A stretch of 58,443 nt of DNA, filler included, from Sphacelaria rigidula (GCA_964200075.2; 4 parts of 4 records of this genome joined end to end with filler, not necessarily neighbours in it), one strand, 5' to 3'. Positions 1 through 58,443 are shown, counted from the whole stretch's first letter. The notes: a model not told the origin generated them from the letters alone. Numbers and translations are program-made.

Positions 1-807
1 AATCCCCCGGAATAGTTTCAGGGAGGTCGAGAGGGATGCGGTCGTCCGTATAAAAGCTATTTGTCATGAATTTAGGTCAGGGAAAGCACGGCTTTTGAGT
101 TGGATCTCATTTTGTTTTTCAACCCCATTTCCGAGAATCCATTGTTATTTTCAAACTTTCATCAAGCTCAACACTTCCCCGATGGCCGCAGAGGAAAAAA
201 AGCGCACATGGCATACATCTAAATGGTCCGAAATAAATTGTTGGGTCTTCACGGCACCGTGGTATGCATCATGGACTAACAATGACAGGGAAAAGAGAGA
301 ACCTTTGAGGCGTGCGTGGAAGATGCGCTCCGTACAGTCAGAGAACCGGAGTGTCGCACTTCCCTGCGAATGTCGAATGAAGGAACCTCAACCTGAAACC
401 CGAGGTTCTCAATGTATCTAACGCTGGTATCTCAAACTTGAGGTTCCCGGTATACTTAGCAGTTACGGTTGAATGTATTGGACATCTCGGGTTTGAGATT
501 CCTCTGATGACAATCCCAGACGCGTATACGTAGAACGGTGAAGGGCGTCGCGGGAGTGTCCAGCCGACATGTATCTTGCCTCTTCGCCTTCTGGTACATA
601 CATTCATACGTGCGACACATACATGTGCAACAGACGCATTCACTGGGTCAGGTACCAAAATGCAGAGTGGAGAGGGTCACGTCGGTGCTGTACACCCCCG
701 TCAGGCGCTTCACGGTGCTGCGTACGCGTCTGGGCGGTGTCAATCACCATTCACGCTTGTGGGTGACTGATGATGGAACTCATCATTGTATGTGATGAAT
801 TTACGTA

Positions 808-1356
808 CAGTAGTGGGCGGTCTAACTATTCAGGGGCGTTTTGGGGTTTTCCTCGCATACTACTCTCCGATAGAACTCGAAATTGCTAGCGTTGGTAGAT
901 TTTGGTACAATAAACATATCATCCCCGAAACACAATGCTCAAGTCAGTGTTGGTTGGTGCTATCGGGCGATACGAGTAAATACCCCGTTTATCGGGAGAG
1001 TGTTATCGACCGTGGAACACACTGTTTCGGCTCTAGTGCAATGAGTAGGTAGAATTTCAAGAAAACAAAATTGTACATTTTTCACAAATATGATCGGGAC
1101 AGGCTCGATCGACCGAAAATACCGAAGAGTAAGAATCTGGGCTGAAACGGGGCAGGACCCTCGATGACCGGTCAGCCCGTAAGTCGCTCAATATTTATTA
1201 CAGCTATTTTTTATCTCTTGGAATTTGGAGCGGATACAAATAACTTCAGATCCCTAATGAGAGAAGCGGTGGCAAGCGAAAAGAGCCCAAGAAAATTGCC
1301 AGTTACGAGAAAATCACAAAGTGCCACAAAATGAATAGTTAGACCGCCCACTACTG
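808..1356. mobile_element. Tc1/mariner-type MITE (non-autonomous)
   Basis: Perfect 25-bp TIRs CAGTAGTGGGCGGTCTAACTATTCA at 808-832 and 1332-1356, with TA on both sides (806-807, 1357-1358). No coding capacity inside. Confidence 0.85.
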
Positions 1357-1660
1357 TATACAGTACTGCCTCTCTGCAGAGGACGAACCTTTTCGACCAC
1401 TCAGGGCGAATGAATGGATTCAAATCTCTGATCGCTCGGGTAGGCAGTGGTTAAACCGGCATTTTTCGCAAATGAAGAAGGGCAACTGATGATACCGATT
1501 CAACGCATCGTCTACGCTGGGTGTGAAGGGATGAAGGCGCCATAATTTGATAAATCTCTCTTCACGTAGAGGAAGTTCTTGGTTGTTCGAATCATACCGT
1601 ACAGCTCCTATGGGTGAGAACGGGACTTCGTCTTCGCTTTCCATCTGTGATTCACATGGT

Positions 1661-2082
1661 ATGAATGTAACGTGTATATTTCTTACCTGCCATCAATGCG
1701 GCATGAATCAAGCGTACATCTTTCTCACCTGCCATCCATATGGCATGCATCAAACCTGAATGTTTCCTAACTCCCGTTTATATACGTCATGAATCCTACG
1801 TACAGGTTGATATCCCACCATTTTTAAGGTATAAACCAAACGTACACATCATCCACCTTTCATTTGTATGTCATGAACCTTGCGTACAGAGTTCTATCCT
1901 GCAGCTCGTACGCCATGAATCCAACGTACACATCCTCCACCTTCAATTCGTACCCCATGAATCACATGCCCATGGTTCCCATCTATCACTCATTCGTCAT
2001 GAATTACGCGTACGTATTCCCCACTCGCGATTCGCGCGGGATGAACGGAATTGATGTTTTTCACTAGTGATGCGCAAAAAAA
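1661..2082. repeat. Degenerate 42-bp tandem repeat, about 10 units
   Basis: An ATGAA-like anchor recurs at 1661, 1703, 1745, 1789, 1831, 1873, 1915, 1957, 1999 and 2041 (period 42, once 44). Confidence 0.75.
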
Positions 2083-2398
2083 GTGTGACTCATACGTGTG
2101 TTGTACTCTTTGTTCGTATGATACATTCGGAACATACACAATCCCTTTTGCCATTCGAGCGATACTACCCCGAAAGTATGTTTTCCCATCTGTGGTTCGT
2201 TCAAGATGAGTTTTTGATACATGCCTTACTCGACACTCGTAACGAGTCACCTCGTGCGGATCTTGATTCGTCCAAAATGTGCGTTGTCTCATTTCCTATG
2301 TGTACGTCTACCGACACCCTACAACGAGGACTCAGCAATGGTCCACTGCATCGTACGCTCGAAAGCCGGTAACCGGGGTTGATTCGTCAGGAAGATGT

Positions 2399-5300
2399 TC
2401 ATTTTCTGGCCCCTTTATTCTGCGAGGTGTGTCCGCGAAGTGATCGCCTTTGGTGGATCCCGCCGCCTGCAATATTGATGCATGCCCCCGCCGACTTGGG
2501 CAGTTAGCGGCCAAAATATCGGGATCCGAATTCATTCATTTCCTCCGCAAATACGACATATCAGAATCCACGCGCCACGTGCTCTCCCAGGCTAGCGTCT
2601 GCGAAAGGGAAGGGCATTCAGGGGAGCGACAGGATCAGATTGTTCGCTCCGCGAAAACGGTTGTTCAGACTGCTGGATTTATCGAGAAAGGTTCCGTTCC
2701 CCTCACAATTGTTGAACAATGTTTCCACCGCTCGCCCGACCACGTTGTGTCTGGACGCATTAAGCATTTTCAAACTTCACTGCGGATGACATCGCCGTAC
2801 CTTGTGAGTGGTACTGATATCAGATGGATCATAATGTATTAAATGAGGTCGAGGACTTACTGCAGGAGTAGCCTGTGTGGCCAGGGATGCAAGACTGGCC
2901 TGGTTCGCCACACAGCTCCACGCCCTCAATCTCGCAGCCTTCATTGCAATACAGCGCCGCACAACGGGGTTGTCAACACGGCGACGAGTGCCAAACAATG
3001 TCAAGTTGATCAAAGGATGCAGACGAGAACGACCATGACATGCTGAAAGTGAGCCACTCTATGAGCATACGGTTGTCATCGGTTTGCTTCACGCAGCTTC
3101 ATATTTATCGCCGCCCTTGCACTGTCCGGATCCTCGCTCATGTTGTGATATCGATTTAGCTTCGTGATTGCTCGAAGGCACAATGGTGGCTGGTGAGACC
3201 CCCGGAAGTTTGAGCAAGAAGTCATGCATGGGGCCATACTTTGATTCAAACACATGAGCTAGGCTGGGTCGAAATCAATTGGCGTCAAGTATAAACGCGG
3301 TGCTTTTGTGGCTGAGCTACGCATATCACAACAGTTCTGAGAGCCCACCACACTCTCACCACATGAGGCATTCGACGCGGTTGCGGTGCCGGTGTTGCGC
3401 GCTCTCAGGTGCACCTCACTGTGGATTCGCGGAAAACACAGTGTGCACGAGGATCAACGAGCGAAACAACGCGTTACAGTCGAGGGTCACGCCGATCGTC
3501 CCCGTTCAAGGGAATCATCCGAACAGTGTTTCAGGGTTATCAACGTATGAGAACCTAGCGCACGAACAACTCCTCTTTTTTCCAACCAAAGTAAGGGGCC
3601 CATTCGACACCAGCAGTCTACCATAGTTGAACTGTTCGCGTCGACACAAACCAAGGACGCCATCACATTATACGGCGTTGTACCGCGAAGTGAGAACGCT
3701 TCTGTTGGTATGTCTCGTCGTTAGATGCGTCAAGACCGTGACTGAATTTTGACAGATGATAGTTTGAGGCATGGCCGTGGTGGGCAGCAAGCAGCCTAGG
3801 GACGGTGGCGCGAAAAAACAAGGCGCGTGACAGCACTGTGTAGTGTGTTACAAATCTAAGACGCGTTACCGGGTTGGAGATCGCGCTCACTTGGTGATGA
3901 TGGGGATACACTCCAGATCCTTGTTGTTCGACAAATTTCTGTCCAAAGAGGTCACGGCACAGGCATGAAACAGGAGAAATGGGGCAGTTGGTGACGGCAT
4001 TCATCAGCCTCGAAAGTTTGACATTGAACGTCACAATATACGAGAACAAATGGCGTACATGCCTCAGTTGGCCACGGCGAGCTCGCACCGATCAAACACA
4101 AAGGATTGGGTGGGTCGGCTGACAGTTTACCGTACCATTCCATTGGACGGTAGGCGTGCCCACGCATTCACACACTGAATATTGCTACGCCTAGCAATTA
4201 CCGCAGCAATGACCCATCCAGTACCGGGTAAACATTCAATCGCATACAGTAGGTTGGTACACCAACGTTTCATGTTATACACACTCTTGAAGAGGTTACA
4301 CTGGAACCGGCTGCGCAGCCCTTGCTGCGAGATAGCGTGTAAAATGCCCCTACTGGGTGTAGCATGCTTTCCCAAGTTTGTTTGCATCTGGTGCTGTACA
4401 CGATGGGATGGTGTGGGAAGAACACGCATGGGGAATCTGAAACCCGATCCACCATGTCGCGTGGTTTATTATTATTTGTGGTTACTCACATATAATCCAG
4501 CTTGTTCAGATTAGAGAAGAGGGCGGTTGGCAGCACAGTCAGGTCGTTGTTTCGTAGAGACCTAGGGAAACGGTGGGTGCGGGAGGCGGTCGTAGATGTC
4601 CAAGATGTGATCGAAGGGGCGTGGTATTTGCCACATAATTGCTCGGCGGAAGAAACTTGGGTTGGATAGGGTATCGCGACACGAAGCAGCGGGTAAATCG
4701 GGCAGGGTGACCGCGACTAAAAAGACGTCGGTAGCCAGCTCAACGACCAATAGCACACAGCGTGGAAAAAATATACTTCAGGTCGGTCGTCCGCACTCAA
4801 GCATTGAAGGACCCTACGACGTCACAAACACGCAAGGCCACAAATGTGGTGTTCAGCAATCGCCAATCTTTGCTCTCACAGTCCCTGGAGGTTTGGTACA
4901 CCCGAGAAACAGTCATCCGGTAACATCTTCAGCTGGTTTCTTGACATATCCCTATGCGCGCGAGGAACGTCGGCAGCGGGTTGCAGGAGGAATGCGGCGG
5001 TGAGAGGGGCATGCTGGATTTCTGCGGGGTTCGCGGGTCGCAGAGATGTAACCGTTATTCAACGCCAGATTTGGAAGGGTGGGATAATTGCTTTTTGGGC
5101 CAACCGGGATTTGGCGAAAACGCGACACAGGTGGGATGAATCGGAGAAAAACAACCGAATCCGGAACACGTCACTGATCTCCTTAGGATCGTTACTGGCG
5201 CCCGTTTGGGGAGCAGAAAGGCGGACAACTGGGGAACATAGTGGACAAAAAGGGTGAAACGTCCGCAAAATATGCTCGCCCTCGCTGGTCCCTGCAGGCG

Positions 5301-8300
5301 AGGGTCGGCATAATTTATGACGAACGGGGTTTTGGCAAAACCCTTGGCTCGAAGGCGCCGTATGCGCATCTTGCGCTGGCGGTCACCTCCGTTTTTCATA
5401 TTCAGCACTGCGCGGGGGGTGGGGCAGGTGCGATTGGCGACAACAGTCTGTACGAAACCGTCCTGCACAGTGCCGTACTGTGCGGGTCTGTTGTTTAAGC
5501 AAAAAAAAGTCGCCTTCCTGACGGAACAACCCCGCGCAATATATCTAAAACTTCCCCCTTCTTCGTGAACGGTAACCCTTACTCACAACCATGTCAGACC
5601 CCATAGATCGCCCGGACAGGACTTCAGCTGATTGTCGCTCATTTCCCTGCAAATTAGCACGAGGAACGTTCATAGACAGACGTCGAGGGGACGCAAAGCT
5701 GATAGTTACACTTTCAGTTGGGTCGATGCATCGTCTGTTCGGGATCAGGAACACAGCGCAATCACAGTAACTCAGGCGTAGCTTGTGAGTGGTGCAGTAC
5801 AGAGTCGAATCACTAGACCCGTGAATGTCAACTGCCTGTCGCGAGACGGTGCCACAGTTACTCTTTGGCTCAAGCGCTCGAGCGGCAATCATCCTACTCT
5901 CATTGCCACTAAAATGAATGGCAAAATACTCTTCCACCGTGGGTCCGACCTGGACCATTCAGTCCACCTTTTTCGACCACTCGCATGTAGCCCCCTATCG
6001 TAGAGCAAAGTAAAACATCGCGATCGTGTGACGCATGTAGGCCGACCCTCCCCTCCCTTCCCTAGCGAACGCGCTCAACATCTTGCACTCAACGGCACCA
6101 CTACTCTCAGCCAAGACTGTCAGGGTGAAGCGCAAGACGCCTTACCATGGTACACACTCACAGACGGCGAAGGTGCTTGAAGCCAGAGAGCGCCTGTTCC
6201 GGCCATGAGGAGAAAATATTCGCGGTCAAGATCCTGTGGCATTTCGTCGGTGCGTTTAGGTCACACAGTGGGAGATCAAACGACAACAGCCCAAGTCCTA
6301 GTACGTAACAATGTCAGGGTTTCGTCGGCAAGACACGCCGCGTGAAGAATTATTCTCTCTTTAAAAATCTGGCAAGGACCTGAACAGGTTCTTTGGACCA
6401 ATGATAAAATCATGAGTCGTTGCGGACGAGTTCCGCCGTCAGCAAGAAGTGCGTAGCAATTGAAACTGTGCTGTGCAAGGGCCAGTGCATAATCGCGGGG
6501 GGAGCGGTCCGCAGCGAGATTATGTAGTCTGATGCTTGCGAGTATGTACACACAAAGCAGTAGTGGAGCACGACGAGGTTTGCTCTGAGAACACGGGACC
6601 TTACAAATTGGGGGGATGGATCTTTTATTGGGGATGAGAAACCCGGAGAATTCAAATCTTCGTGTCTACACCAAATCTTCGAAATATGGTTCCATTTCTT
6701 CACCTACTGATAGCTATTGACAACTGCTACACGCCGTATAAATTTGGATTTCGATCGCCGAAATGTTGGGGTTCTAGGTGAAAAAACAATTTTGGTGGTT
6801 ATGGATGTCCGAACGGACGCCAAACTGATTCCGAAAATGGCAAGATCTCACTGAACATAATCACGGACCACTGCACTTCGATGGCATCGAAACATCCTGC
6901 GCTAGACAAAACGTGTGGGGCATTGAGAACGAGTACTCACAGAGTGTGCAGGTTCGGCACGTGCGACGCCATGTCATCCGGCAACGTGCTCAGGGCATCT
7001 CCAGTGAGGATCCTGAACGCACGACATACGAGACATCGCAAGAAAAAGCGGTATGTACGGTTAAAACGGAAGACCCCGTGAGGTTTTGCGACAAAAGTGA
7101 CGCCTACACACGAGTAGCACTCTTCTACGGTGGGTTAGTCCTGATTTGCATTCCGCCTTGTTGACATACACATGGTGCGTGTTGAAGCATTATGTATTAC
7201 AAATGAACATTTGCTAGCTAGTCGCGAAGGAAAAGCAGAAAGAGAGCACCCGAAATCAGTCTGTGCGCGTTTCAAACTAGTCCTAGGGTCACGTTCCCAT
7301 AGTAGTACGTATAACTTTGGTTTGTGCTTATACGCCGTGTCCCGGTGGTCCAAGTGATGTACCGTCAACCGATTTCGTAGGCGGATTCCATGTGTTCAAA
7401 CCCTCGACATATACTTGTATGCTATTGGTATATATATTCTGAGTGCGGTCGTCAGAAGCATGAGGTGATGAGCGACGGAACAAAATATGGATGAAACTTG
7501 ACTGACTCCAGGAGTGCTGACCCAATGCCCGATGGCGGGTTTTCAAGGAGGTACCGGGGGAGAGATGATTTGGACCCTTCAGACTACGAGCGACTCCGTT
7601 CCGGTGACAGGGGGGAAGTAAACGGCGGCAAGAGAATAAGGAACAAAATCAGAGAACACGGATTGTTGGGAGGCTGGTGTTGTGTGGTGCTGTCTCACTA
7701 GACAATTTTAGAAAGGATACGCAGTGGTTGCAAAGGATCGCAACGACTGCGAAGCTCACTTGCGTTTTGCAGCGAAAGCTAAAATTCAGACGGTGTTCAC
7801 GGGCGCTTTTTGGCCTAAACAAAATACAACATGGTCTCTTCTCAAAGCAGAAAGCTGAAGAAAGCTGGTCGAGATGAGGGCGTGGAGGGAGTAGAGAGCA
7901 GTAGGGGTCCAGATCTTCGAACTCAACCTGCGATCAATCTTTGAACAAGAATCGCTCATGCGTCGCTAGGGACGCGTACGTCAAACCAGATCATTCCTTT
8001 TCTGGTGTGCTTCATAAACTGGGTCCATTTGCCTGTGCGCATGGATTGGTGAAAGAGGCGGTTCTTGGTACAAGACGAAGAGGTATATGAAACGAGAATC
8101 AAAGTAAGCGACATGAACCTGCCAGAAGCGCGTAGAATCTATACATCCCTATTCGGAAATGAATAATGCCACGGCAGGGTTGCACGTTTGAGCCCAGACG
8201 ATTCTTGTCGAAAGGCTCCTAAACCCAGGAGCTACAGAAGACTATGTATCAGGGCAATTCCGTCGTAAACTTCAGTCGAGATTCCCTAGCCCATCGGAAC

Positions 8301-11300
8301 CCTACTCGTAGCGTGCTCTCACATATTTTGTGAGTCGTTTGCTGGATGAGATAAAGTGCTCCTAATAATTTAAACCTGAGAAACCTCTTCTGCAATGCTA
8401 CCGTGGCATGACTCAATCACCGCTCGGATCCCGGCGAGCGGGAAATATTCGTTCGGGGTGTGGGTAGTACGGCAAAACCGCCGTCGGGTTGTTAGGGTGC
8501 CGGGACTTGCTTGTGAGCAGAGCGCGTCGCAATTATGTTTCGGAATGAACACGTCAGGTTTGGTCGTCGCCTTGGGGTGGACGAGAAATGAGCTTGCAAA
8601 AATAATCCGTTCTCCGGATGCCATGGTTGCTGTAGCTAGTGGTTTGATGAGGGGCGCGCGCCCACTGAATGAGGTACATCACATCCTCGGCATATACATA
8701 CCCAATAGAAAAAATTGGGAAGGCCGTTTAGAAATGTATGAAGAACGAGGAAACGCCAGATTCGGTATACCTCTGGAATTTCCGACTATCGAGTGTACAG
8801 GGTGGACTTGAGGAAAAGCTCCATTTTGCGCACGGACCGCACGAAGTCAGGACGCGTTTTAATCCCGTTTTGCTTCAAGGCACAAGAGCGCCACATATTC
8901 CCAGTTCATGCACCCGAGGAATTTAGACCGAAACCGGTGTTCCTGGCGCGTTTTCACCATTCTGCACATCTGGTGCGAAATCGTACCTTTTACAGGCAAG
9001 GCGTGAACATATACCTTGTTTAGTCTACAGTGCTTCGACCACTCACAGAACTTTGAGACTCTTCAAGCCGGAAAGCATTCCCCCCGGCCACGTGAAGCGC
9101 GATTGCATGAAGAGCCTGGTCACGGACGTGGGGGAGGCGAGTCAACAAGCGAATGCCGTCAGGAGACCAACCACCAACACGATCACACAACGATTCAGCA
9201 CCAACATTCGCCACGCTGCTACCATGGCCATTACGATGGCATCCGTCAATACGCTGTGCCGTGCACTGCCAAGGCGCTACCTGGTTATCTCGGCTACGAT
9301 ATCTACCAACAGTAGTCTACTACGCATGCTGTGCGGTATAAACGCACAGGGAACGGTGTCCACCAGGTGCCGCCAAACGCACTCCAAAGTATTTCTTTGA
9401 GATGCTATGGTGATAAATGTTGAGGGCTACGGTGCTGGGGTGGACAGGAACTCAATAATGTACGGCCAAACGCAGTTCAAAGACGGATGCTAATGCTAGA
9501 GAGATGGCTGTGCACTTCTGCTCCGTTGTTGCCGCAAAAGTAATCAACGACGGCAAAGTTCGCTGACTCGTTCATGCACTCACAGTTGCGTAAGATTCTC
9601 CAGAGCAGAGAAGCACCCGGGAGAAAATTCAGCGTCCTGGATGTTTAGAAAACCCCTGCTTGGCACAAAACAAATGTGAGCTCGCAAAAAATGCTGATAC
9701 CGGCCAGGACACCAAAAAAGTTGATACAGCCGTGTGTTCGAGCTAGGATAGTGGACAGCAAGACCGCCGGCTTTGCTTTGCAAAACAGCAGCAAACCGTG
9801 ATGATACTGTATTGCGGCGATCATCAACACAAGGAGACATCGCGTGCCGAACAACCCATGGCCGCACAAGAAGTGGCGGTGAAGTCCTTACCGTCACGCT
9901 AGCGTGAAGAAATGTCAGCACCTCTACATATATATATATATATCTGACCGCACAATTCGTACGAATGAGCAATAGTCGTGGAACTCTTCGTGAGCATGAC
10001 ATCATCACCGCATGGTGCTAATGTTCACACACACAACGGCTAAGGGAGAAGCCTCTGGCGATTGCGCTTTGACACGCCTCTTCTCGGATGCAGCATGTTT
10101 CCGGCCATTTTACAACCCGCGGCCCTACAACACAGTGCCCTCTACACAGAGTACCAACGGCGGTAGTTAGCCGGGTGCGAATTTCAGTGGAGACATTTCC
10201 CAGAACGAACTCACAACGCTTGCAATGCGGGCAGTCCGGAGAACGTACGCTTGGTCAATGCAGTCAACTTCGGCTCGTCAAATGTTCTGTCTCCGACCGA
10301 CCGGCAGATAATTGCAGGTGGTGCCCAGGAAGGCGGTAGACGGAGCATCGTGGGCGGAATTCAACGAGCGGGAGGGAAGAGGGTAAGGTATCGGCGAACA
10401 CCATATAGCAACAAAGCTTCGACTGGAAACATTCGTGACAACATGCTGAGCCCGTAAACCTGCCTACATCAATAGCACCGAGGTCTCGAGACTACACTCG
10501 GCAGGAACCATGATGTGCCTGAGGTGGATTGTCGAACTGTCAACCGGAACGACCTCGACAACACTGATCGGCGCTTTACTACAACATTCGACACGGCAAG
10601 AGCGACATGATAAGTAGACCATTTTAACCGCAGGCGATAGCGACGCCCACTATCTAAACAATACTCGCCGGGCGAGGGTACGCGGCGATTTGATGAGGTC
10701 TACGTAAGCTATGCTGTGGTGAGCTACGCGACCCTCACGCATGCGTGGAGTATGCGACATCAGATCGCTACCGCCCGGTCTCCCCCGCTATTTCGCGACA
10801 GCCAACTCCTGCATGCGACATCCAGCATGGGTTCTCGGACACATGGTAAACTTTGGTTCCACTCACAGGTGTGTAAGCGCAGTCAAGCCATTTAGGCAAC
10901 CTTCCGGTAACGACGTCACTTGGTTTCGACGGAACCTCCTGTTGTTGGGCAATCCATGGTGCGTATACAAAACGCGTGGCAGCGATGTACAGAGAGTAAG
11001 CGATCAGAAACATTCCTTGATTTTTCTACCTCATACAGGTCACCCATTTATTCGTGACCATCCAGACACAGGTAGCTTCTTACAGGGTTGTACATAGACT
11101 GTGGCCGTAGAAACGAAGCATGCAAACCAAATACACACATCGCACCACAGCATGAACGAGGCCGTCACAGTGCATATGGGACCCTTATTTCCCGATATTT
11201 GGATGGATCGCGGTTCTGAGGGTTCGCCCAGCCTGTGCAGCGCCGTTGTGGGCCACTCCCTCTCACCCCTGTTACTTCTCTCCTTCACGCTCGAAATAAA

Positions 11301-13029
11301 TATATAGGCTCTACACTCACAGGTTCGTGAGGTTCGCCAGGGGCGAGAATATATCCTGCGGCAGTGTTGTCAGGGCCGTGTCCGAAATAGCCCTACCGAT
11401 ATTTTGCACATCCCCACGGAGAAAGCATCACAACAAGGTAAAAAGGCAAGTGGGGGGTAAGTCAGTGAACCGCGCAAGACCGGTGCTGTGTCGCCATCAG
11501 GTGCGTAATACGATCCAGCGGGCAACGATAGTATGTCACCGAGCAAGCAAGCCTACGACGAGTATACGCTCAATCAGCAATACTCCGGCCGCCACGAGAT
11601 TTGGTTCCAGCGCTTTAAATTTTGGCCCTTGGTTGTCGCAACCACCTCTCTCCAATACAAGCGGTTGTGTGTGTGGGAGTTTCGCATTGTCGTACAACTT
11701 CTATCTGGGGTATCATATCCATCTAGGGTATGAATGCCCATCTGGAATATGGACATCGATCTGGGATGTCCGTCTCGAATATCACCTCCGTTTGGGATAT
11801 CCACCTGGGATGTGGACGTTTGTCAGGTACATGGATATCCACCTGCGATGTCCCCCTGGGGTGCCCATCTAGGGATTTGGTATGCCGTTGTCCCGGATGG
11901 ATGTCTACATCCCAACTGGAGGTCAATATCTCAGAGGATATCTCAGATGGACGTACATATCCCAGGGCATCCTAGATGGATCTGACACCTCACGTGGACG
12001 TCTAATTGTGACACCTACATCACAGATGGAGGTTGCACGGTCACGGAAAATCGTAGTACAGGTTGACAAGACTTTTGATGGCTCGCAGCGGCACGTTTTC
12101 TTCAATGGAAACGTATGAGTGTACAACTTGCTATGTATCGCGACAGAAGCGCTTGATATAGTTTGGTAGATCAACGGCCGGTGAACGCTGCCTGGATGAA
12201 TCTGAGGGGTAAGATATTCGACCATCAGTTTTTCTGTATTCTTGAGATTTCGGATAATTTACGAGACCAGCGCTTGAGGGAAAAGTGCCTGGGAGAATTT
12301 ACCACGCTTACAATCAGTCTCTGTTTTTTTCGGCATCTAAGACTTTGGAAATGTGAATAACAATCCTCTCTGAACAAAGAATAGGCTGTATTTCTTGTGC
12401 CTCGCCAACCTAATGGGTTGCCTGCTATTTCAGGGCTTTCCCGCGCAGCCAGCGTCATCCGAGCTGTCCTCGTCAATCCTCACCGTTTCGGTTCCTTCGT
12501 GCACACATACTCGCCCGATGAATTCCAAACATATCTCTAGCTCCACACCGTTTGAAGTGGGGTTGAGGGGGGTACCACAAATTGAACACGTGAGCGAAGG
12601 TTGGGTCGGCAAACAGCACCACACACAACTGTGTGCAAAGCAGCTTCAAAGGCAGCAGTTCTGCAAACCGTGATTCCAAAGGAGGAACAGTGACCCATGT
12701 GTACAGCGTTTTACCATCCTTGATACTAGTGGTAGGAAATACAGACTTGAAATCGTTGCTTATGCACCGCAACAGTGGGGGCGGAAGTGCACCAGGGAGA
12801 GAGATGTCGCGTACTCTTGAAGCCAGAGCACCGCACATGTAGGATCGAGTGATAAGTGGAGTAACTCTACTCGCTACGTCTTCATACCGAAGCTGTTGTA
12901 TCTATACTTTGCTGTGTCATATCTGCCACCGATTTTTATTGTTTTACCATCACTTACAAGTATTTCAGCTGTCCAAGTCCAGCAAACACACCCAGGGACA
13001 GGGATGTCAATCGGGAGCCCCGTAGACGC
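2399..13029 (-). CDS. Leucine-rich repeat protein, one LRR per exon, with C-terminal Cys-rich module (5' end not found)
   Basis: AG/GT-bounded phase-2/phase-2 exons: 13029-12958 RLRGSRLTSLSLGVFAGLGQLKYL; 11392-11321 AISDTALTTLPQDIFSPLANLTNL; 10938-10867 RFRRNQVTSLPEGCLNGLTALTHL; 10286-10215 TFDEPKLTALTKRTFSGLPALQAL; 9655-9584 GFLNIQDAEFSPGCFSALENLTQL; 9115-9047 (69 nt) LFMQSRFTWPGGMLSGLKSLKVL; 7012-6941 ILTGDALSTLPDDMASHVPNLHTL; 6233-6162 ILTANIFSSWPEQALSGFKHLRRL; 5646-5587 (60 nt) EMSDNQLKSCPGDLWGLTWL; 4951-4880 DMSRNQLKMLPDDCFSGVPNLQGL; 4561-4490 SLRNNDLTVLPTALFSNLNKLDYI. These are followed by 3938-3891 NLSNNKDLECIPIIT, 3418-3360 EVHLRARNTGTATASNASC and 2938-2861 GCEIEGVELCGEPGQSCIPGHTGYSC, with a tentative last exon at 2466-2399. 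All phases join in frame and the LRR junction codons give L or I. Confidence 0.88.
11700..12030. repeat. Degenerate foldback-like repeat cluster in an LRR-gene intron
   Basis: Many variants of a GATATCCAYCTGGGAT-like motif, forward in the left half and reverse-complemented in the right half. Confidence 0.5.
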
Positions 13030-14049
13030 CTGCCGAGACGACGGTTCGAGACAAAACACAGGGCACGGCATGACACGGCACGGCACAACACGACACGGCA
13101 CCAACACGATGACATGGGCAACGGCACAATTGTAACATCGTCTCACACAGAGTACCTTTTCAATTTTGTCGACGGCTGTCGAATGCTAACTCGTGCCAGA
13201 AGGGAGCCAGCCAAGAGACCTACGGCTCAAGATCGCTGCCATGCGCACATGGCAAATACATGGGGTGCTTGCGGGGCGATGGGGAGGGGGAGGTGGGGGG
13301 GCATAGGGTGCCGTTTATTGTTGTCCATAAGGAGAGATGTGTAACAGGTGACCGTGTTGGTGAGGTCAATCGTGCCTTTTGTCACAGTCGTTCGGTTTTT
13401 ACGGGTGTGTGCCTTACTTGAAAGTAGAGATTTCGAAACGTCAGGATGATGTTGTGTTTGCTTTTAGCGGTGCAGCACCCGCTAATTGGTTGACATGTAT
13501 CGGTTAAGGGCGTGTCACTAGGCGGTCAGATATCGACAAAGATACACGAGCTTGTCTGTGGTGGACGCATACACCCAGCGTGAAACTGGAGTTCTGGGCT
13601 GGGCTCCGCAACCATCGACAACCTCAGCAGCACACGAACACCATGACGAATCGGTTCCGTACCATTGCCTCGAGCTATCTAAAACTCATGGAAGGGCAGT
13701 CGAAGAACATGATCTCCTGTAGCGTTAGTAGCACATTACTGGGTGCTGTTCTGCACGCACGTGGAGCTTCATGCCACACGAGACAAAGAAACTTTGCAAC
13801 TAGATATTCCGAATCTATGAGAATATCTTGTGGGCGCTGATATGACTATGGAGGGCGAGAGGGATCAACCCACCTGTCCCCCGGTGCGTCTTACATTTTT
13901 AGTATCGTGGACCGGATCATGACCAATCCCGCACCGCGTCGACTGTTGTTCAATTACCTCAGTCAAACAGGCTCTTTATGCTACTCACTTTGCTGTGTTT
14001 TCAACGACGGCAATCACATACTCGTACTGCTGACAAAAAAAAGTGAAGT

Positions 14050-14140
14050 GGAAGTATCTGGTGAGAACCGAACCCGCGTCTTTTCGGACCTCATGGTGTC
14101 AGTTGAGCCCATATACCACCGGGGGGCATACGCCGTGGGC
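14050..14140 (-). other. Possible tRNA-derived (SINE-head-like) relic
   Basis: The minus strand has an A-box-like TGGTATATGG and a B-box-like GGTTCGGTTCTC at tRNA-like spacing. No convincing cloverleaf. Confidence 0.25.
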
Positions 14141-14536
14141 GTGTACAATACAGCTGACACCCCAACCATGAACACAGGTTCTTTCATATAATTCGAGTCA
14201 ATCAGTAAGTGTTTAAATCCTCCAGGGAACGTTCGCACATAGTCCTCAACCGTCAGCCGTCTTTCGGCAGGAACTTCGACGGTACATGCCTGTAATTTCG
14301 TCTACCTTGCATGCTATGGTCCACTGCCGCGCTGTTTCCACATTGGCAAGGGACATCGGTTTCGGCCCAGATCGTTTGCATCGGTCAGATACATCCGTCG
14401 CTGGCGCAGTGTAAGCGAACTGTGGATTAGCTAATGTACGGCCACGTCGTCCGCGAAAAATGCAACCGGGGGGGGGGGGGGACGCATTTGCTGCTTGACC
14501 GATTGGATTTGCGACGGTGCGGGAATAACGGTAGAG

Positions 14537-14636
14537 NNNNNNNNNNNNNNNNNNNNNNNNNNNNNNNNNNNNNNNNNNNNTTAATTAATTAANNNNNNNN
14601 NNNNNNNNNNNNNNNNNNNNNNNNNNNNNNNNNNNN
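14537..14636. other. Artificial contig linker
   Basis: 44 N + TTAATTAATTAA (stops in all six frames) + 44 N. Confidence 0.97.
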
Positions 14637-17600
14637 CTGACAGCTTACCTCAACCCTATTCTCAATCGTATCGAAGATTCTCAATCTCACGAAAACATTG
14701 TTACATGTAAACCACGGGAAAAAATCATGATAATGATGAGAAACAAGAACGGAGAACTCCATGTTATTCCGGACATGCGCACGCTATATCAGTGTTGCCA
14801 ACGCCGGGAAAACGTTTCACAACCGGCCAAAAATTGCCGATGGGACACATTACGGTAGGACGACTATACGAAAGAGCGCCAGCAAACCCAGTCGAATGAA
14901 AAGCAACTTCGATATCAAAAGCTGGAGTACTAAATATTTACTGTCCATATTGGACCACCTCACAAGGTATGCTTTGCTCATTCCAGTGCTGCTAAAAAAA
15001 TAGACCACATCAATATAGCCAAAAAATTAATTGACAGCGTCTTCACTGCATTTGTCATCCCGGGAAAGCTGCGTTCGAATTAAAGAAACGAAATCGGAAA
15101 CAAGCTAACATATGCATGGCAACAGGAGCTAGGTTTCAATAAACCTCGCACGGCACTTGACACCCGCATAGTAATTCAGTGTCGGAACGAATCCACTCCA
15201 CTATGCACGCGATGGTAGCTATATAAAGGTCAATTGGAAACAAAAATTGGGCACCCATACTGCCGTTCATCCAAATGGCGTAGAACACATCCTTTCACAA
15301 GTACAGAACAGGAGATACCATATTTTTTATTGTTCGGAAGACAGTCCAGATCACCAATAGACATTATGATCAGCATACCTGAAGAGAGCCAAGCATCAAC
15401 ACCCGAAGAATGTTCCAAAGAATCACGGAGACGACCTACAGTTTGGATTTGAAATTACGAGACAAGCCCTACGAGAAGAGCGAACGAGCAAGGAAACAAG
15501 AACGAATTCAAATCTTTCCCGGTGTTCAAACCCGACCAAAAGGTATTCGTGTATCCACCATAAGAGAACTCAGGAAGGCCGAGCCCGAAACTCCAATCTA
15601 CATGAAGAGGACCTTTTATGGTAACCGAGAGACGATCGCCGGTTGTGTACATAATCAAAATAGGCGACGACTCTAGATAAGCGTCAGTACATCTTGCTCA
15701 TTTAAATAAATATCACCCGCGAGAAACAGCGCCGGCACCAGACTTTGACAAAGGATGAGCTAAATGCTCACATCCGGACTCGGAATCCAGAACTACGGGG
15801 AAACGGAAACTGATGTGACTGTTCAATAGACGGTTCGAGCATCCTAGCAAAACGCTCAAGGGTTGAGCAGTTACCTGAGGTCAAAATTCGGAGATTAATG
15901 AGACTAAAAAGCTACAGCCCAGCAGCAGACCTAACCTACCGAGCTGACGAAACATCACAAGGTAGACACCTCCTCGATATGTACCGTAATGACATCGGGT
16001 TAGCAAAGCGCTCACATCCGGAGTCGAAATCCGAAAATACCGGGTAACTGAAACGGATGTGACTGTCCAACAGACTGTTTGAGCGTCCTAGCAAAACGCT
16101 CAAGGGTTGAGCAGTAGTCCGGGGTCACAATTCGGAGATCAAGGAGAGCCACAAGAGAAGAAAACAAAAACCGACGTTAGAACAATGCAGACATGAACGA
16201 AAAAAGAATTCTGATGTGTGAACGGTGACTGGAATGCAACTTCCTAAGGAAGATAACCTCTCAGCAATCGGGGTAGTGCTGATCATTTTGACGATGTTTA
16301 GACAAAAAAGCACAATGCTTACAGGTCGGAAACGTCGTCTGCACCGCTTTGTTACTAACACGAAGACGTTGTACTATTTCGGTGTTAGCGGAACCAAACG
16401 TATCCCAGAACCCGGACATGAAAAACCCAGGCGCCCGTGGATCGATCAGTGTCCCAGTGCCCAGGCAGGTAGAAACAGTAGATGCATCCAGCACCAAAGT
16501 GCAACGTATCTTGTGGAAATAGATAACATGAGACAGACTTATACGTCATAAAATGATACGAAGCGAAGAAGATGTCGAGGTTTCTCCAAAGGGCACAATG
16601 CTCACAAGATGAACATCAAAGCCACTGATTTGGCACTAACGCGAGGACTTTGTCCTATACTACGGTGTCAGTGGAACCTAAGACATTCCAAAGTCCGGAC
16701 AGGAATGCCTCAAGCGCCCGTGGACCGGTCGGTGTCCCAGTGCCTAGTTAGGTATACCTAACTGATGCAGCCTGCACCAAAGTGCAAAAGCATCCCATAA
16801 AAATGTGTCGCACACGATGCATCTATCTGACACAATACAAGAAGCAAAGGTCATTTTGATGGTGTTTAGCCAAAAGAGCACGATGCTCCCAGGTGAAAAA
16901 AAATACATAAATGTATCTTCAGCACCGCCTTGTTACTAACTCGAGGCTTGACCCTACTCAGGTTTCCGCGAAACCGAAGGCATCCCAAAATCCGGGCAGG
17001 AATAACCCAGGCGCCCGTGGACCGATCAGTGCCCCAGTGCCCAGTCGTGTATACCAGCAGATGCAACCAACACCCAAGTGCAAATGAATCTGGTGGAAAC
17101 ATGTCACATATAACAGCTACATGACAGAAAGAAAAAAGAATAGAAGGTTTGGAATACATGCATTGTTACTGACCAAAGGTAGCTAAGATTTACTGGGGGT
17201 GTTTACTCAATACCACAGCATAGAGAAGGGCTACCTTTGCGATTAGTGGTGGCGTGACTCAATCAATGATTGTCACTCAAAGAAACCTCAATGATTGAAT
17301 CATCAGCGAAGCTGATGATCGCCTCGTCCCACCAGCCATAGCCTCGATGGGCTTGAGGCGCATAAAGGGGGGAGAGATGTGGGGGATACCTCTTTGCAGT
17401 AACATACCAGAGACTGATGTCACACATGTATGCAGACCCAACGCAAGCAGGGACAAGATAGGAACGGTCCGGAAGGACCAGAATACCGAGGACCCTGTAA
17501 TGCCGACGTAACTAGACAACTCGGGGTGATGCCAGAAAGAGCCTAATATTGGACGGTCCAAGATCCCCCCAGGACTTGGTTGTCTCCAGCGACCACTCCT

Positions 17601-17728
17601 GGTCTGACTCCACTTCTTGCCTACATATACAAGAGGAAATTATGGCCAGCCTTGGAGTTCCTTCGGCATTAGGACGGCAGTCTCCCCCCGTAGGTCTCTG
17701 ACTACTCTAGTGAAACGCCTTCCTCGCA
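14637..17728 (+). mobile_element. Decayed Ty3/Gypsy LTR retrotransposon, 3' part (integrase remnant, 3' repeats, PPT, 3' LTR)
   Basis: Broken integrase motifs KYLLSILDHLTRYALLIPV (~14930-14990), PYFLLFGRQSRSPIDI (~15320-15370) and GPF-type KLQST*RGPFMV (~15590-15625). A polypurine tract AAAGGGGGGAGAGA (17364-17377) is followed by TG at 17378, and the putative LTR ends in CA at 17728. Confidence 0.75.
15759..17125 (+). repeat. Tandem degenerate repeats in the Gypsy 3' region
   Basis: Two copies of a ~135-bp block (~15759-15895 and ~16003-16140) and three ~285-bp units starting at ~16305, ~16587 and ~16871 (CACAATGCT...CAGTGCC...CCAAAGTGCAA). Confidence 0.75.
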
Positions 17729-19098
17729 TATATATATATATATATATATGTCAAACGCATTCGACAACTCTCCGTACTAATGCACGCGAACTTCTCCAGC
17801 TCCCTCTCAACCTTTTCCCAATCTGCACGGGCTCCGGCATCCATTGCGTCTGAATCTTTCTTAAAGCTTAAACCATACTTATAATATCCAATGTGTATTG
17901 ACCGGCCAATACATTGGCACCCACGTAGACCCAATATGTTTTGACCGGTCAATATATTATCACCAGTGCGACCCTAATATGCATTGGCCGTGCAATATGC
18001 TGTCGCCCACACTACCCCGATATATATTAATGGGTCAAGATGTGTTCAACCCCACAGTACCAATATATATATATATATATATATATTGGGCGAGCAATAT
18101 GTATGCAGTCCCACGACATCAATTTATGTTGGGCGCGCAATACGTGTGCAGTCCAAGGGTACCAATATATATTACGCGGGCAGTATGTCGCCAAATTCTA
18201 ATATGATCAACAAATATATATATTGAAAAGATTTTGTATTGTCTAGGGTGTGTAATAATCATAGCGAGTCAGATCCTTTCTTCTCGCGAGATCGGCAGTC
18301 ATGTAGCGTATAACCTCCTGCACTCGAAGCACGATCATCTTTTGGCGCGGTAGCTGTTACCCTTGCGACCGCTCATGGTAGGATAATAATATCAAGGCTA
18401 CACACCAGCCCCCAAACAGGCTATGGTGCCAAGCAGACCCCTGTCACACCCACGAACAAAATGACATCAGTGCCCGGTCCCCTTTTATTCGATGAACGTA
18501 ACGTTTCACACCCTGGACAAAACAATATATTTTCGAGATATATTTATTTGTCGATTATATTGGAATTTGCGACATATAGCCCGCGTAATATATATATTGG
18601 TACCCTTGGATCGCGCACGTATTGCACGCCCACTATACACTGATGTCGTGGGACTGCACATATATTGCCCGCTCGGCATATATATTGGTACCGTGGGGTT
18701 GAACACATGTTGTCCCATCAACATATATTGGGGCAGTGTGGGTGATGGCATATTGCACGACCAATATATATTAGGGTCGCATTGGTGAGAATATATTGAC
18801 CGGTCAATATATACCGGATATTAAAAGTATGGTGTACACTTCGACCCTTCTGGAACTCACTGGCGATTTTTTATTTTGTTAATCGGCATCATTTTGACTT
18901 GAAAATTACTGAAAATGGTGCCGATTCACAAAAACAGAAATCCTCAACGGGTTCCAAAAGGGTTGAGAAAGATCCGGACGCGGTGGATGCCGGAGCTCGT
19001 GCAGATTGGGAAGCGCTTCGAAGGGAGTGGCAGAAGTTTGCGTGTATTGCTACAAAAACTTGTCGAATTCGTGTGATGTGTATATATATATATATATA
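17729..19098. mobile_element. Two diverged copies of an AT-rich non-autonomous element in inverted orientation
   Basis: 17729-18252 is roughly the reverse complement of 18507-19098. Each copy has a CACACCCTRGACAA end, many AATATATATTG motifs, and a (TA)n run at the other end. Confidence 0.7.
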
Positions 19099-19291
19099 CT
19101 GGTCAGAGAATAAAGTGACAGAATAGGCGAGCCGGTATATATGCCTTCTGATATCTATCTGGCCACCGGTACGGAGCCGCCCATCCCCTTCACAGCATGA
19201 AATATATCTTCGGTAACAGCATCACGATGACAGAAAAAGCGAGTCAATATGCGCCTTTTGGTGCCCCTGTGGTCACCGGTTCTGTGTTGCT

Positions 19292-20292
19292 TATACCCTG
19301 GACAGTACAATACGTTCCAATATCAATACTTTGTATTGGAGACAGCGCAAATATTGTCCTTTCAATATATATATTGTGTTGAGATGCTCTCGGAGGCATT
19401 GAAGCAACAACATATATTTCTCGTCTCATGATCGTGAACTAATGCATGATAATATATATTGAACATGCATTTGCTCTGGGAACAAAACATTCAATATATA
19501 TTGTGCATGCCGGCCGTATATGTATTGAAGTTTCAATATATATTGAGTCGAGCGATGCGGAACGTATTGTTGCCATAATATATATTGAGCGCAAACCATG
19601 CAAAAGTATTGTTTTTCCAATATATATTGCGGACGCTCATCGCATAGCTATTGTGCAGCCAATATATATTGAACACGCTCGCGGAAGAATATATTGAGCG
19701 TTTTCAGCATGTGGTGATACATCTTTGATTGGCGCCGACGAACACCGAACTGCCCACCATACCAATTTCAATACACTTTCCAATCTACATGTTGAAAATC
19801 AATATATATATATATATATATATATATTGCTACACCAATATGCATTGTGACCGTTCGTTCCCTCGTGTATTGTCCGCCCGATATATATATGTATATATTA
19901 GACACATTAACGGACGACATGTTGGGGCGGCAATATATCTTGGCGCTTTGCGTGTTAAGTATTCAACCATCAACATATATATATGTATATATGTGTGTGT
20001 GTGTGGACCTCGTGCGGCAGCCAATACACTACTCAACAAATTTATATCAGTGCCTTACCGCACCAACATATTACTTGGCCAATATATATTGAGGTGGCGC
20101 GTGTCGCGGTGTATTGTTCGGTCGATATATATTGAGGCGGCGAGACTCAACATATTGATGGCACAATATATATATATATATATTGACCCTCTCTCGTGCC
20201 ATCATATTGCTCACCCGATATATGTTGACCACCCGACGCGTCGACATATTGATAGGGCAGTATAGATTGCACATTGTATTGTCCAGGGTGTG
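19292..20292. mobile_element. Non-autonomous DNA transposon with (C/T)A(C/T)ACCCTGGACARTACAAT TIRs
   Basis: Left end TATACCCTGGACAGTACAAT, right end ATTGTATTGTCCAGGGTGTG. The interior is packed with AATATATATTG motifs. It shares its terminus with the copies ending at 18252 and starting at 18507. Confidence 0.7.
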
Positions 20293-23200
20293 TAATGTTT
20301 CGTGTACGGAGCGCAACCGTGTCGAACCCTGGCTTCCCGTCGCTCAGCGGGTTGGGAAGGCACCCCAAGCAACAGCACCGGTGAAGCGCCACGAGCGTGA
20401 CCGACAGTGGGCTATCCTTGACCATTTCCCAGTAGCCCCCGGAGCAGCCGAAACTTTGGTGCGCTCTACGCGTCACCCTCGGCGGGCCCCTCCAGATGAC
20501 CCTGTAGATATCCCTGATGATGCAATTGCACCCATCCACCACGATCGTGAACGGGTGTGGGTTCCATTAGATGAAGGTTATACTGTCGACAAGGCCGGTG
20601 TTTCCAAGATTCCGAACAGATCAACACTGCTCCCTGCCGATCCCTCACGAACTATGCTAGAATCCACCACTAAAATGGCGGTGTTATCTCTTGGGTCAGA
20701 TACCTCGCTGCCAGTTAAGTGTTCGTCTCCTTGTCACGCAAACCCCCCGTCTGAGTCTTCACAACTGAAATATAGCGTGGTGATCGACGAGTCGTCCATG
20801 CTTGACCGCTCGTCTCCTATTTTACCAATAGTGGTCCCAACTGACACGAGTAGCAAGTTGATGAGTGTAGACAAATCGCCTCCACCCTTTGCCGAAACGT
20901 CCCCTGGTTTGCACGTAGTAGATGCTGCAACCTCACCAGCTTCGCAAACTGACGCTTCGCTGCTTGTTGCGGCCGACCGAGGTATCCCAAACCAAACGCG
21001 ATAGTTGTCGCGTTCAGCCACGACAACTGCCCTTCCCAGGATTCGCTCATCCCTTACAGTATACGAAATTCAACATTCGACGGATTCCCCAACAGCTGTT
21101 CAAGATACTCCGTGCCCCAACCCACCTTCGGACAGAGATCTTGCTCGGAAGGATCATCGGCGTGTGTATTTCAGCGCAGTCGCTCACAATCACAAGCACG
21201 GTTTGTCCACAGATTTCTTGCTAGAATTTAGACCGGATCTATTCAGCAGAACTGCAATCATAGATGATGCCTCCTTCACAACGAAAATAGGTGTACATAG
21301 TGGAATGAATGCAACATGTCCTTAATCGAGCTCGCCCCAAACGTTCATCACCACCAGCTGCTGGCAACAAATGATCAAGGCGGAGGCTGCGGACACGCGT
21401 TGCGTTTCTACGGTTCCCCTCGTGTCTTTGGCGGGTTTGGTCCCTCCACTTCACTCGCGGTGAATCCATCAGTGAGACTTAGTGTGCAATTTTTCGATGA
21501 CACGGGTCCGACTGCTCGATTATCCGTGTGGGAACTAATAGTGCCTGATGGTTCCATGTTGCTTCATGTTTTGTTGGGGCGTGATGGTTGGCTACGCTTT
21601 TTCTCATACATACGAGTCGGACACACCTGCTCTACACCATCCCAAGCCTGGCAGATTGAAATTGGGATATCACGACACTGCTTCGGGGGCTCATGCCTAT
21701 GTCAATGATCCAGCCCAAACAGGTGATTCTTTGCGACTACATTATGTTGGCGAGAACGTAGCTTCCCTATCCCCTGGATCCCAACTCGTGCATGCGAACC
21801 TTTTGAGACGGAACGGACCCTCTGCCCTCTCTCGACAATACTTGGTCGAATTCATCAACCCCAAGCAGTCGGCTGATGACGCCGTTGCTATTGACCACAC
21901 CGAAGTATTCGTTCACGAAGGTAGAAAATCCGTCCCTCTCACATCCTCTGCATGTTTCGACATACTTCCCGGCCAGCTGTTGGGTTTTGCTCAGGCGCCC
22001 CTCCTACGGACAGATTTGTCAAACGTGTGTCTGGCGACCGAACCCAAAGCGTCACCAGACACGTCGATCAACGCAGACTCCCCGCCGTTAGACGAGACGT
22101 GCCCTCCTGTAGTGGACGAAGAGTCTAACGCACCTCACCCAAACCTCCCAGCTGCATTACGAGTTAGATTATCGTCAGAGCAACGTGTCAGTTGTCAACG
22201 TTTATGGGACGATATCCCCCCACATTTGCGACAAATTGCTTTTGATTTATCTGGTAAGGGTTGGAATCCCACGGTGATCGACAGGCTGCGCTTTATTTTG
22301 ATAAGATGTTCCGAACGATTCTCCAAGGCGCCCCTAGATTTAGGCCGCTGCACTACTACAGCGTTCAAGACCAAATTCCTGATGGCACGCCACCTATCGC
22401 TACGCGTTCGTACCATACAAACCCCCTCTTCTCGGATAGAAACCAGGTAATACTTGACAGGTCCCCATCCACCGCTTTAATGCGGCATTCCACGTCCCCG
22501 TGGGGCTCGCCGCTTGTTGTCGTCCAAAAAAAGAACAAAAAAAATACACCATCAGGCAATTCCCAACCATTGAACGCAGGCATCAAAATCGCACGTCTAC
22601 CTCTTCCCGGGATAGATAAAATCATTGACTCTCTCGATGGGTGTAAAATATTTTCGAACTTTGACACGCAGTCCGGCTACCACCAACTTGTGATGGACCT
22701 GCAATCTAAAGAATTGACGAATGGTTGGGAGCACCACAAGGTGACGCCGGCGCCCCCGGGGCGTTTCAACGTGTGATGTTTCGGGTGACTGATGGATTGT
22801 CCAAGAGCCATGTGTACCTCGATGGCGCGGTAATACACGGAAGGACCCCTTTCGAACACGTCGAGCCCTTGGCATCTTTCTTCGCTAGCTTCGAACAACA
22901 CAATCTGGAACTTGCCCCGTCCAAATCCCGCGTTGGAACGGCTAGCATCGAAATATTGGGCTACTGTATCACTCCTGAAGGTCGTAGGCCTAACCTCAAC
23001 AAGGTTGCCGCACTTACAGGTATGCCCATGCGACGGGATACATCTCAACTTCGCTCCTTGCTCGGCGGCTTGAGCTACTACCGACAGTATTTGCCGAACC
23101 CAGCCCAAACCCTCGAACCTCTCACCTCCGTTCTAGAAAAAAGAGTGAAATTCGCGTTTACGTCAGAAATGGAGAGAACAGTACGTCAATTGCCACACTT

Positions 23201-26200
23201 TCGCGACCACCAATCTTGGTTTTCCCAGACTGGTCGGCCGCTGAAAATGGTTCGCGTCCGTTCCAACTTCACACGGATTTCTCCAAAATTGGGTTTGGCT
23301 GCATGTTGGAACAGGAGCAACTGGATGCTGATATTTGCTTCATTATATATTTGAGTCGAACCACTACCTACCTAAACGAACAAAACTGGTAGGTCATGGA
23401 GTAAGAGGCCGGCGCGATAATTTGGGGAGTGAGACGTCTCCGTCAGTACTTGTATGATATTCCGTTCGTGATTTATACAGATGATTAGTCTTTGGAAAAC
23501 CTCGCCAAAATGGCGGAACACAGCGCCCGGGTTCTACGCTGGTTTGAAATCCTTTCTTCTTAGAGCTTCACGCGGAAGTATCGAGCAGGACCTCAAACGT
23601 AAACGCTGATTTTCTCACTCGATTGCCCATACCGGCCCAACCCATCGACAGCTCCAGCTTGGGACGCATCACGGATCCCACCGAAGACATTGTATATTTC
23701 ATTTGCAGAAATGGTCATAGCAGAATCTACACTCCACTCTCACTGAATCACGACCCGGCACTTGACATTGATGGGCTGATGACTCCAGCTCACGTTTCTG
23801 TCCTAGGCAGCATGCCACCACGATCGTTGTTTTCAGTTTGGAGTGGAGGTAGTACAAACCTGAGTGGGTATGATCAAGTCCGTGCAATCGGTCATCAAAT
23901 GATTTGTGCTGCAGATGTAGACTCGTCTTGTGCTAACTTCATCCTCCCGGTTCAAGTTCGAGATCTCATCTCGAGTAGAACCCAGGGACGGCGGGCCGTC
24001 GATACCGCCGCCACCCTGGCGGCCTCTGGCCAGGACCTCCCCATCCCGACCCCCATCCCGGTGCCCGATACTTTCCTTTCACCCCTCAACCACCGCGACG
24101 AAAGGCCCCAAGCAGATCAACCTCACCAGCACCCCTTGCTCCCATAGCCGAAGCCTCGGCTTTCCCCCCCTCTCCAGTGATGGTGTCCTCACTGATGCCT
24201 CATCATCCTATGCGCTAGTCGACCTAGGAATCGAAGACTGCGTTCCGCTTGAGGATACACTAACGGACCCCCCCGCCCACGATCCCAACATCCCTGATTC
24301 GAGTCAATACTGCCGTGACACCCTTCATTTTGGACAAACCATCGGATAATGTATTTGAGGACCGTTTGGCCATTTTCTCCCGCGTCGATTGGGCCAGGGA
24401 ACAGCAAGCTGAACCTGCTTGTAGAGCGACTGCGCATTTTTTATCCAAAGGCTGTCCGTCTCCTTTTTCAGCAACTGAATCCCTCTTGCCCGTTGGGAAC
24501 CACAAAGCCTCCATCCAGGATGAAGTCATTAAACTATCGCGAAAAGGTATGCTTCATACGGATGATGGCGTTGTTTTTTTGGTTCGCCGGCCCACAGCGT
24601 CCCTTCGTGTGGGGAAACCTAACAGTAAACATGCCTATTTGTGAGGTGGTGATTTCACAAGAGTTTATGTGTCGATGCTCCTGCGTCCATGAGTTCTCCA
24701 TGAATGCCATCCGCAAGCATCGACACACCTGCGAGTCGCTAGGACCTCCCAGATGCTTGAGCGTCTTTATTGGTGGATTTGCATGGATCACTGTGTACGT
24801 TGGTGGGTGAGGCGTTGTCTTTTGTGTCAGGCGCGCAAACCTTCGCGCCAAACGGTTTAATTGCCAGTTATTTCCATGTCAATCCTCAACAGGCCAGGTG
24901 AAGTAACCTCATGGGATTTTGTCGGTCCGTTGCCTCTATCTGATCGTGGTAACAATTACATTTTGTTGTTGACGGATCGGTTTAGTCGACACGCGGTGGT
25001 GCATGCTGTTTTTCGGAAACCAACTATTGTGCGGCAGGCACAGCCAACGTCCTTATGTACACATACATTCCACAATGGGGTGTACCCAAACAATTCTTGT
25101 CCAATAACGGCCCGCATTCCGCCGGCAAACGTTCTGCCGCGATCAGGAACCTCCAGGGTGCCCATTGCATCTTTACTAGCTCATACCATCCGCCCACAAA
25201 CGGTGGAACTGAACGAGTGAACAATACAATGGCTAAAATGCTTGCAATGGTAACCAATGAACGACAAATGGACTGGGACTTGCATTTGGCCCTCATTCAG
25301 ATGAACTCAAAGATCCAGTCAATGCCGCCACGGGACTGGCTCCCAATAAAGTTCATGTCGATCGTATGCCCGGGTTGTCACTGACGGGGTTCGAAAGGAA
25401 ACCTATCGGAGGCTATCAAAGTTTGGATCGAGATATTGCGGAGTACCATATTTCTGTTAGTAATCGTCTTCGTCTTGGGTATGAGGTGGTCCGTGAATAA
25501 AGCAAAACTAGTGCAGCGAAAATTGTCCGGGCAAATCCTGCTTTGGATAATGCGGTAAACAACCGTCCGGTGTGGGAAGTAGATCAATGGGCGGGTGTAC
25601 AATGATGTGAAAACCGTCACTCAGGGGGTTAGCCCCAATACGTCTTCGTTGGATAAGGTGTTGAAGTCGAAACTATCCTTGAATTGGAATGGTTCTTGAA
25701 AACACTTAGCGGTTGGGCCCTGTGATTCCGCACCTGGCAATAGTCCGGTAGGCAAGAAATTTTGTATTGGGATTTTCCCATGGATGAACCTGGAATCGAA
25801 CCCAAAAAACGAGTTTCGATGCTCAGGTGTTAACCGTGTCTGCCCCCACATGATGCAACTGACATGCCCAAACAATTGTCAATGGATCTCAATCAGTACG
25901 TATTAACCAACTATGCGGCCGAAGCTCCACCGTGTCACATGACGGTTGAAGATGCCACCGGCCCTATTGAGCGTGTGGTGGTAGATCGCATCGTGGGCCA
26001 TCAATTAGTCCGAGGTCGAGGAGGTAAAATAGGGTCATGTACGAGACACACTGGAAATGTGCTGTGCGTGTTACGTGGGAGCGGGAAGTTGACTTGCTCC
26101 ACTTTCGGAGAGAATCACTTCTGTATCGAGTAGGAGATGCTGTACAACACCGTCCGTTGAACAAACGCTATAAGTCCATGCGAGAGAGAGCAGCGGCCCG

Positions 26201-26430
26201 TGAGCTGTCACGGGAACACTCCGCGCGATTCGTCATCGCCGGCTATAGCCTTTTTTCTATTTTGCAATACTTTGACTCTTTTTGTAAGAAGCGCTTGCCC
26301 AAACGCGCGTACTTTTGGTACAAAGCAATGGGTGCACGGTAGTGGCTGGGAAAAGAACATTTGTTTAATGCTGCAGTGGTGTGATGAAGCTCAGAGGCGT
26401 TGCAAGATATACGCTGTGCGGGTCTGCTCG
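20293..26430 (+). mobile_element. Decayed Ty3/Gypsy pol (RT, RNase H, integrase, chromodomain-like C-terminus)
   Basis: RT motifs SPWGSPLVVVQKK, PLPGIDKIIDSLDGCKIFSNFDTQSGYHQL, APGAFQRVM, VYLDG (YxDD mutated) and LRSLLGGLSYYRQY at 22380-23200. RNase H remnant ~23230-23640. Integrase SWDFVGPLPLSDRGNNYILLLTDRFSR and SYHPPTNGGTERVN at 24860-25300. Chromo-like VDRIVGHQLVRGRGG..YETHW..TWERE at ~25970-26100. Many stops and frameshifts; boundaries approximate. Confidence 0.9.
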
Positions 26431-27189
26431 TAGACCCTGGATTCCGTGACGCGTTGTTACTGCGTTCGCTGCTGTCATTAGTTAGGGTTGTTCAGCCGCG
26501 ACCGCAGGCTGCGTTGCCCCATCAAAATCAGTTACCGGCTCGCCTTGGTCTCTAACCTAGGCCATCACTACGCTCTGCTCTTATGGCTGCGCCCCGGCTA
26601 TGCTGAGTAAGAGAGGCTTGTCGATAAACATGATGCTAAGCAAACACGTCAAACCCTTATCAAGATTCTGAATATGGATGAACCTACTCTGTGATAGTCA
26701 AGGATGGATAGCTAGGTCTGTGTGAAGTTGCCCACGTGGGAGCTTGGTGGGTTGGCACCATGGTATCTCCTGGCACTCATACTGAGACACCCCAGCCAGT
26801 GCATTAGCTAAATCAACTTCCTCCTTATGACAGTGGAAAATTCATACTTCATTCCTTCTCTCGATGACCCGGGACCCCTCAAGATCCGCCTCGACGACGA
26901 CTACTACACTGAGGTGCCAACCGCTCGCCGACGATCTTAGTGCCTACAACGACACGACCGAGGGGACATCGACAAAGCTGTCTCACATGATCCTGACACG
27001 GCGTGGGACACCCATGAAGCCTGGTAGTGATTGTGCTTTCCGAAAACAAATTTTTGCCTGCAGCCTTGTGTGTCGTTGGAGTCGACGTAATAGGTCCCGT
27101 GTTGTCCGGTTGCCCCCGTATACCCTGTAGCCAATGACGAGTATCTTTCCTAAAAACGTTGCACGCGTTGAACATTCTGGTACATGTCT

Positions 27190-27400
27190 GTTTTGTTTTG
27201 TTTTGTTTTGTTTTGTTTTGTTTTGTTTTGTTTTGTTTTGTTTTGTTTTGTTTTGTTTTGTTTTGTTTTGTTTTGTTTTGTTTTGTTTTGTTTTGTTTTG
27301 TTTTGTTTTGTTTTGTTTTGTTTTGTTTTGTTTTGTTTAGTTTTGTTTGGTTTTGTTTAGTTTTGTTTTGTTTAGTTTTGTTTAGTTTAGTTTTGTTTTG
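27190..27400 (+). repeat. (GTTTT)n microsatellite
   Basis: About 29 perfect GTTTT units followed by degenerate units. Confidence 0.97.
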
Positions 27401-27429
27401 TTTTGTCTTGTCTTGTTTTATTTCGTCTT

Positions 27430-27960
27430 GTCTTGTCTTGTTTTCTTATGTGATGTGTTTGTTAATACGTGTTGTATTTTGCCTTTGTTTTTACTTTTTC
27501 GTTCTGTGTTACGTTTTGTTTTGTTTTCCTTTCTCTTCTTGTGTGTAGTGCCTTGTGTTCTTGTGTATGCACTCCCATGTTTGTTTTTTGTTTCGTGTTG
27601 CGTTTATGGAGTATCCGAGGTTCACACCTCTTGAACATTCCTGAACTTCGACCCTCTTCGTACATCCGTACTGATTTCTGGTAAATGTCTGTTTTGATTT
27701 GTTTTGACTTGTTTTGACTTGTTTTCCTATGTGATTTGTTTTCTTTATGAGTGTTTTTTTGCTTTTGCTTTTTATTTTGTTTGCTTTTTTATTATATTTT
27801 GTTTTGTTTTCCTCTCTCTTCTTGTATGTAGTGTCTTTCGTTCTTGTGTATGCACTCCCCTGTTCTGTTTGTTTTGTTTTGTTTCGTGTTGCGTTCATAA
27901 AGTGTCCGGTGTTCACACGCCTTGAACACTCCCGTACTTCGACGTTTTTCGTACATCTGG
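27430..27960 (+). repeat. Tandem duplication of a T-rich block (period ~280-290 bp)
   Basis: TTCTTGTGTATGCACTCCC and CTTGAACA..CC..ACTTCGAC each occur twice. Confidence 0.7.
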
Positions 27961-29172
27961 AATGATCTCCCTCTCAGAGCAGGTCCCCACGGTGTGAGCT
28001 ATGGTCCGCTTCGATCAGCTAAGTCCACCACTACCGATCACCTTCACCAGATTGGTCCCCACAGAGTGTGCTGCTGCTCGTCGCTTTATATTTTCTTGAG
28101 TGAACTTGATTCCTTGAACTAAGGCATGGCCGCCCCGAGCGGTGTAGTATGTTACATGCTTGATCGGTTCTGTTGTTGAAACGCGTCGCATATTACACGG
28201 TGATCGTGGTCATGTATTACCATTTTGTATCATGTTCGAGGGTATATACATATGTATATATATATATTTGGAATCGAAGATTCTTCAGCTTTGTTGTTTC
28301 GATATTTGCAGTGTACAATCAGTCCGCTGTTTTTCTCTTTTGATTCACTGTGCCAGTTAGTACCTACGGTCAATCGCCCCGGAAATCTGTGTGGTGATCA
28401 AGTTTTTTAATCAGGAGAGTTTGTTGATGGCGAATTACCCGTGATCGTACGCCCGGCTGGAGTGTATCCTCCCGTTTGTGCGCGCACCCTCTCGCTTTTC
28501 GTCTGAACGGACAATCACTGAGGGAGCGGATCGTGTTGGCCCCCTCTCTCCACGTGCTTGTCGTGGTTCAGAATCGTGTCGGGATAGCCGCCTCGAATTT
28601 ATCATCGATGGTTGTGTATCTCCCACCTATGTTTTTCATGACGATATAGATAGTTACTCGCTGCGATCGGCTGTCCCGTACTCGTCGAGTATATGGATCA
28701 TGGTTGTATACGACTGGACCGTCAAGCGGTCGCATTAGTTAATTCGTGATCCCTGCGCTAACATGGACCGAACATTATTCACCTCCAACGAGTTTTTTTG
28801 GTATCATGCGTATTATGTTTGATTTTTTCAATGTTTTTCCTCATGGGAAATGTCTTTCCCACTAATGGGTATCCATTGAGTCACCCTACGATAGGAGGGG
28901 GGGGTATTTGATTGCACCAAAAATAAGGCTGATAAGTGTGTCAGGTGACCTGCAACACTCGCGATGCGCTTGTATTTGGTTCAAAACGGTGTCAACCGGT
29001 ATGAATGAGCGTTATGTATCTATAACAAGCTCGTTCGAGTAACCTTTGCTGCTTTCAGCGGCGATTTGTCTAGGAATTTCGTGCAAGAAGTGGCCCAAAA
29101 TACCCCCCCCCCCCCCCCTATCGTGGGGGGCCCCGTCTCGAAAGGGGTGCGCGGGGACATGTCCAAGACAAA

Positions 29173-29272
29173 NNNNNNNNNNNNNNNNNNNNNNNNNNNN
29201 NNNNNNNNNNNNNNNNTTAATTAATTAANNNNNNNNNNNNNNNNNNNNNNNNNNNNNNNNNNNNNNNNNNNN
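29173..29272. other. Artificial contig linker
   Basis: 44 N + TTAATTAATTAA + 44 N. Confidence 0.97.
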
Positions 29273-30016
29273 ACCACGGCGCTTCGCGCTTGGTGATTGA
29301 GTGCGAGCCTGGTCCGGCGATAACCCGGCGTGCTCCGTCCCGGCCTTGTAGGGTTGCGAGGTCAATGGTCTTATGACTACGGCATACATGATCATGAGTA
29401 CATCCCCTCCTCCGTAAGCCTTGAAATTCAAGGTCCTGTGACTACGGCATGCAAAATCATGAGTACACCCCCAACCTAGGTAAATATCGTTCCTGTATTT
29501 TCGAGGGACATGTGGAAATGACCTTTCAACGCCGCCTAGAGGTCAAGATTTTTTTCTCGTCTTTCGTGCATGATTTTCAGCCCGACGGTATGCGGGTTCC
29601 CAGGTTCCATTTCCTTCGGCGAAGACTTTGTAGCTCAACGGAACGGCCCTAAAGTTACAGTTACACTGGATCCCCCACCGCTTCTGCGGCTCACTCAGCT
29701 GTGGATACGGGACTTTCCTGCCTTGATCGAGGTCAGACTCGAACTTGAGACTTTCCGGCCCAATGGTCAACACTTCTTTTAACAACACCGCCATCCAAAC
29801 AGACAACAGTCCCGTAAAAGCTCATGTTGTGGGAGTTATTCTTGTTCCCCTTCACCAGATTTTACGCACGCACTTGACACAAGATGACCATCTCTGCGGC
29901 TCCTAGTGGCGCCACGATCGTGTACCGCAATGCTCGGGTGCTACAGCACAGTTGCCATCACCTACGACGCAACTCTTTGCATACAACGGCAACAACTACC
30001 AAGAACCAGCACTCAC

Positions 30017-33000
30017 GGAAGCTCCGGTTCTGAAAGTAGACAGGGGCGGTGAAGTCCGCGGCCCGGCCGATACGGTCGCTCTTTCCGAACGGCGCGTAGG
30101 GTACGTCGAGGAATTGCTCTGGCAAAACCCTGTTGATACGGAGACGCAAGGTGCACATGCGCGCAGGACAGGCGGGTGTCGAGATATTAAGTGAACGCCT
30201 CAGCGTACGCATGTGGCCGATCCAGACTCACAACAGTACAGTGCAGTGCAACACAGCGCAGCGAAGCACAGTCAAGAAGTGTGCTGCTACGGTACAATGG
30301 AGGACCTGTGCAGCCAGCTGCTTCACACCACAGTACAGTAGGGTGTGCGCGAAATAGTGGTCGATTTGTCCATGGATATATCAACAACACAATGATTTAG
30401 GGCGTACGCTAACATTCGCATATTCAGGGAGCAAAAAGTCCCGAGCCGTCAATAGCGTGTGGTGCACGCGGGCCAGGCGTCGTCGATTCAAGCTTCGCCG
30501 ACGCACACCATGCCAACAGTACATGGCACGAGCCTCTCCTCCCTCCTTGCTTCCAAAAAATACGTGTTGCTGCAGAAAAAAATCCAGCTCCTAATTCTCA
30601 GTCGAGTTAAAAGCCTCTCAGGCGCAGGCTGCTGTTAAATTTCTGCATTATTTCGTCGTGCTACTACTGTAATTTTCACTATTCTTCATTCTTTGGCGCA
30701 CTCTCCGCATATGTGCGCATTGTTGGATGTGAAATCACGTGTGAAAAGTCACTCACATAAAACAGCGCAGCACACGAGGATCATATGTACTCCAACATAC
30801 GTTTCCCCCCACGCTGGTTGTCACTAAGGCAAGCAACAAATGAGTACGCCCCCCCCCACGCTGGTTGTCGGTCCGAACAGGGTCGGGGAGTTGGAATACA
30901 AATTGGATGTATCCCTTTAAAATATTTCCGAGCGTGGCAGTACGCAGAATAACAATGCCCAGTAATGCTGCGGCACCGAGATGGGTGCGAACGCTGACTC
31001 CGATTTTGTCACGTGCCGGGACAGCAGGCGATCTGTGGTGGGGGGAGCAGTGCCACGTGAAGGAGGAGCGAGTAGCTGCTTCTCGAGGATGCAAGGACGA
31101 TCACTGCAGGCACAACGGAAGCTGAACACGTCGTTCTATTCCAAGTCGCGCAGGAGCTGCTTTTCCTACGCTAGATGCGGGAGTTTATGATGTCAGAGTT
31201 GGAGAGTCACCTCATGACCATCAGGGAAGACGAAGGACCCATCAAATTGCCCAACGAGCACGCGAGCCGCAGGACGACGCCATCCGACGTCAAACATCAC
31301 ATCGTCTGCGACACGATGAGCAGTGGAAGGCCCACGTCATCTACGTTGAGACGCAGGAACAGCATGCAGATATTCTCACTCACCAAGCAAGCCCCTGGAT
31401 TTCAAGATTTTTCTCGATTATACGGGGGTTTTGATGGAACACAGAATACACTATATACTCGAAGGTAGGCGTTCTTCCAGGTGAAGTAGGGAGTACGAAG
31501 AGGGGATGAGGGAAAAAACTTGGAGTGTCGCAGAAGTCAAGTACGCTGTAGAGCAGGTGAGGGTGTCTGAGAATGATGACTTACACGGTACACTAGCTAG
31601 AAAACATAGTCGCTGACTCAGGTAAAACTGTCGTATCGATGATATACAAATCATCGTAGCGGGACGTACCGAGAGCATTTTATATATCTCAAATCGACAT
31701 CAGATCTACAGATAGCTACGGATATTGTGCGGAAAGCTCTCGACTGTTCTCTGGCAGGTTTCCAGAAGGTGGTTCAAGAAGAAATAGCTGGAGAATTCGT
31801 TAGATACGGCGTTCGCGCAAGACGTTGAACTTCACCTAAACCTCTCCTGACCTGGTACCCTATCCATATAATTCATAGTTCAGACTTCATCCCGAGTGTC
31901 CAGCAGAAGTATCGAAACAACTCCTGTCGGCCAAGTGTGATGGCCGACACCAGAGGGCTGAAATGGACATCCAAAAAAGCATGATAGGAGGAATGATAGG
32001 GGGAACCATCCCACACTCTCAAGGTACACGAACATCGGATCATCTTAAACAAGCTTCACCATCACCAGCTATCTGCTGGTGTTAAATAATAACAACAGCC
32101 TTTCAGTTCTGGAGAATGTTCGATTCGAGTTTTTTTCGCGTCGCTAAGAGTTCTGCAACTATTCCGCCCCTTCCTCGACTCCAATGCGTAATTCACCCAT
32201 GTTCTTTGCCGCAGTGACCCAATCGTGAGCGTCCTTGACCTACCCACAGTAGACGAACCATCTCGGCAGTGCTCTGTTGTATGGAATAGCCTCTGGTATA
32301 CTTAGATTGCCCTGGAGTCGTTCCTCCCAGTGTTTGAGGGGGGCGGCCAGCCTCGGAAGGCCCTAGTGCGGCGAACCATCCGAGTATGATACGCTTTGGA
32401 AGACGTGTTTTGTCCTGTATTACAAGGGCCCGCGTCAACCAGAGTTGACACTTGGGAATGTTAATCTCTGCACGGTTAGAACGAATCATCACGACTCAGA
32501 ATCACCGATTTCACGATTTCTTCGGCCTAATTGCCCAAAAGGGAGAAAAAATTGATCACTGGTCCAAGGGGTGCCCACGCAACTTTGCGCCATTCCACGT
32601 ATCTGGACTGCGTGTACCTGGGTTGCAAAGCTGAAATAAAGCCTAGGGATTGATTCNNNNNNNNNNCTAAAACCAAGTAATTTCCAAACGAATCAATATT
32701 TGTCCGACCCTTGCATCTCTGTACGAAATAGTAATAGTATCATACAGCTTGTTTGGTATCTCCTGCGGAATCCAACCACTTGCAGCAAAAGCTTGCGGTG
32801 GGGAGCGCGGAACGCGAAGACTGTCGAACTCCTCGGGAAACAGTGTTCATCTTGCACATCCGCACACCGTCCATGAGCGACAACGTCGGTAGTGCATGAG
32901 CAGCACACAGCTTGCCCGTTCCGGTAAATCTTGTCGATGCTGCACATGCAACTTCGGGCAGTGCGCAGGGCACCTTGAGTATCGACTGCCAATAGTAGTG

Positions 33001-36000
33001 GGTATCCAAGAGGAATGATGACTCCGCCAAAGTACACAGTGCCCCGGGGACTACATGAGGGATCGACCGCTCGTTGTATCGAGTGTCTCAAAGCATGTAA
33101 TAGTAAGAGTATCGACGTCTGAACACACTGAGTATTCGAGAGGACCTCGAGTATCAAATCATACCAGGTACTTTTCAGAGTATCCAAGGGTATTGGCTGC
33201 CTACAAGTTTTGGCTATTCCGAGAGTACCTGGGGTATCGACACCTCAAATTACCCATATTGGGACTCTTGACATCTGTTGAACTTCCCTGTGGCATTGTT
33301 CACAACAAAAACAGTTTTCTGCACATATATTCTCGAGGCCGGGATTACCCCGATTGTGCACCGATATAGATCATTTTGACAACACCTTTGGATCCGCCAA
33401 ACCTTCGTCTCTTGGGACTGAGAGTCCTCCGTCAAGTTCCGAATGAAGTCTTGTACAAACCGGTATATATTCCACCATCGGATTCCAGCGCCATACATAC
33501 GGAAAACTCTACTGACTGTGACTGATATCCTCCATGGGTCATTTGAAGTCTGTTTTGCCAAGCGCCCAGTGGTACGATGGCCTTTTGTTGGCCTGGCTTT
33601 TCTATCCCCTCGGCACCCACGCACCAGAAGGAAGTTTCCTCCACCTTAGCCGGGGTTCGGAATAAGTATTTTTGATGGAGACACGACGCTTACATGCAAA
33701 CGCTGTTGTCACGAACACACGCGCTTGTCAGACATTACGGCACTGCAGTGAACTATGGTCTGCAGTCAGTTGTCCGTGCACACAGCAGGCCCACCAGCAC
33801 TTCCGCCCCACAAACAATAAAACAGAACAAAAAGATTGCAGTAGCCGTGATGGCGCCAGCAGCAACTGCGGGGCATGCACTTGGTCAAAACTGTTTATTG
33901 CTGAACGGCACAGTGCAGTCTGAAGATATTCGTGTATGACCAGGGCCAGATAGCCGCACAAGGTATGTACAGAGGCAGTGATTGCGCCGACAACTGTACA
34001 AATGAGACATTCATCTGGTCAACACACATACTTGAACCGTTCTTGTTGCTGCAGGCCGGGTGTGCGGGTGTGCTTGGGTGATGTTGGGTTCGGGCATGAC
34101 GTTGGCGTATAATTTGTTGTGCCCTACCCCCAACGGATGAGCACCAAAATGTTGGAGGTGTCTTCATTAGAAGTAGGAATGGTGCTACGTCACGAAAGGG
34201 ATGCATGGTCAATGGTCGAACGATCTAGGTGAGCAACAAATAAGTACGCCCCCCCCACCCCCAATCCCCGGCTCGCCACTGAGATGACATGCGTGTTGCT
34301 TGCGTATGTGTCAAAGTGTGTGTTCGTCCTGCCCAATCGCCTGTCGGGGATTGGAGGTGTACTCATGATCATGCTTGCATAATCACGAGTACACCCCCAA
34401 TACCCGACAGGCGAATGGGCGGGACAAACACACACTTTGACACATACGCAAGCAACACGCATGTCATCTCAGTGGTGAGCTTGTGCCTTACACAAAACCT
34501 CAACAGGCACCGTAGGTAAGGTAGGTACCCGGTACCGGTATTTAGGATATCTCATACTCTACCGATACCGGTCCAATCTGGTACTTTGAAATGGCATACC
34601 TACGATACCTACGATATCAGGGTATTTCGATATTTCAATACCTACCGTACTCGCTCAGTCCGGTATTTTGAAATGTCATACCTACGATACCTACGCATAC
34701 CACGGAATGGAATACCCCGGTAAATACCGGGGGTACGCTCGGTACGGGACCTTACGTACGGTGCCTGCGAAGACCTCTGCTTCCTTCCGCGGCTTGTTGC
34801 TGCTCAGCGTGAGGCAGACAGGTCCTACATAAGCCTTGACCCTCTCAACCAAGTGTATCTGCTGTGTTGCTATTAGAGGGGAAAACGCAAAATCTGAAAT
34901 CTGCATTAGCGCACGAACGTCCTGCCAGGTTTCCCTCGCTACAATACGTTCATCCTCCACGGGACTGTCAGGTATTGCAGCAGGACGCAGGCCGCGGGCG
35001 CTAAAACCTTTAAAAGCTATTTTGGGGGGTTCGGAATAGTGCTTCTGATGAAAGACAAAACCTCCATGTAGAAACAGGGTGGGTCGGGGTCGGCCGGACC
35101 GTTGCCACTATACATATCCCAATTATATTGACTACAGTCCAGAGTACAATACAATACAGTAGTGCACTTGTAATGGGGGGTGAAAACCACCATGAGCAGT
35201 GACCGTGTCATCACCGCATGTGGTATGGCATGTAAGAAGGTGTTACAAGCCGTGACCTACAAACGGGCACGCCGCTGTGATATTTTCGCACAGGCAGACG
35301 GCGCCCAGAAGTCGAACCTGCGTGCTCAACCGTGAACATAGACCGCTACACTTGCTGCAGTCCAATTCCGCGGGATTTTTTAGTATTTCTTGTCGGAAAA
35401 TAAGGACTTGGACGCTGTGAGGGTTGTGGACTGAGGGGGGCACGTCAGGGTTTTCTCGGGACCGTCAACAGTACCTATCCTGACTCTGGCATGGCATTTT
35501 CAGTGTACGCATTTTAATAATGATTTACCCTCTCTCGAATCGTTCTCTTCAATCATGAGTTTTTCTTGGGTGCAATTTGCTTTGAACTCGATGAGGTATG
35601 AACACGAGAAATTGGACCAAAAAAGAAACTGATTTACCCCTGTCTTTTCCTACAGTATCGATTGTTGATTTTGTCCTTGGTCGATGATTTTGCGCCTCCT
35701 CAGTGTGCGTTTGTACCTGCTCTACGGTACAGTGTATTTAGGGCTTTACCACTTTCGAAGCCTCTTTCTCTGTATTTTCTTTCCCATCTCTCCGAGTACG
35801 CGTTCTTTTCTCCGGGTGTATGCAAGTAGGAGTTTGGTGGCTCGCTTCCGTTGGGTTCATGGATGAGAGCTTTACACCCGAACTACTGAGGCCAAAGCAG
35901 ATGAACCGCGATCGTTCCCCGCTTCTATTTTTTTCACGACTGGGGATGAGTGCATCCTTTTTGCGCAACGCCTTCTCTTACCTGAACCAAGTTGCAAAAG

Positions 36001-37159
36001 TTGTTTGTCTTTGTTTCGTCTTGTTTTGTTCTGCACTTTTCGTCTCTATTTTCTCGGTCTACTGCATCTGTTTTACTCTCCTGTTTTTCTTCATTCTTCT
36101 TCAGCGAGTGTTTCCGTTCTGTTCAATCTCGGGTACGTCTGTCCTGTGAATAATGACCACGGTAAGGCTTGATTGTGACTACCCTGGGGATTAGATAATT
36201 AATGTGAGACATCCAAACCAATCAGCTTTGATCTCGTGTAACCATGGTTGGACTCGTATCGGAACAGTTTGTGTGTGCCACGGTCACTTGAACAAGGTTG
36301 GGCCGAGAAATTCTCGGCACCGGAGCCAAACAATACTCGTCGAGCCACTCAACACTTGTGCCTGTCCCTACAGTAGCCTCACGGTGACGGGTGCATTTTG
36401 CGCACGAAAGTACGGAGATAAAACAGCCACATCATTTAGACCTTCTGTCACACACGACCGGTGTCTTTTGCACTGAGTGTGCGCACTGTTGTTGAGTACC
36501 GGTCAATTTCGATATCACGCAGACGGTACAGGGACGTCCTGTACACACGCACTCCTTCGAAAAATGCCTTACATACAGCACGGCACGGAGCGCATCTTCA
36601 TTCTGCGCATGGGAAACGCGAAATTCCGCGAATTCTGCGTAACTCGCTATGCTTGTATTTAGTTCGGCGCTCGACTGCCGCAATCGTCGGAGCTCGTGGA
36701 CTTGCAGCGCACAAATTAGCTCCATCATCAAATGGGAATGACTGACATGTACTCAAATAACAAGCCAGACAGTCCAACTGTGCTGTAGACGTGAGTACAG
36801 ATACACGGAATAGAGTCCTCGACAGTGGAGTGGTACATGATTTCCAAGCGCTGCAGAGTTGCGATGCATGCCGCGGCAGAATGCACTGCACATGTGTGGC
36901 TCTCGCCAGCACCGATTCATTGCAGAACGCATTGACGACAAGCATAAGCACACATTCCACACACCCTCCCCAGGTTTGAAATAGCGGACGCTACTCACAT
37001 AATGCATCCGCAAACGAGAGAAATGCCATTCCAAACGTTGCACATATGTAGATAGTTGGCACATGTTGCGACAGAGTACTGTACTCACCTGGAGTCCGGT
37101 CCCCAACCCTCCTCGTTGATATTGACCACAGGCGTGCTGAATATACCCTCGTCTTCCAT
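30017..37159 (-). CDS. EIF3D: Eukaryotic translation initiation factor 3 subunit D, exons 1-2 only (rest not in this contig)
   Basis: Exon 1 at 37159-37089 (MEDEGIFSTPVVNINEEGWGPDS, phase 2, GTGAGT donor). Exon 2 at 30129-30017 (VLPEQFLDVPYAPFGKSDRIGRAADFTAPVYFQNRSF, GTGAGT donor). Together they match the eIF3d N-terminal signature GWGP..PEQF.D.PY.PF.K.DR.G..AD.T. Confidence 0.88.
30980..31400 (+). mobile_element. Ty1/Copia RNase H remnant in eIF3d intron 1
   Basis: Degenerate motifs ADSDFVTCRDSRRSVVGG, CFSRMQ, IREDEGPIKL..SRRT..DVKHHIVCD and QHADILT in shifting frames. Confidence 0.75.
34271..34480. repeat. 210-nt near-perfect palindrome (candidate hairpin RNA / miRNA precursor, or MITE)
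   Basis: Arms at 34271-34374 and 34377-34480, 104 bp each, no indels, 8 mismatches, 2-nt centre. Confidence 0.9.
34512..34757. repeat. Small repetitive element with recurring TACCTACGA/GGTAT motifs
   Basis: Several ATACCTACGAT copies and weak TIRs (GTAAGGT...ACCTTAC). Confidence 0.4.
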
Positions 37160-38273
37160 GTTTCCCGCTTTTACCACCCTTCCGAGCTATCTACTCAGCT
37201 GGTTCGGGACTGAAAGCGAGGGAGCTCTGCACCACAAAAAAGCTTGGCAAGGACAAGAGTACCCCTTCAGAACAGGTAACAAAGCAGATGCCAATAGTCG
37301 ACGTCTTTGAAAAATATTTGGCTCCACAAAAGCACGGAGTTCTTGGCTTTCTTCTCCCAATGGAAGTCGTACAGATCTTCAGATGCCGTGGTTGGCTGGA
37401 TGAGCGTTGCCAGAAGAGCGTTCACACCCAAGACCGCAAGGGAAAGTGATAGAAAACAAATTAAAATTAAATAACCCCCTCAGCCATTATCCATGATACT
37501 CTACCCCGCCGTCCCGATCAAGTACAAAAGATTTCACGGTTTATGTCAAACTGTCTGTACCCCGATCCCCGATACCCCGAATGGACTTACGTGATGATAT
37601 CAGATGCTGAGAAGCCGAGAGCAATAGAGGTACCTCAAACTAGAGATTCCGCTTGGCAGTTGATAAATATATCGGGAGCATCGAGATGAAATACCTCTGA
37701 TGAATGGTGGCAGAATAATGGCAGGCCATGCAAGGGCCATGTGCATGTATTTTCCAGCGGAGATGATGTATTTGGGTGGGCTATCAGAGTTTTATGATGA
37801 TGGCGTTGTGATGGTCTGAAAGTTGGGCCGCCACTGCGATCCTTGTCTTTTTCTCCACAACCCTGCCTGTCTTTATCGTAGTAATCACACCTGCCTCCGA
37901 ACCTCGGCCAGAGCTTGGCCAGAGAGAGTATTTTTGTTTATATCCATCGACTGGGGGTGCTCAAAATGCCTCGAACAAGTTGATTACTGAATTCAACTCG
38001 GGTTATGATACAAGAAGGAACAGAAAAAAGAGGAGAAAAAGAAGGGAAATGGTATGGCATGAACAAGTCAAAGCATGATGCACAACCTTGTGCCTTGGGA
38101 GCGGTGCTTAGATCTGACCAACGGGATGTGCCGAAGTTTTCAACCGAAGATGATGAAGGAAACAAAAAAACACATGGTACTTGGTACTGTACTGTAACGG
38201 TCTTTAGATTTTTTCGCAGCACAGGCAAGGCCCTGTCAGCGCTTGCCAGTCTGTTTTATTCTCTCATAGAGAA

Positions 38274-40143
38274 ATGCGACGGCCGAGAGCCTTCACGAGC
38301 ACAGGCATGAAGGCTGAACCGCTGCCGCCACCGCCACGAAAACCCCTCGGATGGCGGAAACCTCTCGAGGAGGACTGGACACCCAGCAGCAACCCGTTGA
38401 CGCGAAGCAGGTCAGCCAGGCCCTCTTGTACAAAGTATACGATACTTTCTTCAGTGCCGTGCAGAGTAAGATGCCCGTATGGGGAACAATCGATTGTCAG
38501 GGGGATGTGAACATACGCGTACAGACAGACAAAACCATGACCGCCTGACTTGGCGCGTGCTTCGCTCCCGCAGCTTCGCCGTCCAGGCCCCGGGGAGTGG
38601 GGACATGCGCCCCAGCAGATGCCCTAGAGGGATGTTTTCGCCTTCTTCTCGCCGATTGTATGTGCCATAAAGCGCAAGAACCACCTCTGGACTTCGCCTA
38701 TGCACCAGCCACATTTCTCAGAATCATTGAGGGCAATTGATGAGATTTTATGTGCGCAAGAACTTGCACCTCATACTGGTAATGTACAAACGTAGTCCGA
38801 CGGCGTGGTCGCGAAGCTGCTGTTCCATTTCCCATGAAGTGCGTTTTCCCCCCGGCCTGCCCCCTCCCATAAGCCCCCCAACTCCCTGGCCTCGCTATTT
38901 CTGCCTTCCCCCGATTACTATATTTCATCGTACATCTGAACAACGCAGCTCGCCCTGCCACTGCAGTTCCTGCGAGCAAGATAGCCCTTCGCCTTCCAGA
39001 GCAGTTTCGACGCCACCTGCCAGCGTGCCGAATGCATCCAGATTTCTGGAGATGGGCCAAAACCATCACAATCACGGCCCTGTGTGGGATCAGCATCAGC
39101 AGGGATCGCCTTTGTTCTCGAGTCTCCGAACTCCTGTATCCCCGAGCGTGTCCCCGGGTGATTGCGGCAGTCCTGCCGCCGCCGCAGGCCCATCGGTGAT
39201 GTCTCGGAAATCGTCGATCTCGGGGCGCAGCGCTCCTGCTAGGCGAATCGTCCTATTTGGTGATTCAGCCGTGTCGCGTGAACAACAACCACCCTGTGAG
39301 GCAGGACCCGGCCGCACGAATCAGTCCGAGCGCAAGCGGGGTAGTGATGAGGCGCGAGGGATTATTTCCGTCGCCCCACCGTCTTGCCAAGAAGATACGG
39401 CGAAGAACGACATCAGTTCCTTCTTTGGTGCTGCTGCTTTCACTGCTGCTGCTGCCTCTCTTGCTGCTGCGGGTGCCAGAGCGGAAGCAGCACCTTCCAG
39501 TGTCATCAATGACAGCCCTGACGATTCGATCGTTCGAGCGCTGTCAGCAAACAATGAGGAAACCCCTATGAGACCCGTTGACCCAGCTGTCAACGGCACG
39601 ACTGCAAATCCCCCCGCGGCAGCGACGGGTACCCACCGAGACTTCGTATTTGCCACCGCGACAGCAACGGGAGCATCGGGCGTCACGTTCGGTGCTTCAG
39701 GTTGGAACCCCAGCTTGCCCGGTCCCAAAGTTCAACTCGGCGTGAACAGCAACGTGACCAGTGCGGACGTTACGTCACCGTTGTCATCCACGGAGAGTCA
39801 ACACCCGATCACCAGTATCGCGAGCGCAGCGGTCGCCTCTGCGCCACATCACCACGACCGCCTTGGTGCAGCAGCTGCCCTGTCCAGCTTCACGTTCTGC
39901 GCGCACGCTGGTCACAGCTCTGCAGCGGCGGCCTTGATCCCCGGAGCGATCGGCAAAGACGTCGCCAACAACGGGATTCGTGACAGTCCCGTAACAGATG
40001 CCGTCTCTGCCGCAGCCGCCGGTGAATGGAAAACGCCCGAAGCTGTGACCGGGACGTTCTCGCTGGGATCATCAGGAAAGGCCAACGGTGCTGTCGGTAG
40101 CAGCAGGCGCCCCCGTCGGTTGCGAATGCGTGTTGGAGGCTGA
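38274..40143 (+). CDS. Ser/Ala/Pro-rich, probably disordered protein with Nup1/Nup153-like C-terminus
   Basis: Exon 38274-38410 (phase 2, AG|GTCAG donor) joins exon 38967-40143 (CTGCAG acceptor) in frame with the 468-aa ORF, giving ~437 aa ending GTFSLGSSGKANGAVGSSRRPRRLRMRVGG. The start codon and possible extra exons are uncertain. Confidence 0.5.
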
Positions 40144-43100
40144 TGGAGTGGGGGCGGTGTCATCGCGTCATACGTTCGTTCGTGGCGACAGAGGCAAGGG
40201 TGGCACGGGGATTCGAGTATGGTGCACAAACTGAGGGAGTGAACTTTTCGTCTTCTTCCACACACAAGATCGAGATCTGAAACGCATGATGGAGCGTGGT
40301 CCGAGAACTGGAGGTCAGAGGAGGAGCAAGCATACTATGACTGTACAGTGTGTGTATGTTTTCTGTGTTTCTACGAATAGTATTAAATCATACCGTGACA
40401 GTTATCGTTACATGTAGTTGGGGTGTCGATGTCGTCTGCATACGTTCGTACAGTAAGTTACAGGCAGAGAGGAGTCTCTACCAAAACATGAAAATTAGAT
40501 GGCTTCGTGTACGCCTGAGATGAATTCATCACGCCCGGTAAGGGTTATACTGTTGGTTTGTCCGCCATTTTTTTCTCGAGTTGTATATGGGCTTTTAGTG
40601 GTGTTTACTATGCGTTGCGCCGTGTAGGCCCCGTGTTCCGGGTAGGGTGGCTTCTAACTGCAACTTGGAGAAGTGGTCAAGTTTACTCCTGTACGGCGCT
40701 CTGCTGTCAACGCTGACATACATACCGATATCGTCGCGATACTGTTTTTTTTGTTCCCTCCCGTGACAGCGTGATCGTTGATTGCTTCGTTCTTTTTCCT
40801 GGGGATGACGATTTTGATGTGATTTTATCCGCATGAAACGTCTCTTTTTTTTTGCTGTTGTGATGGCACTGGCACGGTAGTACAGTACCATACTGGTGTA
40901 CAATACCGTGGCGACGTTTACGTTGGGTTCAGCGAGTGAGGAAGGAGTGTGCTCTAGAGTTGTATGTCGTGAAGTGCTTCGAGCACGATCCCTGCGGGTC
41001 GACAGCATCGGACCCTTTCCTCAGTGATATTCACCGCAAGTACAATCCATATATACTTGGTGACTCACGAAGTTTAATTACAGGACCGCAACAGTAGGTA
41101 TAGTTGGTAGACGTGATGATGAACGTAGTACTGATGTAACGAAGTGGCCAAGTCAAGCCGTATGTTGAACAGCTGTATACACTTTTTGAATATGCGCGCA
41201 TGATTCCAAGTTGACCACGGATTCGAGATGGCGTTTAGTTTTCGCCGGATTTATGGTGGAAGACAGTGGACACTGATGTAGAGGTCTTCGAAGCTCTCTC
41301 TGCTAGGTCTCCGCGGAGCTCCAAGTGAGGAGAGCGTCATTTTTATTGTTGATTCTGATCGCGCTAGACTCGAGGCCATTTCTCGTGGGTACTGAAGTAC
41401 AGAAAGCATTTCCCTCATACAAGCCTATTTTGGCGGTTCCGCCCCGATTTTTGCACCGAAAAGTCCTGGCTCGGAAGACTTTCCCGTATTTATTTCGATA
41501 CGTGAGGCAGAGCCAACGCAGTACACCATGTCGACAGGAGTGTCTTGAAATAGTAAGTGCTGTCGTGTACATTTACTCGGCGCCGGCAATCGTTGCGAGC
41601 TCCTTTGTTGGTTTTGCCACAAATGCTGTACGTACTCGCCACGAAGTTGTACAGCGATGAAACTGCGTCCTCTGTGTAACGTATGCGCGCTGAAAGCAAA
41701 AAAAAATCCAAATATTATCATTTCAGATTTTGATATCACGCATGTGACTTGTGAAGGTTCCTACTATACTTGAATGTGAAATATGCCGGGAATCTCGAGT
41801 TTGAGGTGTCGCTGAGTCGAGGTTCCCTCTATATCCAACAGTAGTTTGCTGATGAATATGTCGAGAACCTCGAATTCGCGACACCTCTATTTTATGAAGG
41901 TCAAGAATGTCGGCGTATTTATTTATTTTTTTGGCGTACCCTTCAAGCGCCAGGGTGGTTCATGCTTTGAATCGACATGATTTCCTTTTGAACAAGGAAT
42001 TCGAGAACGAAGGTGATCCACGCTGACCGTCAAAGGTTGACTTATTCTGATCAGACTTGAGAATTTGTGTCTTGAAAGACAAAGTGAACGTACTGCGAAA
42101 TCTTTGAGGTAATACAACAAAAATATTCATTATTTGAGATAACCTTCCCTTTTTTTGTTGCAGAGAAATTCAGGTGATCGCAACAGTATGGTGGTCGTCG
42201 AGTTACTCTAATATTGCTCAGGACTGTAATGGACGATACTACATTTGGTGTTCGAAGTATCCTTCTAATCGCTAGACGTAACGCGTGTTTTCATCATGTG
42301 GATGTTAGCATATACATGGAATATAGTCACGGAGAGTAACCCCCGATCGGTTTTGATCCTGCAGTCTGTCGCGAGCAGAGTCAGCACGCATGTTTCATGT
42401 CCTCGCTGGATACAACAAGAAGCAGTCAAGCAGTCTACGTCCCACTGCTCTCCACTGGACACAATGAGCTACTACATGCTGCTGATGTTTGCGTACTCTT
42501 CCTCAACACTACCGAGAAAAGAGAGCACTGTTGGCAACGCATGAGGTCAGGCCAGTAGAGTGTACCATCATTGGTCGACGATATATGCATAGTTGGCGTT
42601 ACTTGATATGAGTTTGAACAACGAGAATCGGATATTTAGTGGGGCTGACAGTTCCGTGTGCTCCTCACGTGCGCCGAACGCATTTTCGTTCAAATTGGAG
42701 CCTGTGGCTTCGGAGTCTACCAAGGCCGCACTGTGTCAACGGAACTCCATGTACCCTCCTTGCCCGAAGATTGTCGGTATCCTCTGCGTTGGGATTTGAG
42801 TTCCAAGATTTGCACATTTTCCATTTTCGAGGTCAACACATTCGAAAACCCTTTGACCCTTGGACGGCGATGCGGGTGGTTCATCTGGATTACGCCTACT
42901 TTTTTCGAGTGAAATGGATGCTGCTTCTGCAGAGGTAATCCACTAGGATGTGATGAAATGAATGAAGCATAATGGAATACAAACATTGACCAACCTTGAG
43001 TTAATAAGGGGGTGCACGGTAGCGCAAGGGACAAGAACTAGGCGTCTCCAGGAGAGGTTCCTACTACGGATTTTGGCGTGATGTCCATCGTTTCGATTTT

Positions 43101-43395
43101 GAAATTATGGGACAAATAATGAATGTTCAGTCCTTAACCCGGGGATGTAACGCACGCACCCCCCCTCTAAAACGTAATCACTCGGGTGGTATCTACGGTT
43201 TTGGCATGTTCCACACGAATGACGATGCACCTAACGCACGGACACATCGATAGAACGCTCGAACGGAACCTTATTTAGAGTATAGAATCTCCGACCGCTC
43301 GTTTCCGCCCACCAGGGGATGACGTCGCTCTGCCCCCTCCCCGAACACAATTCGGGGTGATTTCTACCGTCTTGGCCAATTACGTATGATTTCAC

Positions 43396-43505
43396 TAGAG
43401 GTGGGCACCGGACAGCAAATTTAGAAACCCGTAACCGGATAAGGAGGCGTTATTTTCAAATCGAAAAACCGGTTTAACCGGGTTTTTTTCGGCCGGTTTA
43501 ACCTG
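43396..43505 (+). mobile_element. Possible hAT-like transposon end
   Basis: TAGAGGTGGGCA start followed by repeated AACCGG subterminal motifs. The partner end is not seen. Confidence 0.35.
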
Positions 43506-43808
43506 ATAAGCAAGGGAAAACGCCTCCGAATCATTGAAACGTCGGTGAAATTGTCATGTCTTTCACACCGTGTGAGTGATGGATACGCTCGAAAACACCC
43601 ATTGCAGGTGACGGCAAGGTTACATTTCAGACCTCCGTACCCGTGCAACATCTGTCGAACTCAGGGCTTACGGCACAGCGGCTGGTGACTAGCGACTGTT
43701 GACACTTATTCCAATGCGTTGATAAATGGTTTTCATTACTTGAACGGCTACTGTTATAATCTGGGACCTGGCATGGATTAATCGAGGAGGCATTCACACG
43801 AAAAACTT

Positions 43809-43908
43809 NNNNNNNNNNNNNNNNNNNNNNNNNNNNNNNNNNNNNNNNNNNNTTAATTAATTAANNNNNNNNNNNNNNNNNNNNNNNNNNNNNNNNNNNN
43901 NNNNNNNN
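43809..43908. other. Artificial contig linker
   Basis: 44 N + TTAATTAATTAA + 44 N. Confidence 0.97.
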
Positions 43909-45982
43909 GGGGGGAAGGATGGGTTTGTTGTCGAGAGCGGCCCTTCCTCGCTGGGGCCTGTAAAGCCCCCCCCCCCCCCCCCCCCTCACCCCCTCCCCCT
44001 GCTAACCAATCTCCTTTCTCGGGACGAGTCCGTGGTCTCAAGGGGTCAACCCATCTCTCTTCCGGTTGATAATCCACTCCCCCACCTTGTCTTCGGTGTG
44101 TATTTTGTACCGACGTCAACGGCACCCACCGAGGAAAATCGCGCCAACGTCGACGCACGGATATCTCGGCTGTCGCAGTTTGCGTGCTATCCCGTTTGGA
44201 GGTATTGTTCGAGTGAACCAGCGTGAAGGCCGTTTTATGCCTTGGCCTGTCGCATCGGCCGGATTTCCCAAAACCAGCTGCAACGAGCGAATATATGTCT
44301 TGAATCGCAACGCGTTGTCATTTCTCATTAGCTTCTAACCTTCTCACCCTAGCCGAAATAAAAAAAATCAACTATAAAGTGTCAACACTTGTCCAGCATG
44401 TCGGACTAAACGACCCTAATCGTACTCGTTATTTATTTCATCAACCATCATGTAGAGCTATGTCCGAGGAACACTATTCTTCCGGGTCACAGAAAAAATG
44501 CGATGCATTAAACCCTAGCTCACGGAAAGACGATATTTATACTGTATATATAACAAAGCACGATCCCGTCATTTTGGTCCCAGCCACCATACGAGTTCAA
44601 TACCAGATAAACGACGCTTGTAGGTCACCCACCCTGCAATTATGTTTCTGTAGTACCAGACGGTAACTGAATGATATTATTTTAGAACCATAAAAATACC
44701 ACCGACGTGCCGTAAACTGATACCAGCAACCCGCGCCAGCAAACGTAGGCACCACTCAACCACACTCAACACAGGGACAGCCCCCACCGCAGCCAACGTC
44801 TTATCTCGCTCACAAGTCCCGTGGATGCGAAGACTTGACCCGTAACTCTTTTTGAAGAGCACGTCATACATCACGACAATTCACGTCAGATCTGATCCAG
44901 TCAGAATTGCTAGCCAACAAGTCGTAGCGTCCATCTCAGGTGACAGGCTACTCAGCTCTTTCGGCGGCGGCGACGACGACGACCGCCCGTGTGCTGCATG
45001 CAGTGGAAACGCTCGCCGTACTATCAAAAATACTTGCCCAGTGAGTGAGGTATTCAGAGTCAACAACTGCCAGGACGAAGGACATGGCAATAAGTCCCGT
45101 AATATTGTGTGCTGTTCCAGCACCCTTAACGCACGCGGATCCAACTCCTGGCGTCACCACTATTATACTAATAGTACTTACTGCAGGCGTCGTATGGCAC
45201 GCACAGTGTAATGGATGTAAGGAAAACCTAAAAAAACGCTTGGCGGACCCTTTTAAAGCTAGAACCTTGCAGCGTGAACACACACTCCCTCACCTTCAAA
45301 CATTCAGTTCATAGTTTGTTTTCCCCTACAGTACACCATTCAGCGCAGTTCTCCCTTGCACAGTAATCTCAAATGGATGTCAGCACAGTATTCTCAAATG
45401 AATGTCAGCCCCGCATGTGAGGGAGATCAACACAGCCGAAGTTGAAAATGCAGAAGCAACACACCACCTAAACAATTGCAAACCACCAAATATCTCACCA
45501 TCACCACGAAAATATCAAGTGCATAAATTTTACAACACCGTACAGCACTCCGTTTATCTTCGTGATATCTCCACCAACATTACTATCCAAATTGTTGACT
45601 ACTGTCTGTGGTCATCCGTAGATATGTGTGTGTGTATATATATACAACTAGAGGACCCTAGATTACCCAACAGGTTCAACTAGAGTAACGAACTTAGCAG
45701 CGAGTGTATGATCTCGGTAATAAACGCATACGAATGAAAAAATACAGCATCTCACCACTATTATATATAGTGGATCCTCAATAATGTTGAAGGAATTTCA
45801 GGTCGACCGGTTTCACAATTTCCTCATCTGGCACGGCATCAAACACCCTCCTGCTTCAGTATCTCTGTTGCACCCAGAACCGCATTTTTTCAGACTAAAA
45901 GTCTAAGGCACGATCAATCGTGATTGATGATTGGGTACCTAAAAGGGCCTTTCCGGCCAAGTGTCTCTTGGAGGTGAGACGT

Positions 45983-48900
45983 TCAGACGGGGATGCACTG
46001 GGAGTACCACTGATTCCGCTCCACGCAATCGTTTCCATCCTCGCAGCACTAGAATGATGAAGCAATTGCGTGGCGGGGCGGAATGGATGGATGGAAGGGA
46101 TGAGAAAGGGGTTAGTGAAGATGGGCGTAGCAGATGGTAGCTCACAGATGTGGTTAGCTTCAATTTGGTCAAGGCCGGCTATGCTGAAGGTAGCTCCTTT
46201 GTTTATCAAGTCCAGGCGTGTTGAGAAGCCATGGTTTTATAGCACAAAAATGGAAATGACGTGGGATTCATCTCTGCGTGATAAGCTGTGATTCGTCATC
46301 ACCTGTATATCATACAGATACTACCTTCCTCATGGTGTACTCACGCCTAGAAAACGGAAAAAGCTACTCAGCATTCTGATGGTAGTCAGAATAACGGAGT
46401 TGCCGGCGCGAAAACAGTGTGCGTCTCCCTTCCCCTCAACCGGCCGAAGTTGAGGATGATAAGATCTATCCCGTACCTTAGGCCCGGTCCAATCAATTCC
46501 ACCGCACTGCTCCCAGCTGTCGGAGCAATTGATCTCCTCCACGTCAATGGGGCGACACTGATGAAACGGAACGACAATTGCAAAATGGCGGCGGGATCGC
46601 GTGACAACGTTTAGCTTCTCAGCCATGGGTACACACGCTATTTATTTGTTCAGGGATGTGGCTGCATAGTGGCGCCACAATACAGAACGTTATTGACGGC
46701 AATCGTTGCTCATCATCGACACCCCCACCCTGCAGCGTTCGTTCACTACGAGCACAAAACCACGACCTGCCACTTTCACCATGAAGTGACTCTGACTTGT
46801 TTATACGATAATCAATGTCCGTGCCCCTCGCCCCATCGCTGCCCTACATTCGAGTCTTTCTACGATAACACCCCCCAAAACACAGCCCAAAACTGCCACG
46901 GAGAAAATGGTCATACCGCGCCTGATGTTTGGTTTCAGGGTACATGGAGCGCCTCATGTGGGCGACATTAGCGAAATCGAACCCATGCGTGGGAATTCCC
47001 AGCTGCCCGTTGTGCTCGGCTTCTTTATTTCGATTTACGTGTAGATTTTTCCTCTCCAAACCAGCCATTTTGGGGGGGTGTACTCGTGATCTTGCTTGCC
47101 ATGGTCATACGACCATTGACCTCGCATCCCTGCAAAGCCGGGACGGAGCACGCCGAATTTTCGCCGGACCGGGCTCGCAATCAATCACCAAGCGCGAAGC
47201 GCCGTCATGTGTTCGGTGAGTCGCATGAAGGTTGAGCTGCATCCTGCTGAGACTGTTCGGCTCAAAGCGTATTGAGTATCTTGCATATGGATGGCAGCCT
47301 CCAATGAGTTGCTTCATTTTCTGGCATTGCCACTTCCAGAGACAGTCACGGCTTTCACACGGCCTCATGGGTATCTCACTATTGAAACACTACGTCGTAC
47401 AATTATCCCCTTGGCGCGGAGTCGAGGTTTTACCATCCCGTACAATATGATCCAGCTCGACCACTATCATGGTTACCGCAAAAAAACGCAAGCGCGCAAA
47501 AAAAACGGTACCCTGGTTGCTTAGCTTACGCAGGGAATGGCGTGTTTTATAGCGTCATCGCCAACCGACGCCAACCCCATAGAGGGTCCCTCTACAAAGC
47601 AGGGATGGAGCACGCCGGGTTTTTGCCGGACCAGGCTACTTATGGACACTTATGGGGGGAGGGGGGGGTACTCATTTGTTACTTGTCTTAGTCGTTTGAC
47701 TATTGACCACACACCCGTTTCAAGATGGAGTAAGTCACTTTTTTTTACGGGGGGGCTATCGTAGAAAGACTCCTCCTCTCTCCCCTTATCTCGAAAAGAT
47801 TCAAAAGTTGTGCGCACGTCCACAAAAAGAAAACACTACACGCGCACCTCAGAATAGCAATCCGTACGCTGCACGCACTCGTATCCCATGCGACAGCACC
47901 CGGTTCCCTCGAATCCTTCCCCCCCGCACTGCTCGTACGCGTCAATTTCTTCACCGCACTCAAACGAGGGTTCCTGCTGCTGCGGGGCCTCGGATGCATG
48001 CGGCGCGAAAGTAGCACCAGGTTCCGAAGTTCTCAGCGGAAGTGTTGGCGACGACGAAGGGTAATGGGTGGGGTGGTGGGTAGGTATTCCCGGGGCAGCT
48101 GTAGTTGTTGGCTCTGGTGTAGCCCCAGACGTCGGCTCTCGTGTCGGCGCCGGTATCGATGCGGTTGTTGGGCTGGTCATGGTGGGCTCGGGGGTCGGGC
48201 GAGGAGATCCATCTAGCCGCATTTGGGGGATCGCAGATAGAGGGAGATTTGATGGTGTACAACGGGCCGAGAAATTGAGCGATAATGTTTGACCCCTTGC
48301 CGGTCCCTCTTTCGGTCTCGCAATCACTGTTATGCTCCAATTCCGCCGCATATATATTCCTCACGCATGTGTATGTAATACAACAGTAAAACTAAAGCTG
48401 CAGATACGCAAGCGGTGAGTGGTGGCCACTCTCCAAGTCACAAGACGCACACGTAAGAGCAATGCCGACAGGGATCATACTAGACCTCTCATGCGTGAAT
48501 AGTGCTCAATCAAATCTGGTGGTGTGGGATAAAATACACTCACTCGGAGTGATGGCGATGTCGGCACAGTTCCAGAATTCCTCGGGATAGGAGTCGCCAA
48601 TACCGCAGAGTGGTGGATCCGTCGTGATCCAGTCAGCCTTATTCGGGGCGCATTCGCTAGGCCACGATGGAGGGTTAAACTCCTCGTATCCAGGGTGCTT
48701 GCACGAGTTCCCGGTGTCTGTATTTGTGCGACGAAGTTGATCGGCAAACGTGGGCATAAGACACAAAGAGGGCGAGACGAGGGGAGGGAAAGGGAACGGC
48801 AGTTAAGAGGGGCTCTAGAATGAAGCGCACTTGCGGTGGGCCAAAAATGGTGACACTCAGATTCAAGCGCACGTGCCGCTTTCAAGCCAAGCGGGAAAGC

Positions 48901-51900
48901 GCGAGGTTGTTCATCCCGTATACCAGGCAAAATTGTCCACGCAACCTCTGAGCGTGAGAGTGCGATACCTGATATCGCACTGCAATGCCAAGAAAACACG
49001 ACTTGTATTATCATGACGTTGATCACTTCACGATATGTGCCCCGGCAGCTAACAAGCTATTTACGTAGAGCACAAGCCACACCGATCTAAATTTGATAAG
49101 ACGAGCTCACAATAAACCATCTGAAGGATGCATCTGTCGCAGGTCAGGCCCTCCGGTAGCTGGTACCGGGCGGTTACTACGTCGCCAGTAGCTGCGCCTT
49201 CAGGCTTTGTCTGATCAGTTTCCGCCGCATGGCACGGCGGGTCCACAAAGTAGCGGCCCCGGTGGTTGGGGTCGATTGGGCTTGCATCGCCGTCGTCGGC
49301 GGCACGGTCCAGGGGATGCATATTAAAGCAACCTTGAGTGACTGCGCTATCAGGCCCCCCAGCAAGATCTTCTGCGTTGCAGATGAAAAACTCAAGGTGT
49401 CCCTATGGGATCGGGCGGAGACGACATGCATGCGAGCAGGCCGGGAGCGGGGAGGGGCAGTGAGTGGGGTGTTTGATGAAGTATGAAACTGCCTGCTGCA
49501 TGGTCATCTACTGAATCCGTGCCTTCGAGGCGAGGGAGAGACTGGCATTATGACTACAGTGCTCACACACTACTGCGCTCAGTTCTTATGCTGCCATTAG
49601 TAACCTGGCTCTTGCTTTTCCGTAGTACTTTTTTCATGTGCAATACAAAGGAAAATACTTTGGCACACTACGTTCTGCATTCTGCGCGCATAAATGTACG
49701 TCAGCTTCTCACATAAGTTCTACTGGAGAATGACTTGACGGATTCCCTTCTCCACTAAGATACGGTTTGGACACTGCTTCGTTCCACTACTCTCGTGTCG
49801 ACCCCTTCAACCCATGAAGGGGTGTTGGTCGTACCAGTACACCATCAGCAAGTCTAGGTGGAGACGTGGAGACGAATCCCAACAGTAACGATTCACTTCA
49901 CTGTTCTCCGTCGTGAAGGGTTATGAGGCATGAGTTTTGAATAATCGGCGTGAGTCGGCACGGTGCGAGAATAAGGGTCTCCTCGAAAATGGGGTTCAAT
50001 ATCGCGGTGAGGTTAAGCATGCTTTTGGAATTCGTCATTTTTTGTGTAAATAGTTTCAACAACGAAAGCGCTTCCGGCTACTTTATTTCGTAAAAAAACA
50101 CCGACGAAAGTAAAACTAAATCTTCTTGATAGTCTCTAAACGACCGCGAAAAGCGTAAAGGTTATTTTTTCCTCGGCTTTCCGAGGGCGCGAAGAAATAC
50201 GATGCTAAAGTTCTCCACGAACCAACCCCCCCATCTTCACCCTTGCTCAAGGTTTCCAGCGACGATATTCGATTCAGAAACACGAAAGGTGCGCTTTCGT
50301 CCTCTGAAATCATCTCCATGTACCACTGCCGGAGAGTATTGAGAATTCTGTAACATCGTATTTCTTCACGCCGTTAAAAAGCCAACGAATGCACCTCCTC
50401 TCAGCCTTTCACAATCATCTTGAGGCTTTCAAAAAATATTTATTTACAATTTCATGCATTGTTTCAACACAACTAAACTCGCCGGAAGTGCTTCAAACTA
50501 TTCAAACTATTTACACGAGAACTGGCGAAATTCTAAAAGCAGGTTGAACCTCAACGCGATGGTGGATCACATTTGCGAGACGAGATTATCTTGACTGTTC
50601 ATCATCCAATTCTCGACAACAAATTATCCGGTAGGTGCTGACCGAGGGAGAGATGGGCTGATCTCCCGACACTGGCCTCGTCCCGACGAAGGAAATGACG
50701 ACAAAAAAACTACTTCCCCACCGTACTCCTCGAAGATATCCCCTGCACTAATTTAATGAAGTCGGTTACACTGTTGACGAGTTGGGATTCCGATTCGGGT
50801 CCATTGCACGGACACTTGCAACATCGTCGAACTTATGTTGTTGAAGTGACCGTTACCCTTCCACAGCAACCACATGGCACCGGAGTCTAATCACATCACT
50901 TACATAGTGCCAGGTGGACATGACAACCTTGGTCTCGATGACGCTTCCCTCTTCGAAGGTTTCGAGCACCGGGTAGTTGCTGTTCGCTTTGCCGTATTTG
51001 TTGGTTCCTTCAGCGACAGTCTGCTCCACAGGCGCGAAACGACAGAAAGAAGATCGAAACGGCTCAGCTTTGTACAGTTGACTAATATCGGTGGCTCTTG
51101 TTGACTCAAGGTCCCACGTGTACATTGCGTCAATATATCATGTGGTGGAGAGATGCCTTGATCACTTACGGATCCAGCGGATATCGCAACAGTTGTACGC
51201 ATCCGTCATTTGCACGCGCAATGTAATACTGCACTTACTTGCAGTCGATAATCACAAAGACAACACATGCCATGTGCTCGCGGCTAAAACACAAAATTTA
51301 TCCCCAAGTGATATACGCATCGCACATAGCGCGTCTGTACGATTCAACCCCAAGGTTACGCGTCTTGGGGCATGCTCACGGTGTGTCGCATGCTCCAAAG
51401 ATACAGGATATACATATACTCTAAATCCAACCGGAAGCCATGCCGCGTCTACCACGGGCAGTTTTTTACGCGAGAGAGAGGAGCCACACACTGAGCTCGA
51501 AGTAGACGATACAGACGCACAAGATATACTGCACACAACTACTGTACCTATGCCATACCTGCTCAGGGTCACCGCAGACGCCATGACGCACTGCAATGTC
51601 GTCGGTTTCGAGGTAATTGCCATTTTCCGCGAGTAGTCCTATCTGGTATGAACTGTAGTGGGGCCATCGACCCGCACCAAATTGCGCCAGTATTCCGGGA
51701 TCAGTCAAAGCTTCCCCACGGGCTCGCACGGCAGCATTCCCGCGACTTTGATAGCAATGAGGACCTACGATTGACAGGTTGGGCCCGGACGAGTAAGCCA
51801 CGGTATGTTTGCCCACTGTCTCCGTCTTCTCCTGGAACGCAAGACGCGCACCTAACTCTCGAGGAAGGCATGTTTGTCACAACTAACTCACAAGTTCATT

Positions 51901-53579
51901 TACCGAGCATGCCGACTTGAACTGCGATTGATTAATTTTTGTTCTGCGATGTACGAAAGAACGCAGCGATGACCTTCGACTAATGCCTTGTCTTCCGACC
52001 CAGGCAAAATTCCCTGTGGGAAAAATATACTCGAGCGTCGAGATGCGGACAAACCATTATTATTCCAGCAGCTCGTAATCTCTTGGTGTGATTGATTTTG
52101 TCTCACAGTCGCCAGATGACCGTCAGTTTCTTCGACTCAAAGTCGAGATTTCGTGTCTTGCGAGTAGTTGGACGCATCAACTAAGAGTGACGGAGACTCA
52201 AGTGGCTGGCGCGATCTGCCTACGGTGGAACGATCGGGCCCCGACTGCGGCGCAAGTTGAAAACCCCGGGATGGACCTGCTGAAAACAAAACCACCTGGC
52301 CATCATCCGTGTGAGTTACCTAGCACCCTCTGACTCACAATATTCCATGTCGGGAAAAGACCTGATCGCACGCACAAATACACAGACACCAGGCAGGGGA
52401 ACGGGAAGGTCTGTGTCAGCAGAACGGACAAAAAAGGCCGGATGCTACCACATCCTGTATTGTGTACGGCAGCAGCATGTGCAGAGCTGTTTGAGGCACC
52501 GAGTCCGGTACCGTTGTAATGCGTGAGAGGACCGCGTGCTCAGAGGACCGCGCCGTAGTTCAAAATACCTCAGGATCGACGTTTTTCAAAACCAATCGGG
52601 TCAGTCCCTGCAGGTACCACGCCCCTGACCCTAACCCTAACACTAACCCTAACCCTAACCCTAACCATAACATAACACTAACCCTAACCCTAACCCTAAC
52701 CATAGGGATGTTCAAATTCAGATGCGGTCCTCTAAGCACGCGGTCCTCTCACGCATTACACCGTGTTGTCAAGATGTCTACAATCCCGTTTAGAACCGCT
52801 CTTTGTTCCCACAGGGACTGTATTCGGGACTGTGTGAAAGTCCCACAATACATGTTGGCAATGGACAACTAAAGGGGCAAGATGATTCACGCGTAATCTG
52901 CGTTGTTGTGCAGTCTCGCGGACCGCTCACTACATAATGTATAGGCAACGCTTAGTGATAAGAATGGCAAGCTCCATCGTTGCCATCGTTACCATGTCGC
53001 TGTGCGACAGGATGTTTTGGAACCGACTGCAATTACGTGGGCGCGAAAAAACGTACCCCCATTACAACTTTAATATATTCTCCAGATCGCGTCCAGTGAA
53101 ATATATTGTTATGCGACGCCGACACCACCAGCGAAAGACAAACGATGCGTTGAGACGATGAAACTCGAAAAGCGCTGCTGGCAGTCTTAGCCAGATCTTG
53201 AGCTATGACGTGCACTGTGCAAGGATTTATCAGTCAAGGGAAAGAGTATGGCCGTCTGCGCACACGCGCATAAGCTTACATAACTAAGTGTGGGCGCAAG
53301 ATCTATGTGTGCATTAAAGATATTACGATGAGCAAAGTATCGTGCGACGCATTTTCAAAGTCAGACATTCAGCAACGGTCGACCCCGGATCCATGCTCTA
53401 GATGGGGTAGGCACGATAGCGCCATCCAACACTCACCATGACTGGAACACAGGGGTGAACCAGAACTGCCGCGAGACTGGTGCCATCAAGTAGGCGTGGG
53501 ATTTCACCTCAGTAGGCGCCTGTAATGCCAGTAGGCCGGTCACACTGAGAGCGGCTTGTACGGAAGACGTAGATACCAT
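45983..53579 (-). CDS. Secreted lytic polysaccharide monooxygenase (AA15/AA10-like) with Pro/Thr linker and two CBM1 modules, 488 aa
   Basis: Nine GT-AG exons: 53579-53437, 52361-52339, 51764-51559, 51020-50904, 49402-49111, 48717-48544, 48212-47848, 46557-46477 and 46048-45983 (1467 nt, in frame to TGA). Signal peptide MVSTSSVQAALSVTGLLALQAPTEVKS is followed by His (HAYLMAPVSRQ). Motifs: CPHC, GVCGDP, STWHYGHLEFFIC, LPEGLTCDRCILQMVYYTGNSC, EEFWNCADI. CBM1-like modules: YEQCGGEGFEGTGCC..C..YSEC and WEQCGGIDWTGPKCC..C..NQWYSQC. Confidence 0.92.
46852..47772. mobile_element. Non-autonomous DNA element in LPMO intron 7
   Basis: Perfect 16-bp TIR GAGTCTTTCTACGATA plus C-runs, and an internal direct repeat (~47125-47177 vs ~47588-47638). 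No clear TSD. Confidence 0.65.
49975..50585. mobile_element. Old MITE-like element in LPMO intron 4
   Basis: Imperfect ~75-bp inverted repeats at ~49988-50060 and ~50500-50575 (ATCGCG.TGAGGTT...GTGTAAATAGTTT). Confidence 0.55.
52515..52760. mobile_element. 246-bp MITE with TGT...ACA ends, 4-bp TSD and internal telomeric repeats (LPMO intron 1)
   Basis: 37-bp TIRs at 52515-52551 and 52724-52760 with one mismatch. CCGT is duplicated at 52511-52514 and 52761-52764. A (CCCTAA)n array lies inside. Confidence 0.88.
52623..52704 (+). repeat. Interstitial telomeric repeat (CCCTAA)n
   Basis: About 13 perfect or degenerate CCCTAA units. Confidence 0.92.
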
Positions 53580-55739
53580 GATGTCGGAAGACAAAACGGA
53601 GACTCGAAGGAATAATCCCTTGCCGATTTGCCACTACTGCTGGTGGTGGATTGTATGAAGGAAAAGTTGGGTCGGTGTGTTGTGCGTTGTTGCTGAGTTG
53701 CGCTGGAGGTGTCGCTGAGGTCGTGAAGGTAAGTGTGATTGAGGTGGGTGGGTGTGAGGGTTGTGGGGCTTGAGTTTAGCTAATTTGCCGTTCAGGGTTC
53801 TTCTACGGGTTGCGGTGGTATTTCGGCAAAACTCGCGATAACTTTCACGCTGTCGGCCTCGAAAAAAAGTTCGAAATCTGTTCTTTTCCTCAAACGTGGC
53901 GGTTGAACCTTTGCGAGGCGAGATAAACGGCTGCCACTACAGGTACGGGTGGTCTTGGTCTGTTCTAATTTGTTGTCACGGGCGTATTGGTCCGCTGATA
54001 AATCAGTAGACCGGAGAGACATATTTACTCTGACAACAATATTAAAAAACTTGTACATACGAATGCAGCCCGTGTACCATCTCGGGTGTAGTTGCCTTTG
54101 GCCAGGGTAATGGCTAGCTTAGGACCATCATTATCGACACTGTTTCCCTGGGGATAACTGAAATTTTGCGTTTTCAGACACGACGTTCAGCCTTCTCCGA
54201 AAATGAAGCGGCTTGATTTCTCCTCCGAAGCTTCGCGTGAGGAGAAGTCCGAACATTTCGGAATGCAACGCAACACCTCACAGAGCTGCTCTGTGAGCAC
54301 GTCGTGGCGCTCGCAATTGTGCGAAAGTCATCAGCAACCTTGCTAATAATGACACCCTGAGCCATGTTGCAAAGTAGAAAGCTCCGTGGATTGGCGGTGT
54401 CCATCTTCTTAGATGGTGTGTGCGTCGGCAGCGGTGGTTGAGCTGTTGGGGTCGAGTACGGTGGTCGCCGTTTGCGGACATGCGCACTTTCGAAGTGAAG
54501 AGAAGCAGAAAAAATACAGTAGCAACCTACTTGTCTGCTGTGCTGCTACAAGTGTACGCTACCGCACCGCCTGTGAAGTCTATAGCTGATGGGGTGGTGG
54601 GTGTATCTGCGCATACAGCTGACAGAAAGCAAGCATCCTGTAAATTGTGCACTGAATTTTTTACAGTCGGTATTTTTACTTGTGTGAGCCGCTGCTGCAT
54701 TCCGGGAGGGCCGGCCGATTGCGCCCTTGCCTTTCCGACTGCTCCCGCGTTTCACCGAGAGATTGCGAGAAGTATGTTTACCCGTAGGTTTGAACGCCAT
54801 ATACGGGCAGGTAGCAGCATCCTCTCCCTCATATTGCCGGCGAAGGCAAGCCAACGACGAGATCAGCACTGCGCCTGTGAATAGATGTTCAACAACAACT
54901 GCAGAACTCGATACTAATACGAGTAGGCCGTTTGGAGCTCCGAAAAAGTTGAAGACTTCTCTAGAAAAACATGTCTTCGATAATAGTAGTGGGTATTACT
55001 CATTGATTTCGGCAAACCCTAGCAGGACACATCTACCGAGTCATTGGGTGGAAGGGTGAAAGAGAGAACAAGGGCGACACCGGATGGATGAAAGGGGAAG
55101 AGGACTAACGCATCGTATTCTCGGCAGGGTCGCCGCTGAATCTGGTTGGGACCATTCCCATGCCTCGCAGCGTGTAGCATCTGCGTACCCGTCAGGCATG
55201 TTACTTGAGGAGTTGGCCTCGTAATTGTGCGTATCCTTCAATGAATGGTGTATAACCGCGTGCTCACCCGTATGACATATTACGTGAGGACTTAGCTTGT
55301 TCATACCCCTGAATGGTGTTGTCACCCGCTCACAAGCTTATTTATTCGTGCTCAAAAACAAGCATGCGGTCTCCTTCTGCGTCATCATCCTGTTTACTAC
55401 GTGGTACCCTATCCATCCATTCATTCCTAATTTTGGTTCCTTGAACTTTGCGTTTGAACTGAAAATAGGAATAAATGTCCAACCGCACCGTCAAAATTAG
55501 GCCCCCTTGGTATGCGCGACGAACTCTGTATATCACGAACCCTGTTTTTTCTGTCGCAGGCCTGCTTGTTGATTCTCTGTAGCTCTTCATTCATTCAAGT
55601 ATAAAATGTGTTCTAGACACACGAGGACGGACTCCTCACGGTTTTACGCGCATGACGAGAGGCATGCATCCTCAACACGTACAATACCACCTGTTGCATA
55701 TACTGTACTTAAAGTGTGGTACTCTGGTGAAGTAGTGTA

Positions 55740-55766
55740 GTGTGTGTGTGTGTGTGTGTGTGTGTG
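55740..55766 (+). repeat. (GT)n microsatellite
   Basis: Read directly from the sequence. Confidence 0.9.
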
Positions 55767-55875
55767 CATCACTTGTTATGCATGACATGTTCCATAATGC
55801 ACAGGGCATACATATACTGTTAAACTTCACTACATTTTAGATACGGGAGTGAATTGATTTAACAATGGAGCTCGT

Positions 55876-55880
<5 letters not shown>

Positions 55881-55914
<34 letters not shown>
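55881..55914 (+). repeat. (GA)n microsatellite
   Basis: Read directly from the sequence. Confidence 0.9.
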
Positions 55915-55917
<3 letters not shown>

Positions 55918-58443
55918 TGCCCGCGCAGTTTTATGATTGGTCCATTTTTTTATGGCATACAGATAGTACAGAAGTACGCAGGGCGCGGTGAAGCGACACA
56001 GCACACCCACCCGTTCCCTCACTATCTTGTTGTGATTACGGAGTATTCAGCAAATTCGTCGGCCATGCAGGGCCATGCCTACAACAATGAACAATCGATG
56101 TCACGCAATCGGTCGATCAAAGAAAATCACGCACGAATAGAGCTGGCCCGCGTGATCGAACCTCATCATAGCACACCCACTCCAAATCCATCCCGTTAGC
56201 CAAGCAGTCCCGTAGATGGATATTCTGTCGTCGGCTGCAAAACACATCGATCAAGCAAGTAACTCAGCGTGGCGTAGGGCCGGAGGAGCACATTGATCGG
56301 CACATCCTTGGCTGCCCACATGTATGGAGCGTAAATTTCTCAGTTGGCCTACCTGCACGCTGGCTCGTGAGAGCCTGGTGTATTGATGCTATTAGATATC
56401 TACCATGCGCTACTGGTCCCGTGACCTGTATACGTCCTTCACCCGTGTGCACACTGCAGACCTCGTTCGTATCTTTGTCCGTGGGTATCAATCCCAGAGA
56501 GCTAGTACCTACCTTGAAATCAAGGGTACTCGTATGCCCAACTAGAAAATGACCATCGACTGACTCCCTTCAGTGGGTCATGACTCGTGTTCTGCACGCG
56601 TATTTTGGAGGTATTTCTCAAACTTCGTGTACAAAGGTTATGACGAAAGAACCGCTCTTTGGTCATCACCTTCGTTGGCGTACGAGGCGCATTTTCGGAA
56701 GCAGCTGAGCCCCAGTGAAGGGCGCTATGGCATCAGCAAAGGTGAGTTGCAATTTCTCGCTTAACTCACTCCGTTTTCCTGGAGGAATGTTTATCGCGTT
56801 TCACATTTTCCGGCAGTTTTTGCTGTGGAACACGGAGTCTAGGTATAATAGGTTGTTTCGTCTTCCGGTCAGTAGAAGCACAGCAGCGCTGCCGTGCTGC
56901 TCTATGTTACTGGCTCCTGCACTGTAGCTTCACGGACTGCACGGTACTGACTGTGATGTGCTGTGCTGTACTCTAACGTACTGTACCTACTGAAGTGCAG
57001 GAACTCTCTCTCTTTTTCCTGTACAGTAGTCACCTTTCTCTGCTGTACCGCAGAAGCATACTCTTGCGCCGCCTAGATTGGCCGAGAAAGGGGTCACTCA
57101 ATTTTCCCCGAATATATACCTTATACGGAGTACTAAGGATTAGAGCTGTAAACCTCTTGAATGTACACAACAGTTCCGTCCTACACTGCTACGCAATCAG
57201 AGATTTTCAGCAAGGCTTGAGGTTGTGCAGTGCTTCGCTTTTGTTGAGACGCCAGAATACGTCCCCTAGCATCCCAAGTGCTTTGAAAAAAATCGCGCAT
57301 TGGGATTGGTGCGGATCAACTCATTTCCAAGGTCCGCAGAACAGGATGTGCTGGGTGCATCTGGTGTGTGAAAAGGTGATGTGGCGCACGGTACGGTCAG
57401 GCTAGGATCACTTATCCCAAAATCGAAGAAGTGTATGGTAAATTAAATTTGGGGCACCGTCAAATATTAAAAACTAAACTCTGTGCAGGAGTGGGGAGCA
57501 TTATGCGCGTCGTTGGTTCCTTGCGACGATGGCCGAAGCCTCCAGCTTGCAAGCAAGCTTTACGACAGGCTTTACCGTTGTACTCTGTACCGTATCTATC
57601 ATTTTTGGTTGTGCGATCAGACTCGTATTCGATGATCAGACTCGTATTCGCTCATCGCAGGATGGGCTTCAGCTGATTCACTTTCTTGAGTTGACCGTTC
57701 AAGTACGGTACCGTAATCTGCGCAGGATGCTTGAGCCCGAAGTTTAGCAAGCGTCGCTGTGCATATATTAGACACAGTCGGACAGTGAGTGTGACTTATC
57801 CTATCCGGGCGGTGTGTAAGTAGGTTGTAGCTTCTCACTCGGAAAGGGTACGGAGTGTGCGGAGCCGCGACGTGGACTTGAATAGGACAGACTTTGCAAC
57901 TCCGTTTGGGTTGAGGTACAGAATGACGGGGCGGGGATGCACCAACGAGGAGGCATCTTGACGCGGGACAGTGACGCTCCCAAACTGGCGATTGGATGAT
58001 GACAGTCCCAGGGTGACAGACCTGGGAAGACGGCCCGGGTTGACTAGCCCGGGGCTATTAGTAAGCGGGTCGGGTCATACAGAGGTCATGATAACACATA
58101 TTCATATTTAGTTTAGTTCATGCTTTCAGCGCTCGGGAGCTTTGAATATTCCGACAGCTGCTGTTGTTTACATGTGAACAAGCCCCAGCATCCCAGTGAT
58201 TTGTCTTGTTGCAGTCGAGCGAGCAAGCGCTTCTTGAGTGCCCACGAGAAGTGTATTGGTTGCTGTGGAGTAGATCCCCAATGTGTGAAGTTCGCCAATA
58301 CTTACGGTGCAGGCACCGACCGGCACATATTCTTGTGTACCTGCTAACTGTACAGTGTTATTCCTTTCAATAATATGGAGGCGGTGTTTTTGGAGATTAG
58401 GTGCCCCAACACAGTACACCAGGCGTCTGATGATACTGAAACT

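Follow-up and report, generated by a model that had tools for sequence, protein, structure and literature searches.

In brown algae, exons that each encode a single leucine-rich repeat (LRR) have been described in Ectocarpus as two types that cannot be mixed, according to the sections on exon types in Zambounis et al. 2012 (PMC3341825), the only paper on type II LRRs in Ectocarpus found in the library searched. Type II repetitive LRR exons follow the pattern xLxxNxLxxxxxGxxxxxxxLxxL and, in the locus descriptions of that paper, occur at 15 loci, eight of which encode “hypothetical leucine rich repeat proteins” and seven LRR-kinases annotated as CTR1-like or tyrosine-kinase-like; according to these descriptions, none of the type II exons has been reshuffled or inactivated, and nothing points to shuffling. 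Type I exons, as defined in the same sections, have the register GxxPxxLxxxxxLxxLxLxxNxLx, with boundaries offset from those of type II; according to Teng et al. 2024 (PMC11378527), the 23 residues are encoded by their nucleotides 3-71. Such exons also form LRR-only “reservoir” loci; the genes reported with LRRs alone comprise 46 Ectocarpus loci and, in Saccharina japonica, 15 non-ROCO sequences (PMC3341825; PMC11378527).

The window analyzed here, 58,443 nt of Sphacelaria rigidula DNA (GCA_964200075.2) composed of four parts joined with filler, contains an array of single-LRR exons on the minus strand. Eleven of them, nine of 72 nt, one of 69 nt and one of 60 nt, all in phase 2-2, had been predicted from the sequence, and their coordinates were set before the RNA contigs were compared. 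Each is preceded by an acceptor AG (11/11) and followed by the donor GTGAG, except for one GTAAG (10/11 and 1/11, respectively). Assembled contigs from four runs were aligned to the window: three RNA-like runs of one study (X6-X8), which carry no RNA label and count as RNA solely for the spliced joints that the fourth, a DNA run (X4), lacks.

LRR exon 1 (12958..13029, 72 nt, phase 2-2) is the first exon within the sequence, and the 5' exons of the gene lie beyond its end; the joint to the next exon (11391>12957) was found in all three RNA-like runs. LRR exons 2 (11321..11392), 3 (10867..10938), 4 (10215..10286), 5 (9584..9655), 7 (6941..7012) and 8 (6162..6233) are each 72 nt in length, whereas exon 6 (9047..9115) has 69 nt and exon 9 (5587..5646), encoding a short repeat, 60 nt; the sequence call and the RNA joints agree on all eight. 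At exon 3, the upstream AG of a tandem CAG/GAG acceptor is chosen. The ten introns between LRR exons 1 and 11 measure 318-2034 nt, as expected from the predicted 0.3-2 kb, and the longest of them sits just before exon 7. LRR exons 10 (4880..4951) and 11 (4490..4561), both of 72 nt and joined in RNA, match Pfam LRR_8 with E values of 0.0052 and 0.0065, respectively. The original prediction was right about the array but drew its boundary at 3891, which is in fact the 3' end of an uncounted twelfth LRR exon (3891..3938, 48 nt read as 1+45+2) that encodes a truncated last repeat and is bounded by the joints 3938>4490 and 3418>3891 in 3/3 RNA-like runs. Each of LRR exons 1-12 consists of 1 nt, whole codons and 2 nt, that is, phase 2 on both sides.

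Three more minus-strand exons follow. Exon 13 (3360..3418, 59 nt), defined by the joints 3418>3891 and 2937>3359 (cut +1), encodes a linker rich in Thr, Ala and Asn, whereas exon 14 (2861..2938, 78 nt), defined by RNA joints and translation, encodes a cysteine-rich module with four cysteines, or five together with the one at the end of exon 13. The last exon (1331..2598), taken from RNA contigs, contributes 12 codons, the stop codon at 2563-2561 and at least 1230 nt of 3'UTR; at 1331, where a high-copy repeat (805-1358) starts, the RNA contig stops. In total, the part of the gene with RNA has 15 exons and 14 introns, and all splice sites are canonical GT-AG.

All 14 introns were recovered as contig joints in 3/3 RNA-like runs and in 0/1 DNA run. 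The ten joints of LRR exons 1-11 appear as CT..AC, corresponding to GT..AG on the minus strand, with the exons in order. An array of this kind together with its joints is far beyond chance, and the locus is a real, transcribed repeat-per-exon LRR gene; the lack of expression that had been named as a refutation is contradicted by spliced RNA contigs in every RNA-like run. The DNA contigs of X4, a second DNA source, are collinear with all 15 exons. RNA cover is absent in 7261-8712, 11617-12584 and 13069-13552, which is no proof of absence.

The RNA-defined product, open at its 5' end, has 332 residues and is composed of 12 LRRs that are followed by a short linker and a small tail rich in cysteine. 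Alignment of the exons gave the consensus LxxLxLxxNxLxxLPxxxFxxLxx, a 24-residue repeat of the “typical” LRR class of Kobe and Kajava. A profile of the 12 exon peptides retrieved 147 distinct PDB sequences at E <= 0.001, with LRRC15, LRRTM, lamprey VLRs, IGFALS, Toll, GPIb-alpha, Slit2, LGR4/5 and LINGO-1 as the best natural matches. LRR_8 was the sole Pfam family matched by the exon peptides (four of the ten submitted), and among 65 flanking minus-strand ORFs it was found only in the one containing exon 1. No ROC, COR, Ras or kinase family was matched in these 65 ORFs, and the reading frame closes 57 codons past LRR exon 12, bearing out the prediction that no ROC/COR or kinase domain follows the repeats. 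Moreover, neither LRRNT nor LRRCT was matched in the ORFs submitted to Pfam, and the product has no hydrophobic 19-residue stretch that could serve as a membrane segment, the maximum Kyte-Doolittle mean being 1.15.

The tail has five cysteines in its last 39 residues, spaced C-x-C-x7-C-x6-C-x8-C, and matched no Pfam family and no PDB sequence at E <= 10. The last four fit the spacing of Cys 1-4 of an EGF-like module. As the tail ends after the fourth of the six EGF-like cysteines and matches no profile, it does not qualify as such a module; the presence of only the first four indicates that the gene may be truncated.

By sequence pattern, these exons share their register with the type II repetitive LRR exons of Ectocarpus. 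Each exon runs x-hydrophobic-x-x-N-x-L to L-x-x-(split L), where position 2 is hydrophobic in 12/12 exons, position 5 is Asn in 6/12 and position 13 is Gly in 4/11; L21 hardly varies, and 10/11 junction codons encode Leu. The resemblance to the type II loci, as published in pattern and description, extends to a 24-residue LRR per 72-nt exon (9/12 LRR exons here), a brown-alga host and the absence of extra or inverted LRR exons and of shuffling signs. Like the eight non-kinase loci, the present gene has no recognizable second domain. It differs in having three shortened exons among its 12 (69, 60 and 48 nt) and in the cysteine-rich tail, of which the tables of PMC3341825 that were consulted make no mention. 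The layout is already catalogued in brown algae, and this gene is a further example.

Searches for closer relatives gave no orthologue. The ORF with the cysteine-rich exon as query yielded one candidate and no match, whereas a profile of seven 40-residue genomic reads (exon plus upstream read-through) matched 12 of 6137 candidates, all of them multi-LRR proteins of a generic kind, among them a fish TLR22 and an amphioxus LRRCT protein beside unnamed records. No brown-alga relative appeared in word-based searches, for which the queries were unspliced rather than the 332-residue product, and the DNA of exon 1 is absent from JGI metagenome contigs.

Compared to brown-alga ROCO and other type I genes, the locus shares the lineage, the 72-nt single-LRR exons and their symmetric phase, and LRR-only genes are reported in that group as well. 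However, its exons run from xLxxNxL to LxxL with offset boundaries, and its repeats are of the typical class, whereas the type I repeats resemble the plant-specific class. Furthermore, the frame stops at 2563-2561 without a ROC-COR tandem, and the near-identical exons and the intronic and inverted relics of the type I genes are missing. In animals, the LGR4/5 and Slit genes likewise have one typical LRR per ~72-nt phase-2 exon. The same design is known from the gonadotropin receptors (cited in PMC11378527). These genes have in common with ours the 24-residue repeats, one per exon, and the phase-2 introns, and the ectodomains of LGR4/5 and Slit2 are among the PDB matches of the exon profile. 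Nevertheless, they belong to another kingdom, and no LRRNT/LRRCT caps, 7TM domain or EGF array was detected here; the likeness lies in the class of repeat and the design of the exons and does not reflect common descent.

We consider it likely that an ordinary brown-alga gene, expressed and coding for a soluble LRR protein, has its 3' part in the window, with the type II layout, a frozen array and constitutive splicing. At least 12 typical-class repeats, each from one phase-2 exon, would fold into a curved solenoid, on which the variable x positions of xLxLxxNxL might form a concave sheet that binds a partner, and the putatively disulphide-rich tail may cap the end of the solenoid. Given that a signalling domain of its own is absent, the protein is most likely a secreted or wall-associated binding protein or co-receptor, and would act like the polygalacturonase-inhibiting proteins (PGIPs) and receptor-like proteins of plants. 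Those proteins also bind through an LRR solenoid, and PGIP-like proteins likewise have no signalling domain; in contrast, the repeats of the plant proteins belong to the plant-specific LRR class, and their genes do not devote one exon to each repeat. Brown-alga LRR receptor kinases also use an LRR solenoid as the binding part, but their membrane segment and C-terminal kinase are absent here. Judged from the typical-class repeats, the ectodomain relatives and the cysteine-rich tail, an extracellular location is plausible.

Alternatively, the product might be a cytosolic LRR scaffold, either a relative or a truncated derivative of the type II LRR-kinases, with its kinase lost or its other domains upstream. 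As seven of the 15 type II loci in the Ectocarpus tables of PMC3341825 are kinases with cytosolic-sounding names, the register itself is uninformative on location, and these loci provide a precedent. The product has no membrane segment, and no signal peptide, LRRNT or LRRCT is seen in the part of the gene covered, the 5' exons being outside. Nevertheless, the repeats score best against ectodomain LRRs, and the five cysteines of the tail suggest disulphides and hence passage through the secretory pathway. In addition, the frame reaches its stop with no kinase after the repeats, and no downstream ORF encodes one. Taken together, we regard an intracellular scaffold as unlikely.

Somewhat less probable still is a decaying copy, truncated yet transcribed, in which a rearrangement or repeat insertion would have removed the 3' exons and left half a cysteine module with a new short tail. 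By cysteine spacing, the tail stops after the fourth EGF-like cysteine, and this point coincides exactly with the end of an exon; the module is followed by twelve unrelated codons and the stop, and the long 3'UTR enters the high-copy repeat at 805-1358. The orthologue searches found no match, and many brown-alga LRR loci are pseudogenes, as stated in the relevant part of PMC3341825. However, the frame is intact over 15 exons with 14 canonical splice sites, and the depth of spliced RNA exceeds that of the intron contigs about tenfold. The stop lies within the last exon, so that nonsense-mediated decay is not expected. Between the window and X4, 27 differences are listed in 1493-5501, none of which falls in the 367 coding nt there, compared to about 2.5 expected (P about 0.07, not significant).

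The original prediction proposed a modular recognition protein, a candidate immune receptor in which alternative splicing or genomic shuffling would skip, duplicate or swap the symmetric LRR exons and so vary binding specificity. Formally, the exons are indeed interchangeable: all 12 have the form 1+3n+2, so any subset keeps the frame, and the 144 possible end-start pairings give only Leu (120), Lys (12, all at the end of exon 12), Met (10) or Ile (2) as junction codon. The strong divergence between repeats at the variable positions was also borne out. Yet skipping was not observed: the best-supported 15 of 56 joints, in 3/3 RNA-like runs, all connect consecutive exons (15/15), in contigs that drop rare isoforms. 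Three fully assembled retained introns, rather than skipping, account for the contig breaks. The LRR exon shuffling to which the prediction appealed is described in brown algae, but in PMC3341825, as far as its account of the two types goes, it concerns type I exons, which cannot be mixed with the type II register found here. A type I exon, in which nucleotides 3-71 are coding (PMC11378527), has the form 2+69+1 and would shift the frame if placed in this array.

The array itself looks old. Over the 36 pairs of 72-nt exons, nucleotide identity averages 42% and reaches at most 56%, with 0.425 for adjacent versus 0.417 for non-adjacent pairs. Self-blastn of 13.2 kb gave no off-diagonal match, indicating no recent duplication, and a six-frame profile scan of the 58 kb window, introns and both strands included, found no further LRR exon above 9 bits; since the profile was built from the exons, recovery of these 11 by the scan is circular. 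In the second DNA source, the exons come in an unchanged order. There is thus no sign of exon shuffling or, among the best-supported joints, of skipping, and a modular, diversifiable cassette is very unlikely. We propose instead that the array is the frozen product of old exon duplications and would be constitutively spliced, rather than an active cassette system; active cassette diversification cannot be deduced from a symmetric one-repeat-per-exon layout by itself. Most improbable of all is that the protein is a secreted soluble partner or decoy of brown-alga LRR receptor kinases whose 12 frame-neutral exons are skipped by condition (e.g. infection), changing solenoid length and specificity as a second, splicing-based route of diversification apart from type I/ROCO shuffling; secretion together with alternative splicing upon attack would make it relevant to pathogen recognition in brown algae, and nothing found here suggests so. 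The gene adds an RNA-validated member to a neglected group, the brown-alga genes with type II LRR exons, with little reach beyond annotation.

Upstream of exon 1, the minus-strand segment 13030..14536 is probably intron sequence, with no exon, no LRR in the profile scan, no Pfam family and only trace RNA cover. The RNA depth in the bin 12585-13068 equals that of the 72-nt exon alone, and therefore the cover ends at the exon 1 acceptor; it is 0 in 13069-13552 and 0-1.7 from there to 14500. Further domains could lie upstream of exon 1. The run of N at 14537-14636, where the composition jumps, was rejected as an assembly gap, as it is an artificial spacer. When exons that start with ATG and end in phase 2 were sought, a signal-peptide-like candidate appeared at 14776-14691, which is unsupported and was rejected because it lies beyond this spacer. 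Rfam and tRNA scans of the window returned no hits, and a retroelement reverse transcriptase compared with the ESM Atlas was uninformative on lineage. That the source is a brown alga or close to one is supported by the run labels, which name an alga, and by another piece of the window, which contains an eIF3d exon that is 100% identical to an Ectocarpus protein over 42% of the 89-residue query and 85% identical to Tribonema.

The minus strand of 3600-13400 was scanned for units consisting of an AG acceptor, an exon and a GT[AG]AG donor, whose inner frame is open as 1 nt, whole codons and 2 nt. The scan recovered exactly the 11 LRR exons of the original prediction, all on the minus strand: exons 1 (13029-12958), 2 (11392-11321), 3 (10938-10867), 4 (10286-10215), 5 (9655-9584), 6 (9115-9047, 69 nt), 7 (7012-6941), 8 (6233-6162), 9 (5646-5587, 60 nt), 10 (4951-4880) and 11 (4561-4490), separated by introns of 318-2034 nt. 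Each acceptor is CAG or TAG with G or A as the next base; the donor is GTGAG in ten exons and GTAAG in one. The encoded peptides share the pattern x-[LIFM]-x-x-N-x-L-x-x-L-P-x-x-x-F-x-x-L-x-x-L-x-x, and the next Leu of the repeat is supplied by the codon split over each intron. A profile of the 11 peptides, circular for these exons and informative only for the remainder of the window, detected no further LRR exon when all six frames of the whole window were scanned at a 9-bit threshold. LRR_8 was the sole Pfam family matched, in four of the ten peptides submitted (that of exon 9 being too short); no match reached the gathering score, which is to be expected of single repeats. Of the 65 flanking minus-strand ORFs submitted, LRR_8 matched only the one containing exon 1. 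A 15-nt tandem repeat of 3.3 copies lies at 13058-13108, 29 nt upstream of the exon 1 acceptor.

A run search yielded four small runs from one study, guessed to be RNA, together with one DNA run (label “algae metagenome”) containing 85% of the words. Contigs of three RNA-like runs (X6-X8) and of the DNA run (X4) were mapped on positions 1-14500. Every one of the ten predicted introns is spanned by a joint in each of the three RNA-like runs and by none in the DNA run; the ends of these joints are CT..AC, which is GT..AG on the minus strand. Contig depth is 46-272 over spliced sequence, compared to 2-35 over introns. The LRR gene is real, expressed and spliced as originally read. Four downstream minus-strand joints in the RNA-like contigs (3938>4490, 3418>3891, 2937>3359 and 2598>2861) define an LRR-like exon 12 (3938-3891) of 48 nt, split as 1+45+2 like the other LRR exons, followed by exon 13 (3418-3360), exon 14 (2938-2861) and a last exon running from 2598 to at least 1331, as delimited by joint and contig.

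Three introns (4562-4879, 4952-5586 and 9656-10214) were also fully assembled in retained form, with depths about 5-25% of those of spliced sequence, which explains the break points of the RNA contigs; these forms represent either pre-mRNA or genuine intron retention. Exon skipping is absent from the joints listed (the best 15 of 56), and since contigs lose rare forms, rare skipping could still occur. A joint at 1722-2029 that skips 306 nt, with TC..GC ends and a short side of only 24 letters, recurs in the DNA run as well as in the three RNA-like runs; it probably reflects repeat or indel variation within the 3'UTR rather than splicing. Very high-copy repeats occupy 805-1358, at the 3'UTR end of the gene, and 6612-6716, inside intron 7, with a summed contig depth of 10^4-10^5 against ~26 for single-copy sequence in the DNA run, and contigs of every run break there.

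At the 5' end, the three RNA-like runs reach depths of 41.0, 31.8 and 11.6 in the bin 12585-13068, where the 72 nt of exon 1 at contig depth would give 40.4, 31.3 and 11.4. Exon 1 alone accounts for this depth, so RNA cover ends exactly at its acceptor, and the exon that precedes it in the transcript must lie outside 1-14500. The N run upstream of the gene (14537-14636) was rejected as an assembly gap, as it is a regular spacer. The window comprises four pieces of 14,536, 14,536, 14,536 and 14,535 nt, with spacers recurring every 14,636 nt (14537-14636, 29173-29272 and 43809-43908), each reading N44-TTAATTAATTAA-N44 and carrying stops in all six frames. Both GC and AT skew shift abruptly at the first spacer. 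Features of these joined pieces are not to be read across spacers. An ATG-started, signal-peptide-like candidate exon (14776-14691, minus strand) has a GTGAG donor and a phase 2 end that fits exon 1; lying beyond the first spacer in a T-rich stretch, it was distrusted and is probably a coincidence.

Joining the exons by script gave 332 open codons up to a stop at 2563-2561, with a 3'UTR of at least 1230 nt. The product consists of 12 LRRs, ~20 residues rich in Thr/Ala/Asn, a five-Cys tail with the spacing C-x-C-x7-C-x6-C-x8-C, and 12 more residues, with 10 Cys and five N-x-S/T sequons overall. The spacing in the tail resembles that of the first four of the six EGF cysteines, but an EGF assignment was dropped as the tail found no match in Pfam or PDB. 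Nowhere does the product reach the hydrophobicity of a membrane segment. A Pfam search of minus-strand ORFs of at least 30 aa, up- and downstream within the piece, revealed no ROC, COR, kinase or other domain; together with the stop of the frame, this upholds the proposal that the gene is neither an LRR-ROC-COR (ROCO) nor a kinase gene. The profile of the 12 exon peptides matches 147 PDB sequences, headed among natural proteins by the typical-class ectodomains of LRRC15, LRRTM, VLRs, IGFALS, Toll, GPIb-alpha, Slit2, LGR4/5 and LINGO-1. The protein may be extracellular, as originally suggested, and its putative function is most likely that of a soluble, probably secreted, ligand-binding LRR protein. 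Searches using unspliced stretches of the gene returned no orthologue, and the exon 1 sequence has no match in JGI metagenome contigs.

In Ectocarpus, Zambounis et al. (2012, PMC3341825) distinguish two types of LRR exon, both of 72 nt. Type I (GxxPxxLxxxxxLxxLxLxxNxLx) is the building block of ROCO genes and of many LRR-only loci; its intense shuffling is accompanied by near-identical exons and by intronic relics, either inactivated or inverted. By contrast, type II (xLxxNxLxxxxxGxxxxxxxLxxL) has offset boundaries, “cannot be mixed” with type I, and occurs in 15 loci, namely seven LRR-kinases and eight hypothetical LRR proteins, with no tangible sign of shuffling reported. The register of the LRR exons in the present gene is type II. 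According to Teng et al. (2024, PMC11378527), the 72-bp LRR exons of ROCO genes are coding over nt 3-71 (2+69+1, compared to 1+69+2 here) and are alternatively spliced. The authors also count 15 sequences outside the ROCO family, most of them LRR-only, that carry exons of this kind in Saccharina japonica, and mention single-LRR exons of phase 2 in vertebrate gonadotropin receptors. The architecture is that of a static type II gene, a class already catalogued.

Accordingly, the implied link to the exon shuffling of brown algae fails on the register, the divergence of the exons, the lack of relics and the conserved order. The nine 72-nt exons share on average 42% of nucleotides (maximum 56%) and 27% of residues, with neighbours no more alike than distant exons. 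There is no internal blastn match in the 13.2-kb gene region, and the profile scan found no relic LRR exons in introns or on the plus strand. Contigs of the second DNA source, X4, are collinear over all 15 exons, with 0.3-0.6% differences. None of the 27 differences listed at 1493-5501 falls in the 367 coding nt there (~2.5 expected, P about 0.07), a hint of constraint but no proof. The evidence says that the array is not dynamic.

Elsewhere in the window, a 470-codon open frame (38731-40143, plus strand) is Ala/Ser/Pro-rich, of low complexity and in the GC-richest part, and matched no Pfam family. The third piece holds an exon of eIF3 subunit D (29961-30227, minus strand; Pfam eIF-3_zeta, E=1.1e-6), whose 89-aa query is 100% identical, across 42% of its length, to a protein of an Ectocarpus species and 85% identical to one of Tribonema minus. 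With the run labels, this match places the genome within or beside the brown algae, provided that all pieces derive from one genome. A degraded Ty3/gypsy-like retroelement with broken frames (22710-25217, plus strand) comprises RVT_1 (22710-23354), RNase H (22994-23389) and a weak integrase core (24861-25217). Fungal-type cellulose-binding CBM_1 modules are present in two minus-strand ORFs (46333-46641 and 47839-48360), and in the latter a long linker rich in Pro and Thr precedes the module, an arrangement suggestive of a secreted wall-binding protein gene.
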